From an uncultured Mariniphaga sp. (lineage in GTDB: Bacteria; Bacteroidota; Bacteroidia; Bacteroidales; Prolixibacteraceae): DNA of 52,528 bases. A program made the translations under genes and the position numbers. Numbering within the stretch: position 1 is the stretch's first letter; the number at the start of each line of letters is the position of its first letter. Shown here in pieces: positions 1 to 52,528 of the stretch. The notes below the pieces were generated by a model. That model was given only the letters and a program-made list of their open reading frames with translations, ran no database searches and had not been told where the DNA came from. The stretch is from assembly GCA_964355145.1 (NCBI GenBank), contig CAYHDA010000001.1:19632-72159 (forward strand), in the 5' to 3' direction.

Positions 1-45
1 GGCAACGACGTGTGGTATCGCAATATTAAAATACGACCATTGTAA
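1..45 (+). CDS. 3' terminal fragment of a CDS entering from the left edge (14 codons + TAA). The tail resembles DUF1080 / 3-keto-disaccharide-hydrolase-like proteins.
   Basis: Frame 1 reads GNDVWYRNIKIRPL-stop. Endings of the form aromatic-RNI-[KR]-I-[KR]-x-L are typical of DUF1080 C-termini. The fragment is far too short for a firm call. Confidence 0.3.
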   Translation, partial: GNDVWYRNIKIRPL

Positions 46-67
46 AATAGATTGGCTGAGAATTAGG

Positions 68-97
68 AATTAGGTCCGTCAGCTGACGGACCTAATT
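68..97. terminator. Perfect 30-nt palindrome (arms AATTAGGTCCGTCAG / CTGACGGACCTAATT) between convergent genes; probable bidirectional terminator hairpin.
   Basis: Positions 68-82 and 83-97 are exact reverse complements. The palindrome lies between the + strand stop (43-45) and the - strand stop (103-105). There is no clear U-tract on either side. Confidence 0.5.
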
Positions 98-102
98 GTT
101 CA

Positions 103-1116
103 TTATTCAGGCGAGTATCCCGATTCATTCAGTATTTTCTGATAGTCGTTTTCCAACATCAATGCCGGAAGGCTGATTTCCGGATTTTTCTTCATATAAT
201 TCCTGACAATCTGCCACCCAAGCCACATACCCGTTTTACCGGGTGATTCTGCTGTGAAACAAGAGGTAAACGGTGCCGGGTTGATAAAACGGACAATGTT
301 CATCCGGTCTGTATTAAAAATCAGTTTGTGCTCGACGAGGTAAGTCCACATTCCGGCTTCATTTTTCTTACACCATTCAAGTTTTTCGGGTTGAAATCCG
401 ATTTTGAAATTGTCGGGTTCATCGGGTAACATTGCATCCAGAAAATAGAGTATTTTACCCTGGTAAATCATATGTGAAAGCAGATTGTTCTTCGATTCGT
501 CAAATTCATATTCTGATATTGCCCACGAATAAAGCACATCAGCGGGAATTTTACTGCTGGTCATGTTCTCTTTTTTGTATCCCGGGAGGGCAAGCATCGT
601 ATAAAAAGGACAATTTGACCCAAGATAATTGTCAAGACTGATTCCAATGGCATCGTTGGTTATGACAACCGACTGATTAAATCCGGAGATTATCGTGATT
701 ATCTGAGGAATAATTTTTTTGGGAAAGTAGTATTTATAATGTTTGAATCCATCTTCCAGTTTCTTTGTTAAGGCTGTCATATCATTAAAAACGGAATCGA
801 TTTTAATATGTGCCTGTTTTCTAATTGTATCATTAAGGAAACCGCTAAGGTATGAGGAATACAACGAGTCGGAAGGGTTCCCGATCGCAATGATATTTTC
901 GTTATACGTATTAAAGAAAGAGCCATATTTTTGATTGAATTTTGGAATAATTATTTGCATGTTTTCAGGTGTAATATTGTAAATATCCTGATCCAGCCGT
1001 TTTATATTCAGCTTTAAATCAATCTTTGAAACATCAACCTTTAAGGGATTTCGCTGACAACCGATGATCAGGAAGACTAGCAGAAGCAAATTGAAAACTT
1101 TAATCATAGAACACAT
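103..1116 (-). CDS. gldB: Gliding motility lipoprotein GldB
   Basis: 337-aa ORF with a lipoprotein signal (LVFLIIGC). It carries the blocks RFINPAPF and ESPGKTGMWLGWQIVRNYM, which I recall from Flavobacterium johnsoniae GldB. Adjacency to nadE is common in Bacteroidota. The real start may be the second ATG at 1107 (MIKVFNLL...). Confidence 0.8.
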   Translation of the reverse strand: MCSMIKVFNLLLLVFLIIGCQRNPLKVDVSKIDLKLNIKRLDQDIYNITPENMQIIIPKFNQKYGSFFNTYNENIIAIGNPSDSLYSSYLSGFLNDTIRKQAHIKIDSVFNDMTALTKKLEDGFKHYKYYFPKKIIPQIITIISGFNQSVVITNDAIGISLDNYLGSNCPFYTMLALPGYKKENMTSSKIPADVLYSWAISEYEFDESKNNLLSHMIYQGKILYFLDAMLPDEPDNFKIGFQPEKLEWCKKNEAGMWTYLVEHKLIFNTDRMNIVRFINPAPFTSCFTAESPGKTGMWLGWQIVRNYMKKNPEISLPALMLENDYQKILNESGYSPE

Positions 1117-1141
1117 TTTTGAATTTTGAGTACATTTGTTC

Positions 1142-1236
1142 TTTCATCAGAAGATAATTTGTTTTTTAATTGCCTGATGGAACACCTGAGTTATCTTCAT
1201 TCATGTTTGCGAAGTGCAGAATCATGGGTATTTCAT
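1142..1236 (-). repeat. Copy 1 of the 4-copy intergenic cassette. Mini-ORF MKYP* (1236-1222) overlaps by ATGA the 19-codon sORF MILHFANMNEDNSGVPSGN* (1225-1166).
   Basis: The reverse complement of 1142-1236 aligns without gaps to 49036-49130, with 84/95 identical positions by hand count. It lies 5' of gldB in the sense orientation. Confidence 0.7.
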
Positions 1237-1289
1237 TGGTGTAAAAGTATAAAATGGATGGGATAACCCGAGCCAAAATTTCTATAGTC

Positions 1290-1943
1290 ATGAAAAAACT
1301 CATTTCGGTTCTTTTATTGCTGTCGGTAATAGCGACATCCTATTCGCAGAATAAATATAAACTGACCTTTTTGACAAGCCCACAGGTGTCGTGGCTTAAG
1401 TCTGACTCGAAAGGGATGAGAGGTAACGGAGGTTTGCTTGGATTTGGATATGGTGTTGAAGCCGACCTGTTTATGGGATCTGAAAATTATGCTTTAACGA
1501 CAGGGATGACGGTGAGTTCGGCCGGAGGTTCGCTGGTCTATGATTCATCGGTTCCCTTCAGCGGCAAGGTGCTGCCAGCCGGCACAAAAGTTGATTATTA
1601 CCTTACTTACCTGGAAATACCACTGGCGGTGAAGCTTATTTCAAGAGATTTTAACCGAACCCGGTATTATGCACAATTCGGATTGACGAACTGGTTAAAT
1701 ATCAGGGCAAAAGGTACAACCAGTGATGGGTTATTTCAGAAGGAGAAAATCAAAGACGAAGTGCGGTTTCTTAATGCCGGACTGAATGTCGGGGCTGGAT
1801 TGGCTTATGACCTGGGTCATGGAAATGCCCTAACAGGAGGTTTTGTATTTTCAAACGGTTTCACCGATGCAACCATAAATAAGGGATTAAAAGATGCCTC
1901 AACCCTGAAAATTATACGCTTCAGGTTCGGGTTTATTTTCTGA
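1290..1943 (+). CDS. Outer-membrane beta-barrel protein (PorT / OMP_b-brl_2-like porin family)
   Basis: Signal peptide MKKLISVLLLLSVIATSYSQ. The sequence shows alternating-hydrophobic beta-strand character, is Gly/aromatic rich and ends in a C-terminal Phe (FGFIF). ATG 1290 is preferred over 1254 because the signal peptide starts there. Confidence 0.6.
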   Translation: MKKLISVLLLLSVIATSYSQNKYKLTFLTSPQVSWLKSDSKGMRGNGGLLGFGYGVEADLFMGSENYALTTGMTVSSAGGSLVYDSSVPFSGKVLPAGTKVDYYLTYLEIPLAVKLISRDFNRTRYYAQFGLTNWLNIRAKGTTSDGLFQKEKIKDEVRFLNAGLNVGAGLAYDLGHGNALTGGFVFSNGFTDATINKGLKDASTLKIIRFRFGFIF

Positions 1944-2020
1944 TAAAAGGTATTATAGAGTTTAACAGACTGTATTCTAAAAATTTAATTCATTTTGGCA
2001 ATTCATTTAGAGCTATTTTC

Positions 2021-3673
2021 ATGAAGATCGCACTTGCACAATTAAACTATCATATCGGGAATTTTGAAACAAACAGAATTCAGATCATCCAAAATATTGA
2101 AAGGGCAAAAGACCAGGGAGCCGGGCTTGTTGTCTTCTCGGAACTTGCCGTATGTGGTTATTATCCAAATGATCTGTTGGAACGACGTGAGTTTATTGAT
2201 CAGTGTATTGATTCTGTAAATAAAATTGCCAGCCATTGTCACGGAATTGCCGCCTTGGTGGGCGCTCCAAGTATCAATAATTCACCCAATGGGAAGATGT
2301 TGTTCAACTCGGCATATTTCTTAAAGAATGGCCGGATCGAAAGCATTCACAGTAAAACTTTGTTGCCAACTTACGATGTATTTGATGAATACCGTCATTT
2401 TGAGCCTAACCGGGAATTCAATTTAATTGAACTTAATGGTTTGAAGCTGGCGGTGACCATTTGCGAAGATCTTTGGTACAATCAGCCGGTATTCAGCACT
2501 TTTGGCAGAGAAAATCTTTATTCGGTGTGCCCTGTTCAGGAATATTGCAAACAAGATCCTGATCTGATTATCAACCTGTCAGCGTCGCCATTTTCGTACA
2601 ATCAGGCCAAACTCCGTAAAAATATCCTGCTTGATAATGCGAAGAAATATCAGGTGCCCATTATTTATGTCAATCAGGTTGGCGCTCAGACCGAGCTGAT
2701 TTTCGATGGAGGCTCCTTGTTTGTAAGTGGTTCCGGAGATGTAATCCGCGAGATGGCTTATTTTGCACCTGATTTTACCATTATAGATACCGAATGCCAG
2801 CACATTGCTTCGGTTATTCAGCCGGAAACAGAAACTATAGCTGACATTTATAATGCGCTGATACTCGGGATCAGTGATTATTTTCGGAAGACAGGGTTTA
2901 GAACCGCAACACTTGGTCTTTCCGGTGGTATCGATTCCGCGGTTACTTTAGTCCTTGCAGAAAAGGCGCTTGGAGCAGAAAATATTCATGTTTTGTTGAT
3001 GCCTTCGAAATTCTCATCCGGTCACTCCATAGAGGATGCGGTAAAACTTGCAGATAATCTGGGCGTTAAATATGATATTATTAAAATTCATTCGGTTGTT
3101 GATGCGTTTGATTTAACTCTGGCACCCGTTTTTGGAGGGCTGGCTCATGATCTTACTGAAGAGAATATTCAGGCCAGGGTTCGCGGATCATTATTAATGG
3201 CACTTTCGAATAAATTTGGTCATATTTTGTTGAATACATCGAATAAAAGCGAAGCTGCTGTCGGTTATGGAACTTTGTATGGCGACATGAATGGCGGGTT
3301 ATCCGTACTTGGCGACGTTTACAAGAAAGATGTATTCGAATTGGCGCGTCACATCAACCTTGAAAATGAAGTTATTCCATGGAATACGATTACCAAACCA
3401 CCCTCCGCCGAGTTACGTCCCGATCAGAAAGATTCGGATTCACTACCTGATTACGACGTTCTTGACAGTATTTTATTTGATTATATTGAACTGGCAAAGA
3501 GTCCTGCCGAGATTGTAGCCATGGGTTTTGATGAAGCTACAGTTCATCGGACAGTTCTTATGGTAAACAGAAATGAATACAAGCGTTTCCAGACTCCTCC
3601 CATCCTTCGGATTTCATCCAAGGCCTTCGGGTTTGGAAGAAAGATGCCATTGGTGGCGAAATATGTAGTTTGA
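2021..3673 (+). CDS. nadE: Glutamine-dependent NAD+ synthetase (N-terminal CN-hydrolase/glutaminase domain plus C-terminal NAD synthetase domain)
   Basis: 550 aa. The nitrilase-type N-terminus has MKIALAQLN, FSELAVCGY and LAVTICEDLW. The ATP-PPase P-loop is LGLSGGIDSAV, followed by the GYGTLYGDMNGG block. Confidence 0.92.
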   Translation: MKIALAQLNYHIGNFETNRIQIIQNIERAKDQGAGLVVFSELAVCGYYPNDLLERREFIDQCIDSVNKIASHCHGIAALVGAPSINNSPNGKMLFNSAYFLKNGRIESIHSKTLLPTYDVFDEYRHFEPNREFNLIELNGLKLAVTICEDLWYNQPVFSTFGRENLYSVCPVQEYCKQDPDLIINLSASPFSYNQAKLRKNILLDNAKKYQVPIIYVNQVGAQTELIFDGGSLFVSGSGDVIREMAYFAPDFTIIDTECQHIASVIQPETETIADIYNALILGISDYFRKTGFRTATLGLSGGIDSAVTLVLAEKALGAENIHVLLMPSKFSSGHSIEDAVKLADNLGVKYDIIKIHSVVDAFDLTLAPVFGGLAHDLTEENIQARVRGSLLMALSNKFGHILLNTSNKSEAAVGYGTLYGDMNGGLSVLGDVYKKDVFELARHINLENEVIPWNTITKPPSAELRPDQKDSDSLPDYDVLDSILFDYIELAKSPAEIVAMGFDEATVHRTVLMVNRNEYKRFQTPPILRISSKAFGFGRKMPLVAKYVV

Positions 3674-3817
3674 AAAATTTGAAAATCAGGTGATTTGAGA
3701 ATTTGAAAATGGTGGAGATGATCCTTTTTACCCTTCATCAGCGGACTGCAACTCGTTCAGCAAGCAAAATGAGCTTAAGATATTAACGGAATAGGAGTGA
3801 ATTTTCGATAAAATTTT

Positions 3818-3825
3818 TAATTTTG
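3818..3825 (+). promoter_or_regulatory. Candidate Bacteroidota -7 promoter box (TAATTTTG = TAnnTTTG) for the Crp/Fnr gene
   Basis: Exact match to the TAnnTTTG consensus, 30 nt upstream of ATG 3855. There is no exact TTTG at -33 (the sequence there is TTTTCG). Confidence 0.3.
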
Positions 3826-3854
3826 ATGTTTTATAACATATAATCGGTCTACCT

Positions 3855-4556
3855 ATGCTGGATGCAGGTCAATTTTATGAGAGCCAATTTTATGGAGAAA
3901 ATTGCATATTCAATTTCTTAAATCCTGAAGAGAAGGCTATTCTTGAAAAAAACCATTTTGTTACGCGGTATAAGAAAAATGATTTTGTTTATCGTGAGGG
4001 TGAGATGCCGGTTGGAATGCAGTATTTAAAGGAAGGAATGGTGAAATTGATCAAAGAGGGTATCGGTGGCCGCGATCAGATCATCAGAATGATTCCCCGG
4101 AGCGGATTAATTGGTTATCGTTCCTTGATCGCCGGAGAGCCGCACAATGGGACGACAATCGCTATTGAAGACTCTGAAATTATTACTATTCCCCCTGATA
4201 TCCTTTATAATGTTTTATTGAAAAATTATAGCTTTGCCTTGGCACTATTAAAAGATCTCGCCTTAGAACTAGGTTTTTCACATCACCGTACAGTTAGTCT
4301 TACCCAAAAACATATACGTGGAAGGTTAGCCGAATCCATTCTGTTATTAATTGAAAAATACGGGTTCGAGCATGATAATAAGACGCTTAGAGCTTATTTG
4401 CCGCGTGAAGATCTTGCCAATCTTTCAAACATGACTTCTTCCAATGCTATCAGAACCCTCTCTATTTTTGCCGGAGAGAAAGTGATTGCAATGGATGGAA
4501 GAAAAATAAAAGTGATTAACCTCGAAAAACTCGAAAAGATCAGCAAACTGGGATAG
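3855..4556 (+). CDS. Crp/Fnr family transcriptional regulator (cNMP-binding domain plus C-terminal HTH)
   Basis: 233 aa. It has a beta-roll region with the pattern F..GE....MYLKEG.VK and a C-terminal HTH (REDLANLSNMTSSNAIRTLS). Confidence 0.8.
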   Translation: MLDAGQFYESQFYGENCIFNFLNPEEKAILEKNHFVTRYKKNDFVYREGEMPVGMQYLKEGMVKLIKEGIGGRDQIIRMIPRSGLIGYRSLIAGEPHNGTTIAIEDSEIITIPPDILYNVLLKNYSFALALLKDLALELGFSHHRTVSLTQKHIRGRLAESILLLIEKYGFEHDNKTLRAYLPREDLANLSNMTSSNAIRTLSIFAGEKVIAMDGRKIKVINLEKLEKISKLG

Positions 4557-4749
4557 TTTTTGCTAAAATCTGCTTTTTTTATTAAGAATTTTAACTTTTT
4601 TGATAGTGATGAACTTCAAAAATCGAAATTTGGGGTTAAAATTAAATGCAAACTGAATAAAATACTTGAAGTTATTCTTAGCCTAATAAATTTTCTTTGA
4701 GATTATTACCGGTAATCTGAGATATTCAATTAATTCAAATTTTTAACCA

Positions 4750-7449
4750 ATGAAAAGACCCTTTAACATAGCTGTTTCAAATTTATTTTTGATGGTCGCC
4801 TTTCTGCTAATGTATGCCTGCTCAAAGTCTGATCCTGTTCTTACTTCAAGAGTTGCAGTGATCTCTGACGGATGGACGATGCAACCGGACGACAAATTAA
4901 AAGGGATCGAAGAAATGGCAATCTCTCAAAATGGATTTGACACAAAATCGTGGTATAAAGCCATGGTTCCGGGCACAGTCTTAGGTAGCCTGGCTACTTA
5001 CAATGTAATACCTGATCCGACTTTTGGCATTAACATGAAAAATGTTGACACCATGCAATTTAAGCAGCCATGGTGGTACCGTACAACATTTAAGCTTGAT
5101 GGCAGCGATCTGAAGAAAAATATTTCTCTGCGGTTTAATGGCATCAACTATCGTGCTGATATGTGGATTAACGGGAAAAAAGTAGTTACAAAAGATTCAT
5201 TTGCCGGAACCTACCGGATGTTTTCATTTAATATCAATTCATTTATTCAGGAAGGCGAAAATACACTTGCGCTAAAATTGTCTCAATATGCTTATGGCGA
5301 ATATTCTTTAGGTTTTTGCGATTGGAATCCGATTCCTTCAGACCGGAGTATGGGTATTTTCAGGGAAGTTTTCCTCGAAGTCAACGAAGGAATAAAAATC
5401 AGAAGTCCTTTTGTCTATTCCAAAGTAGATACAGTGACTAAAAGTTCTGCCAATCTGTTTATCCAAGCCGAGTTAGTCAACAGCACCGATAAACCCATCG
5501 ACGGTGTTCTTCGTGTGGATTATGAAATAGGAATTGTTGAGAAAAAAGTGAGTGTCAAAGCCGGAGATACACTATCCTACAGATTTACATCCGACGAATT
5601 TCCTCAGCTGTCTGTGAAAAATGTGGAGTTGTGGTGGCCAAACGGAATGGGGAAAGCTAAATTGTATAATCTGAAAACCGAGTTTATTGCCAATGACAAA
5701 GTGATTGACCAGGTGGTCAAGAAGTTTGGAATCCGGGAAATGCGCAGTTATCTGAATAAGGATAAGAACCGGGCATTCGAAATCAACGGAAAATTCATTC
5801 TGGTAAAGGGTGGCGGCTGGGCCGATGATATTTTTCTGCGTGATACCCGGACGTCAGTGGAAGCGCAGTTGAGATATATACGTCATATGAATTTGAATAG
5901 TATTCGCTGTGAAGGATTCTGGGGTAAAGATGAAAACTTATATGACCTGTGCGATGAATATGGCATATTAATCATGATTGGGTATAATTGTATTTGGGAA
6001 TGGGAAGAATACCTGCATAAAACATGTCATGAAAAATACGGTGGTGCAGTTAATGATGAAGACATCAATTTACTTTCAGCTTCATGGAAAGACCAGATGT
6101 TGTGGTTACGGAACCATCCAAGTATTTATGTCTGGATGTTAGGCAGCGATAAATTGCCTCACCCTGATCTCGAGCGGAAGTATGTAGAATTATTTAATAA
6201 GTATGATCCCTCAAGATCGTACATCACCTCAGCAGGTGGTGCGGGGACTGAGAATAACAATGTGGTTGCAGAGGTTCCGCTGGTAAGCGACATTAGCGGA
6301 CCAACAGGGATGAAGATGATGGGGCCTTATGCATGGACACCACCTAACTATTGGTTTACCGATACAAAGCTTGGCGGTGCCTGGGGATTTAATACCGAAA
6401 CTTGTCCCGGAGCAGCTATTCCTCCTCTTGCATCCTTAAAGAAAATGCTGCCCGAAGCCAGTTTATGGCCAATCGATAAAAAATTCTGGGAATATCATAC
6501 CGGAAGGAACGAGTTTACTACGCTCGATCGTGACATAGATGCTATTAACACCAGATATGGAAAATCGTCGGGTGTTGAAGAATTTGCATATAAGGCTCAG
6601 GTGAACAACTACGAAATTATGCGTCCTCAGTTTGAAGCATTCATAGCCCACAAACCGAATAGTACGGGGTTGGTTCAATGGCAACTTAATTCAGCCTGGC
6701 CTAAAATGATCTGGCAATTATACGACACTTATCTTCAGCCCAATGGGTCATTTTATGGCGTTAAAAAAGCCTGTACACCACTTCACGCAATTTACAGGTA
6801 TGGTTTTGATGATATCTATCTTGCCAATGAGGATTTGGCCGATGCTACAGGTTTGACTGTCAGGATTAAGGCTTATGACATCAATTCGAAAGAGATTTTT
6901 GCAGACCAGTGGACCGGTAATATCAAATCGAACATTTCGCAATTTATCTTTAAACTTCCTGAAATTAAAAACCTAACCCCTGTTTGGTTTCTTGATCTGC
7001 GGATTTATGATAAAAACAACAAGGAAGTTGATAACAGCATTTATTGGTTGTCATTAAAGAAAGATATTCTGGATTATGATGCATACAAAAAATTGTCGTG
7101 GCCTTTTTATACTTCGACTAAACAGTTTGCTGATTATACAACACTGGATCAATTGCCTAAAGTAAAATTAAAGTATGACTATCAGTTTAGCAAAGATGAG
7201 AAATTTGGGAAAATAACCCTGAAGGTAAATAATCCGTCAGCCTCCATTGCTTTCTTTATGTTTATGGACGTATTGAATGCTTCAACGCAGCTGCCAATAT
7301 TACCAATCTACTGGAACGATAATTATGTGACCCTGTTACCTGGAGAAGAAAGAACATATGAGGCAAGTTATTTTCTTACTGATTCGGATGGCAACAGACC
7401 AGTATTGGAGGCAAAAGCATGGAATGTTGATAAGGAAACAATAAAATAA
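4750..7449 (+). CDS. Glycoside hydrolase family 2 lipoprotein, exo-beta-D-glucosaminidase (CsxA)-like / beta-mannosidase-like subfamily
   Basis: 899 aa with a lipobox (LLMYAC). GH2 sugar-binding block LRFNGINYRADMWINGKKV, then WWPNGMG. TIM-barrel entry INGKFILVKGGGW. NHPSIYVWMLGSDK carries Asp where most GH2 have the acid/base Glu, as I recall for CsxA. The putative nucleophile context is WGFNTETCPG. Confidence 0.8.
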   Translation: MKRPFNIAVSNLFLMVAFLLMYACSKSDPVLTSRVAVISDGWTMQPDDKLKGIEEMAISQNGFDTKSWYKAMVPGTVLGSLATYNVIPDPTFGINMKNVDTMQFKQPWWYRTTFKLDGSDLKKNISLRFNGINYRADMWINGKKVVTKDSFAGTYRMFSFNINSFIQEGENTLALKLSQYAYGEYSLGFCDWNPIPSDRSMGIFREVFLEVNEGIKIRSPFVYSKVDTVTKSSANLFIQAELVNSTDKPIDGVLRVDYEIGIVEKKVSVKAGDTLSYRFTSDEFPQLSVKNVELWWPNGMGKAKLYNLKTEFIANDKVIDQVVKKFGIREMRSYLNKDKNRAFEINGKFILVKGGGWADDIFLRDTRTSVEAQLRYIRHMNLNSIRCEGFWGKDENLYDLCDEYGILIMIGYNCIWEWEEYLHKTCHEKYGGAVNDEDINLLSASWKDQMLWLRNHPSIYVWMLGSDKLPHPDLERKYVELFNKYDPSRSYITSAGGAGTENNNVVAEVPLVSDISGPTGMKMMGPYAWTPPNYWFTDTKLGGAWGFNTETCPGAAIPPLASLKKMLPEASLWPIDKKFWEYHTGRNEFTTLDRDIDAINTRYGKSSGVEEFAYKAQVNNYEIMRPQFEAFIAHKPNSTGLVQWQLNSAWPKMIWQLYDTYLQPNGSFYGVKKACTPLHAIYRYGFDDIYLANEDLADATGLTVRIKAYDINSKEIFADQWTGNIKSNISQFIFKLPEIKNLTPVWFLDLRIYDKNNKEVDNSIYWLSLKKDILDYDAYKKLSWPFYTSTKQFADYTTLDQLPKVKLKYDYQFSKDEKFGKITLKVNNPSASIAFFMFMDVLNASTQLPILPIYWNDNYVTLLPGEERTYEASYFLTDSDGNRPVLEAKAWNVDKETIK

Positions 7450-7456
7450 AGAATAC

Positions 7457-8395
7457 ATGGCAAACACAAATATGCGGTATGCTGCAGGGATTGATCTTGG
7501 AGGCACTTTTGTAAAACTGGCATTGGTATCTGAAGAGGGAAAAATTTCATTTCAGGATAAAATTGAGATCGGACCAAAAGCAACACGCGACGATATTCTG
7601 AAAATCTTGAGTCTTGCTATTCGAAAAATTATTGCCCATGCAAATCTTGAAGGTGTTAAACTGACCGGTATTGGAATCGGTTCACCGGGTATAATTTACG
7701 ATGGAGTTGTTATCGGAGGAGCTGATAATCTGAACGGGTGGGCGAATGTTCCGCTTGGTGCCATTTTTTCGAAAGAATTTGATCTTCCCGTTTTTGCCGA
7801 CAACGATGCCAATGTGATGGGGCTGGGCGAGGTCGAATTCGGAGCCGCGAAAGGATGTACGGATGCAATATTTCTTACAGTTGGTACCGGAATCGGAGGT
7901 GCCATCGTAATGAATGGCCAGCTCTATGGCGGGTATAAAAACCGGGGAACTGAAATGGGACATGTTACAATCGATCATAAAGGGATAGCCTGTAATTGTG
8001 GAGGCAGAGGCTGTCTTGAAGCTTATGCTTCAACCAATGCCCTGATCGGCCAGTACTCAAAGCAGACAGGCAAGAGCGGAAGTGAGATCAACGGATATTA
8101 CATAGTAGAGAAATTTTTGGAAGGTGAAACCGCGGCTGTTGAATGTATGCAGGAACATACTGATTATCTGGGACATGCTATTGCTGGATTTGTAAATACC
8201 TTTGCCCCTCAGAAGGTAATTATCGGGGGTGGAATCTCTGAGGCAGGTCAGTTTTATATTGATATGATTAAGGCATCGACATTTAACTATGCAATGCCCG
8301 ATTGTGCCGTTCACACTGATGTTATTGCAGCAACATTGGGAAATAATGCCGGTTGTATGGGTGCTGCATCATTGGTTTTCAGGAATAGTAATTAA
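7457..8395 (+). CDS. ROK family sugar kinase (glucokinase / N-acetylglucosamine- or glucosamine-kinase-like)
   Basis: 312 aa. ATP motif GIDLGGTFVK, ROK signature region GAAKGCTDAIFLTVGTGIGGAIV, and the zinc motif HVTIDHKGIACNCGGRGCLE. Confidence 0.9.
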   Translation: MANTNMRYAAGIDLGGTFVKLALVSEEGKISFQDKIEIGPKATRDDILKILSLAIRKIIAHANLEGVKLTGIGIGSPGIIYDGVVIGGADNLNGWANVPLGAIFSKEFDLPVFADNDANVMGLGEVEFGAAKGCTDAIFLTVGTGIGGAIVMNGQLYGGYKNRGTEMGHVTIDHKGIACNCGGRGCLEAYASTNALIGQYSKQTGKSGSEINGYYIVEKFLEGETAAVECMQEHTDYLGHAIAGFVNTFAPQKVIIGGGISEAGQFYIDMIKASTFNYAMPDCAVHTDVIAATLGNNAGCMGAASLVFRNSN

Positions 8396-8405
8396 ATTTT
8401 TTATT

Positions 8406-9662
8406 ATGAAAAAAAATTATTTTTTGGTTGTTTTGATCATGTTTGTGTTTTTTGTTATCTCATTTCTCACGAACATTTTGGGAGCACTAAATGATAAAGT
8501 ATCTGTTAGCTTTACGCTTAATGATACGATGGCCGGCCTGTTACCATTTGCCTTTTTTATAGCTTATGGAGTGATGTCTATCCCATTCGGATTTGGGGTC
8601 GAAAAATACGGAGAAAAGAGGATGATTATTATGGCCTTTCTGCTCGCTTTTGCAGGTGCTTTGGGTTTCGCACTTTTCCCAAAATTTAATGTGTTTGTTA
8701 TCTCTCTCTTTACCATAGGAGCCGGAATGGCGGCGTTACAGGTGGTTATTAATCCTCTTTTGAGGGTTTCAGGAGGTGAAGTTAATTACGCATTTAATTC
8801 TGTAATGGCTCAATTGATTTTTGGATTAGCTTCGTTTATCAGTCCTCAGATGTATACCTACTTTGTAACCAATATTGACGCTGGTAATGTGAATAAACCA
8901 TTTATTGGTTTGATGTCAGGTCTTGTACCGGCATCTATGTCGTGGGTTTCCGTTTATTGGATTTTTGCCCTGATTGCCATTTCTATGTCTGTAATCGTTT
9001 TCATGGTGAAATTTCCGGCAGTAGAGTTACAGGAAGATGAAAAAGTGGGATCAAAAGAGAGCTACTTTGAGTTATTTAAGAATAAATACGTGATACTGTA
9101 TTTCCTTGGAATTTTTGCTTATGTAGGCTCAGAGCAAGGAATTTCTTACTGGATGTCAAAGTTCTTAAAAAAGTATCATGATGTGAATCCCGATATGGCT
9201 GGCGCCGATGCCGTCTCCTATTTTTGGGGATTAATGACCATTGGAGGGATATTGGGACTTGTTTTAATGAAATTATATGACAGTAAACCAATCCTGAGAT
9301 GGTTTACTATTTTAGCAATGGGTTGTGTGGCACTTGGCTTGTCTGCTAGTGTTGAGGTCTCCTTATGGGCCTTCCCAATGTCGGGTTTCTTCCTTTCTGT
9401 TATGTTCCCGGTTATTGTTTCCTTGGGATTGAATTCAGTTCCCAAGCATCATGGTTCGTTCGCCGGAATATTAATGACCGGAATCGCAGGCGGTGCAATT
9501 GTACAGCTATTAATTGGAGCGATCAGCGACATTGTCTCACTTAAAGTGGGGATGCTATTTATCTTTGTAACTCTGGGCTATATTTTGAGCATTAGTTTCT
9601 GGGCCAAACCATTGGTGAATAACCAAACCTTCAGTCTGAAAAGTTTATTTAGCAAAAACTAA
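8406..9662 (+). CDS. MFS sugar:H+ symporter of the FucP/GluP/NagP family
   Basis: About 12 TM helices. The N-terminal block FFVISFLTNILGALND...LLPFAFFIAYGVMSIPFG is typical of glucose/galactose/fucose/GlcNAc MFS permeases. ATG 8406 was chosen because the ORF-track extension from 8289 overlaps the ROK 3' end. Confidence 0.8.
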   Translation: MKKNYFLVVLIMFVFFVISFLTNILGALNDKVSVSFTLNDTMAGLLPFAFFIAYGVMSIPFGFGVEKYGEKRMIIMAFLLAFAGALGFALFPKFNVFVISLFTIGAGMAALQVVINPLLRVSGGEVNYAFNSVMAQLIFGLASFISPQMYTYFVTNIDAGNVNKPFIGLMSGLVPASMSWVSVYWIFALIAISMSVIVFMVKFPAVELQEDEKVGSKESYFELFKNKYVILYFLGIFAYVGSEQGISYWMSKFLKKYHDVNPDMAGADAVSYFWGLMTIGGILGLVLMKLYDSKPILRWFTILAMGCVALGLSASVEVSLWAFPMSGFFLSVMFPVIVSLGLNSVPKHHGSFAGILMTGIAGGAIVQLLIGAISDIVSLKVGMLFIFVTLGYILSISFWAKPLVNNQTFSLKSLFSKN

Positions 9663-9724
9663 CTTAATAGTTGATAGCAAAACAGATTTTAAAATCTAAG
9701 AATAGTTATTTAATACTCTATATT

Positions 9725-11002
9725 ATGATAAAATTAGCACTCCTTGGAGGTTCTCCAATCCGTGACACAAAAACAAACCCGTGGCCAAAATGGCCGGTTT
9801 GGGATAAAAATGAAGAAAAGGCGTTGATTGAAGTTTTAAACAGCGGAGTATGGTCGTATAACGGTCCAAAAGAAATGGAGTTTAACAAAAACTTCGCTGA
9901 ATTTTGTGGTGTGAAGCACGCCGTTTCTGCAGCTAATGGAACTGTCACCCTGCAAATGGCATTGGAAGCTTGTGGGATAGGCCTTGGAGACGAGGTGATC
10001 TTACCCGGACTTACATGGCAGGCCACTGCAGCTACGATCATTGATGTTAATGCGACTCCCATCCTTGTTGATGTTTGCGAAGATACGTGGTGCATTGATC
10101 CCAAAGAGATCGAAAAAGCAATCACCCCACGCACCAAAGCTATTATTCCTGTTCATCTTTATGGCAGTTTTGCCGATATGGATGAGGTTTTGAGGATCGC
10201 CAAAAAGCATAATCTCTTTGTAATAGAAGATTGTGCCCATAAACATGGCGGCGAATGGAATGGGAAAAAGGCCGGGAGCATCGGAGATATCGGCAGTTTT
10301 AGTTACCAATTATCCAAACATTTAACTGCCGGAGAAGGTGGGACGGTGACAACCAATAATTTTGAATTATACGAGAAACTGGATGCACTTCGGAATTGCG
10401 GCAGAAGACCGGAACCCGAAAGTACTGTAAAATCCGATAAGGGTGAGGGAGTTTATTTTGATGCAGGAAATTTCTGCCAGTCAGGAAATTTCAGAATCAC
10501 CGAATTCCAGGCAGCTATCTTAGTTGAAGGTCTGAAGAGATTGCCTGAACAAAATCGGGTAAGAGATGAAAACGGAATCTATCTGAATTCACTTATCAAA
10601 TCAATTCCCGGAATTATTCCAATGCGAAGGGATGCACGGGAAACCAAAGTAGCCTATTTTAATTTTTCATTCAGGTATAATCAAACCGAATTTAAAGGGC
10701 TTCCGGCAGCAAAATTCAGAGCAGCACTTACCGCAGAAATCGGTATTGATGTTGCTGCCAGCTATACTCCGCTTAATAAATGTTCGTTGTATGCGCCACT
10801 CACTAAACCGGCACGCCACAAGCTTAACGAAGATTACTGGGCAGCAATCGATCCTTCAAGATTCGAATTACCCGTCTGTGACAAGATTCACTTTGAAGGT
10901 TCTGCATGTATTCATCACAAAATTCTGATGGGCAGTAAAGCTGATATGGATTTAGTAGCTGCGGCCATTAGAAAAGTTTACGATAACGCGGAAAGCCTGT
11001 AA
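9725..11002 (+). CDS. DegT/DnrJ/EryC1/StrS family PLP aminotransferase, apparently of the glutamine:(deoxy)scyllo-inosose aminotransferase-like branch
   Basis: Fold-type I sugar aminotransferase blocks: GDEVILPGLTW, AIIPVHLYG, FVIEDCAH. The PLP-lysine motif is SFSYQLSKHLTAGEGG. The N-terminal WPKWPVW resembles the WPxWP start I recall for BtrR/StsC-type enzymes. ATG 9725 is preferred over TTG 9671. Confidence 0.8.
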   Translation: MIKLALLGGSPIRDTKTNPWPKWPVWDKNEEKALIEVLNSGVWSYNGPKEMEFNKNFAEFCGVKHAVSAANGTVTLQMALEACGIGLGDEVILPGLTWQATAATIIDVNATPILVDVCEDTWCIDPKEIEKAITPRTKAIIPVHLYGSFADMDEVLRIAKKHNLFVIEDCAHKHGGEWNGKKAGSIGDIGSFSYQLSKHLTAGEGGTVTTNNFELYEKLDALRNCGRRPEPESTVKSDKGEGVYFDAGNFCQSGNFRITEFQAAILVEGLKRLPEQNRVRDENGIYLNSLIKSIPGIIPMRRDARETKVAYFNFSFRYNQTEFKGLPAAKFRAALTAEIGIDVAASYTPLNKCSLYAPLTKPARHKLNEDYWAAIDPSRFELPVCDKIHFEGSACIHHKILMGSKADMDLVAAAIRKVYDNAESL

Positions 11003-12010
11003 ATGAAGACAATAAAAATAGCACTTATTGGTGCCGGCTATATTTCCAACTATCATGCACGCGGACTTCAGGCTTTACCTGATGTCGAAATCGTGGTTGT
11101 AGTTGGACTTCCCATTGAAGCAGCCCGGACTTTTGCTGATAAATACAATATTAAAGAGGTAACAACTGATGTTTCAACCCTCTATGGCAGAGCCGATATT
11201 GATGCTGTCGTAATTGGAACTCCCAATAAGTTCCATGCGCCTTTTGCGATCGAATTCCTGAAAAACGGGAAAGATGTATTTCTGGAAAAACCTATGGCGA
11301 TGAATGCTCAGGAGGGACTGCTGATTAAAAAAGCAGCTGATGCAGGAAATCAGTTGGTTATGACCGGACATATGTGGCGGTTTGACAATGATGTGAATTT
11401 TGTGAAAGAAACAGTCGATTCAGGGCAACTGGGCAAGATCGTTAAGACAAAAGGATACGGTATCCACGAAAATTGGGGACCGGCAGGGTGGTTTTCGCAA
11501 AAAGAACTCGCCGGAGGAGGTGCCCTTGCGGATATGGGTGTTCATGCGATAGACACGGCCCGCTATATCCTTGGAGATCCCCTTCCGAAAAAGGTATATG
11601 CGAAAATCGGTACTCATTATGGAAATTACGATGTTGATGACTCGGGAATTATCATGATCTCATGGGATAACGGAGCAGAGTCAATTATCGAAAGTGGATG
11701 GTGGCAACCTCATATGGATGGTCCGGAAGCTGCGACAGGCATCTATGGTACGAAAGGTTATGCCAATGTATTTCCAACCTATCTTAAGTTTAAAGTAGGT
11801 AATATTCCCGGGAAATTTGAAGCCAAATTACCCGCCAAAACAGAACATTGTGATCAGTCGATGTACAGCCGTCAGATGGCGCATTATGTTGATTGTATAC
11901 GATCGCGTAATCAACCCGTTCCCGGATTAACCGAAGGACAGATTATTTTAGATATTGTCGATGCAGCCTATAAATCAGCTGAAACCGGTGAGGTTGTGAA
12001 TTTGGGTTGA
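11003..12010 (+). CDS. Gfo/Idh/MocA family NAD(P)-dependent oxidoreductase
   Basis: Rossmann start IKIALIGAGYISNYH, the EKPMA motif, and a C-terminal alpha/beta oligomerisation domain. The ATG abuts the DegT TAA stop (11000-11002), so the two genes look tightly co-translated. Confidence 0.85.
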   Translation: MKTIKIALIGAGYISNYHARGLQALPDVEIVVVVGLPIEAARTFADKYNIKEVTTDVSTLYGRADIDAVVIGTPNKFHAPFAIEFLKNGKDVFLEKPMAMNAQEGLLIKKAADAGNQLVMTGHMWRFDNDVNFVKETVDSGQLGKIVKTKGYGIHENWGPAGWFSQKELAGGGALADMGVHAIDTARYILGDPLPKKVYAKIGTHYGNYDVDDSGIIMISWDNGAESIIESGWWQPHMDGPEAATGIYGTKGYANVFPTYLKFKVGNIPGKFEAKLPAKTEHCDQSMYSRQMAHYVDCIRSRNQPVPGLTEGQIILDIVDAAYKSAETGEVVNLG

Positions 12011-12065
12011 TGGAACAGGCGTGATTCTACGCTTCAGAAATTCGAATGAAGATATTAACCGCTAA
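12010..12065 (+). repeat. Copy 4 (short variant) of the intergenic cassette. Mini-ORF MEQA* (12010-12024) overlaps by GTGA a 14-codon sORF (V/M)ILRFRNSNEDINR* (12021-12065).
   Basis: The cores TGATTCTaCgCTTC and CGAATGAAGATA are shared with copies 1-3. The mini-ORF ATG overlaps the Gfo/Idh/MocA stop (TGATG). The cassette ends 11 nt before the GH2 start at 12077. Confidence 0.55.
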
Positions 12066-12076
12066 ACTTAGTCTTT

Positions 12077-14746
12077 ATGAGATCAGCCCTTTCTTGTGTT
12101 TATGGATTTATTACATCCTTAATTCTGTTGAATATTAGCTGTGTAAGTCCTGATCCCTCAGTGGTTCAGCTGAAAGAGAATTGGGAAATTCAGTCTTCGG
12201 CCACAATCAAAAGTACAGGTGAACAAATTTCATCCAATGAATTTCACCCGGTCAACTGGTATCCGGTAACGGTCCCAACAACAGTATTGGCTGCCTTGGT
12301 GGAGAATAAAGTTTATCCCGATCCCTTTTATGGAGAAAATCTAAAAGCAATACCAGGTTATAAACCGGGAAGCTGGATTTCGATGGCTAAAAACAGTCCT
12401 TTTTACTCATCGTGGTGGTACAGGACTAAATTTAGTATTCCTGCTGACAAAGCCGGGCAATACCTGACTTTGCACCTGAATGGAATTAACCTGAAGGCAA
12501 ATGTCTGGCTGAACGGTCATCTGATTGCCGATACAGTTCATGTAGTCGGGATGTTCCGAAGATTTGAATTCGACATTAATCAATGGGCAAAAACAGGTGG
12601 AGAGAACTGTCTGGCTATCGAAATATTTGGGCCCGGCAGAATTCCGGATGTCAAATATTATACTAAACAAGTTGAAGCGACTACCGGTTGGGATGACCAT
12701 AATCCTCAGCCACCAGACCTGAATATGGGAGTTTGGCAGAATGTCTATATTTCAGCAGATGGACCGGTATCAATCCGCAATCCGTATGTTGTAACCGATC
12801 TTGATCTTCCTTCGTTGGATCAGGCTCATCTTACGGTGTCGGCAAAAGTGACAAATAAAAGTGATAAAGCTGTTGATGGCGAACTCACTGGTGTAATTGA
12901 GAATATTCGTTTTTCAAAAAAAGTTAGCCTTGCTCCGCAAGAATCGAAGGTGGTGGAATTTACACCCGCCGAATTCAATCAGCTCAATATTAAAAATCCA
13001 AGGATCTGGTGGCCACATACCGTTGGAGCACAAGAGCTTTATGATTTAAATCTGTCCTTTAGTACCAAGGGCGGCATATCGGCTAAGGAAAAAGTCCGTT
13101 TCGGAATTCGCGAAGTTTCAACTTATATTAATAAAGACGGGTGGCGTGGCTATCAGGTCAATGGTAAAAATATTTTAATCCGGGGTGGTGCATGGATGAC
13201 CAGCGATATGTTATTGCGTCTGTCTGCCCGTCGGTACGAAGGACTAATCCGGTACGCGAAAGAGGCTGGATTTAATGCACTCAGATCCGAAGGTTTCTCA
13301 ATCCGCGAAACGGAAGAGTTCTATAATCTGTGCGATGAAAATGGCATTTTGGTGATCCAGCAATTTTTCGGACGTAACCTTCCCGATGAAAAACTGGCTG
13401 TCAATATTATTGAAGATATGCTGCTTCGAATTCGTAACCATCCCAGTTTAATCCATTTTTTAGGTCATGATGAAACTTTTCCTACAGAAAGTCTGGATAA
13501 AAGCTACCGTGAACTGATTGCAAAATACACGCCGGAACGCACTTACCAGCTTCATTCAGGCGCTTTTAATATCAACGACCGCTTTAAAACCGGAGGAACA
13601 CGCACCGGCACCCTTGAGCTTTGGAGTTATGCCAATCCTTCCCATTATTACACCCATAAAGACGATGGCGCCTGGGGATTTGCTCAGTCGGGCGGAATCG
13701 GGGGGATTTTTGCCCCTTATGAAAGCATGCGCAAAACCATTCCCGAAAGCGCTTTGTGGCCTGTTGATAATGAAACATTTTCGTTCCATACGGTTCTGCA
13801 GGGTTCTGATTATTTCACTGCCGGGCTCGAAGCTTTACAAAATCGTTATGGAAAGGCCACGGGAATTGTAGAATTCTGTACAAAGGGAATGGCCTTGAAT
13901 TATGAAAGTGCCCGGGGAATGTTCGAAGCTTATGCCCGGAATAAGTATGAAGCGCTCGGAATTACTACCTGGAAATATGATATGGCATGGCCTGCAGTTT
14001 ACAGCTGGCAATATGTCGACTGGTTTCTCAATGTAGGCGGAGCTTATTACGGCGCAAAAAAAGCTTGTGAACCATTGCATGTCCAGTATTCTTACGATGA
14101 TAATTCGATTTATGTAGTCAATAGTTTTTATAAAGACTTCAAAGGCCTTAAGGTAAATGCAAAAGTTTTCAACTTTGATTTAAGTGAGAAATATTCAAAA
14201 TCAGCTGTCGTTGATATCAGTCCCGATGGTAAAACCGAAGTTTTCAAAATTGAATTTCCCAAAGGTTTAAGCAAAACATTTTTCCTGAGATTAAAGCTTG
14301 AAGATCAGTCAGGAAAAGAGATAACTGATAATTTCTACTGGCTTTCAACTGTCAGAGATGTCGAAGGAACAAAGGCTGACACAAAAAGTCCTCGCGGATT
14401 TGACTGGGACTTATTCGTTGCAAAACCGAAATCCGTAGCTGATTTTACTGATCTTGAGAAACTTCCAAAAGTAGAGCTCGAAAAATCATATGCCATTTTG
14501 AAGGATAGCACAGAAGTTCAGGCGACGGTGAAAATCAAAAATAAAGGTCGAAATCTGGCTTTTATGATTCATCTCAGTGTATCCAATGGAGAAAATGGCG
14601 ATGAAATAAGCCCGGCTTACTGGAGTGATAATTATTTTTCGTTATTCCCGGGAGAAACCAAGGATGTAATGGTGCGGTTCAATAAAGTTGATCAGGGTAT
14701 TGTCCCGGCGATTTTAAAGGTCGATGGCTGGAATGTAAAACCATAA
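12077..14746 (+). CDS. Glycoside hydrolase family 2 lipoprotein, paralog of the 4750-7449 enzyme (CsxA-like subfamily) with a divergent active-site block
   Basis: 889 aa with a lipobox-like LLNISC. Blocks: LHLNGINLKANVWLNGHLI, IWWPHTVG, VNGKNILIRGGAW, NHPSLIHFLGHDETFP. WGFAQSGG aligns without gaps to WGFNTETC of the paralog. Confidence 0.75.
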   Translation: MRSALSCVYGFITSLILLNISCVSPDPSVVQLKENWEIQSSATIKSTGEQISSNEFHPVNWYPVTVPTTVLAALVENKVYPDPFYGENLKAIPGYKPGSWISMAKNSPFYSSWWYRTKFSIPADKAGQYLTLHLNGINLKANVWLNGHLIADTVHVVGMFRRFEFDINQWAKTGGENCLAIEIFGPGRIPDVKYYTKQVEATTGWDDHNPQPPDLNMGVWQNVYISADGPVSIRNPYVVTDLDLPSLDQAHLTVSAKVTNKSDKAVDGELTGVIENIRFSKKVSLAPQESKVVEFTPAEFNQLNIKNPRIWWPHTVGAQELYDLNLSFSTKGGISAKEKVRFGIREVSTYINKDGWRGYQVNGKNILIRGGAWMTSDMLLRLSARRYEGLIRYAKEAGFNALRSEGFSIRETEEFYNLCDENGILVIQQFFGRNLPDEKLAVNIIEDMLLRIRNHPSLIHFLGHDETFPTESLDKSYRELIAKYTPERTYQLHSGAFNINDRFKTGGTRTGTLELWSYANPSHYYTHKDDGAWGFAQSGGIGGIFAPYESMRKTIPESALWPVDNETFSFHTVLQGSDYFTAGLEALQNRYGKATGIVEFCTKGMALNYESARGMFEAYARNKYEALGITTWKYDMAWPAVYSWQYVDWFLNVGGAYYGAKKACEPLHVQYSYDDNSIYVVNSFYKDFKGLKVNAKVFNFDLSEKYSKSAVVDISPDGKTEVFKIEFPKGLSKTFFLRLKLEDQSGKEITDNFYWLSTVRDVEGTKADTKSPRGFDWDLFVAKPKSVADFTDLEKLPKVELEKSYAILKDSTEVQATVKIKNKGRNLAFMIHLSVSNGENGDEISPAYWSDNYFSLFPGETKDVMVRFNKVDQGIVPAILKVDGWNVKP

Positions 14747-14750
14747 TAAG

Positions 14751-16136
14751 ATGATCACAAAAAAGAAATATGCCTCGTGGCATTTTGTTGTTTTCCCGGC
14801 AATTACGATGTTGCTGGGATGGGGGCTGCGAGGATTTATCGGCGGAGGCCCATTTGGAGCAATGATCCCTGGTGCGATGGTTGCTCTTTGCATTTCAATA
14901 TTATTGGAACTTCCTCCTGTTGTGGCTTCTGTTTTTGTTGTTTTTAGTGTCGTCGGTATTGGTCTCGGTGGCGAAATGACCTATGGCCAGACACTCGGAT
15001 TCCTAAGAAATCCGGACACTGTTTGGTGGGGAACAATTGGCACCACGGTAAAGGGAGGTGTATGGGGCTTATTGGGTGGGATAATTATGGGAATAGGTTT
15101 GATCTATAACCGGTTGCCGAAAAGGACTATAATTATCACTTTTCTATTGCTTTTGGGAGGAATGCTCCTCGGATTTAAATTGATTAATCAACCAATGATT
15201 ATTTATTTTTCCGATCCTGCCAAGCCCCGGCCCGAATCGTGGGCGGCTTTATTGGTTGGTGCGATTACGATTTTTATATTTCTAAAAAATAAAATTGATC
15301 AGGCTTCATTTAGAATTATTACCCGCTTTGCCCTGTGGGGATGGTTAGGCGGAAGTTTAGGTTTCGGACTTGGTGGATTCTGGATGGTGCTTGGAAGCCA
15401 GCTTCCCAAAGAAATTATCTTCCAGAGTTGGTGGAAAGCAATGGAATTTACCTTTGGATTATTGCTTGGCGGCGCATTAGGCAGGGCTGCATGGTTATGC
15501 AGATTGGAAATAGATGCAGAAAAATCACGCATTTCTCCTAAACAAGTTTCAAATTTCAAATCAATTGCAACTGAATTATCAGTGGCCTTTATCATCGGAT
15601 TGCTGATTTTTTGGTTTTTCTCTTTTCTGTTAGACCCCATTGTTGAATCAAGTAAAGGAGTGAGCGGGTTTACCATGGTTAACTTAACTGATATTGCGAA
15701 ACTTCTCTCCAATTATGCCTTCTTCGGAATCATCATTATTGTGGCATTAATGCGTTTCCCGACAGCAGCCTGGCAAATGGCCGTTACACTAACTTTTTGT
15801 CATACCGTTATCGATCTGATGAAGGATTTCCATCCGGAAGAAACGGGTAATTCATTTCTTTTCGGTGGTTTCCTTCTTGTTATTGCGATGACCGCCGTTG
15901 TCGCTTTATTAACTGCCTATATTCAACGGCATAAAAATTCATTGCATATGCTTTTTCTTCTGCTGATATGGTCGACAGTTGCTGTTGCTTTCCTTCGGCT
16001 GGCTATTAAACCCGAAATTCTGAATATTTCAGGAATTTCATTTCAGGAATTTGTTTTTGGCCGTTACTTCGTGCACATCATATTCACAGTGTCTGCCCTA
16101 TTTGCTTCCTGGATTTCATTTCAGAAAAAAACTTAA
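14751..16136 (+). CDS. Uncharacterised polytopic inner-membrane protein (about 12 TM helices); no family recognised
   Basis: 461 aa, almost entirely hydrophobic helices. The Gly/Trp-rich motifs GWGLRGFIGGGPFGA and WGWLGGSLGFGLGGFW suggest an internal repeat. The start is 4 nt after the GH2 stop. Confidence 0.6.
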   Translation: MITKKKYASWHFVVFPAITMLLGWGLRGFIGGGPFGAMIPGAMVALCISILLELPPVVASVFVVFSVVGIGLGGEMTYGQTLGFLRNPDTVWWGTIGTTVKGGVWGLLGGIIMGIGLIYNRLPKRTIIITFLLLLGGMLLGFKLINQPMIIYFSDPAKPRPESWAALLVGAITIFIFLKNKIDQASFRIITRFALWGWLGGSLGFGLGGFWMVLGSQLPKEIIFQSWWKAMEFTFGLLLGGALGRAAWLCRLEIDAEKSRISPKQVSNFKSIATELSVAFIIGLLIFWFFSFLLDPIVESSKGVSGFTMVNLTDIAKLLSNYAFFGIIIIVALMRFPTAAWQMAVTLTFCHTVIDLMKDFHPEETGNSFLFGGFLLVIAMTAVVALLTAYIQRHKNSLHMLFLLLIWSTVAVAFLRLAIKPEILNISGISFQEFVFGRYFVHIIFTVSALFASWISFQKKT

Positions 16137-16236
16137 ACTAACAATAGAATTAATTATCTGAATAAGAGGTATATGTGACTAGTTTTCTAATGCCTTTTTT
16201 GAAGAAACGATTTAAATTAAACTAATTACTAACCAG

Positions 16237-18603
16237 ATGAAAAATCTCATTCCGGGACTGTTGTTCCTCCTTACCACACAATTAATCCTTCAGGGATGTG
16301 CCAATAAACAGTTGCCACAATTAGGCAAAGACAAAATTGAAAAAGTTATTGCAGCAATGACGCCTGATGAAAAAATTGGTATGACCGTTGGCGACGGGAA
16401 ATTTTTGCCGGCTGGTGATCCAAAAACTTCGGAGCAAGGATCAGGAATTATTATTGCCAACCAGAATTCAAAGATGGTCATTCCGCGGCTTTCCATCATG
16501 TCATCAGCCCTCACCGATGGTCCTACAGGGGTGAACAGGGATCCTCATCCGGCTGGAGCTAAAGAGTATACCTACGCGACGGCCTTTCCTACATCAACTT
16601 GCATGGCCGCAACGTGGAATCTTGAACTGATGACTCAGGTAGGAAAAGCTTTTGGCAATGAAGTCCTGGAATACGACTACGATGTTGTATTGATGCCGGC
16701 GCTGAATCTGCATCGGGATCCCAAGTGCGGGAGAAACTTCGAGTATTACTCCGAAGACCCCCTGCTTTCAGGAAAATTGTCCGCTGCAATCGTTAACGGC
16801 CTTCAATCCAATGGTATTGCGGCAACTTTAAAACATTTTCTGGCGAATAACCAGGAGACAAACAGGCGAACGTACAATGCGGTGATCAGTCAGCGGGCTT
16901 TGCGCGAAATTTATCTTCGGGGATTTGAAATCGCTGTTAAAGAAGGAAATCCCAAAGCGATAATGACCTCTTACAATAAAGTAAACGGTTACTATACCGC
17001 AGAAAATCCTGAGTTGTTAAATGATATTGTGCGCAAAGAGTGGGGATTTAAAGGCCTTTATATAACTGATTTTGATGGTTATGGAAGCGCAGTTGCCAAG
17101 GTTCGTGCAGGCAATAATATGCTTATGGGCGGCAATAAGGAAGAGGTGAAAGAACTTACAGAGGCATTGAAAGATAAAACGCTTGACGAAAAAACACTCA
17201 ACAGAAACCTTGCATATAATATGCAGCTCAAGTTAAACTCACCAAGGTCCAAGGGTTATATTCCAACCCTTAAACCCGATTTGGCGGCTCATGCCAAAAT
17301 TGCAAGAATGGCCGCCGGCGAGGGGCTGGTTCTTCTCAAAAATGATAAAATGACACTTCCTTTTAATCAAGTGAAAACCGTTGCTGTATTTGGTAAAATT
17401 TCCTATTACCTCATCGAGGCTGGAACAGGAAGCGGAGGAATCCGAAGCAATCAATATGCCATCTCTGTGAACGATGGTCTTAAATCCGCAGGCTACCAAG
17501 TGGTTAAAGAGCTTGAAGAGACCTATTCGGCATTTAATGCCGCTATTATGGAAAATAATATTGTGCCCGACTTTTTTAGAACGCCCAAAATGCTTGCCGA
17601 TAACGGGATTAAAGATAACAAAGCACCCGGACACTTTAAGAAAAGGCTTATTCCGTTTCATGATGAGATGGCGATGACAAAGGAAGAGGTTTCAAAACAA
17701 GTTGCTAATTCTGATATTGCGGTTATCACTATTGGTCGCAGCGGAGGTGAAAATTACGAAAATGGTTATATTCCGACTTCTGTGGCAGAACTCGATCTTG
17801 TGAAAAATGTCTGTGATGCATACCACGCTGCAGGTAAAAAAGTAGTGGTAATTCTCAATGTAGGAGGTGTTTGTGAGACTGCAAGCTGGCGTAATTATCC
17901 TGATGCAATTTTGCTGGCATGGCAACCCGGACAAGAGGGTGGAACAGCAATCGCCGATGTATTAAAAGGTGACGTTAACCCGTCAGGGAAGTTGCCTGAT
18001 TCTTTTTTCATGAAATATGAAGATGTTCCTTCTGCGAATACCTTCCCCGGAGAGCCTTCAGAAAACCCGGTCAACTCTTTCTACAAAGAGGGTATTTACG
18101 TGGGTTACCGCTACTACGACACCTTCAAAATTCCAACGGCTTACGAGTTTGGCTATGGATTATCATACACAACTTTTGAATATACCGGTCTGAAGCTTAG
18201 CAGTACAAGTTTCTCCAACAGAATGAATATCACCGTGATGGTGAAAAATACAGGCAAGGTGGCTGGCAAGGAGGTTGTTCAGCTCTACCTCTCAGCACCA
18301 GCCGGAGAACTTGAAAAGCCGGTTCAGGAGCTTAAAGGATTTGCAAAAACACAGTTACTCCAACCCGGAGAAAGTCAGCAATTATCATTTGAGCTTGATG
18401 CCATGTTACTTGCTTCTTTCCGAAGCGGAATCAGTGCCTGGGTGGCAGACAAGGGTGACTATGAAGTCCGTATCAGTGCTTCATCCAAGGACATCCGGCT
18501 TAAAGCATCCTTTAAATTACCTAAAGAGATCATCGTCGAAAAAGTACACGACGTGATGTACCCCAACTTCGCAATGGAAGAGCTAAGTCAGCATAAAAAA
18601 TAA
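16237..18603 (+). CDS. Glycoside hydrolase family 3 lipoprotein (beta-glucosidase-like)
   Basis: 788 aa with lipobox LILQGC. GH3 blocks RDPKCGRNFEYYSEDP, KHFLANNQETNRR, and the nucleophile context GLYITDFDG. C-terminal Fn3-like domain (YGLSYTTFEY ... VVQLYLSAP ... ELKGFAKT). Confidence 0.9.
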   Translation: MKNLIPGLLFLLTTQLILQGCANKQLPQLGKDKIEKVIAAMTPDEKIGMTVGDGKFLPAGDPKTSEQGSGIIIANQNSKMVIPRLSIMSSALTDGPTGVNRDPHPAGAKEYTYATAFPTSTCMAATWNLELMTQVGKAFGNEVLEYDYDVVLMPALNLHRDPKCGRNFEYYSEDPLLSGKLSAAIVNGLQSNGIAATLKHFLANNQETNRRTYNAVISQRALREIYLRGFEIAVKEGNPKAIMTSYNKVNGYYTAENPELLNDIVRKEWGFKGLYITDFDGYGSAVAKVRAGNNMLMGGNKEEVKELTEALKDKTLDEKTLNRNLAYNMQLKLNSPRSKGYIPTLKPDLAAHAKIARMAAGEGLVLLKNDKMTLPFNQVKTVAVFGKISYYLIEAGTGSGGIRSNQYAISVNDGLKSAGYQVVKELEETYSAFNAAIMENNIVPDFFRTPKMLADNGIKDNKAPGHFKKRLIPFHDEMAMTKEEVSKQVANSDIAVITIGRSGGENYENGYIPTSVAELDLVKNVCDAYHAAGKKVVVILNVGGVCETASWRNYPDAILLAWQPGQEGGTAIADVLKGDVNPSGKLPDSFFMKYEDVPSANTFPGEPSENPVNSFYKEGIYVGYRYYDTFKIPTAYEFGYGLSYTTFEYTGLKLSSTSFSNRMNITVMVKNTGKVAGKEVVQLYLSAPAGELEKPVQELKGFAKTQLLQPGESQQLSFELDAMLLASFRSGISAWVADKGDYEVRISASSKDIRLKASFKLPKEIIVEKVHDVMYPNFAMEELSQHKK

Positions 18604-18609
18604 CCGGGA

Positions 18610-20970
18610 ATGACGAAAAGGATAACTTCGGTATATATTCAATTGCTCTTTTTTGCAATGCTGCTTGCAATGCAAGGATGCCAAAATAACATATCTCCCC
18701 AATTGGGTAAAGATAGGTTGGAGGATGTTATTGCGGCACTAACCACAGAAGAGAAAATAGCTCTTACTGTAGGAGTTGGAGATGGGAAAACTCCACCTCC
18801 CGGCATGCCCGCTTACGACCCAAAATCCGGAATAAGTATCGAAGATGTCACAACAATGAATCATTCGCCTCTCTTTACTCCGACAGTGGATGGTGTACTA
18901 TGGGGAATACCCCGCTTGGGAATAAAATCGACGCTGATGGGTGGTATTACAATTGCTTCCGTTAATCCAAAAGATTCCACTCATGAGGTTCGTTACACTG
19001 CTTTTCCTTCTGAAACGGCAATGGCTGCAACATGGAATACCCCGTTGATCGAAAAGGTTGGTGAAGCGATCGGAAATGAGGTGCTGGAATCCAATGTAGA
19101 CATCATGCTTGAGCCGGGTTTGAATATTCAGCGCAATCCAATGTGCGGCCGCAATTTTGAATATTTTTCAGAAGATCCGCTGCTGTCGGGGAAAATGGCT
19201 GCGGCATATGTCCGCGGGGTGCAGTCTCAGGGAGTAGGTACTGCAATCAAGCATTTTGCTGCCAATAATCAGGAAACGAACAGGCGAACTTATGATGCCA
19301 TCATCAGCCAGCGGGCTCTGCGCGAAATCTATCTCCGGGGATTTGAAATTGCGGTAAAGGAGAGTCATCCATGGTCAATAATGACATCTTATAACAGGCT
19401 GAACGGATTTTATACTGCTGAAAATCCTGAGTTGCTCAAATCAATTGTTCGCAAAGAGTGGGGTTTCGATGGCCTTTTCATGACTGATTGGGACGGATTG
19501 GGAAGCGCAGTGGCCAAGATCAGAGGCGGATGTAACTTACTGATGGGTGGCAGTAAAGCAGAATCGGATGAACTTAAAAAGGCTGTGAAAAACAGAGAAC
19601 TGGATGAAAAAGAATTGGACAAAAGTCTGGAATATGTTCTGAAATTTAAAATGAGAACGCCTCGTTTCAAAGGTTACCAGCCAGCTTTGAGCTATAACAG
19701 TATTTTACATACTGAACTTGCAAGAGCATCGGCAGGTGAGGCGATGGTGTTGCTTAAAAACAAGGGTGCAATCCTCCCATTCAACGCCAATATTAAAACG
19801 GTTGCATTGTTTGGTAAAGGCTCTTATTATTTTGTAGCAAGCGGAACAGGCAGCGGCGAGTCGAAACCAAAACATTCCGTTACGGTAAATGAAGGGGTCA
19901 AAAATGCAGGTTATCAGGTTGTAAAATCCCTCGATGAAACCTATTCGACGTTTGTGGATACAATACTTGTGAATAACAGCAGCGTAGGCGACTATTTCAA
20001 AAGACGGATAATCCCCTTCCATTCAGAATATAATATATCTAAAGCAACAATCGCCGATCAGGTAGCGGTATCTGACATTGCTGTGGTTACCATTGGTCGT
20101 ACAGGTGGAGAAGGACACGATAATGGTTATATCCCACTCGATCATGTTGAGCAGAATCTATTACGCGATGTATGCGAAATCTATCACGCTGCAGGGAAAA
20201 AAGTAGTCGTAGTGCTCAATGTCGGAGGGGCTTTCGAAATTGCCGGATGGCACGACCTCCCCGATGCAATTCTGCTGGCCTGGCAAACCGGTCAGCAAGG
20301 GGGAAATGCTGTTGCTGATGTGCTCAAAGGAGCGATCAATCCTTCCGGAAAACTGCCCGTATCATTCCCCTTGAAGGTTGACGATGTTCCCTCAGCACCC
20401 TACTTTGCCAGCGATTCCGTACTAAAAAAAACCGACGCTAATCCGGTATACTACAACGAAGGAATTTATGTGGGCTATCGTTATTTCGATTCATTTAATG
20501 TGCCAGTGGCGTTCGAATTTGGTTACGGACTTTCCTATACGACTTTTGAATACACTGCTTTAACATTAAGCGGCAAAACATTTTCGGATAATATAAAGGT
20601 GAGCGTTAGTATAAAAAATACCGGAAAGGTTGCGGGCAAAGAGGTGGTTCAGTTATATCTCTCGGCTCCCAATAACAAAATTGAGAAGCCTGCGCATGAA
20701 CTTAAAGGATTTGCAAAAACAAAACTTCTTCAGCCCGGTGAAGTTCAGCAACTCTCCTTTGAACTTGATGCCCGCGCCCTGGCCTCTTTCTGGAGTGGTA
20801 TCGGTGCCTGGATAGCCGACATGGGTGAATACCAGGTACAAATTGGCTCATCTTCTAAAGATATTCGCCTCAAGGCAATGTTTACTTTACCAAAAGAGCT
20901 GGTGACTGAGCGTGTTTTTGACGTGCTTTTTCCTTCTGCAGGGCTTAACGAATTGAGTATTAAAAGATAA
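18610..20970 (+). CDS. Glycoside hydrolase family 3 lipoprotein, tandem paralog of the 16237-18603 enzyme
   Basis: 786 aa with lipobox LAMQGC. It has the same block structure (RNPMCGRNFEYFSEDP, KHFAANNQETNRR, GLFMTDWDG) and long near-identical C-terminal stretches. Confidence 0.9.
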   Translation: MTKRITSVYIQLLFFAMLLAMQGCQNNISPQLGKDRLEDVIAALTTEEKIALTVGVGDGKTPPPGMPAYDPKSGISIEDVTTMNHSPLFTPTVDGVLWGIPRLGIKSTLMGGITIASVNPKDSTHEVRYTAFPSETAMAATWNTPLIEKVGEAIGNEVLESNVDIMLEPGLNIQRNPMCGRNFEYFSEDPLLSGKMAAAYVRGVQSQGVGTAIKHFAANNQETNRRTYDAIISQRALREIYLRGFEIAVKESHPWSIMTSYNRLNGFYTAENPELLKSIVRKEWGFDGLFMTDWDGLGSAVAKIRGGCNLLMGGSKAESDELKKAVKNRELDEKELDKSLEYVLKFKMRTPRFKGYQPALSYNSILHTELARASAGEAMVLLKNKGAILPFNANIKTVALFGKGSYYFVASGTGSGESKPKHSVTVNEGVKNAGYQVVKSLDETYSTFVDTILVNNSSVGDYFKRRIIPFHSEYNISKATIADQVAVSDIAVVTIGRTGGEGHDNGYIPLDHVEQNLLRDVCEIYHAAGKKVVVVLNVGGAFEIAGWHDLPDAILLAWQTGQQGGNAVADVLKGAINPSGKLPVSFPLKVDDVPSAPYFASDSVLKKTDANPVYYNEGIYVGYRYFDSFNVPVAFEFGYGLSYTTFEYTALTLSGKTFSDNIKVSVSIKNTGKVAGKEVVQLYLSAPNNKIEKPAHELKGFAKTKLLQPGEVQQLSFELDARALASFWSGIGAWIADMGEYQVQIGSSSKDIRLKAMFTLPKELVTERVFDVLFPSAGLNELSIKR

Positions 20971-20981
20971 TATCACCAATT

Positions 20982-22088
20982 ATGAGAAGGAAGATATGCT
21001 GTTTTGTTTTTATTCTTTTCTTTTTGGAAATAACAGGGAATGAAAAAGTTATAGCCCAAATTTCACCGTTGTCTCAAAACGGGGGTATTCCTGATCCTCA
21101 GTTAAGTCAAAAAGATAACGATTATTTGGATCGGCAGGCAAAAGTATTTCTTGACACTGTGCAATCGATACTAACCCTTTATCCGCCTGTTTTGCATGAA
21201 GGAAGTGAACGGGGAATGGCAAAATTATTGATGGATGCCGTTTTTCATGAAAAATATGCTGCATTTAGAAAGCCGGCGCAGACATTTTTTCATACAGAGA
21301 TTAGTCAGTTGATCAAAGAACTGAAAGAAACCAAAGTTGAGAAAGGAGCAAAAATCTGGAAGGTTTATAACATGGGGTTTATCGTCCGAACAAAGTCGGT
21401 AACACTTGCTTTTGACCTTGTTGGCGGAGAAACTTCTAAGTCACCTGCTTTTGGCTTGTCTGCTGCCGAGCTGCAACATATCGTCCAACAGTGTGATGTC
21501 TTGTTTATTAGTCACAAACATGCAGATCATGCAAACAAGGCTGTTACCGAATATTTTCTTCAGATGGGTAAACCGGTAATTGCTCCTGATGAGATATGGA
21601 AAGACGAACCTGTCTTTTCGAAGATCATTCATTTGGATCGGATTCCGGAAAAAGCTCAAAAGCTCAAATTGTCAAATAATTTTGTGCTTGATGTGATTAT
21701 TTATCCTGGTCATCAGTTGCATTCGGCAGACAATAATGTAGCACTGGTAAAAACTCCTGAGGGTATAACAGTGGCGCATCTGGGTGATCAGATTAATGAG
21801 GGTGATATGATGATTGATTATGAATGGATTGATAAAATTGCACAAAATCATGAGGTTGATATCCTTATACCCAATGCCTGGACGACTGATATCTGCAGAA
21901 TCGTCAAAGGTTTTAATCCAAAACTGGTCATTCCGGGGCATGAACTGGAATTGGGACATACTGTGTGGGACAGACTTCCTTATTGGGGAGATGACCAATA
22001 TCTGGAACTAAATTATGCTGAATTAAAAGCCTCGGAATATCCAGTCGTTGTAATGGTCTGGGGCGAATCCTATACCTATTTGCCCTAA
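20982..22088 (+). CDS. Secreted metallo-beta-lactamase-fold hydrolase
   Basis: 368 aa with a signal peptide. It has the HxHxDH motif (ISHKHADHAN) and downstream His/Asp ligand candidates (GHQLH, HLGD, PGHELELGH). Confidence 0.7.
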   Translation: MRRKICCFVFILFFLEITGNEKVIAQISPLSQNGGIPDPQLSQKDNDYLDRQAKVFLDTVQSILTLYPPVLHEGSERGMAKLLMDAVFHEKYAAFRKPAQTFFHTEISQLIKELKETKVEKGAKIWKVYNMGFIVRTKSVTLAFDLVGGETSKSPAFGLSAAELQHIVQQCDVLFISHKHADHANKAVTEYFLQMGKPVIAPDEIWKDEPVFSKIIHLDRIPEKAQKLKLSNNFVLDVIIYPGHQLHSADNNVALVKTPEGITVAHLGDQINEGDMMIDYEWIDKIAQNHEVDILIPNAWTTDICRIVKGFNPKLVIPGHELELGHTVWDRLPYWGDDQYLELNYAELKASEYPVVVMVWGESYTYLP

Positions 22089-22158
22089 CCAAAATCTTTG
22101 AAATATAAATTAGTATAGAAAATTAATAACATAAAGCCTTAAAATAAAATAGCAGCGC

Positions 22159-23610
22159 ATGAATTTTTTAAGTAATACACAAAAGTACACGTTGGCGGGT
22201 ATCCTGATGGGAATTGTAATTCTGTCGTTTTTTTTCCGCTTCCCGATACATATTGAAAATGCGCTTACATTAGAAACAGAGCCTGATTTTGGTATTCATA
22301 TCCCGGTTTGGAAAATATTATTTGAGCCCGTCTTGGGTCTCTTATTGTTTTATAACCGTTCATTTCATTCCTTAACTGAGATGCGGTTGCTATTATTTTG
22401 GGTTTTGGCAGTTTTTATTGTTTATAGCCTGATAAAAACATTCATAATCAAAAACAAGCAAAAAAGATCGGGATTTGTACTTTTGCAATTAGTTAATATT
22501 CCAATAGTTATCGGTTTGTGGTTTGTCGTGTTTGTAATCATAGTTTTCATCCCCTTACCAAATAATACCATAATAAATAACTCCCAAAATTCTGTTTTGG
22601 TAACTACTCACTCCCATACGCAATTTAGCCACGACGGTCTTATTTCGCAACAGGGACTATGGAAATGGCATAAACGAAATGGTTTTGATGCATTTTTCAT
22701 AACAGATCATAATAACCATGATCAAACCTTCGATTTTGTGCAGGCACAGCGCGATCATAAATTCCCGCAAGAGCCCCTTGTAATGTGCGGCGAAGAATTT
22801 TCGGGAAGCAATCATTTAAGTCTGCTCGGTCTGAAGGTAAAATTTAGTATGAAAGGGATATCCGATTCAACGGCTATTCAGCTGGCACATGCCTCAAACG
22901 GAGCTGTAATCGTAAACCATTGGTTTGATGGGGAGCGTAACTCTCTTGAATATTATAAGAACCTGAACGTTGATGGCTTTGAAATTGAAAACAGCGCTAC
23001 AGATTTAACCTATGAAAGAGATGTTTATCAGAATATTAAAGATTTTTGCGGGCGTAATACTCTAATCATGAATGGTGGTCTGGATTTCCATGGATATGGC
23101 AATGCCTGCTCTTTATGGAATGCTTTTGAGATACCGGGATGGAAAAACCTAACCCCGGCTCTAAAAGAAGAGGCGATCCTTAATATTATAAAAACCCATG
23201 ACCAAAGCAAAATCAAAGTACTGCTGTACAAAGACAGACCCTATTATACCATGAAATATCTTTTGTTCAGTCCGGTATTTACCTTCATTAATTATTTCAG
23301 AACATTGAATAGCTTTCAGGTAATCTCCTGGATATTTTGGATATTGGTAATGATGTGGATTGTAAACAGAGGCGGCAATAAATACAGGGCAGAAAAACAA
23401 TCCCCTTCTCAGCGATTTGTGCCTGCTCTCGGTGTAATTGGGGCTTTATTTATGATTAGCTTAGGCGCTGTTTATTATGCACAAATTAAAGTGATCGAAG
23501 ATTATACAAAAATGTACCGCGAATACAGTGAGCTTTTATTATATGTTGGCATAGTATTTCTGGTTTATTCCGGTTCGGTGCTATTTTTCAGAAATTTCAA
23601 TCGAAAGTGA
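22159..23610 (+). CDS. Membrane-embedded PHP-domain metal-dependent phosphoesterase (CehA/McbA-like)
   Basis: 483 aa. About 4 N-terminal and 3 C-terminal TM helices flank a soluble domain with the PHP motifs TTHSHTQFSHDG and FFITDHNNHD. Confidence 0.6.
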   Translation: MNFLSNTQKYTLAGILMGIVILSFFFRFPIHIENALTLETEPDFGIHIPVWKILFEPVLGLLLFYNRSFHSLTEMRLLLFWVLAVFIVYSLIKTFIIKNKQKRSGFVLLQLVNIPIVIGLWFVVFVIIVFIPLPNNTIINNSQNSVLVTTHSHTQFSHDGLISQQGLWKWHKRNGFDAFFITDHNNHDQTFDFVQAQRDHKFPQEPLVMCGEEFSGSNHLSLLGLKVKFSMKGISDSTAIQLAHASNGAVIVNHWFDGERNSLEYYKNLNVDGFEIENSATDLTYERDVYQNIKDFCGRNTLIMNGGLDFHGYGNACSLWNAFEIPGWKNLTPALKEEAILNIIKTHDQSKIKVLLYKDRPYYTMKYLLFSPVFTFINYFRTLNSFQVISWIFWILVMMWIVNRGGNKYRAEKQSPSQRFVPALGVIGALFMISLGAVYYAQIKVIEDYTKMYREYSELLLYVGIVFLVYSGSVLFFRNFNRK

Positions 23611-23756
23611 TAAAATAAATATTAAAATAAAAGAGGATGGAAAGGAAACGTAATATGATAAATGGGGCAGACTTGGCTGTAAAGTTGACTGGTTTTACCG
23701 GGCTTCGGATTGTTATGGCCATTTTATTGAATAAAATCAAGGGAGGAAAGATAGGC

Positions 23757-26351
23757 ATGGCTTTAAAACTCAATTTTCAGGCTGCTTTCTTTTTGTTATT
23801 TGCTCTGCAAACTTTGCCGGTATCCGCTCAGCAAGCAGATAAAAAAGTGCTGTACCTCGATTATACGAAACCATTCAAACAGCGGGTGGATGATTTGCTT
23901 ACCCGAATGACGCTCGAAGAAAAATTATCGCAGATGATAACCCGCATCCCAGCTGATTTGCCACGCCTTGGCATCTCAGGATACCAGTGGGGAGGCGAGG
24001 CCGGTCATTGTGTTAGTGCGCGGGCCAACGATTTCCCAACGATTTTCCCGGTACCAATTGCTCAGGCCGCCACCTGGAACAGGAAACTGAACCTGGCCAT
24101 TGGCAGTGCATTGGCGGAGGAGGCAAGGCCCCGTTTCCATGCCGGGATGAATAAATCAACCCTCACTTTTTGGGCGCCGGTAGTCGAAATGGCCCGCGAC
24201 CCACGTTGGGGACGTACCGAGGAGTGTTATGGAGAAGACCCGTTTCTCACTGCTCAGCTCAGTTTACAGTTTGTAAAGGGAATTCAGGGCGATCATCCCA
24301 AATACCTGAAAGGGATCGCCGCACCCAAACATTTTGCCATGAACAATGAAGAGTGGTGTCGCCATAACGGATCATCCGACGTTGACGAACAACTGCTGCG
24401 TGAGTATTACCTTAAACCTTATCAGGTGTTGGTTCAGGAGGGCAAACCCGAACAGATCATGGCAGCATACAATCGGCTGAATGGCGTTCCCTGTACAGGA
24501 AATAAACAGCTATTGACTGATATTCTGCGCGGTGAATGGGGATTTGATGGAACAGTGGTTTCCGATTGCAATGGACTCAAAGATTTTTATGAAGGTCATA
24601 AATATGTCAAAGGACCGGAGGAAGCCATTGCTTTGGCCCTGAATTCTGGTATGGATATTGAATGCGGAGATTGTTTCAGGGATCATCTGGCTGATGTTGT
24701 GCGGAAGGGGTTGGTTTCTGAAGCCACCATCGATTCGGCCGTGTTTCGGATCCTTGTTTCACGTTTCAGACTTGGACTTTACGATCCTCCGGAATTAGTA
24801 CCTTATACTAAAATTCCACTTTCGGCGGTTCATAGTGATGCCCATCTCGAATTGGCACGGCAATTGGCTCGCGAATCAATCGTTTTGTTGAAAAACAAGG
24901 GTGCCCTTTTACCGTTGGATAAAAATAAAGTAAAAACAGTCGCAGTAATCGGACCAAATGCTGCTGTTTGCCAGCTGGGAGGGTACACCGGTCCCTTTTC
25001 TCATGTGGTTTCTCCCTTACAGGGAATTATTAACAAACTGGACAGTACTAAAGTGAAATTTGTGAAAGGCACCGACATTAAAATTACCTTGCCTGCCATT
25101 CAAACTGAATATCTTATCCCGGAAGGAGGAAAACCTGGAGAACATGGTTTGAAAGGCGAATACTTTAGCAATACCGATTGTTCAGGAAAACCGGTATTAA
25201 CCCGCATTGATCCCGTGATTGATTTTAATTTTGGAAGGGGAGGAGCTATTTCTGATTTACCTGTGGATTACTATTCGGTGAGGTGGACCGGAAAATTTGT
25301 TGCTCCTGTTTCTGGTCCCTATTATATTGGCGGTGATTTCGATGATGCTATCCGTCTTTATTTTGATGGTAAAAAAATTATAGACAAAACCCTCAACAGG
25401 AACCGTTCGTCAGCTGCTGTAAAAATAGAAGTTGAGAAGGGAAAACAATATGATCTTCGCCTCGAATATACTGAACAGTGGTACAGCGCACATGTAAAAC
25501 TTTGGGGTGCACCTTCAAATCCTGATAAATTTGCCGGGGCAGTTGAGGCGGCCCGAATCGCTGATGTGGCTGTTGTGGTTCTGGGGACCGACGAAAGTGT
25601 CGAGAAAGAAGGTGTCGATCGATCTGATCTGGATTTGCCTGGCGATCAGGAAGATTTGGTTAAGGCAGTGCTTAAAGCTAATCCAAAAACTATCGTCGTT
25701 ATGCAAAATGGCGGCACTTTGTCTATTAACTGGGTTCAGGAAAATGTTCCTGCAATTGTTGAATCCTGGTATAATGGGGAAGAAGGTGGAAATGCCCTTG
25801 CCGATGTACTCTTTGGTGATACTAATCCTGCTGGGCGCCTACCCATGACCTTCTATAAATCCGTTGATAACATGCCTTCAATCAGCGACTATGATATTCG
25901 CAAAGGGAGGACTTACATGTATGGTAACAATGTGAGCGATAAATCACAAATCTGTGAGGTGCTTTATCCGTTCGGATTTGGACTCAGCTATACTCAGTTT
26001 AGTTACGGAAAATTACAGGTGATCTCTAAAACTGCTGATGCTGCAGGAAATATAACCGCCAGAGTTGTTGTGAAAAATACTGGATCACGTACAGGAGATG
26101 AGGTGGTTCAACTTTATGCACATGATGAAAAATCGAACGTGCTCAGGCCTGAAAAACAATTGGTAAGTTTAGACCGGATCACACTTCAGCCCAATGAGAG
26201 TAAGACTGTCGAGCTTGTGTTTCCGGCAAAGGATCTTGCTTATTGGGATGTTAACAAAAAAGCTTTTATCGTTGAGCCAGGAACTTTTAAATTAATGGTT
26301 GGCAGTTCTTCTGCGGATATAAAGTCAACCGAAACAGTGTTGGTGAAATAG
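23757..26351 (+). CDS. Glycoside hydrolase family 3 (BglX-like beta-glucosidase/xylosidase) with an inserted PA14 domain
   Basis: Signal peptide ending LPVSAQQ. GH3 blocks ARDPRWGRTEECYGEDP and KHFAMNNEE, with nucleophile context GTVVSDCNG. PA14 (GLKGEYFSN...YSVRWTGKF...) lies at about nt 25146-25510. ATG 23757 is preferred over 23637. Confidence 0.9.
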   Translation: MALKLNFQAAFFLLFALQTLPVSAQQADKKVLYLDYTKPFKQRVDDLLTRMTLEEKLSQMITRIPADLPRLGISGYQWGGEAGHCVSARANDFPTIFPVPIAQAATWNRKLNLAIGSALAEEARPRFHAGMNKSTLTFWAPVVEMARDPRWGRTEECYGEDPFLTAQLSLQFVKGIQGDHPKYLKGIAAPKHFAMNNEEWCRHNGSSDVDEQLLREYYLKPYQVLVQEGKPEQIMAAYNRLNGVPCTGNKQLLTDILRGEWGFDGTVVSDCNGLKDFYEGHKYVKGPEEAIALALNSGMDIECGDCFRDHLADVVRKGLVSEATIDSAVFRILVSRFRLGLYDPPELVPYTKIPLSAVHSDAHLELARQLARESIVLLKNKGALLPLDKNKVKTVAVIGPNAAVCQLGGYTGPFSHVVSPLQGIINKLDSTKVKFVKGTDIKITLPAIQTEYLIPEGGKPGEHGLKGEYFSNTDCSGKPVLTRIDPVIDFNFGRGGAISDLPVDYYSVRWTGKFVAPVSGPYYIGGDFDDAIRLYFDGKKIIDKTLNRNRSSAAVKIEVEKGKQYDLRLEYTEQWYSAHVKLWGAPSNPDKFAGAVEAARIADVAVVVLGTDESVEKEGVDRSDLDLPGDQEDLVKAVLKANPKTIVVMQNGGTLSINWVQENVPAIVESWYNGEEGGNALADVLFGDTNPAGRLPMTFYKSVDNMPSISDYDIRKGRTYMYGNNVSDKSQICEVLYPFGFGLSYTQFSYGKLQVISKTADAAGNITARVVVKNTGSRTGDEVVQLYAHDEKSNVLRPEKQLVSLDRITLQPNESKTVELVFPAKDLAYWDVNKKAFIVEPGTFKLMVGSSSADIKSTETVLVK

Positions 26352-26401
26352 CCTAAGCAGGAGGATGATGAATTCTGAACTTGAATCAAAAAACACGCTT
26401 T

Positions 26402-29368
26402 ATGAAAACCAGTTTTAATTACGTTCGCATTAGTGCAGGTCTGCTTTTGATAATCTCTTTACTCTTCTTTTCTGAGATGAGTAATGCACAGGGGCAATTC
26501 GTCCGGGGAGTGGAAAAAACCGAATATTCCTTAAAGGGTACTGTTGCTGATTTTTATGTATCTCCTTCAGGCAATGACAACTGGTCCGGGAAACTGGCTG
26601 AACCAGATAAAAATCGAACAGATGGACCTTTTGCAACAATTGGCAGAGCCAAACAGGCAGTCTCAAAACTGAAGGAAGAGGTATATAAACTTAAAAAGCG
26701 GGCCGTCGATAAAAGGTTTATTGGAACACCTCATCAGTATGGTGCCGGTCGGGATATCCTGGTTTTAATTCGAACCGGAGTTTATTCCCTCACAGACCGG
26801 CTTGAATTTGCTCCCTCCGACGGTGGCGAACGCATCGAAACTGATTTGCCTACCGGTGCTTTCGAATATCACGAATTAAAAGACTACTATGTTACTTATG
26901 CGGCCTACCCCGGAGAGGTGCCTGTTATTTCAGGAGGTGAAAAGATATCCGGCTGGGTGAAAAAGAAAAATGGAATATGGACAGCTCCTATTAAACAGAC
27001 AGAAGTGACTGATCTTTATGCCAATGGCAAACGGCTTACTCTTGCCCGCACTCCAAATTCCGGTTTCTACCATACGGATGGGCAGCCCACTGATTCTGTC
27101 TCTTTCAAATTTAATGCAGGCGATCTAAGGGCATGGAAAGGTCTGGCAAACAACCGTATTCACATGACAATAAGGTGGGGCGCCATTCATTCCAGTATTT
27201 CCCGAATTGATGAAAAAAGTCATACTGCCTGGTTGACCTCACCGTCCCCGGATATGCTTATCATTCCTCCAAAATATTATGTTGAAAATATCGAAGAACT
27301 GATGGATTCGGTCAATGAATGGTATTTCAATGATAAGGCTCATACAATCAGTTTTATTCCTGACAAAGAAACGGGTGATCCCAATTTGGCATCGGTGGCC
27401 TTTCCAAAGCTGGAGAATCTGTTGGACGTATCGGGGACACGCGAAAAGCCGGTTCGGAACCTGCGGTTTTATAATCTTAAATTTGAAAATACCCGGTCAG
27501 GTGGCGGAGGAACCATCTCATTTCAATATGCCAAAAACTGTGAATTATTGAAGAACCGAATTGAAAATGTCAGTCAGGCAGCTATCCGGTTTGGTGTTGG
27601 ATGTTACCATAATCTGATCAGTAAAAATGTGATCAATGATGCAAAAGGAAGTGGAATCATATTGGCTGGCAAGCCAAAACCAGAAAGCTGGAGCGATGTA
27701 GTGAGTGACAATGTTATTTCGTACAACAAGATTACCAATATTCAGATTGCCGCCACGGGCATTTCAACTTATAATGCCTTGAGATCAACGGTTTCTCACA
27801 ATTTTATCTCCAACGTGGGTAGTTACGGAATTACTCTTGGCTCGTGGCCCAATATCGAAGAGACCAGCGACGGAAGTCATCTGGCTGAATACAATCATGT
27901 GTCGTTTACGAATATGAAACGTGATGACGAAGGTGGTATTGCTGTTTACGGATTGAGTCCGGGCTCTGTGGTGCGGAATAACCTCATACATGATGTTCAC
28001 CCGGCCGCGACCAATGAAAATGTTGCCTTGTTTTTTCAGAATATGGCATCCGGATGGAAAGTGACCGATAATACCTATTATAATCTGAAGCAAGGCGAAA
28101 TGAAATTGTGTGCTTGTTATCTTGTTGATAATCTGTATGAAAACAACTTCATTATTGATGCTCCGGTTAATCAGCCGGAAGAATTCATTACTGGGAAAAC
28201 GAATTTAATTTACCGGAATCTCATTGTCAAAGCAATTGACCAAACCACTACAGGAAGTGATTTTTCAATTACTGCTACTATAGCAAACAATGGCTCAACG
28301 GGAATGGAAGAGATCAGCTTATATGTCGATGGTAAGGTTGCAAGTTCTAAAAAACTTCCTTTTATCTCAAATAATGAGCGAAAGATTGAATTTAAGTACA
28401 AGTTTTTTGATCCGGGAAAACATACAGTAGCAATTGGCAAAACACCTCAGCAGGAAGTCGTGGTAACAGGCGACCCGCTGTTTGTAATCTACAGGGATTT
28501 AAAAACGCCATTTTTGGAAATACCCCAGGGAGATTCACTGACTGTTAGTGTAGAAGCTCAAAATGTGAGATCAGAAGAGATTACCCAAAGGGTTGAATTG
28601 ATGGTTGATAACAAGGTAATTGCTATCAAGGAAATTAGTTTCAAGGGACATGAGATAAAACGGATTGAATTTTCCAGTCTGCCCGAAGCCGGACATCATT
28701 CAGTTACGATTGCCAATCAGCTTCCGGTTGAACTATCCGTCTATCCGGTAAGAAAAGCGGACATTTCGGGCGCGTCATTTCTTACTTTTTGCACTGCAAC
28801 GGCTAACCCTTGTAAATTTGACTTTGATACTCAGAAAAATCAGTATGCCATTACTGCTGCGGGAACTGATTTTCTGCATGCCGAAGATTCATACGGATCA
28901 GTTTATCTGAAAGGGGCAATCGAAGGAAATTTTGTTGCAATCGTAAAAGTAACCGGTTTTAGCGAGGGCATCAGCGAATGGTTTAGGGCAGGAATATTTG
29001 TCAGAAACGATCTGTCAAAAAGCAATTCGATAAAGGGCAGCACCCTTGGATCATTTTTATTGTTCTCGACCACCAAACGATGTGGCGCACAATGGGATGA
29101 ATTTGGAGATGGCTGCATGCACAACACAAAAAGTAAAAATTACGGTGTTGAACAGCCTTTGCCTGTATGGCTGAAACTGGTACGTCACGGCAACCGATTC
29201 TCGGGATATTACAGCTTTAATGGTAAAAACTGGATCGTTTCCAGAGAATCCGGAGAAATTCCGGGCCTGGCTGCGAAAATGGATATTGGTCTTGCCGGTG
29301 GTGCGAACGATCAAAAGGTTTCTACCGTGAATTTTGAAAACTTTCAGCTTTGGCTGGAAACAAAGTAA
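26402..29368 (+). CDS. Secreted right-handed parallel beta-helix protein with two CARDB-like Ig repeats and a C-terminal concanavalin/LamG-like domain; candidate polysaccharide lyase or hydrolase
   Basis: Signal peptide ending SNAQG. DUF1565/beta-helix start YVSPSGNDNWSG...GPFATIGRAKQAV. Repeated N/G/I-rich beta-helix coils (NVISYNKITNI, VSHNFISNVG, VVRNNLIHDV). Two repeats of about 70 aa (FSITATIANNGS..., LTVSVEAQNVRS...). The C-terminal region is a beta-sandwich. Confidence 0.6.
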   Translation: MKTSFNYVRISAGLLLIISLLFFSEMSNAQGQFVRGVEKTEYSLKGTVADFYVSPSGNDNWSGKLAEPDKNRTDGPFATIGRAKQAVSKLKEEVYKLKKRAVDKRFIGTPHQYGAGRDILVLIRTGVYSLTDRLEFAPSDGGERIETDLPTGAFEYHELKDYYVTYAAYPGEVPVISGGEKISGWVKKKNGIWTAPIKQTEVTDLYANGKRLTLARTPNSGFYHTDGQPTDSVSFKFNAGDLRAWKGLANNRIHMTIRWGAIHSSISRIDEKSHTAWLTSPSPDMLIIPPKYYVENIEELMDSVNEWYFNDKAHTISFIPDKETGDPNLASVAFPKLENLLDVSGTREKPVRNLRFYNLKFENTRSGGGGTISFQYAKNCELLKNRIENVSQAAIRFGVGCYHNLISKNVINDAKGSGIILAGKPKPESWSDVVSDNVISYNKITNIQIAATGISTYNALRSTVSHNFISNVGSYGITLGSWPNIEETSDGSHLAEYNHVSFTNMKRDDEGGIAVYGLSPGSVVRNNLIHDVHPAATNENVALFFQNMASGWKVTDNTYYNLKQGEMKLCACYLVDNLYENNFIIDAPVNQPEEFITGKTNLIYRNLIVKAIDQTTTGSDFSITATIANNGSTGMEEISLYVDGKVASSKKLPFISNNERKIEFKYKFFDPGKHTVAIGKTPQQEVVVTGDPLFVIYRDLKTPFLEIPQGDSLTVSVEAQNVRSEEITQRVELMVDNKVIAIKEISFKGHEIKRIEFSSLPEAGHHSVTIANQLPVELSVYPVRKADISGASFLTFCTATANPCKFDFDTQKNQYAITAAGTDFLHAEDSYGSVYLKGAIEGNFVAIVKVTGFSEGISEWFRAGIFVRNDLSKSNSIKGSTLGSFLLFSTTKRCGAQWDEFGDGCMHNTKSKNYGVEQPLPVWLKLVRHGNRFSGYYSFNGKNWIVSRESGEIPGLAAKMDIGLAGGANDQKVSTVNFENFQLWLETK

Positions 29369-29395
29369 GATGATAAGCAATTGTCAATTAATAAT

Positions 29396-30376
29396 ATGAA
29401 AAATAAATTTGGAATACTCTGGGTAATATGGACTTTGGTTGGCGTCGCTTTGATTTATGGTATCTCTGAATCGAAGAACAGTGTGATTTCAATAATTGCC
29501 AACGTTTTAAGTTTATCCCCTTTAATTGGACTAATGCTTGCCTTAGGTTCTGTAAAGGCATCCCAGCAGTTTAACGATTGGTTACGGAGAGATCAGAATT
29601 CGCTGTATTATGTCGCAGGTGGAATCTCCATTTTATTTATGCTTCCAGGATTACTTACTTTTAAATTCGATCCCTATTATTCTGTCATTTTTGCTGCAAT
29701 CGTTTTTGCTGTAATTGGAGTTTTAAAGCAGGCAAAAAACCAGGAGTTTGCTTTGACATGGACTGATTTGATGCTTTGGATTATTCTTTGGATTCCATTT
29801 GACCTTCGCTGGTACATGGGGATGCTTCCCGCTGCCAGTGATTCATATGCCTGGTGGTCAGTCGCAATTTCTGTTATCGGTATCATTGGCTGGAATGGCT
29901 ATCGGGGAGCCGGTATCGGGTACAATCTTGTTCCAAAATTTAAGGATTTACGCGTCGTATTGGTCGCAATGGCCTTAATAATGGTATTGGTAGTTCCTCC
30001 GGGACTGTTAACAGGCTTTTTGACTTTTTCAATTCCCGAATCTTATAATATTCCTAAATTGGTTTTTCAATTTGTTGGACTGTTTTTAACCGTTGCCTTG
30101 CCTGAGGAGCTCTTTTTCAGAGGTATTTTGCTTGGGGGACTTGAGAAAATATTTTCAAGAAAATGGATTCCTTTGGTCGTGTCCTCATTGGCATTTGGAC
30201 TCATGCACTGGAACAATGTGAATACATTATCCACACAAATTACCTATGTGTCTTTAGCGGCAGTTGCCGGACTGGGGTATGGCTGGGCATACAGGAAGAG
30301 TGGAAATAACTTACTTGCCGCAATACTTGTTCATACGCTTGTTGACTGGGTCTGGAAATTATTTCTTACAAGCTAA
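29396..30376 (+). CDS. CPBP family intramembrane glutamic endopeptidase (CAAX protease / Abi-like)
   Basis: Multi-TM protein carrying motif 1 PEELFFRG, motif 2 FGLMHWNN and motif 3 ILVHTLVD. ATG 29396 is preferred over TTG 29381. Confidence 0.8.
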   Translation: MKNKFGILWVIWTLVGVALIYGISESKNSVISIIANVLSLSPLIGLMLALGSVKASQQFNDWLRRDQNSLYYVAGGISILFMLPGLLTFKFDPYYSVIFAAIVFAVIGVLKQAKNQEFALTWTDLMLWIILWIPFDLRWYMGMLPAASDSYAWWSVAISVIGIIGWNGYRGAGIGYNLVPKFKDLRVVLVAMALIMVLVVPPGLLTGFLTFSIPESYNIPKLVFQFVGLFLTVALPEELFFRGILLGGLEKIFSRKWIPLVVSSLAFGLMHWNNVNTLSTQITYVSLAAVAGLGYGWAYRKSGNNLLAAILVHTLVDWVWKLFLTS

Positions 30377-30387
30377 TTATTCATTTC

Positions 30388-31383
30388 ATGGAAAACAAAA
30401 TCAAATGGGGAATAATTGGCACAGGGCACATCTCAGGCAAGTTTGCAACGGCATTGGCCATTTTGCCTGAAGCTGAGCTCGCCGCCATAGCATCCAGAGA
30501 CCTGAAAACCGCGACCACTTTTGCCGCCAAATACAATGTTCCGAAAGCCTACGCCACCTATCAGGAGTTAGCTGACGATCCGGAAATTGATGTCGTATAT
30601 ATTGGAACACCCCACTCATTTCACCTCGAAAACAGTGTGATGTGCATGCAAAAAGGAAAAGCTGTTTTGTGCGAGAAGGCTTTTGCTATTAACGCTGCAG
30701 AAGCCAGAGAAATGGTTCGTGTTGCCCGCGAAAATAAGGTGTTTCTCATGGAAGCCATGATTACCCGGCATGTTCCTTTGATTAAAAAGGTTTTAGAATG
30801 GATCAGGGATGGCCGTATCGGCGAAGTGCGTATGGTAAAAGCTTCCCGTTGTGCACGTGGAGTATTCCAGCCGGGGGCACGACAATTAAATCCCGAATTA
30901 GGAGGAGGAAGCCTGCTCGATGTCGGTGTTTATGTTATTTCTTTCGCTTCCATGATATTTAAAAAATCACCCGCAGAAGTCGTTGGTCTGGGTCATATCG
31001 GCGATTTAGGCTCTGATGAGCAAGGTATTGCCATCTTAAAATATGATAAAGGCGAAATGGCTGATTTGTCATTCGCTTTGAAAACAGCTGCCGCAAATGA
31101 GGCGTATATTCTTGGAACAGAAGGGTATATTAAGATCTATGATGTTTTTGCCGTTCCAACAAAAGCCTCCTTATTTATCAATAGGGAGGAAACAGATGTA
31201 ATTGAAATGCCGATAATAGGAAATGCGCTCAATTATGAAGCTGAAGAAGTAATGCGCTGTTTGAAAGCAGGTTTAAAAGAATCCCCATATATGCCCCTCG
31301 ACGAGTCCGTTCAGATCATGGAAATTATGGATCAGATCAGAAAACCATGGGGTTTGGTTTATTCAAATGATACTCAAAAATAA
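30388..31383 (+). CDS. Gfo/Idh/MocA family oxidoreductase (dimeric dihydrodiol / sugar 1-dehydrogenase-like)
   Basis: Rossmann start IKWGIIGTGHISGKF, the CEKAFA motif (EKP-equivalent), and 331 aa length typical of the family. Confidence 0.85.
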   Translation: MENKIKWGIIGTGHISGKFATALAILPEAELAAIASRDLKTATTFAAKYNVPKAYATYQELADDPEIDVVYIGTPHSFHLENSVMCMQKGKAVLCEKAFAINAAEAREMVRVARENKVFLMEAMITRHVPLIKKVLEWIRDGRIGEVRMVKASRCARGVFQPGARQLNPELGGGSLLDVGVYVISFASMIFKKSPAEVVGLGHIGDLGSDEQGIAILKYDKGEMADLSFALKTAAANEAYILGTEGYIKIYDVFAVPTKASLFINREETDVIEMPIIGNALNYEAEEVMRCLKAGLKESPYMPLDESVQIMEIMDQIRKPWGLVYSNDTQK

Positions 31384-31403
31384 ATGTCACCAAAAACTTA
31401 CTA

Positions 31404-34400
31404 ATGAAAACAATCGTCAGAATTTTTATCTTGTTATTTCTCTTCAGCTCCTGCAGCGAAAAACCACATTTGAATGTTGTCAATCTGAAATGTGAGTATA
31501 AAGTAAATCCACTCGGCATAGATATTGAAAAACCACGGTTTAGCTGGATCATTGAATCTGCTCAGCGAGGTGTAAATCAGTCTGCTTTCCAAATACTCGT
31601 TTCTTCCGATTTAAAGAAACTGGACGAAAATATGCCTGATCTTTGGGATAGTCAGAAGGTTTCATCAGATAAATCCATCCAAATTCAATATGCCGGTAAC
31701 CCTCTTCAAAGCAATCAGAAATATTTTTGGAAAGTGAAAATCTGGGATCAGAATGGTAAAGTATATTCCAGTGAATCATCTTACTGGACTACCGGACTGT
31801 TCAAGGAATCGGATTGGAAAGCAAAATGGATTGGTCTCGACAAAGCGGTTGGCGAGGATGATCCGCAGGCATTACACCGGGTTCTCTCTGCAAGAATGTT
31901 GAGACATGAATTTATTATAGAAAAGAAGGTAAAATCTGCAACAGCTTTTATATCCGGTCTCGGATTATTTGAACTTTACCTTAACGGTGAAAAAATCGGA
32001 GATCAGGTATTGGCTCCCGGCCTGACGGAATACAATAAAAGAGCTTTTTATATGACTTTTGATGTGACTAAGTTTTTACATGCCGATAAAAATGCAATTG
32101 GTGTTATGCTTGGAAATGGGCGGTTCTTTTCTCCCAGAGCCGGGGGCGCCGAAAAATCCAGAACTTTTGGTTTTCCTAAGGTAATCTGTCAGTTAGAAGT
32201 ACAGTATGAGGATGGTACGGCAAGTACAATAATCACTGATGAATCATGGAAAATCACCACTAATGGCCCAATCCGCAAAAACAATGAATTTGACGGAGAG
32301 TTTTATGATGCCCGCATGGAGTTAAATGGCTGGAACAACACCAGCTTTAATGATGCAGACTGGATGAAAGCTGAACTTGTAGAGAAGCCGGGTGAAGTAT
32401 TGGTGGCTCAGCCTATTGATCCGATTAAAATAATGGATCAAATCGTTCCTGTTTCGGTGAAAGAAATAAAACCGGGTACTTATATTTTTGATATGGGGCA
32501 GAATATGGTGGGCTGGGTTGAATTATTGGTGAAGGGAAACAAAGGTGACAAAGTATCGCTCAGATTTGCTGAGACATTAAAAGACGATGGCAGTCTGTTT
32601 TTGGCGAATATCCGAGGTGCAGAAGTTACGGATACTTATATTTTGAAAGGCGACGGAGCAGAAAAATGGGAACCTCGGTTCACTTATCATGGATTCCGGT
32701 TTGTAGAAATGACCGGATACCCGGGTATCCCGGCATTATCAGCTGTTAAAGGGAAAGTTGTTCACGACGCGCTTGAAGTTACAGGCACATTCACCTGTTC
32801 CAATCCATTGATCAATAGTATTTATAAGAATGCTTACTGGGGAATCAGGGGGAATTACAGAAGCATACCGACCGATTGTCCTCAAAGAGACGAAAGACAA
32901 GGCTGGCTGGGTGATCGCTCTGCAGAATGTACCGGCGAGAGTTATATTTTTGATATTTCGAAACTCTACAGTAAATGGGTAACCGACATGAAGGATGCCC
33001 AGCTGACGAGCGGAAGTCTTCCCGATGTGGCCCCCTCCTATTGGCCTACCTACAGCGATAATACCACCTGGCCGGGAACCTTCCTTTTTGCTTCCGACAT
33101 GCTATATACTCAATATGGCGATTTAAAAACGATAGAAAGCAATTACCCGTCAATGCAAAAATGGATACAGCACATGAATCAATTCGTTGTAAACGGGTTA
33201 ATGACAAAAGATACCTATGGAGACTGGTGTGTTCCGCCTGAAGATGTTAAACTCATTCTTTCAAGTGATCCTCAGAGGATTACCAGTGCAGAATACATTG
33301 GGACTGCCTATTTCTATTATGAATTAAGACTAATGGAAAAATTTGCACGTTTACTGAGCAAAAAGAGTGAGGCTGAAGAATATTTCAAAAGTGCAGCTGC
33401 CATGAAAATCGCTTTTAACGACCGCTTTCTGGATAAAAATGAGGTTAAATACAGCAACAATACCTGCACTGCTAATATTTTGGCACTTGCATTTAACCTG
33501 GTTCCGGATGAATACCGGGCCAAAATTGTGGATAAACTTCTTCAGAAAATTTTAGGTGAAAACGAAGGTCATGTTGGGAACGGAATTATTGGAGGCCAAT
33601 GGTTGATGCGGGTATTAACAGAAAACGGGCATGGCGATGTTGCTTATACACTTGCATCCCAAAGCACCTATCCGGGCTGGGGTTATATGGTGAAACGCGG
33701 CGCAACAACGATTTGGGAGCTCTGGAACGGAGATTATGGTGATCCCGGTATGAATTCAGGGAATCATGTGATGCTGCTGGGGGATCTGATCATTTGGTAC
33801 TATGAGAATCTGGCAGGGATCAAAGCCGATTCCGATTCTCCCGCATTCAGGCATATCATCATGAAGCCTTGCATATTGGGAGATTTAACCTATGCAGATG
33901 CGACGTATAACTCCATCTACGGAAAGATAAAGAGCGGGTGGAGACTTGAAAAGGATCATTTTACCTGGCATGTAACAATTCCTGCTAATACAACAGCCAC
34001 CGTTTACGTTCCTACCCTTGGCAAAGAGGAGGTGATGGAAGGGAACAAACTGGCTTCATCTGTTGAGGGGATTAAATTTGTCAAGTGGGATGATAATCGG
34101 GCTGTTTTTGAGATTAAGTCGGGAGCATATTCATTTACTTCAAAGGGAGCCATAAAAATGGTCTCCAGACCTTATATTCCGACACCATCAATCACTCCCA
34201 AAGATACAATTCTGAAAGCCGGAAATAAACTTCAGGTTAAAATTGCATGTAAGGATTCATCTGCTGTAATTCGCTATACTACAGATGGATCGGAAGTTAA
34301 TGAACAATCCCCGGTTTACACCGGTACACTGGAAATATCGTGCAATACGATGGTGCTGGCACAGGCCTTTGCAGAGGGATCTCATTCCAGCAATCAGGTA

Positions 34401-34859
34401 AAGGCCATCTACAATTATGTTGATCCAAATAAGAATGGCATATCGTGGACACTCTTCACGGGTCCATTTATGAAAATTCCCGATTTTAGTCAGTTAAAAC
34501 CTGTAGCCAAAGGTGAGTTATTTCAATTCGGGGTGAAGAAAATTGATGCCCCCAAATATAATTTTGGAGTTCAGCTAAAATCGTTCATTCAGATTGATAA
34601 AGCAGGTGAATATACATTTTACATCTCCTCCAACGATGGGAGTAAATTATACATAAACGATCAATTGCTCATCGACAACGATGGAGAGCACGGGGTCAAA
34701 GAGATGAGCAGCTCCCTCTTCCTAAAGCCAGGCAGACACCCCATCCGGGCAGACTATTTTCAAAGCGGAGGGGGAACCGCCTTGTTCGTCGGATATAGCT
34801 CAGCCGAAATCAGGTATCAGCCAATTCCGGAATCTATATTATTTAAATCCAGGGAGTAG
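31404..34859 (+). CDS. Glycoside hydrolase family 78 alpha-L-rhamnosidase lipoprotein with C-terminal Fn3-like (chitobiase/hexosaminidase C-terminal type) plus PA14 module
   Basis: 1151 aa with lipobox LFSSC. N-terminal block PRFSWI...QSAFQILVSS. The catalytic (alpha/alpha)6 block is PTDCPQRDERQGWLGD. The C-terminal PA14 has EYTFYISSNDGSKLYINDQLLIDNDGEHG. Confidence 0.92.
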   Translation: MKTIVRIFILLFLFSSCSEKPHLNVVNLKCEYKVNPLGIDIEKPRFSWIIESAQRGVNQSAFQILVSSDLKKLDENMPDLWDSQKVSSDKSIQIQYAGNPLQSNQKYFWKVKIWDQNGKVYSSESSYWTTGLFKESDWKAKWIGLDKAVGEDDPQALHRVLSARMLRHEFIIEKKVKSATAFISGLGLFELYLNGEKIGDQVLAPGLTEYNKRAFYMTFDVTKFLHADKNAIGVMLGNGRFFSPRAGGAEKSRTFGFPKVICQLEVQYEDGTASTIITDESWKITTNGPIRKNNEFDGEFYDARMELNGWNNTSFNDADWMKAELVEKPGEVLVAQPIDPIKIMDQIVPVSVKEIKPGTYIFDMGQNMVGWVELLVKGNKGDKVSLRFAETLKDDGSLFLANIRGAEVTDTYILKGDGAEKWEPRFTYHGFRFVEMTGYPGIPALSAVKGKVVHDALEVTGTFTCSNPLINSIYKNAYWGIRGNYRSIPTDCPQRDERQGWLGDRSAECTGESYIFDISKLYSKWVTDMKDAQLTSGSLPDVAPSYWPTYSDNTTWPGTFLFASDMLYTQYGDLKTIESNYPSMQKWIQHMNQFVVNGLMTKDTYGDWCVPPEDVKLILSSDPQRITSAEYIGTAYFYYELRLMEKFARLLSKKSEAEEYFKSAAAMKIAFNDRFLDKNEVKYSNNTCTANILALAFNLVPDEYRAKIVDKLLQKILGENEGHVGNGIIGGQWLMRVLTENGHGDVAYTLASQSTYPGWGYMVKRGATTIWELWNGDYGDPGMNSGNHVMLLGDLIIWYYENLAGIKADSDSPAFRHIIMKPCILGDLTYADATYNSIYGKIKSGWRLEKDHFTWHVTIPANTTATVYVPTLGKEEVMEGNKLASSVEGIKFVKWDDNRAVFEIKSGAYSFTSKGAIKMVSRPYIPTPSITPKDTILKAGNKLQVKIACKDSSAVIRYTTDGSEVNEQSPVYTGTLEISCNTMVLAQAFAEGSHSSNQVKAIYNYVDPNKNGISWTLFTGPFMKIPDFSQLKPVAKGELFQFGVKKIDAPKYNFGVQLKSFIQIDKAGEYTFYISSNDGSKLYINDQLLIDNDGEHGVKEMSSSLFLKPGRHPIRADYFQSGGGTALFVGYSSAEIRYQPIPESILFKSRE

Positions 34860-34927
34860 CGAAGCCTGCATTTCAATTGGAAAATCAGTTGGTTTATTGT
34901 TTAGCATACCAATATATAAAAAATACA

Positions 34928-36184
34928 ATGAAGCTTTACTTGTTTGCTTTTTTACTGGTCATATTATGTAGCAATCTGTCCGCCGGTGAGATTCCGGATC
35001 AGAAATATTCTCTGGTGAAAGCTGAGAGCTATGTTCAATCCAAAAACTTCTATCTTTTAACACTTTTGCAGCAGTTGCCCGAGGTGAAAAAACTAGTCTC
35101 AAATGATGAGGAATTGTCAAAAACAGCCATTGTCAAAAGAGCCAATCTTTCGTCTAAATTAAAGAACTGCGGAGATACCGTGAACTGTTATCTCGAAAGC
35201 ATTAAATTCAGTTCAATGGAAGTTCAAAAAATCGGAGCCAGACTGGTCGCTTTATATCGATCGCATAATGAATTAAAAACGCTGGTACAAAAGCACCTAA
35301 TCCCATCAGGCTGTTATAATTTTTTAGGAAATCCGGAGCCTCAGGAATTACTCAGAAAAGCATGGGAGCAGGATGCCAATGCTGTCAACCATGCCATAAA
35401 AGTTTATGCCGGGGGTGAAAAACCGAATTATCCCGCAATCGATTCCCTTAGCCTGGATGTACATTGGAAATATTATCCAAATTTTCTGGACTTTTTTTCC
35501 CATACGGTTTTTGAAGAGGTAAAAAACGATGGGCTGTTTTTTATGCCCTCAATGACTTTTGCCTTACGTGCACTGGAAATGAATGAGCGCAACTGTGCCG
35601 GCGATTATGAGCCAATGGAAACTAAGTGTAATAAGCCGGCATACGACAGGATTAAGAGTCTAAAGTGGCCGGATTTCAAATATTCACTGATTCTTGTTCC
35701 GGGCGAAGGGCCCGAGGTTTCTGATCAGCATATTAGTCCGATCGGAATGTTAAGGTGCAGATCTGCGGCATATCGGTGGAGAGATGGAATTGCTCCGTTT
35801 ATTATGGTTTCAGGTGGCAAAGTTCATCCGTTTAAAACAAAATACTGCGAGGCAGAAGAGATGAAAAAGTACCTGATGGAAACAATGCATGTACCTGAAA
35901 ATGCCATTTTGATGGATCCTCATGCCAGACATACCTCGACGAATATGCGCAATTGTGCCCGTTTGATTTTTCGTTACGGTATCCCGATGGATAAACCATG
36001 TTTAAGTTCAAGCAACAAAGAACAGAGTTTTTATATTTCCGGCAAAGGGATGCAGGACCGTTGCATGGAAGAACTTGGTTATTTGCCTTATAAAAACGGG
36101 GAACGATCCTCAGAAACTGAGGCGGAGTTTTATCCGCTCAGTTCTTCACTCCAAATTGATCCGGATAAGCCTTTGGATCCATAG
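34928..36184 (+). CDS. DUF218 (ElyC/SanA/YdcF) family protein with a roughly 240-aa N-terminal extension of unknown function
   Basis: Signal peptide MKLYLFAFLLVILCSNLSAGE. The C-terminal DUF218 pattern is SLILVPGEGP...RCRSAAYRW...FIMVSGGKVHP...EAEEM. ATG 34928 is preferred over TTG 34877. Confidence 0.6.
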   Translation: MKLYLFAFLLVILCSNLSAGEIPDQKYSLVKAESYVQSKNFYLLTLLQQLPEVKKLVSNDEELSKTAIVKRANLSSKLKNCGDTVNCYLESIKFSSMEVQKIGARLVALYRSHNELKTLVQKHLIPSGCYNFLGNPEPQELLRKAWEQDANAVNHAIKVYAGGEKPNYPAIDSLSLDVHWKYYPNFLDFFSHTVFEEVKNDGLFFMPSMTFALRALEMNERNCAGDYEPMETKCNKPAYDRIKSLKWPDFKYSLILVPGEGPEVSDQHISPIGMLRCRSAAYRWRDGIAPFIMVSGGKVHPFKTKYCEAEEMKKYLMETMHVPENAILMDPHARHTSTNMRNCARLIFRYGIPMDKPCLSSSNKEQSFYISGKGMQDRCMEELGYLPYKNGERSSETEAEFYPLSSSLQIDPDKPLDP

Positions 36185-36331
36185 GATTTAAAAACAAGGA
36201 GATTAAATTAATAAAGAAGTATCCGGAGAATAACATCTGCGTTTTGGCTATTCTCCCAATTAACAAAATAAGCTTTTTGAAAAAAAATGGTCAAACAGGC
36301 TTTAAAAATTTTCAGAATTAGAAGGATTTAA

Positions 36332-36339
36332 TACATTTG
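36332..36339 (+). promoter_or_regulatory. Candidate -7 promoter box (TACATTTG = TAnnTTTG) for the permease gene
   Basis: Exact consensus match 79 nt upstream of ATG 36418. The -33 region has TTTA rather than TTTG. Confidence 0.25.
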
Positions 36340-36417
36340 CAACCATTGTCAGAAAAAGCAGAAAAACAACTGGATAGGCAATAAGCGTATAATTTTATTT
36401 AAGGAAAAAACAGAAAA

Positions 36418-37809
36418 ATGTCTATTCAGGAAACCAATTCAGAAGGCAAGTTGCTCAGAGTCTTGTCTTTAAGAGATGTTGTCATCTATGGAATTATTCT
36501 TATTCAACCGGTTGCGGCATTGCCCCTTTTCGGTCATGCCAACGACATTTCTAAAGGACATGCCGTAACTACAATCCTGATAGCTATGGTCGCAATGATA
36601 TTTACGGCTATTAGCTATGGAAGGATGGCAAATCTGTATCCTTCCGCAGGATCAGCCTATACCTATGTAGGCAAGGGATTGCACCCCTATCTTGGATTTG
36701 TTTCCGGCTGGTCCATGTTTATGGATTATATGTTTATCCCAATTATTTGTGTCATTTATTCGAGTATTACGGCTAATCATATGTTGCCTTTCATCCCTTA
36801 TCCGTTTTGGATACTTTTCTTTGTCGCCGGTTTTTCATGGCTAAATCTTAAGGGAATCAGGATGGCATCAAGAACCAATACTATCCTGATGATCATAATG
36901 AGCGTTGTGGTATTTTATTTTATGGCAGCCGCAATACGTTATATCTTTATTCAAAATGGATTAGAAGGGCTATTCTCAGTTCGTCCGTTTTATAACCCTG
37001 AAACCTTTTCTTTTGGCGCGGTGGGGTCTGCTACGGCATTGGCTGCATTGACCTATATTGGTTTTGACGGCATTACGACTTTATCAGAAGAGGTGAAAAA
37101 CCCCAGAAGAAATATTATGATAGGTGCATTGCTGACCTGTCTGATTACCGGGGTTTGGAGTGGGGCACAGGTTTATCTTGCACAATTATCATGGCCTGAC
37201 TGGGCTTCATTTACGCAAGGATTGCCCGATGCCGCAGCGCAAAATAATGCCTTGGATAAGGCAATCATATCAATAGCAAACCGTATTGGAGGTGCATTAT
37301 TAGACGGGTCCCTGACCATCATTCTGCTTCTTGGCAGTATTGGATCAGGTGCGGCAGGACAGCTTGGTGCTTCCCGTCTGCTCTATGGGATGGGCAGAGA
37401 TGGTGTAATTCCTAAAAAAATCTTTGGCCATCTGGATAAGAAGCACTCCTCGCCGAACTATAACATCATGATTGTTGGTGGTTTAGTTCTTATAGGAGCA
37501 GCTTTTTTGAATTTTGAAGACTCTGCCTTGCTCATTAATTTCGGAGCTTTTTTTGCATTTATGGGGGTGAATGCCGCATCCATCAGAGAATATTTCTTTA
37601 AGGCGGAAGTAAAAACGCTGAAAGGATTTTTGATCGATTTTCTCCCTGCAGGCATAGGATTTATTTTCTGCCTCGGTATTTGGCTTAACTTACCATTGAA
37701 GACTTTTGTCATCGGAGGCATCTGGATGCTATCGGGGGTTATCTATCTGGCCATTCGTTCCAAAGGCTTTCGCGAAACCAATGTCATGATTGATTTTTCA
37801 GAAAAATGA
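36418..37809 (+). CDS. APC superfamily amine/amino-acid permease, putrescine importer PuuP-like
   Basis: 463 aa with 12 TM helices. The blocks SAGSAYTYVGKGL, GFDGITTLSEEVKNPRRNI, ASRLLYGMGRDGVIPK and LINFGAFFAF match what I recall of E. coli PuuP. Confidence 0.8.
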   Translation: MSIQETNSEGKLLRVLSLRDVVIYGIILIQPVAALPLFGHANDISKGHAVTTILIAMVAMIFTAISYGRMANLYPSAGSAYTYVGKGLHPYLGFVSGWSMFMDYMFIPIICVIYSSITANHMLPFIPYPFWILFFVAGFSWLNLKGIRMASRTNTILMIIMSVVVFYFMAAAIRYIFIQNGLEGLFSVRPFYNPETFSFGAVGSATALAALTYIGFDGITTLSEEVKNPRRNIMIGALLTCLITGVWSGAQVYLAQLSWPDWASFTQGLPDAAAQNNALDKAIISIANRIGGALLDGSLTIILLLGSIGSGAAGQLGASRLLYGMGRDGVIPKKIFGHLDKKHSSPNYNIMIVGGLVLIGAAFLNFEDSALLINFGAFFAFMGVNAASIREYFFKAEVKTLKGFLIDFLPAGIGFIFCLGIWLNLPLKTFVIGGIWMLSGVIYLAIRSKGFRETNVMIDFSEK

Positions 37810-37824
37810 GATTGCTGGATTGAT

Positions 37825-39060
37825 TTAGTCTTTCCGGATCAACACTGCTTCGCTTTTAGGTGATTCCAGCCCGTAGTGATTGATCAGCGAAACCTGATAT
37901 TTATAACTTTTTTTAGTCTTCGGATTTCTGTCAGCATATTCAAATTTGTCAGTTATTTCTATAGGATTGTCGTGGTAATCAATCTTGAGATTCCATTTTA
38001 ATTGAATAGAATCTGCATTGATCAGCTGATCATTCCGATATATTTTGAACCCTTTTATTCCACTATCAACATCCGCATTTGCGTTCCATCTGATCACATT
38101 ATCTTTACCTGCGGATTGCACTCTTACATTATAGGGAGCTTCTGTCGGGGGTGTTTTGTCAGTTACACTTCCGGTTCTAACAAATTCAGACCATTTTTCA
38201 GCAAAAAGTCTGTCTGGAAACCAGTTCCCACGACTTTTATAATTTGTTTCCTTTAATTCATTGGTTAATTTGAAATTATCAAGATCAATAAAACATTGAT
38301 TATCCCTGCTTATTAAGTTCGTACTGTCGGTTAACCGAATTTTTAATATGGCGTCAATAAATGAAATGGCTAATAAACGTGATCTGGCACTCTCGTGGCC
38401 TGAAGTTGGATCCGGAGCAATACAAACCGGTGCATCTTTTCTGATCCGGTATTTCATCGCTTCAATAGCCGTAGCCCATACAAAATTGCTGAATACATCG
38501 TAACTTTCCTGAATTCCCAAGAGACAAAGTATAGGTACTTTTAATCCTAAACTGGAGGTGTCTGTCCATGCGGGGGATTTTAATACTGCACAAAGGATCT
38601 TTTCAGGATGCTGAAGTACCATTTTGTAAGCCCAGTGCCCGCCTCCGGAGTGGCCCCATATTATCCAGGGTGCAAATTCCAATTCTTTATGTTTTGATTG
38701 CCTGGCAATTTCTGAAATTCCTTTGGTAAATGTTGCATACGAACCTTCCTCCGGCTCTATCCAATCATGACAATCATTCTTGCTGACATAGGATGAACTC
38801 ATAAATGCAAAATCCCATTTCTTCGCTAACGCCCGCCATTGCGCGTCATGGTACGAATTACGGCCCGATTTGAATGCCGATTCTCCACATCCGTGCTGAT
38901 GAAAAATTATCCCCTTTACAGTTTCCAGGTTTTCAGGTATCCACATAGCATATTCAACCTCTTGAAATTTGCCATTCGAAGGCTCAAGCTTAATTTTATA
39001 TTCCTGAGCAGAAAGATGAGCCGAAAGGAAGATGTTGATTATTAAGATTATTCTTCGCAT
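37825..39060 (-). CDS. Secreted alpha/beta-hydrolase (carbohydrate-esterase-like) with C-terminal Fn3 domain
   Basis: Signal peptide MRRIILIINIFLSAHLSAQE. Nucleophile elbow GHSGGGHW. The C-terminal Fn3 has PPTEAPYNVRVQSAG...IKGFKIYRND. ATG 39060 is preferred over 39132. Confidence 0.65.
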   Translation of the reverse strand: MRRIILIINIFLSAHLSAQEYKIKLEPSNGKFQEVEYAMWIPENLETVKGIIFHQHGCGESAFKSGRNSYHDAQWRALAKKWDFAFMSSSYVSKNDCHDWIEPEEGSYATFTKGISEIARQSKHKELEFAPWIIWGHSGGGHWAYKMVLQHPEKILCAVLKSPAWTDTSSLGLKVPILCLLGIQESYDVFSNFVWATAIEAMKYRIRKDAPVCIAPDPTSGHESARSRLLAISFIDAILKIRLTDSTNLISRDNQCFIDLDNFKLTNELKETNYKSRGNWFPDRLFAEKWSEFVRTGSVTDKTPPTEAPYNVRVQSAGKDNVIRWNANADVDSGIKGFKIYRNDQLINADSIQLKWNLKIDYHDNPIEITDKFEYADRNPKTKKSYKYQVSLINHYGLESPKSEAVLIRKD

Positions 39061-39295
39061 AAGGTTGATTGTTAGAGAAATAGTCTGAAGACTGTTGATT
39101 TTAATATCTTTGTTTGATTCAAATGTATTCATTAGTTTTCAGATAAGTAAATAAATCACATCAAACTTACTGATCCGGGTTGAATTAGAGAGTCGAACCT
39201 GATTCAATATTTTCGGAGGAATAAATCTCAATTGATCAATATTTAATGTGCTTTATCCAATATTAAGGAAGTATTTGGGAATTGACGCACGTACC

Positions 39296-39328
39296 TTTGG
39301 TCAAAATTCCACAACTCAATTAACTTTG
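39296..39328 (+). promoter_or_regulatory. Candidate Bacteroidota sigma-70-type promoter for the GH92 block (-33 TTTG at 39296-39299, -7 TAACTTTG at 39321-39328)
   Basis: Both consensus elements are exact with a 21-nt spacer. The -7 box ends 21 nt before ATG 39350. Confidence 0.4.
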
Positions 39329-39349
39329 TCTGTATAACCTAATTTTAAA

Positions 39350-42277
39350 ATGAGCACGTATAAATTCTATTTTCTGGTTCTTATCCATTTGACGATTTCC
39401 GGTTGTTTTGTTGCTGTTCAAGGCCAATCGCCCGATTATGCACAGCTGGTAAACCCTTTTATGGGAACGGCTGCCGACGGAAATACGTGGCCGGGTGCTG
39501 CATACCCTTTTGGATCAGTACAGCTCAGTCCGGATACAAAGCTGACAGGTGCAGGAGTATGTGGCGGATACTACTATCCGGACTCAACTATTCTCGGTTT
39601 TACACATACTCACCTTAGCGGTGTAGGCGAACCTGAATACCGCGATATCCTGTTTATGCCCACTGTTGGAAAAGTACAGCTGCTTCCCGGTGTTGAAAAA
39701 GGGGATAAATCGGGATACAAATCATCATTCGATCATCTTCAGGAAACAGCATCTCCGGGATATTATTCTGTCTTTTTAAAGGATTATGGAGTGAAAGCCG
39801 AACTTACCGTAACTCCAAGATGTGGTTTTCATAAATATACGTTCCCAAAATCCGATAGCTCACATGTGATAATCGACCTCGTCCATCCCGGTGGAGCCGA
39901 AGAATTGTATATTAAAAAAGTCAGCGACACAGAGATTGAAGGATTACGCCGTTCCCACGGCTGGGCCTGGGATCAATATGTCTATTTCGTTGCGAGGTTT
40001 TCTAAACCCTTTTTGTCTGTTGATATTGCACTGGACGAGGCAATTATAAAAGGTGCTTCTGAAGCGAAAGGGAAAAATGTGAAGGCCTCCGTTAATTTTA
40101 ATACAAAAAACGGCGAAGCTATTTTGGTCAAGGTGGGAACATCGGCAGTTAGTATCGATGGTGCCAGGAAGAATCTGACAGCTGAAATCAAGGACTGGAA
40201 TTTCAATAAGATAACCGGCGATGCCAAAGCTGCATGGAATAAAGAGCTCACAAAGATTGAAGTCGAAGGGGATAAACCTGAGGATTTGAAAAATTTCTAT
40301 ACCTCGATGTACCACGCTTTTCTAAATCCTAACCTGTTTATGGATATTGATGGAAAGTACCGCGGAACAGATCATAAAGTCCACGAAGCACAGGGATTCA
40401 CCAATTACACGGTATTTTCTCTCTGGGATACTTTCCGCGCATTGCATCCACTGTATACCATTATCAATCAAGGAAGAACAACCGATTTTGTGAAAACACT
40501 GCTGCAAATCCACGATGATGGAGGCAGGCTTCCAATGTGGCCGCTTGCCGGAAATTATACCGACGATATGCTTGGTTATCATGCGGTTCCTGTGATTGCT
40601 GATGCCTATGTGAAAGGAATCCGGAATTACGATTTGCAAAAGGCGTTTACAGCAGTTAAACATAGTGCTGAACTGGATAAACTTGGACTAAAATATTATA
40701 AAAAAATTGGGTATCTCCCTTGTGACCGTCAGGGTGAGTCGGTCTCCAAAACACTTGAATATTGCTACGATGACTGGTGCATAGCTCAGATGGCTAAGGA
40801 GATGGGATCGAAGGAGGATTATCTGAATTACCATCAGCGTGCTCATAATTACCAAAATGTATTCGATTCATCCACTGGATTTATGAGGGGAAAAAAGATG
40901 GACCGTACCTGGCTTACCCCTTTCGATCCATTGGTCAACTCAGCTTATTCAGAAGGAAATGCTTTTCAGTATATGTTTGTTCCTCATGATGCTGATGGAC
41001 TAAAAACACTAATGGGAGGCGACAAAAAATTCTCCGAATGGCTGGATGTTCTTTTCACATTGAAGAAAGGAAACGACGAGAGAGGATCCATCGGACAATA
41101 CTGGCATGGCAATGAACCTGGTCATCACCTCGCGTATCTCTATGATTATGCGGGAGAACCATGGAAGACACAGGCGCTTGTTCACCGTATCATGACAGAT
41201 TTATACAAGAATACTCCGGAAGGATTGGCTGGCAACGAAGATTGTGGTCAGATGTCGGGCTGGTATATCCTAAGTTCAATGGGTTTTTATTCTGTAGCAC
41301 CTGGCCAGAAAATATATGCTATTGGCACTCCTTTGTTTGCAAAGGCCACAATCAACCTCGAGAATGGAAAGAAATTTGTGGTTAAGGCTAACAATATCTC
41401 GGATGACAATTATTATATCCAGTCAGCAACCCTTAACGGGAATGTTTACAGCAATTCATATCTTCGGCACGATGATATTATGAATGGCTCTGAACTGGTT
41501 TTCGAGATGGGTCCAAAACCCAATAAACAGTGGGGCAGCGGCTTAAAAGAGCGCCCTTATTCCGAAAATGGCGAGCCGGTAGCAATGGTTCCCTATATTA
41601 AATCAGGAGAAACCTTGTTTGGACAGTCAACTTCCATAACGCTTGCCTGCGACACAAAAGATGCTGAAATACGGTATACACTTGATGGTACCGAACCCAT
41701 GGCCTCCTCTCAATTGTATTCCTCTCCATTTGTGGTGAAGGAATCGGCAATCCTGAAAATGCGTTCTTTCTGCAAAACGTTAATGCCAGGTATCTCCATC
41801 AATATTGAACTTAAAAAAGCTGTTTTAAATGAACCGGTTGGCAAACTAAAAGTGAAACAAGGATTGGCTTACGACTACTTTGAAAGATTTTTTGTGACTA
41901 CAGATGATCTGGATAGTACAGAACCGCTTTTATCAGGCATTACCGATGTATTTAGTATTAAAAATGCGCCTAAACAGACTTACTATGGTTATCGTTTTCA
42001 CGGATATATTGAGGTTCCGAAGGATGGTATTTACACTTTTTTCCTGATATCCAACGACGGCAGCAGATTGTTCATCGACGGTAAAGAGCTGATTGAGAAT
42101 GATGCCAATCATGGTGCAGTAGAGGAACCCGCGAATATTGGACTTAAAGCAGGTCAGCATAAAATCCTCGTGAAATATTTTCAGTGTGGCGGCGCAAAAG
42201 CTTTGAAAGTAAGCTGGTCGGGTCCCGAAATGGAAAAGCACGAAATAAATGCGAATGAACTGTTTATTGATAATTAA
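39350..42277 (+). CDS. Glycoside hydrolase family 92 alpha-mannosidase with C-terminal Fn3-like plus PA14 module
   Basis: 975 aa. GH92 blocks VNPFMGT, GFTHTHLSGVG, FSLWDTFRALHPLY, YWHGNEPGHHLAYLYDYAG and GNEDCGQMSGWY. The PA14 tail has GIYTFFLISNDGSRLFIDGKELIENDANHG. Confidence 0.92.
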   Translation: MSTYKFYFLVLIHLTISGCFVAVQGQSPDYAQLVNPFMGTAADGNTWPGAAYPFGSVQLSPDTKLTGAGVCGGYYYPDSTILGFTHTHLSGVGEPEYRDILFMPTVGKVQLLPGVEKGDKSGYKSSFDHLQETASPGYYSVFLKDYGVKAELTVTPRCGFHKYTFPKSDSSHVIIDLVHPGGAEELYIKKVSDTEIEGLRRSHGWAWDQYVYFVARFSKPFLSVDIALDEAIIKGASEAKGKNVKASVNFNTKNGEAILVKVGTSAVSIDGARKNLTAEIKDWNFNKITGDAKAAWNKELTKIEVEGDKPEDLKNFYTSMYHAFLNPNLFMDIDGKYRGTDHKVHEAQGFTNYTVFSLWDTFRALHPLYTIINQGRTTDFVKTLLQIHDDGGRLPMWPLAGNYTDDMLGYHAVPVIADAYVKGIRNYDLQKAFTAVKHSAELDKLGLKYYKKIGYLPCDRQGESVSKTLEYCYDDWCIAQMAKEMGSKEDYLNYHQRAHNYQNVFDSSTGFMRGKKMDRTWLTPFDPLVNSAYSEGNAFQYMFVPHDADGLKTLMGGDKKFSEWLDVLFTLKKGNDERGSIGQYWHGNEPGHHLAYLYDYAGEPWKTQALVHRIMTDLYKNTPEGLAGNEDCGQMSGWYILSSMGFYSVAPGQKIYAIGTPLFAKATINLENGKKFVVKANNISDDNYYIQSATLNGNVYSNSYLRHDDIMNGSELVFEMGPKPNKQWGSGLKERPYSENGEPVAMVPYIKSGETLFGQSTSITLACDTKDAEIRYTLDGTEPMASSQLYSSPFVVKESAILKMRSFCKTLMPGISINIELKKAVLNEPVGKLKVKQGLAYDYFERFFVTTDDLDSTEPLLSGITDVFSIKNAPKQTYYGYRFHGYIEVPKDGIYTFFLISNDGSRLFIDGKELIENDANHGAVEEPANIGLKAGQHKILVKYFQCGGAKALKVSWSGPEMEKHEINANELFIDN

Positions 42278-42300
42278 AACCTAAAAACAGCGTAATTGCC

Positions 42301-45300
42301 ATGAAAACCTTTTTTCAGTTTATTCTGATTTTGAGTATGGTAGTGGTGACTTCATGCACAAAACAAAAACAACCCGTTGATTATGTGGATCCTTTTCTGG
42401 GAACCTCTGGTAATCGCTGGATGCTTTTCCCCGGACCTTGCCTGCCCTTTGGGATGGTTAAGTTAAGTCCGGATAATACCGACGACTATGCCATGGATGC
42501 CGGTTACGAATATAAAAACAACAGTATTTGTGGCTTTGGTCATGTTCACTCGTGGGCGATGGGGAGTTTTTTAACCATGCCGGGAACGGGTAAAATTAAG
42601 ATCCAGCCTGGTAAAATTGATCATCCTGAATCAGGTTATCGTTCACGGATCAATCATAATACCGAAAAGGCTTCACCGGGTTACTATTCAGTTCTATTGG
42701 AGGATTACGGAATAAAAGCCGAATTAACAGCTACCACACGAGGTGGATTTCAGCGCTACACTTTTCCAAAAGGTGCAGATGGGCATATCCTCTTTGATTT
42801 ACAGGTGCCGGAAGAGTGGAAACCACTTCTCGTTGAGGCCTCGGTCAGAAAAGTCAGCGATCGGGAGATCGAAGGCTCTGTTCATCGCTCCGCCGGATTT
42901 AATGACTATGTTCTTCATTTTGTTGCCAGGTTCAACAGGCCATTCGAAACGATGGGAGGCTGGCAAGGAACTGATATTATTGATGATACAAAGGAGATTC
43001 GTGTTGTCAACGATCTGGATATAGGAGCATTCCTGAAATTTAAACCGGGTAACGACCAGGTTGTTTTAATGGAAACGGGTATATCTTATGTCAGTACCGA
43101 ACAGGCACGAATTAACCTGCAAACCGAACTGGATCCGTACAACTGGGATTTTGATGCAGCACATAAAGGGGCCAGGGATATATGGAACCAGCTTTTGGGA
43201 AAGATTAAAATTGAGGGCGGAACCGAAAGCGATAAAACGAAGTTTTACACCAACCTTTATCATTCATACAGCGCCCGGACCATCTACAGCGATGTGAACG
43301 GAAAATATACCGACATGTGCGAAAAGGTGCAGCAATTGGCTGATCCCGAATCTCCGGTTTATGGGTGTGATGCTTTCTGGATGACTTTCTGGAATCTGAA
43401 CCAGCTATGGGGCCTCGTTACCCCTGATGTTAATGAGAAGTGGGTGAAGTCGTTGCTTGAGATTTATGATAAGGGCGGATGGCTGTCTAATGGTCCTGGC
43501 GGAATTGAATACTCCGGCATCATGGTGGCCGAACATGAAATTCCACTTATCGTAGGTGCCTGGCAAAAAGGGATCCGCAATTTTGATGCGAACAAAGCTT
43601 ACAAAGCGATGAAAGAGATTCAGACAACACCCTCAAAACCTCACGAATGCGGGGGATATGCGGGAAATAGAAACATCGTCCCTTATATGGCAATGGGCTT
43701 CGTTCCTGCCGACGATGGTCCGGTATCAAATACACTCGAATATGCCTTCGATGACTGGTGTGTGGCACAAATGGCCAAATCATTGGGCAAGCTGGACGAT
43801 TATAACTATTTCATGCGAAGAGCCCAGAATTACCGAAACGTTTTTGATCCCTCTACAGGTTACATGCGCCCCAAATATGCCGGGGGTCCATGGATGGAGG
43901 AGTTCTCCCCAATCAAGAGTGCCGTTGGGAAAGAGGATAATTTTGGTACCAGGGATTATGTTGAGGCGAATGCATGGCAATATAGCTGGTTCGTTCCTCA
44001 CGATCTAAAAGGCCTAATTGAATTAATGGGAAAAGATGTATTCAACAACAGGCTGGAAGAGGGATTCAAAAAGTCGCTGCCTATTTTTACGAGCGCATTT
44101 GTGAACCATAGCAATCAGCCTAATATGCAGGCTGCCTGGCTTTTTAACTATTCTGGAAAACCTTGGCTGACACAGTACTGGGTACGGGAAATTATTGATA
44201 AATACTATGGCACCTCCCCTGTCGACGGCTATCCCGGCGATGAAGATGAAGGTCAAATGGGAGCCTGGTATGTGATGAGTGCGATGGGCCTTTTTGAGAT
44301 GGATGGAGGTGCCTCAACAGAACCCGCGTATGAATTATCGGGTCCTGTCTTTAATAAAATAACGATAAAGCTTGATCCGAAATATTATAAAGGCGGTGAA
44401 TTCGTGATTGAGGCAAAAAACAGTTCATCTGTAAACAGGTATATCCAATCAGCAACACTGAACGGAAAACCGTTAAATCAATTCTGGATCAGACATTCGG
44501 AGCTGGTAAAGGGCGGAAGGCTGGTTTTTGAAATGGGTTCTGAGCCCAATAAAGACTGGGCATCTAACAGTGAACATCCTCAAAAAAACGATATTGCAAC
44601 AATTGTCGCTACACCCTCCCTTATCGAAACAAACCGGATATTTTTAAAAGATTGTTCAGTGAAAATGTCATGTAATACACAAGGGGCTGAAATCTATTTT
44701 ACGCTCGATGGTTCACAACCCGATAAAAATTCCAGGTTATACAAAGAGCCCTTTATCGTCAATCAGACAACTACAATTAAAATGACTGCTTTTAAAGGAG
44801 ATGAAAAAAGTTTGCCTGCAGAAGCAGCGCTTACTAAAACCGGCCTGAGTAAACCGATTTCTCCCGGCGAGGTGGAGCAGGGTCTTCATTATAAGTATAT
44901 TCATGGTGATTTTCGGATGGTAAACGAATTTGCTGACATTAAACCGGTGAAAACCGGAATAATTCCGGTTTTCACCATTGAGCCCCGCGAAAGAGATGTG
45001 TTTTTTGCTTTTGATTATGAGGGCTTTATCCGTATACCGAAAGACGGACTTTACACCCTCTATCTGACCACCAATGATGGTGGAAGATTGATGATTGATG
45101 GCCGGCTGCTGATCAATAATGATGGATTGCATCCTCTGACTGAGATTTACAAACCTGTTGCTTTACAAGCGGGACTTCATCCTGTTTCTGTAAAATATTT
45201 CCAGGAAGGTGGGGGTAATGGCCTGAAAGTTTCATGGCAGGGTCCCGGAATTGGGAAAGAGGAAATTCCCGCTTCTGTATTGTTTCATAGGAAAAACCCA

Positions 45301-45303
45301 TGA
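42301..45303 (+). CDS. Glycoside hydrolase family 92 alpha-mannosidase lipoprotein with C-terminal Fn3-like plus PA14 module
   Basis: 1000 aa with lipobox VVTSC. GH92 blocks VDPFLGTSG, GFGHVHSW and GDEDEGQMGAWY. The PA14 tail has GLYTLYLTTNDGGRLMIDGRLLINNDGLHP. Confidence 0.9.
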   Translation: MKTFFQFILILSMVVVTSCTKQKQPVDYVDPFLGTSGNRWMLFPGPCLPFGMVKLSPDNTDDYAMDAGYEYKNNSICGFGHVHSWAMGSFLTMPGTGKIKIQPGKIDHPESGYRSRINHNTEKASPGYYSVLLEDYGIKAELTATTRGGFQRYTFPKGADGHILFDLQVPEEWKPLLVEASVRKVSDREIEGSVHRSAGFNDYVLHFVARFNRPFETMGGWQGTDIIDDTKEIRVVNDLDIGAFLKFKPGNDQVVLMETGISYVSTEQARINLQTELDPYNWDFDAAHKGARDIWNQLLGKIKIEGGTESDKTKFYTNLYHSYSARTIYSDVNGKYTDMCEKVQQLADPESPVYGCDAFWMTFWNLNQLWGLVTPDVNEKWVKSLLEIYDKGGWLSNGPGGIEYSGIMVAEHEIPLIVGAWQKGIRNFDANKAYKAMKEIQTTPSKPHECGGYAGNRNIVPYMAMGFVPADDGPVSNTLEYAFDDWCVAQMAKSLGKLDDYNYFMRRAQNYRNVFDPSTGYMRPKYAGGPWMEEFSPIKSAVGKEDNFGTRDYVEANAWQYSWFVPHDLKGLIELMGKDVFNNRLEEGFKKSLPIFTSAFVNHSNQPNMQAAWLFNYSGKPWLTQYWVREIIDKYYGTSPVDGYPGDEDEGQMGAWYVMSAMGLFEMDGGASTEPAYELSGPVFNKITIKLDPKYYKGGEFVIEAKNSSSVNRYIQSATLNGKPLNQFWIRHSELVKGGRLVFEMGSEPNKDWASNSEHPQKNDIATIVATPSLIETNRIFLKDCSVKMSCNTQGAEIYFTLDGSQPDKNSRLYKEPFIVNQTTTIKMTAFKGDEKSLPAEAALTKTGLSKPISPGEVEQGLHYKYIHGDFRMVNEFADIKPVKTGIIPVFTIEPRERDVFFAFDYEGFIRIPKDGLYTLYLTTNDGGRLMIDGRLLINNDGLHPLTEIYKPVALQAGLHPVSVKYFQEGGGNGLKVSWQGPGIGKEEIPASVLFHRKNP

Positions 45304-45372
45304 CTCTGCGCTTCGCTAATACGAATGAAAAAAACACAAGTGTTCAGTCAGACAATTAAAAAACAAATTTCT
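45289..45372 (+). repeat. Copy 3 of the intergenic cassette. The 19-codon sORF MTLRFANTNEKNTSVQSDN* (45300-45359) has its ATG overlapping the GH92 TGA stop (ATGA).
   Basis: Gap-free alignment to copy 1 over 83 nt, with 69/83 identical positions by hand count. The last GH92 codons (AGG AAA AAC CCA TGA) occupy the position of the mini-ORF ATG AAA TAC/CAC CCA TGA of copies 1 and 2. Confidence 0.65.
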
Positions 45373-45403
45373 CAATTAATCAATATCTGTTCAAGTGCAT
45401 ATT

Positions 45404-46600
45404 ATGAAAACACAACGACTTTCCATTGGCACACTTCTTATCCTGATCTTTTTTAGCACCTCAATTCAAATAAATGCCCAAACACCAAAAGTCCCGGGCA
45501 TTGTGGTGAATTATGTTCCTGCCTCGACGAAAACTTTCATTGGTTCTCCGAGTATCTGCATCCTTCCGAATGGCGATTATGTGGCATCGAATGATTTTTT
45601 CGGGCCAGCCTCAACAGAACATTCTGAGGCGTTAACTGCTGTTTATAAGTCCTCAAACCGAGGGAAGTCATGGAGGAAAATATCGGAAATACATGGGCAA
45701 TTCTGGTCAAATCTATTTGTGCATAACGAAGTCCTTTACATTATGGGAACCTGGAAGCATCATGGCAATTTGATCATCCGCCGTTCTGTGGATGGCGGAA
45801 TTACCTGGAGTGAGCCATCCGGCACAGCGAATGGGTTGTTGCGTGAGGGCGAATATCATACTGCTCCAATGCCTGTGGTGATTCACAAAGGGCGAATCTG
45901 GCGGGCCGTTGAAAATGCAAAATCAGTAAGTCAGAAATGGGGGTTACGATATAGCGCGATGGTTATTTCTGCACCATTAGAAGCCAACCTGCTAAATGCC
46001 GCAAGCTGGACAACCACCAATTTTTTAATGCATAATCCGGCATATCTTGATGGTAAATTCGGTGGATGGATTGAAGGAAATGCCGTCGTCACTCCTGAAG
46101 GGAAGCTGGTGGATTTTCTTCGGGTGGCAACTTCGGAAAAAGGACGTGAATTGGCTGCGGTCGTAAATATCAGTGAAGATGGATTGACTGCATCTTTTGA
46201 TCCGGCTAGCGGATTCCTCGATTTCGTAGGAGGTTCCAGAAAGTTTTCTATTCGATACGATCAGAAATCTAATCGTTACTGGACAATCAGCAATATGATT
46301 ACCCCGGAATTCGCCGGAATGGATGCCGGATCGGTCCGAAATACATTGGTGATCAAGAGTTCAGCAGACCTTAAAAGCTGGACTGTTCATCAAGTCCTCC
46401 TGCACCATCCCGATGTTTTAAAACATGGCTTTCAGTATATCGACTGGCAATTCGATGGTAAGGATATCATCTTCTTATCACGTACAGCCTGGGATGATGA
46501 ATTCGGAGGCGCAGATAACTTTCATAATGCCAATTACCTGACGTTCCATAGGATCAGTAAATTCAGAAAGCTTCAAAAAGAATACCTGTCAAATCGTTAA
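45404..46600 (+). CDS. Secreted BNR/Asp-box six-bladed beta-propeller protein (sialidase-superfamily-like glycosidase; specificity unknown)
   Basis: Signal peptide ending INAQTP. One canonical Asp-box (SVDGGITW) plus degenerate ones (SSNRGKSW, SADLKSW). I could not find a FRIP-type motif, so I do not call it a sialidase. Confidence 0.6.
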   Translation: MKTQRLSIGTLLILIFFSTSIQINAQTPKVPGIVVNYVPASTKTFIGSPSICILPNGDYVASNDFFGPASTEHSEALTAVYKSSNRGKSWRKISEIHGQFWSNLFVHNEVLYIMGTWKHHGNLIIRRSVDGGITWSEPSGTANGLLREGEYHTAPMPVVIHKGRIWRAVENAKSVSQKWGLRYSAMVISAPLEANLLNAASWTTTNFLMHNPAYLDGKFGGWIEGNAVVTPEGKLVDFLRVATSEKGRELAAVVNISEDGLTASFDPASGFLDFVGGSRKFSIRYDQKSNRYWTISNMITPEFAGMDAGSVRNTLVIKSSADLKSWTVHQVLLHHPDVLKHGFQYIDWQFDGKDIIFLSRTAWDDEFGGADNFHNANYLTFHRISKFRKLQKEYLSNR

Positions 46601-46608
46601 TCTCAGGG

Positions 46609-48969
46609 ATGAAACAAATCCTCAGAATGTTGAAGTATTTAATGGTTGGCATACTCTCGCTGATGGTTATTGCGGGATCTTTGCTTCTGGCTGTCTACAT
46701 CAGATATCAGCGTACAGTTGGTGTTAAGCAAGGTCAGTTGCAGGTAACAGCCAAACCCGGCGAGTTAGGTCAATGGGTTAATCCTTTCATTGGAACAGGC
46801 GGTTTCCCCACTTATACCAGTGCGGATGATATTCCGGGAGTTACACTGCCCTTTGGAATGGTTCGGTTAAGTCCTGATACAGAGTTTTTTCTGGGTTCTT
46901 TATTTGGAAAGGAAAAAACTGTGAGCACTGCCGGTTACTATTATGGCGATCATAAGATTATGGGTTTCAGTCATACCCGAATGATCGGTACAGGAGCCTA
47001 TGATGGCGGACATTTCAGGGTTCTGCCCGTCATTGGCAATAGTGGTCAAAAAGATTATCTGGCTGAACGGTACAATCTATTTTCCCACAGGGATGAGGTC
47101 GCTTTCCCCGGTTTTTATGCTGTGAGGTTCCAAAAACAAGGCGTACTCGCAGAGCTGACAGCAGGCGAACACACCGGATTTCACCGGTACACCTTTTCAA
47201 AAGAGGAGATGCCTCATATCCTGATTGATGTTTCCAGTGCACTGGGACATGGCAAAACAACAGAGGGAGAGGTTCATGTTATTCGTGATAAACAAGAAGT
47301 TGTTGGTGCGATAAAAACTTTTGGCTCATTCGCGGGACGCTATGGGGGTGAGAAAATTTATTTTGCAGCTCATTTCAACCAGCCTTTTGCAGGTTATACA
47401 TTATGGTCTGATAAAATTTCTTATCAGAATAAATCTGATGCTCAGGGAGATAAATTAGGTGCTGATTTATCTTTTAATAAATTGGGCACCGAACAAGTTG
47501 TAGAACTTAAACTGGGAATCTCGTACGTAAGTGTCGAAAATGCCAGAGCCAATCTGGAAGCCGAGGCAGGTGATGCAAGTTTTGATGAGATCGTAGCCAA
47601 AGCCAGACAGGCATGGGAAGATAAACTTGGCACGATAAAAATAGAGGGTGGCAGCGATGATCAGAAACATATCTTCTATACTGCCCTTTATCATTCGCTT
47701 CAGATGCCCACCCTTTTTAATGATGTCAATGGCGAATATATGGGTTTTGACAAAAAAGTGCATAAAACGACCGATTTTCGTTATTTTACCGATCTGTCAC
47801 TATGGGATACCTTCCGTACAATACATCCGCTATATACATTAATCACTCCCAAAGACCAGCGCGATATGATGGTTTCTTTGGTGAAGATGTGCGAGCAAGG
47901 CGGCGTCCTTCCGCGTTGGCCCTCGGGATATGGCTATACCGGTTCTATGCTTGGCGCTTCGGCTGATATTGTTATCACAGAATCGTATCTTAAAGGGATT
48001 CATAATTTCGATGTTGAAACGGCCTATCAGGCAATGCGTAAAGCTGCATTGGGCATCGATATTCCGAAAGAAGGGTTTAAGCCAAGAGGTGGTATGACCG
48101 AATGTCTGAAATATGGATATTGCCCTGATGATCTGATGGATAAATCAATCAGCAAAACCCTGGAATACGCCTATGCCGACGATGCCATTTCTAAACTGGC
48201 AAATGCGCTGGGTCATAATGAAGATGCCGGGCTATTTAAAGAACATTCGGCATTTTATCGCAATATCTGGAATCCGGAAACCCAATATTTTCACCCCCGA
48301 AACGCCTCTGGTGAGTTTGTGAAGAAATTTAAACCGCTAATGTTAACTTATACGGATTACGGACACGAATACACGAACGCTTATGTCGAAGGGAGTGCCT
48401 TGCAATGGCGGTGGGCGTTGTTCTTTGATCCGGAAGGGTTGATTTCACTTTTTAAAACGAAAGAATATTTTGTAAGTGAACTTAACGATTTTTTTGCACT
48501 CTCAGATCCCAAGCGGGGTCCCTGGCATCCAGGATCGTATTACTGGCATGGCAATGAGCCCGATCTTCATGCGGCTTATCTTTTCAATTCCGCTGGCCGA
48601 CCGGATCTGACACAGAAATGGGTTCGCTGGATTCTGGATAATAAATACGGCCCAGGATATGAAGGGATTGATGGCGACGATGATGCCGGAACGCTTTCAT
48701 CATGGTACATCTGGAGTTCACTTGGATTATATCCCGTAGCCGGATCAGATGTTTACCAGATTGGTGCACCACTTTTCAGGAAAGCAGTGGTGAACATTGG
48801 TGATAAAATGCTTACCATTGTGGCCGATAATTATGCCTCTCAGAATAAATATGTCCGAAAGGTGTGGTTGAATGATGTGCTGCTTGATCGTTTTTGGTTT
48901 AAACATCAGGAAATTGCACAAGGAGGTGTTTTACGTTTTGAGATGAGCGAAACACTAGTAATTCAATGA
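46609..48969 (+). CDS. Glycoside hydrolase family 92 alpha-mannosidase with N-terminal membrane anchor and no PA14 tail
   Basis: 786 aa. A single N-terminal TM helix (LMVGILSLMVIAGSLLLAVYI). GH92 blocks VNPFIGTGG, GFSHTRMIGTG, LSLWDTFRTIHPLY, YWHGNEPDLHAAYLFNSAG and GDDDAGTLSSWY. Confidence 0.9.
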   Translation: MKQILRMLKYLMVGILSLMVIAGSLLLAVYIRYQRTVGVKQGQLQVTAKPGELGQWVNPFIGTGGFPTYTSADDIPGVTLPFGMVRLSPDTEFFLGSLFGKEKTVSTAGYYYGDHKIMGFSHTRMIGTGAYDGGHFRVLPVIGNSGQKDYLAERYNLFSHRDEVAFPGFYAVRFQKQGVLAELTAGEHTGFHRYTFSKEEMPHILIDVSSALGHGKTTEGEVHVIRDKQEVVGAIKTFGSFAGRYGGEKIYFAAHFNQPFAGYTLWSDKISYQNKSDAQGDKLGADLSFNKLGTEQVVELKLGISYVSVENARANLEAEAGDASFDEIVAKARQAWEDKLGTIKIEGGSDDQKHIFYTALYHSLQMPTLFNDVNGEYMGFDKKVHKTTDFRYFTDLSLWDTFRTIHPLYTLITPKDQRDMMVSLVKMCEQGGVLPRWPSGYGYTGSMLGASADIVITESYLKGIHNFDVETAYQAMRKAALGIDIPKEGFKPRGGMTECLKYGYCPDDLMDKSISKTLEYAYADDAISKLANALGHNEDAGLFKEHSAFYRNIWNPETQYFHPRNASGEFVKKFKPLMLTYTDYGHEYTNAYVEGSALQWRWALFFDPEGLISLFKTKEYFVSELNDFFALSDPKRGPWHPGSYYWHGNEPDLHAAYLFNSAGRPDLTQKWVRWILDNKYGPGYEGIDGDDDAGTLSSWYIWSSLGLYPVAGSDVYQIGAPLFRKAVVNIGDKMLTIVADNYASQNKYVRKVWLNDVLLDRFWFKHQEIAQGGVLRFEMSETLVIQ

Positions 48970-49035
48970 ACCTTTGACCGCTTTTTTTGAGGATCCGAAT
49001 AAGGTACAATTGGTGCCGAATAAATTTATCAAGCT

Positions 49036-49130
49036 ATGAAACACCCATGATTGTACACTTCGCAAACACGAATGAAGATAACTCAGGCAGGCTATCAGGC
49101 AATTAATAAATAAATTATCTTCTGATGAAA
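49036..49130 (+). repeat. Copy 2 of the intergenic cassette. Mini-ORF MKHP* (49036-49050) overlaps by ATGA the 19-codon sORF MIVHFANTNEDNSGRLSGN* (49047-49106). The cassette tail CTGATGAAA supplies the start codon of the next gene.
   Basis: 84/95 identity to the reverse complement of 1142-1236, with no gaps. Start, frame and TAA stop of the sORF are conserved in three copies. Confidence 0.7.
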
Positions 49131-50180
49131 TTTTTTTCTCTTATTATAATACTTCCATTTTTTTTGCTTTCAACTGCACTTGGCAGAGAAACGGGTTTTA
49201 ATCCAAGCCAAGGGGAAGAAAATAACGGAATCAAGGATGCGAAAACCGCTAATCCTGAGCCTGATTATAGTAATCTTAAAAATTGGGCCGCCTCTCCATT
49301 CAAAGTCGATGCCAGTGACAGTATTCCCGATTTTTTGAAAGATGAGGTTAGGGATACGAGAGCCGATGTGTTCTTTATCCATCCGACATCCTTTTTCGGT
49401 GATGAAGAAAAAGCTGAATGGAATGCTGATGTCAATGATACGATAGTCAATAATATGACCGATTCAAGGTCGATATTATTTCAAACAACGGTTTTTAATG
49501 GCAGTTGCCGGGTTTTTGCTCCCCGATACCGACAGGGTAATATGAAGGCTTTTTATGTCTTTGGTACACCTAACGCCGTTCGCGCTTTCGATCTGGCATA
49601 CAGCGATGTACGTAAAGCTTTTCTGTATTTCCTTAGTCATTACAACAAAAAACGTCCAATTATAATTGCCTCACACAGCCAGGGTACGCTTCATGCCATT
49701 CGGTTATTACAGGAATTCTTTGACGGCACTCCACTGCAGAAACGATTGGTGTGTGCTTATATTGTTGGTTATCAGATTAAAAAAGACGCTTTTAAAAAAC
49801 TTCCGGTAGGTGAATCTGCAGACCAGACCGGATGTTTTGTGGGATGGCGCAGCTATTCAAAAGGCGAAATCCCCAAAGGTGCTGCGGCTGAAAAAGGAAA
49901 TTCAGTTTGCGTCAACCCGTTAACATGGACCACCTCTGAAATATGGGCCTCTCCGGATCTTCATCCGGGCATCATGAACGGCTTTAGAACCATCATCCCT
50001 CACTCTGCCGGTGCCGGCATTGAATCGGCATCTAAAATACTTTGGGTTGATGCGCCGGGTCTTAAAGATGATAAGGATCAAAAACCTAAGAACCTTCATA
50101 TTTACGATTACAATATTTTCTGGATGAATATCCGGCAAAATGTAAAACTACGTATAGACGCTTATTATGCAAAGCAATAA
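49125..50180 (+). CDS. DUF3089 family alpha/beta-hydrolase (lipase/esterase-like), secreted
   Basis: Signal peptide. The family-typical blocks are ADVFFIHPTSFFG and the nucleophile elbow ASHSQGTLH. Confidence 0.65.
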   Translation: MKFFSLIIILPFFLLSTALGRETGFNPSQGEENNGIKDAKTANPEPDYSNLKNWAASPFKVDASDSIPDFLKDEVRDTRADVFFIHPTSFFGDEEKAEWNADVNDTIVNNMTDSRSILFQTTVFNGSCRVFAPRYRQGNMKAFYVFGTPNAVRAFDLAYSDVRKAFLYFLSHYNKKRPIIIASHSQGTLHAIRLLQEFFDGTPLQKRLVCAYIVGYQIKKDAFKKLPVGESADQTGCFVGWRSYSKGEIPKGAAAEKGNSVCVNPLTWTTSEIWASPDLHPGIMNGFRTIIPHSAGAGIESASKILWVDAPGLKDDKDQKPKNLHIYDYNIFWMNIRQNVKLRIDAYYAKQ

Positions 50181-50275
50181 AGGCAGCGTTTTCTCCTGTT
50201 TGAATCAAAAATATCATTTTATTTGTGTAAATTAGGAATACAATAAGCTTATTAATCTTTACAAAAATATTTAAG

Positions 50276-50890
50276 ATGAAAAGAACATTTTTGATGCTCT
50301 CCTTCATTCTATTGATATGGGGGAATCTTTATTCGCAAATTATTGTAGACAAAGGTATCTATAAGGCGAATTTTAGTAATACCTATCGGCAATCTCTGTA
50401 TGTAAGTTACTATCTGTACAAAGGCGGAGGCAATTGCAGCCGGACCGGTTTAAATTTTAAGAACGACGATCCGCGACTTCTGTGTGCAACAGATGACGAT
50501 TATAAAGGGAGCAAATACGATAAAGGTCATTTGGCTAATGCCGAAGACTTTGCCTTTGATTGTGAAAAAGATGAGCTCACCTTCAGGTATTATAATTGCT
50601 TGCCGCAAACACCAAACCTTAACAGAGGCGTTTGGAAGGCGAACGAAACTGAAATCAGAAAATGGTCACAATCACAGAAGTTATATATCATCTGCGGTGG
50701 TTTTTTTGGAAATAAGAAAATTGGCAATATGGCAGTTCCTTCTTACTGCTGGAAAGTGGTGCAGTCAGTTCCAACAAAAAAAGTACTTTTTTGCGGGTGG
50801 TTTAGAAATACTCCAAACGCTTCTTTGGAGGAGATCAGTGTTCCGGAATTAGAAAAGAGAATTAAGTCAACCATCGTGCTGCTAAAATAG
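50276..50890 (+). CDS. Secreted DNA/RNA non-specific endonuclease (Endonuclease_NS, beta-beta-alpha-Me fold)
   Basis: Signal peptide. The catalytic DKGHLANAEDF corresponds to the DRGH motif, and the metal-ligand block is YYNCLPQTPNLNRGVW (N..PQ....N.G.W). Confidence 0.75.
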   Translation: MKRTFLMLSFILLIWGNLYSQIIVDKGIYKANFSNTYRQSLYVSYYLYKGGGNCSRTGLNFKNDDPRLLCATDDDYKGSKYDKGHLANAEDFAFDCEKDELTFRYYNCLPQTPNLNRGVWKANETEIRKWSQSQKLYIICGGFFGNKKIGNMAVPSYCWKVVQSVPTKKVLFCGWFRNTPNASLEEISVPELEKRIKSTIVLLK

Positions 50891-50955
50891 AACTTCATTT
50901 ATGATAAAAATTCTATTTTTACAACCATAAAATATTCCGCTCCATATTGCTGCCT

Positions 50956-52528
50956 ATGAAAACTTTCTGTCACAAGATTTTCTTTCTCCCTTTCATAATT
51001 GCTATTCTGGTTTCTATTCAACATAAAGCTATCGTTGCACAAGCCAGCCACCACTATATGCCAACAAAAATCGGTTGGCACGAGGCAGTTTATGACGACA
51101 ACAAAAAGGAACCAAAGTTAGCACCATGGACCACCTGGAATGATGCACTTGAGAGGGAGATGAACTGGTACCTAAAGGCTCCGGTAAACGAGCATGGTTA
51201 TCCTTCGTATGTTTACATCACCTTTATGGACGGGAATTATCGTTCGTACCGGAATGATTTTATCCCTGCTACCCAAAATGGTATGGGTATTATTTCGTAC
51301 CTGAAATATTGGGAATATAAAGGCAAAAGTGATGAGCGAGTGCTGGATGTTGCCAAAAAAATGGGTGATTATCTGGTAAAGGAAGCAAATACCGCCAATG
51401 AAGGTGTTTACCCGGGCTTTACCAGGTCTACTGGTTTAATAACTGATTTCCCACTCCGGCAAAGCGCACAGAACGATGCTGATTATGGCATAAATGTTAT
51501 TGAACCTGATAAAGGTGGCATCGCCGGTTTTGCTCTTCTTGAGTTATATAAAGCGACAAAGGATAAACGGTATCTCAATCAGGCAGTCCATAATGCACGA
51601 ATTTTGGCCAAAACCAAACGCGAAGGGGATGCGCTCCATTCTCCCTGGCCTTTTCGCGTAGATGCTGTAAGTGGTAAATATTGGGGTGAACGAAGCGGAA
51701 ATATGGTTTATATCCTGCGGCTGTTTGATTCACTGATAGCTATGGAATACCCGGAGTTTAAGACTTCGCGCGAAGAACTATGGCGATGGATTATTAATTT
51801 CCAGTTGAAAGCTCCGGATGACAAGGATAAATGTCTTTGGGTTCAGTTTTTTGAAGATCAACCAAAGGAAGATAACCGAAATGCCTGGGCTCCTTTGAAT
51901 ATGGCTCGCTATCTTATCGAAAAGAAAGAGGCACTCGACCCTCTGTGGAAAGAACATGCCGGGTTGTGCATCGATTTCGCGATCAGAAATTTTGGGATGG
52001 ATCGTCCGGGTGGTGTTCTTTGCGTGGGAGAGCAAGACACCGACAGGCGGGCCTGGGGAGGAATAAATTCTACTTTTGGCGCAGTGGCTGCTATGTTCTA
52101 CGCCGCAGGTGGCGGAGAAAAGTACCGCGAAACAGCATTTCGAAATTTATCGTGGATTACATATTTTATTCGTGAAGATGGAGTCGTCTGTGATCAAACC
52201 GGAGAATTTCACTGGCTAAGAGAGGGAGGATGGCAGGAAGATTGTCATACCGATGTCATTCATAATTTTATGGATGCTCTGAAAGCAGTTCCTGAATGGG
52301 CCTCTGCCAGCACACCCGATGGCAAAGTTCAGGCTGCGATACAGGAATATTTTCCCAAACCCCGCTTTGGCAATACTTATGTTATTGCTCACCGGGGTGC
52401 TCATATAGGTATTCCCGAAAATTCACTGGCAGCAATTCAAAAAGCAATTGACCTGGGATGCGACTTTGTTGAGATTGATACCAGAGCGACCAAAGACGGA
52501 AGAATCGTCAGTGTGCATAACGCTTCCA
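50956..52528 (+). CDS. 5'-partial view of a fusion protein that runs off the right edge: signal peptide, a roughly 460-aa helical (possibly alpha/alpha-barrel-like) domain, then a glycerophosphodiester phosphodiesterase (GDPD) domain
   Basis: This ORF is not in the supplied track because it has no stop in the window. My own translation from ATG 50956 is open to 52528 (MKTFCHKIFFLPFIIAILVS...). From about nt 52378 it reads YVIAHRGAHIGIPENSLAAIQKAIDLGCDFVEIDTRATKDGRIVSVHN, the classic GDPD HRG...PEN...E.D...TKDG...HD pattern. Confidence 0.7.
   Translation, partial: MKTFCHKIFFLPFIIAILVSIQHKAIVAQASHHYMPTKIGWHEAVYDDNKKEPKLAPWTTWNDALEREMNWYLKAPVNEHGYPSYVYITFMDGNYRSYRNDFIPATQNGMGIISYLKYWEYKGKSDERVLDVAKKMGDYLVKEANTANEGVYPGFTRSTGLITDFPLRQSAQNDADYGINVIEPDKGGIAGFALLELYKATKDKRYLNQAVHNARILAKTKREGDALHSPWPFRVDAVSGKYWGERSGNMVYILRLFDSLIAMEYPEFKTSREELWRWIINFQLKAPDDKDKCLWVQFFEDQPKEDNRNAWAPLNMARYLIEKKEALDPLWKEHAGLCIDFAIRNFGMDRPGGVLCVGEQDTDRRAWGGINSTFGAVAAMFYAAGGGEKYRETAFRNLSWITYFIREDGVVCDQTGEFHWLREGGWQEDCHTDVIHNFMDALKAVPEWASASTPDGKVQAAIQEYFPKPRFGNTYVIAHRGAHIGIPENSLAAIQKAIDLGCDFVEIDTRATKDGRIVSVHNAS

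Follow-up and report, generated by a model that had tools for sequence, protein, structure and literature searches.

The 3′ end of a GH92 alpha-mannosidase gene from an uncultured Mariniphaga sp. raises the question of whether a stop codon overlapped by the start of a small open reading frame (sORF) constitutes a dedicated regulatory device in front of the next, BNR-like gene, or whether this arrangement was brought in with a mobile sequence. The analyzed stretch of DNA, hereafter called the window, is 52,528 nucleotides long, and its relevant features are listed in Table 1. We consider it very probable that positions 45289-45369 are one old copy of an interspersed repeat (~89 bp, non-coding, multi-copy) that belongs to a Prolixibacteraceae lineage (Bacteroidota) from fresh water.

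Table 1. Coordinates of the repeat copies and neighbouring features in the window
Feature	Position	Strand	Remarks
GH92 alpha-mannosidase	42301..45303	+	C-terminal PA14; extended by 2 residues into the repeat
Repeat copy 3 (c3), unit ~89 nt	45289..45369	+	nhmmer E = 7e-16, model positions 3-81
AGGAAA, native last two GH92 codons (Arg-Lys)	45289..45294	+	Orthologue ends
AAC CCA TGA, repeat-derived left end	45295..45303	+	Alignment of 21 copies; consensus CAC CCA TGA
19-codon sORF MTLRFANTNEKNTSVQSDN with stop	45300..45359	+	Carried by the repeat; ATG overlaps the GH92 TGA
GH92-BNR spacer, mostly native	45370..45403	+	Compare L023 spacer TAAATTAAATCGTATAAATCGTCATATT-ATGAAAACA
BNR-like gene, 3′ of c3	45404..46600	+	Start ATGAAAACA; signal peptide encoded
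Copy 1 (c1), full unit	1148..1236	-	~95% identical to MAG copies; in gldB 5′ leader
c1 sORF	1166-1225	-	
c1 mini-ORF ATGAAATACCCATGA	1222-1236	-	Free-standing
c1 right-hand ATGAAA	1142..1147	-	Not a gene start: 15-codon ORF
gldB	103-1116		Start ~25 nt beyond c1 right-hand ATGAAA
Copy 2 (c2), full 89-nt unit	49036..49124	+	
c2 mini-ORF ATGAAACACCCATGA	49036-49050	+	Free-standing
c2 sORF	49047-49106	+	
c2 right-hand ATGAA	49125..49129	+	Start codon of the DUF3089 gene
DUF3089 gene	49125-50180	+	351-aa ORF MKFFSLIIILPFF...
Copy 4 (c4), degenerate, internally deleted	12010..12076	+	nhmmer E = 2e-4, model positions 1-45 (12010-12054)

The 3′ end of the GH92 gene

The GH92 gene ends with CAT AGG AAA AAC CCA TGA, encoding ..HRKNP and the stop (45303 is the last base), and Pfam matches place the end of its PA14 domain at residue 991 of 1000. 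The first-pass annotation had described this end, the sORF and the free-standing mini-ORFs of copies 1 and 2, and all of them were confirmed, including the ATGA overlap of the sORF start (45300-45302) with the GH92 stop (45301-45303). Its further observation that the GH92 C-terminus occupies the slot of the free-standing mini-ORFs also holds, AGG AAA AAC CCA TGA matching them at 13/15 positions. This base-for-base alignment arises because GH92 terminates at the same TGA of the repeat: AAC CCA TGA provides the final two residues and the stop codon, whereas AGGAAA fills the slot that is the ATGAA(A) direct repeat elsewhere. As read from the alignments, GH92 borrows the stop codon of the repeat, since copy 3 sits on the last native codons (CAT AGG AAA) rather than on a gene start. 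The "translational chain" would accordingly have arrived with the repeat and not as a dedicated regulatory device.

The tails of 120 GH92 homologues were compared. Nearly all of them carry ..VLFH, or a close variant, followed by 0-8 variable residues, whereas RKNP/RKHP endings were observed for the window protein and P0001 only, and no other homologue among the 120 ends in NP or HP. The P0001 protein (96% identical, encoded on a syntenic contig with the same spacing) ends in FHRKHP, which corresponds to the repeat consensus CAC CCA. The seven closest element-free orthologues end in FH-x-K, some with a few extra residues, and the 3′ ends of relatives include CAT CAT AAA TAA, CAT CCG AAA TAA, CAT CAG AAA AAG TAA, and CAT CAT AAG plus four codons. 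Since five element-free relatives end in CAT-xxx-AAA/AAG, the GH92 gene of the window reads two codons into the repeat.

Copy 3 is ~84% identical to the family consensus and 82-86% identical to the copies of the metagenome-assembled genome (MAG) described below (blastn). Within the window, the same stretch aligns with positions 1142-1236 (minus strand) and 49036-49130, the gap-free identity of copies 2 and 3 being 74%. A profile built from copies outside the window recovered copy 1 (E = 5e-28) and copy 2 (E = 5e-22) as well as copy 3. The 12-mer AAANACCCATGA, which forms the left edge of the 82-94-nt repeat, is not significant by itself (4 matches vs 2.2 expected). The left edge of copy 3 is exact; the right edge is degraded so that CTG-ATGAA is not recognizable, and several indel scenarios for this junction are possible, none of them compelling. 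AGGAA may itself have been the (near-)target, or may have read ATGAA when the repeat inserted. In the degenerate copy 4, the oxidoreductase gene on the 5′ side (11003-12010) ends in a TGA that has one base in common with ATGGAA, giving a TGATG overlap, and the GH2 gene on its 3′ side starts with ATGAGA at 12077.

The segment between copy 3 and the BNR-like gene is missing from every other copy of the repeat. It contains the tail motif CTCAATTAATCAATAT and GCATATT before the BNR ATG. The 16-mer reported earlier at 45371-45386 and 39227-39242 is present at both sites (2 matches vs 0.17 expected, allowing ≤2 mismatches); its assignment to the repeat was rejected, as it is absent from all other copies and belongs to the native spacer. 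The occurrence at 39227 falls within a conserved block upstream of the first GH92 gene.

Architecture and dispersal of the repeat

All full copies are bounded by the direct repeat ATGAA, with ATGAA-ACACCC on the left and CTG-ATGAA-N on the right. The sixth base at the right edge is variable (T in L006, G in L024b), and flank divergence begins immediately 5′ of ATGAAACACCC and 3′ of CTGATGAA. The copies keep one orientation relative to this asymmetric pentamer. The ATGAAA at the 5′ edge opens a four-codon mini-ORF that is closed by the TGA of the repeat itself, and the next ATG overlaps this second TGA (nt 13-15), the ATGA overlap being common to all main-family copies. All three incoming reading frames are closed, by the TGA inside ATGAA, the TGA at nt 13-15, and a TAA at nt 69-71. 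Judging by the ATGAAA-CACCC and CTG-ATGAA boundaries and by the right-hand ATGAA being mostly a gene start, the mini-ORF is a host start codon (target duplication or element terminus) joined to CACCCATGA of the repeat. The left end may be shaped in such a way that translation tolerates an insertion.

Conservation of the unit is strongest in the right 40 nt, even in the diverged L027 relative, which has CCATGG in place of CCATGA. The center of the unit contains an inverted copy of the end-to-end junction (12/13 positions), a match reached by 1/20,000 shuffles. In full copies, the inverted-repeat search returned only end-to-center pairs, ATGAAACACC/GGTGTTCCAT and TTCCATCAG/CTGATGAAA, never end-to-end ones, and the termini compared by eye match at 8/14 positions at best. 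Nucleotides 55-63 pair with CUGAUGAAA at nt 87-95 (9 nt, 89% complementary) in the minimum free energy folds. DNA folds reached -10 kcal/mol (z = -1.7 and -2.0 on the two strands), with stems formed by the end repeats and the center. A search of the unit by eye for a Bacteroidota-type promoter box (TAnnTTTG) yielded none on the sense strand and one near-match on the antisense strand.

Among the GTDB species representatives, the pattern ATGANTNTNCNCTTCGCNAANANGAATGAA has matches in only one, Mariniphaga sp. MAG ELA493, in which 21 copies are spread over 18 contigs. The repeat contains six contig ends, and one locus (L013) is a threefold tandem array with an 89-nt period. Metagenomes add three further loci. 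The dispersed loci number more than 20. In lake metagenomes, contig depth rises ~100-fold over the copies: the summed contig word depth over copies 1 and 2 is 2000-3300 vs ~10-13 in the flanks, and per run 18-85 contigs cover these loci, many of them exiting the repeat into unrelated flanks. Depth over the diverged copy 3 is 5-10x. No repeat of such a type was found described for Prolixibacteraceae or other Bacteroidota in the literature searched, and the window contains no transposase. A search of metatranscriptomes yielded none containing the locus.

Gene starts, empty sites and alternative readings

In 14/20 independent loci, the ORF that begins at the right-hand ATGAA either spans at least 130 aa or runs off the contig. 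For most copies, the position coincides exactly with the ATG-AAA (Met-Lys) start of a co-oriented gene, which thus keeps an intact start at the 3′ edge of the repeat. Copies away from gene starts constitute 6/20, and two of these (c1 and L011) lie ~25-35 nt upstream of a co-oriented start. The genes 3′ of the copies are functionally unrelated and include gldB, BNR-like, DUF3089, P-loop (guanylate-kinase-like), GH92-like glycosidase, and other genes. The window contains 84 ATGAAA sites (8 gene starts, 72 within genes, and 4 intergenic), and all four intergenic sites are parts of repeat copies.

Relatives at only ~76% nucleotide identity provide the empty sites. In L023, the GH92 gene ends with ...CAT CAT AAG ATT ATC CAG TTT TAA, followed by 25 nt and ATGAAAACA; homology between the window and this element-free locus ends at 45288 and returns at 45398. 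The comparison of GH92 3′ ends proposed in the first-pass annotation therefore went against its chaining reading: the element-free orthologues end differently, and in L023, L028, and L029 the BNR-like gene still comes directly after GH92, across a spacer of 25-117 nt that lacks an sORF. Likewise, the DUF3089 gene has a single ATGAAA start and no repeat in L023 and L020, and no record of the exact DUF3089 protein of the window was found. Empty-site joints for copies 1-3 were not found in contigs of four lake metagenomes (Logan); a single joint going back by 81 nt was rejected as a cross-match of a copy 3 contig onto copy 1. No filled/empty pair of close strains was found either, so that, given the ~76% identity, we infer rather than observe ongoing mobility and exact duplication. 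As the flanking pentamer is always ATGAA, a duplication looks the same as an element terminus beside a specific target.

The descriptive claims of the first-pass annotation (overlap and slot) stand, whereas its two interpretations fare less well. In the first of these, the free-standing mini-ORFs are fossils of a gene 3′ end duplicated with the sORF, which is in line with the 13/15 matches of each mini-ORF to the last 15 nt of GH92. This reading has practically no probability left: RKNP/RKHP endings are confined to two of the 120 homologues, ATGAAA recurs at the right edge of the copies, usually as a host gene start, and none of the unrelated loci that hold copies, more than 20 in number, has a GH92 gene close by. 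The direction is reversed, as ATGAAA bounds all copies and CACCCATGA belongs to the repeat. The second interpretation, stop plus restart as a functional unit, is not needed, since L023, L028, and L029 keep the GH92-BNR order without the sORF. In its most developed form it would be a selected translational relay, in which the overlapping ATG serves as restart site for ribosomes that have finished the mini-ORF or GH92. Their passage through the sORF would then melt a stem in which the CAU-containing nt 55-63 mask the host AUG, coupling the downstream gene to upstream translation. The universal ATGA overlap of the main family agrees with such a relay, as do the course of the sORF (in frame with the host ATG and running through nt 55-63, which pair with nt 87-95), the conserved right 40 nt, shared by the L027 relative, and the coupling that MIRUs are thought to use (PMC12548453). 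The conservation of this part, together with the internal inverted junction copy, could be due not to mobility but to a translational function at the host level. Nonetheless, we regard the relay as improbable. Element-free relatives have the same gene order and starts, and the L027 relative lacks CCATGA. Between the stop of the sORF and the host ATG there are 24 nt (45 nt in copy 3), so that the downstream side has no overlap. One or the other stem is lost in the diverged L025, copy 3, and copy 2 with host ORFs intact, and the copies off gene starts and the tandem array do not fit either. Covariation in the two-hairpin fold is absent (0.057 vs 0.060 in shuffles), in a test that has little power because the copies are 95% alike.

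Two further readings place the function in the RNA or in the peptide, and both are very unlikely. A cis-regulatory RNA (riboswitch or leader-peptide attenuator) controlling the downstream genes is suggested by the position of the copies immediately upstream of genes in the same orientation, by modest folding of the consensus (-19 kcal/mol, z = -2.3), and by the Asn-rich 19-residue peptide. Against it, the copies in the window fold no better than shuffled sequences (z from -0.3 to +0.6), the covariation signal is missing, and the downstream genes form no coherent functional set. Rfam 15 at gathering scores gave no match in the whole window, and relaxing the limit to E = 10 around the locus added nothing beyond two chance snoRNA matches. 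The ~100-fold depth, contig-end positions, and tandem array also argue against such an RNA. A functional 19-residue micro-protein encoded by many gene copies has a similarly slim chance. The sORF is present in all full copies and is open and of equal length in copies 1-3, L024, L025, and most MAG copies, but its unique substitutions comprise 23 nonsynonymous vs 10 synonymous changes, distributed as 7/15/11 over codon positions 1/2/3, the second position changing most. The sORF shows no coding constraint, and its substitutions are neutral. In addition, its stop is lost (TAA to TTA) in four copies, 21-nt insertion variants alter the peptide, and the ORF of the L027 relative is a different one. 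When a 45-aa construct of the read-through sORF peptide and the L004 host N-terminus was used as query in a protein search, no candidate was returned.

We therefore return to the interspersed repeat. The family would have been spread by a putative trans-acting recombinase or transposase recognizing ATGAA. Gene starts would dominate because hardly any other ATGAA(A) sites tolerate an insertion. At most, the stop-restart layout would make the insertion translationally harmless, and would not regulate the BNR-like gene. A more specific proposal, which we advance tentatively and by analogy, is an undescribed start-codon-homing, non-autonomous Bacteroidota element combining site-specific recombination at an ATGAA core with an evolved translational pass-through. 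The joined ends (CTG-ATGAA-ACACC) of such an element would fold onto the central 12/13 inverted copy, forming a recombination site, and the intermediate would be single-stranded or circular, as in attC and CTX attP. Stops in all frames, the restart at ATGA, and an anti-start stem that opens when the sORF is translated would render landing on a start codon harmless; in copy 3, the left end would capture the ribosome terminating on GH92.

Comparison with known mobile repeats

The closest analogue is the mycobacterial MIRU, by analogy and not by membership, since homology is not expected across phyla. MIRUs (Supply et al., 1997) are described in PMC12548453 and PMC3184786 as intergenic repeats of 40-100 bp that occur in tens of copies, at times as tandem arrays, and that are co-oriented with flanking genes and bounded by short direct repeats (tetranucleotides). 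According to the same papers, they contain small ORFs overlapping the stop or start of neighbouring genes and insert at start codons, the host gene still being translated (PMC12548453, PMC3184786). The present repeat is similarly an intergenic 89-nt unit with more than 20 dispersed loci and three tandem units in one of them, is located at a co-oriented start codon in 14/20 loci, is bounded by short direct repeats, and carries a small ORF, which overlaps its neighbour on the upstream side only; for both, empty sites occur in related species. The differences are the direct repeat (the 5-nt ATGAA rather than tetranucleotides), the unit length, which is not a multiple of 3, the 4-nt ATGA overlap at the upstream junction with the mini-ORF or GH92 (TGATG in copy 4), whereas MIRUs overlap the downstream ATG, and the host phylum. 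The phylum matters, since initiation in Bacteroidota largely proceeds without Shine-Dalgarno pairing. As a Bacteroidota counterpart of MIRU that colonizes start codons without killing the gene, the family would thus offer many natural start-codon-insertion experiments on what an initiation region needs.

Small bacterial repeats such as MITEs, Correia/NEMIS, ERIC, RUP, BOX, and RPE occur between genes in many non-coding copies, at which short-read assemblies break. Some of them lengthen an adjacent gene at its 3′ or 5′ end, and some Neisseria REP2 and Borrelia repeats lie just upstream of genes and carry an ATG (PMC3184786). Copy 3 extends GH92 in the same manner, and the family shares with MITEs its small size, non-coding nature, multiple copies, and unrelated flanks. 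It is not a classical MITE, since its termini are not inverted repeats of each other. It also differs in having one particular asymmetric pentamer as its target, in place of TA or a random duplication.

IS200/IS605-derived PATEs and REPIN/BIME elements are mobilized by Y1 HUH transposases. They resemble the repeat in lacking terminal inverted repeats, in their fixed orientation to a 4-5-nt target beside the left end, and in internal hairpin potential, although the hairpins of the repeat are weak (z = -1.7 to -2.3); its direct-inverted-direct ATGAA-containing 13-mer recalls the alternating arrays of REPIN/BIME. Insertion of IS200/IS605 elements does not duplicate the target, and the motif cleaved at their right end is normally not the same as the target, in contrast to the ATGAA present at both ends of the repeat. 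The folded single-strand sites attC of integrons and attP of CTX phage share a core at both ends, fixed orientation, and tandem arrays with the repeat, in which the inverted junction copy and the joined ends could together form a folded duplex site. The similarity is a structural analogy only, as the repeat has no adjacent integrase, is dispersed at gene starts rather than gathered in one array, and is far smaller than known cassettes. A putative mobilizing enzyme is indicated by the specific pentamer used as target, by termini that are not inverted repeats, and by the inverted junction copy inside the unit.

For annotation, the mini-ORF, the sORF, and the ..KNP tail of GH92 are best labeled as parts of a repeat and not as a regulatory cassette or micro-protein genes. 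The repeat also breaks up short-read assemblies of the lake lineage. Gene callers may be misled by its variants, as in L004, where the TAA-to-TTA change leaves the sORF fused in frame to the host gene, so that the host protein is 26 residues longer (805 vs 779 aa).

The repeat unit and its copies in the window

The GH92 ORF (42301-45303) terminates with CAT AGG AAA AAC CCA TGA, and the ATG at 45300 overlaps this TGA and opens the short ORF (sORF) inside the repeat, as described in the first-pass annotation; the two other copies that it reported, copies 1 and 2, are likewise present, the latter being 74% identical to copy 3 in an ungapped alignment. The 12-mer AAANACCCATGA is by itself not significant (4 matches vs 2.2 expected) and represents the edge of an 82-94-nt repeat. 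A profile built only from copies outside the window finds copies 1, 2 and 3 (E = 5e-28, 5e-22 and 7e-16, respectively) and also a fourth, degenerate half-copy (12010-12054, E = 2e-4). In copy 4, ATGGAA and the stop codon (TGA) of the oxidoreductase gene upstream have one base in common (TGATGG), a situation related to that of copy 3 at the GH92 end, and the gene downstream starts with ATGAGA. An exact AAAAACCCATGA at 23190-23201, inside the gene 22159-23610, is a chance match and no copy of the repeat.

Repeat copies and related features in the window and in the comparison loci (L numbers)
Feature	Location	Strand	Description
Copy 1	1142-1236	minus	upstream of gldB
Central inverted segment	copy 1, about 1174-1186	minus	consensus nt 51-63
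Copy 4	12010-12076	+	degenerate, internally shortened; between oxidoreductase gene and GH2 gene
Copy 3	45289-45369		at the GH92 end
sORF of copy 3	45300-45359	+	19 codons, MTLRFANTNEKNTSVQSDN, then stop
Copy 2	49036-49130	+	upstream of DUF3089 gene
Long-subfamily copy	L009 5899-6013
Long-subfamily copy	L012 6673-6787
Long-subfamily copy	L024 14247-14330
Tandem array	L013 6975-7246		three head-to-tail units
sORF stop variant	L004 3244-3337		fused to GH92-like gene
Diverged relative	L027 9107-9188		shorter; on the ATGAAA start of a GH92-783 orthologue

The consensus unit is ATGAAACACCCATGAATCTGCGCTTCGCAAACACGAATGAAGATAACTCAGGTGTTCCATCAGGCAATTAAAAAACAAATTATCTTCTG, followed by ATGAA once more. The flanks are unrelated right up to the left ATGAAA and again directly past the right ATGAA; the sixth right-hand base is not fixed (T in locus L006, G in L024b), so that ATGAA is the sequence directly repeated at the two boundaries. 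At the left end, every incoming reading frame meets a stop: TGA within ATGAA, TGA at nt 13-15, or TAA at nt 69-71. The second of these stops is overlapped by an ATG, and the sORF shares one frame with the right-hand ATG. The long subfamily (L009, L012, and L024b) carries a 21-nt insertion with a small CCCGATAAATCGGG hairpin, and copy 2, which reads GGCAGGCTATCAGG at 49086-49100, seems to have arisen from it by deletion.

The center of the unit (nt 51-63, GGTGTTCCATCAG) is a 12/13 reverse complement of CTG-ATGAA-ACACC, that is, of the right end joined to the left end via one ATGAA, as in a tandem array or a circle. A 12/13 match to the junction was obtained in 1 of 20,000 shuffles, and one to any 13-mer of the circular unit in 3 of 1000. 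The insertion of the long subfamily splits this segment into two half-sites. By analogy, the segment could be a recombination site at the DNA level (compare attC, CTX attP, and REPIN/BIME alternation) or an anti-start sequence or stem at the RNA level.

Insertion at gene starts and the origin of the mini-ORF

The right end could be read at 20 independent loci; at 14 of them a real gene (an ORF of 130-779 aa or one running off the contig) begins with the right-hand ATGAA, and at two more (copy 1 and L011) a co-oriented gene start is located ~25-35 nt downstream. Many of the host genes encode signal peptides; a P-loop (guanylate-kinase-like) protein and a GH92-like glycosidase are also found. 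In the window, 8 of the 29 genes start with ATGAAA, 72 of the 84 ATGAAA sites are intragenic, and the sole four intergenic ones are those of the element copies. If ATGAA is the target and the insertion of 89 nt (a length not divisible by 3) into genes is selected against, hardly any sites but gene starts remain.

The four-codon mini-ORF at the left edge of the free-standing copies had been proposed to be the fossil of a gene 3' end duplicated together with the sORF. Targeting of gene starts reverses this reading: the mini-ORF ATG AAA CAC CCA TGA is the host start codon joined to the CACCCATGA of the element, the start codon being either the duplicated target or an element terminus that mimics it.

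The GH92 end and the sORF

In nearly all of the best 120 GH92 homologues, ..VLFH or a very similar sequence is followed by 0-8 variable residues up to the C-terminus, and the seven element-free proteins nearest to the window GH92 (77-81% identical) have FH-x-K at the end, in some cases with a few extra residues. On the DNA level, five element-free relatives end in CAT CAT AAA TAA, CAT CCG AAA TAA, CAT CAG AAA AAG TAA, CAT CAT AAG ATT ATC CAG TTT TAA, and CAT AAA AAG CAG TGA. Thus, CAT AGG AAA is native to GH92 and AAC CCA TGA derives from the element, so that the GH92 tail does occupy the mini-ORF slot, as originally noticed. The only other protein with such an end among the best 120 homologues is P0001, the nearest relative, in which RKHP corresponds to the consensus CAC CCA; this GH92 is 96% identical and is encoded on a syntenic 136-kb contig of JGI 3300059473 with identical 101-nt and 156-nt gaps. 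Nucleotide homology between the window and L023, an element-free locus, stops at precisely 45288 and is found again from 45398 on, and the 34 nt ahead of the BNR ATG resemble the native L023 spacer, including CATATT-ATGAAAACA; copy 3 therefore sits at the GH92 end, with a degraded right junction, and not at the BNR start. The two element-derived residues are unlikely to matter for the GH92 protein, since the PA14 domain ends at residue 991.

An alternative suggestion held that the stop codon followed by a restart is itself the functional unit. This does not agree with the element-free loci L023, L028, and L029, which show the pattern named in the first-pass annotation as refuting it: all keep GH92 followed directly by a BNR-like gene without the sORF (spacers of 25, 98, and 117 nt, respectively); the DUF3089 gene, in turn, starts with a lone ATGAAA in L023 and L020. 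The sORF peptide is free of coding constraint: unique substitutions at codon positions 1, 2, and 3 number 7, 15, and 11, and 23 are nonsynonymous vs 10 synonymous. In four copies of the metagenome-assembled genome (MAG) ELA493 (L004, L008, L016, and L017), the stop codon is lost (TAA to TTA) and the sORF is fused in frame to the host gene. A 779-aa GH92-like protein thereby acquires an 805-aa in-frame reading in L004, where gene callers could wrongly extend the annotated N-terminus by 26 residues.

The diverged relative in L027, a genome whose GH92 is 81% identical, yields a global alignment score of 29.2 vs 10.9 +/- 3.3 in shuffles (0 of 2000 reach 29.2). It has the ATGAAA ends, GCTTCGC, and the right ~40 nt in common with the family, carries CCATGG in place of CCATGA, and its first ORF is 16 codons long. 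Deep conservation concerns the ends (ATGAAA) and the rightmost ~40 nt, and not the mini-ORF layout. The repeat has no match in Rfam, and no covariation was found. A weaker, MIRU-like idea is plausible, namely, that the left end is shaped so that insertion at a start codon stays translationally harmless; translation of the sORF could then open a stem formed between nt 55-63 and the region of the host AUG.

Distribution of the family and other conserved elements

When one genome per GTDB species was scanned with a degenerate pattern taken from the unit's left half, a single genome was matched, Mariniphaga sp. MAG ELA493 (Prolixibacteraceae), with 21 matches on 18 contigs; six contig ends of this MAG fall within the repeat. 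Three further loci came from a JGI metagenome scan. The population of the window itself is present in several lake metagenomes, where summed contig word depth rises from ~10-13 in the flanks to 2000-3300 over copies 1 and 2; over the diverged copy 3, the rise is 5-10-fold. Each run has 18-85 contigs on the copy 1 and copy 2 loci, many of which exit the element into unrelated flanks. The repeat is a dispersed high-copy family, amounting to some dozens to a few hundred copy-equivalents; judged by the MAG matches, the metagenome depth, and the unrelated flanks, it is not a device specific to GH92 genes. The window is a glycan-utilisation cluster, and no transposase was found in it. The L013 array has an exact 89-nt period, with a single ATGAA common to adjoining units, and is minisatellite-like, as at MIRU loci.

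The mycobacterial MIRUs are the closest analogue. Passages of PMC12548453 and PMC3184786 (both citing Supply 1997) describe them as intergenic repeats of 40-100 bp that in some cases occur in tandem, have short direct repeats, carry small ORFs overlapping neighbouring genes, and insert at start codons in such a way that the host gene remains coupled. Small repeats extending gene 3' ends are already known (PMC3184786). The termini of the unit are not inverted repeats of each other by inverted-repeat search, unlike those of classical MITEs. The initial observation is real. What explains it, a gene that reads into a small interspersed repeat, is of an ordinary kind. The family itself appears undescribed, as no published description of the ~89-nt repeat was found in the literature searched; its interest lies in the start-codon targeting, the lack of terminal inverted repeats, and the internal inverted copy of its own junction.

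The tail motif CTCAATTRATCAATAT does recur, as had been noted, at 45371 and 39227 (0.17 expected at up to 2 mismatches), and is missing from every other repeat copy. The former occurrence is native spacer. The latter is inside a block upstream of the first GH92 (TTGATCAATATTTAATGTGCTTTATCCAA..GGAAGTATTTG; window 39227-39290, L023 827-890) that is almost identical in genomes otherwise ~75% identical and contains the palindrome ATTGATCAAT; this block probably serves the mannosidase cluster as promoter or operator. In the P0002 genomes (L020, L021, and L022), the DUF3089 gene, from about 12235, is called as one 2002-residue product running on into two GH92 modules, either a real fusion or a gene-calling artefact. 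The ROK kinase ORF (7457-8395) shares 107 nt (8289-8395) with that of the MFS transporter (8289-9662), whose true start is probably further downstream than 8289.

Follow-up and report, generated by a model that had tools for sequence, protein, structure and literature searches.

A small module at gene starts of Mariniphaga-like Prolixibacteraceae conserves a hairpin rather than reading frames and is probably a mobile element

How does one short sequence come to stand in front of several unrelated genes of a single genomic region, and what in it is conserved? The question is raised by a stretch of 52,528 nucleotides (the window) from an uncultured Mariniphaga sp., a Bacteroidota polysaccharide-utilisation region with GH2, GH3, GH92, GH78, BNR and DUF3089 genes together with gldB. 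An earlier note on its sequence had described a four-copy cassette of overlapping micro-ORFs, a 4-codon unit leading into a small ORF (sORF) of 19 codons, and had left it undecided whether selection acts on one peptide, on two or on an RNA/DNA element. The nearest public relative is a metagenomic strain with a 99% identical GH92 (P0001; loci L007-L009), the next nearest is the Mariniphaga sp. MAG ELA493 (GCA_037133495.1, locus L027; GldB 93% identical), and L030 (GldB 73% identical) is the outgroup locus. Apart from the cassette, the window contains two adjacent GH3 paralogues (16237-18603 and 18610-20970) that share a 221-nt stretch of 71% identity (repeat D1) and represent a tandem gene duplication. 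The first GH92 of a further relative is split into three or four fragments in L023 (1322-3886) and intact in L010 (965-3892), two assemblies of that one relative, which reflects either pseudogenisation or long-read indel errors.

All four copies were found where the earlier note had placed them (Table 1), and a repeat finder recovered the same copies; in shuffles, 0 to 0.02 chance matches to the core patterns are expected. The 84 identities over 95 gap-free positions between copies 1 and 2 were exactly reproduced, and the gap-free similarity of copy 3 to copy 1 holds over 83 nt with 67 identities instead of the 69 given earlier. Copy 4 is present and significant, but only as the 5' 45 nt of the module: a covariance-model (CM) search found no 3' module there, and the relic begins on the stop codon of a gene for a GFO-family oxidoreductase, with 22 nt separating it from the GH2 start at 12077. 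The 19-codon frame ending in AAT TAA was found in copies 1-3, and the second open frame (MKITQVFHQAIKKQIIF) is likewise present. The 4-codon unit has the described form except in copy 3, where it lacks a start codon (AGG) and constitutes the tail, RKNP and stop, of the upstream gene GH92 42301-45303. The first 15 nt of copy 3 (AGGAAAAACCCATGA, 45289-45303) are the last four codons and the stop of this gene, and the protein of the relative L010 ends in FHHKITQL; since copy 3 supplies the C-terminal codons, its insertion has replaced the tail of the protein. A further CM hit at 34254-34294 was rejected as a chance hairpin within a gene.

Table 1. Coordinates of units, relics, target site and insert carriers (window unless a locus is named).
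Feature	Position	Strand	Score or remark
Copy 1, full type-A unit	1142-1236	minus	CM 70.8 bits
Copy 1, 5' ATGAAA	1236-1231	minus	
Copy 1, hairpin arm TTCCATCAG	1182-1174	minus	
Copy 1, hairpin arm CTGATGAAA	1150-1142	minus	
Copy 2, full type-A unit	49036-49130	plus	CM 59 bits
Copy 2, 5' ATGAAA	49036-49041	plus	
Copy 2, hairpin arm GGCTATCAG	49090-49098	plus	
Copy 2, hairpin arm CTGATGAAA	49122-49130	plus	
Copy 3, type-A unit without 3' arm and without 3' ATGAAA	45289-45372	plus	nhmmer E = 1.3e-23
Copy 4, relic, 5' half of type-A unit only	12010-12054	plus	nhmmer E = 2.1e-5, model positions 5-50
Unoccupied target, single ATGAAA starting GH2 4750-7449	4750-4755	plus	filled in sister genome L027
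Type-A unit at GH2 start	L027 6261-6355	minus	ATGAAA on both sides
Palindromic insert	L002 14270-14291		
Palindromic insert	L024 4543-4564		
Palindromic insert	L027 9907-9928		

Collection scans, a peptide-word search, and profile and covariance-model searches of every retrieved locus revealed further copies in related contigs and one phage contig, as the earlier note had proposed to check. With the window included, 11 contigs carry 15 units with a 3' module (c1, c2, L001, L002a, L002b, L010B, L011C, L024C, L024D, L025B, L026B, L026C, L027a, L027c1 and L033), besides the relics c3 and c4 and a 5' fragment in L024. Their hosts are Prolixibacteraceae-like contigs and the phage contig L011, a genuine phage fragment that encodes a terminase, a major head protein, a protease, an endolysin and an adaptor and in which the unit sits between two structural-operon genes, its ATG overlapping the upstream stop (TAATG) and its last codon overlapping the next start (ATGA). 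Four sequence types, A-D, differ in their 5' and middle parts and have common ends, 5' ATGAAA(Y)(R)..CCAT and 3' (G)TTCCATnnnGC(A/C)ATTAAAAAACAAATTATnnnnnn followed directly by ATGAAA. Every type thus combines a 5' ATGAAA, an internal TTCCAT, an A-rich loop of 21-25 nt and a 3' end abutting a second ATGAAA; the conserved A-rich stretch within the unit is GCAATTAAAAAACAAATTAT. The end of the unit is formed by the three bases before the second ATGAAA or ATGAAT, and this hexamer usually belongs to what follows, either as the start of a gene or as the opening six bases of another unit. A type-A unit measures ~89 nt plus the repeated ATGAAA, two or three units of different types form head-to-tail tandem stacks in L024 and L026, and copies at unrelated loci of different organisms are 92-96% identical.

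The yield of the individual searches was as follows. An exact-pattern scan of genome contigs returned 1 locus, the pattern being too strict, as two more copies in the same MAG were found later; a metagenome scan returned 1 true locus and 4 chance matches; viral scans returned L011 only, besides an unrelated phage coding region in L012-L020; and GenBank phages and PLSDB plasmids gave chance matches only. No Rfam family matched the window at gathering score, and nothing meaningful was found at E up to 10 around copy 2 or at E up to 1 in L011 or L024-L026. The literature searched contains no description of such an element and no annotated relative matches it either, in line with the earlier note, in which the module was not recognised as any described family. 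Pfam screens and precomputed annotations of the window and of most of the ~260 kb that the related loci comprise (L011 partly, with PHROGs) showed no transposase, recombinase or reverse transcriptase. An integrase domain was likewise absent from both, and the units are scattered and do not form one array. Some units have a long form with a palindromic insert of 21-22 nt, T(C/A)CCGATAA(A/G)TCGGGACA(G/A)GC, between GTTC and TAT of the 5' hairpin arm (Table 1). Copy 1 is short in the window and long in its L027 orthologue, and window copy 2 (GGCAGGCTAT) resembles a deletion derivative of the long form. At L026 490-735 (P0121), the ENA gene call spans two tandem units with TGA read as W, the wrong genetic code having apparently been used.

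Orthologous sites with and without a unit bear out the earlier idea of a portable cassette. The start of GH2 is the cleanest of the four sites compared: the window allele reads TTTTTAACCA, a single ATGAAA and AGACCC, whereas the syntenic L027 allele reads TTATTAACCA, ATGAAA, a unit running from CACCCATGAATCTGCGC to ATTATCTTCTT (CACCC...TCTTCTT between the hexamers), a second ATGAAA and AGTCC; the site is empty in the outgroup L030. The copy-1 site is occupied in the window and, by the long form, in L027 and is empty in L030, where the spacer is otherwise alignable (TACGCCA ATCAAT AGAACAAATG). Neither L010 nor L021 has the element at the copy-3 site (GH92-BNR junction, 26 and 3 nt, respectively) or at the copy-2 site (GH92-DUF3089 junction, 37 and 78 nt), and the 99%-identical strain has both copies. 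In L022, a DUF1801 gene occupies the copy-2 site and the copy-3 site has different neighbours; a covariance-model search found no unit at either. L033 carries no element at the copy-2 and copy-3 sites, and its orthologues of GH92 46609-48969 and DUF3089 49125-50180 form one fused ORF of 1104 aa (10001-13315; GCA_030655115.1, JAURWG010000459.1), the DUF3089 signal peptide being gone at the junction (RFEMSDMPFDRNTLKKSDSEPDYSNL). The empty outgroups favour insertion, though deletion between two ATGAAA repeats could mimic an empty site.

Full units are flanked by a 6-nt direct repeat that is invariably ATGAAA or ATGAAT, and a repeat of constant sequence reads equally as target duplication or as part of the element. 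At the copy-1 site of L027, the 5' hexamer is ATGAAA, the 3' hexamer is ATGAAT and the empty site is ATCAAT, which at this one site favours an element-borne 5' ATGAAA over duplication. Between the window and L027, copy 1 is ~18% diverged with a 21-nt indel and its flanks differ by ~4%, so that individual copies seem weakly constrained. At the L001 unit, and at no other, the direct repeat on the two flanks is 15 nt long and perfect (ATCTTGTGATGAAAC, 5187-5201 and 5268-5282) instead of 6 nt; gene conversion between the native upstream region and the 3' end of the element, or the remnant of an earlier unit, could be the cause.

What the units share beyond their ends is a hairpin, H2, in which TTCCATnnn pairs with nnnATGAAA across the A-rich loop. 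The 15 units display seven nnn/nnn combinations (CAG/CTG, CAC/GTG, TTG/CAA, CTG/CAG, ACG/CGT, AAG/CTT and CAT/ATG). In their alignment 80.7% of cells are paired and four pairs change on both sides; the covariation score is 0.313 compared with 0.106 ± 0.026 in shuffles (0 of 500 reach the score) and at most 0.129 in slid controls. One position, C or A opposite A, is mismatched in 15 of 15 units. Separate RNAalifold predictions for types A, B and C agree in a two-hairpin layout, with a 5' hairpin (H1) that begins inside the 5' ATGAAA and the 3' hairpin H2 ending in the 3' ATG; H1 of type B is a 12-bp stem with a G-C to A-U exchange. Whole-unit RNA folds of both strands were no better than shuffles (z from -0.9 to +0.7). 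Because the boundary of the element falls between nnn and ATGAAA, the rest of the 3' arm comes from the target or the next unit or, where a circle or tandem forms, from the 5' end of the element itself. For a different stem that had been suggested before, GAAGATAA/TTATCTTC, complementarity holds in only four type-A copies, which are nearly identical to one another; it is lost in the diverged c3 and L001, and types B-D have no such stem.

The reading frames show no comparable conservation. Among six type-A units, the 19-codon frame has CTG instead of ATG in L001 and in the L027 version of copy 1, and in L027a it contains a stop, made by the compensatory stem change that turns CAG into AAG; in the second frame, c2 shows an internal stop and L027a lacks the ATG. 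Variable columns per codon position number 8/7/8 and 7/9/10 in the two frames of these six units, which reveals no bias. Selection on the mini-ORF or on the 19-codon sORF, which the earlier note had considered, finds no support, given these lost starts, the stop in L027a, the frame switches described below and the missing codon-position bias; copies with broken frames and conserved nucleotides, which the note had said would argue for a pure RNA/DNA element, are at hand. In types B and C, however, the second frame is read as single ORFs, 21-31 codons long, which meet their neighbours exactly (TAATG on the upstream side, ATGA on the downstream side) and end in a C-terminal motif common to three database proteins. 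It is therefore conceivable that the module represents a gene for a very small protein that ends in FH(L/Q)AIKKQII (FHLAIKKQII in these ORFs), perhaps phage-derived, with frameshifted pseudogenes as window copies. We regard this as very improbable: besides c2 and L027a, the frame is broken in L026C, where a 1-nt insertion leads into another frame (VPSGN and stop), and in L002b, where an A-run longer by 2 nt shifts it again. The 3' 39 nt of L011C and L024C are identical, the 3' stretch being conserved as nucleotides with synonymous change nearly absent, and the N-terminal two thirds of the two differ mostly by non-synonymous changes. The variable codons are explained by compensatory stem changes, and a codon-degenerate scan of viral contigs found nothing beyond L011. 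The constraint conserved in the family is the H2 hairpin and not the reading frames. Judged from such comparisons, the apparent micro-peptides look incidental, and overlapping micro-ORFs in modules of this kind need not encode peptides, which is a warning for annotators.

The genes downstream of the units are varied (glycosidases, lipoproteins, GldB, 6-phosphogluconolactonase and a phage structural-operon gene), and their common feature is an ATGAAA start. That they encode exported proteins, as had been thought from the window, is not a rule, given that units elsewhere precede the gene of a cytoplasmic 6-phosphogluconolactonase (L001, pgl) and the phage structural-operon gene (L011). The reported orientation stands in the sense that the cassette always faces a downstream ATGAAA, the insertion site lying immediately 5' of ATGAAW throughout. 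The 3' ATG of copy 2 (49125) is the DUF3089 start codon, the 3' ATGAAA of copy 1 lies 34 nt before the gldB ATG (1107), and copy 3 ends ~30 nt before the BNR ATG (45404). Seven of 29 scored window genes begin with ATGAAA, as does GH2 4750 outside that count; 71 of the 86 ATGAAA hexamers of the window are inside genes, and all copies, within the window and outside it, occupy intergenic positions or gene ends. The 3' ATGAAA of copy 1 also opens a 15-codon ORF (MKEQMYSKFKNVFYD and stop; window 1105-1147, minus strand) whose stop overlaps the gldB start region (TATGATTAA); the corresponding stretch is not an ORF in the empty-site relative L030.

The position upstream of several glycoside-hydrolase genes of one cluster, together with the conserved A/T-rich block, could also indicate a shared promoter or operator, that is, a DNA site for a regulator of the local polysaccharide-utilisation genes. 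This explanation is highly unlikely in our judgement, as the module also precedes gldB, pgl and the phage structural-operon gene, is absent from the same gene cluster in relatives and, by inspection of the four window copies, has no Bacteroidetes -7 motif (TAnnTTTG) on either strand; moreover, the covariation points to a folded single strand and not to a duplex binding site. An antisense small RNA with its own promoter was rejected as well, there being no TAnnTTTG motif and no terminator.

A role in translation is a more substantial rival. The hairpin in the mRNA would sequester the downstream AUG, and translation of the upstream mini-ORF or sORF, ending in the loop (AAT TAA) or on the start (UGAUG or AUGA), would open the hairpin or hand over ribosomes, so that the gene would become translationally coupled and the module would act as a portable translational leader; this is compatible with mobility. 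The start codon does lie in the 3' arm of the covarying stem, some ORF ends inside or at the hairpin in every type, and the units are strictly co-oriented with the downstream gene. The hairpin is predicted to be more stable as sense RNA (-6.3 kcal/mol) than as single-stranded DNA (~-2.3 kcal/mol), and sense-strand U.G pairs occur in 4 of 15 units, which indicates that an RNA role fits better than a DNA role. Initiation in Flavobacterium johnsoniae benefits from A at -12/-13 (also at -3 and -6) and is impaired by secondary structure around the start (PMC6847099), and the loop places AAA at -11 to -13 relative to the downstream start. With the start codon contained in the hairpin and AAA so placed, the putative delivery of ribosomes to the downstream start by the cassette is possible. 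Against a translational leader, none of the ORFs keeps its start, frame or stop across the units, neither copy 1 nor the L025 unit lies directly at a gene start, copy 3 persists without its 3' arm, copy 1 diverges faster than its flanks, relatives express the same genes without the element, and the antisense strand folds better still (-9.7 kcal/mol, z = -2.55). Co-orientation would follow automatically from an oriented target. Taken together, we consider a leader function possible but somewhat unlikely, and the energies favouring RNA and the U.G pairs make an RNA-level role a serious, non-exclusive rival close to what the earlier note had proposed.

The reading that we prefer, with a probability of roughly 70%, is that the modules are small non-autonomous insertion elements of Mariniphaga-like Prolixibacteraceae and of at least one of their phages. 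A putative enzyme acting in trans would insert the unit immediately 5' of a genomic ATGAAW, with the internal TTCCAT matching the element to its target as well as to its own 5' end. The hairpin would then span the junction of element and target, and also that of a circular or tandem form (CTG joined to ATGAAACACCC). Copies would survive mainly at gene starts, where the gene retains its own start codon and frame. Such a gene would also gain an A-rich upstream region with AAA at the position favoured by Bacteroidetes mRNAs, and translation arriving from the old upstream region would be halted within 2-4 codons (MKHP and stop in type A, MK and stop in type B). The mini-ORF and the sORFs would thus be by-products of the nucleotide sequence.

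A bolder form of this proposal, which we find doubtful, would make the module a self-guided micro-transposon without a gene of its own. Pairing of TTCCAT with ATGAAA would home it to start codons, and its path would include a circular or tandem junction in which the H2 hairpin is formed anew, much as with an integron attC or an IS200/IS605 guide. After insertion it would serve as a portable translation-initiation region of the Bacteroidetes type and rewire the initiation of the downstream gene. Small mobile elements are usually tolerated by landing between genes, whereas insertions of this family seem to hit the six bases with which genes begin and to survive because the start codon stays intact and the unit supplies an A-rich initiation region. 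Confirmation would make the family a natural case of start-codon-directed insertion, possibly with target choice by complementarity within a ~90-nt element. Bacteroidota do not use Shine-Dalgarno pairing, and filled and empty alleles of the same gene in sister genomes would then offer a natural experiment on their initiation.

Several known types of repeat were compared with the family and set aside: a diversity-generating retroelement repeat, since the differences are not adenine-specific; a tRNA-derived SINE, for want of a tRNA-like box; and a Xer/tyrosine-recombinase core, as no inverted arms surround ATGAAA. Leader-peptide or uORF coupling (ermC-type attenuation, MS2-type) likewise places a short upstream ORF beside a hairpin containing the downstream start codon. 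A structure occluding the downstream start is predicted here as well (AUG in the 3' arm of H2), but a conserved leader ORF was not found, the module is mobile and relatives do without it. The PeSL of T4-type phages, described by Arbiol, Comeau and Krisch (2010), are mobile regulatory cassettes with an early promoter that undergo homologous recombination between copies. They resemble the present units as short intergenic stem-loop modules with expression signals that move between gene junctions and differ in that the units have no promoter and a start codon as target.

Among mobile elements, IS200/IS605 and its derivatives (PATEs; REP/RAYT) come close in having no inverted ends, inserting beside a specific short sequence without true duplication, and carrying hairpins near both ends and an internal guide complementary to both boundaries. 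The guide tetranucleotides of IS608 are reportedly complementary to its cleavage sites (Barabas 2008; Guynet 2009). As in PATE and REP elements, hairpins are predicted near both ends of the units (H1 and H2, with large loops and low stability as DNA) and insertion is adjacent to ATGAAW. Unlike in IS200/IS605, the loop is 21-25 nt long, the stem is weak as DNA and the boundary lies inside the stem; searches of the 52.5-kb window and of most of the ~260 kb covered by related loci (Pfam; L011 partly, with PHROGs) gave no Y1 (HUH) transposase or TnpB. Integron cassettes with attC sites have a core at each of the two cassette boundaries, which pairs with an inverse core within the 3' end, and last bases that belong to the next cassette or target, with the structure kept, the sequence variable and an unpaired position fixed. 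They also stack head-to-tail in one orientation, as the units do in L024 and L026. Their core is GTTRRRY/RYYYAAC and not ATGAAA/TTCCAT, however, and the present units are gene-less, scattered at gene starts on chromosome and phage, and have no IntI/attI platform nearby. With differing core motifs and neither a Y1 transposase nor IntI seen, the family falls under neither definition.

The closest resemblance in behaviour is to MITEs such as the Neisseria Correia elements and MITEAba12, which are similarly ~100 nt long, multi-copy, intergenic and without convincing coding capacity. The likeness extends to insertion polymorphism in close relatives, a short direct repeat at the bounds, co-transcription with neighbours and the capacity to reshape expression signals. 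Terminal inverted repeats set MITEs apart: the 5' end (ATGAAACACCCATG) and the 3' end (AAATTATCTTCTG) of the units are not complementary, and the repeat finder revealed no such arms. In contrast to MITEs, the units have an orientation fixed by the target and an internal sequence complementary to it, and the repeat at their flanks is one and the same hexamer throughout, ATGAAA, a gene start. Without inverted ends the family lies outside the MITE definition, yet, being short, multi-copy and insertion-polymorphic, it behaves like a miniature non-autonomous element.
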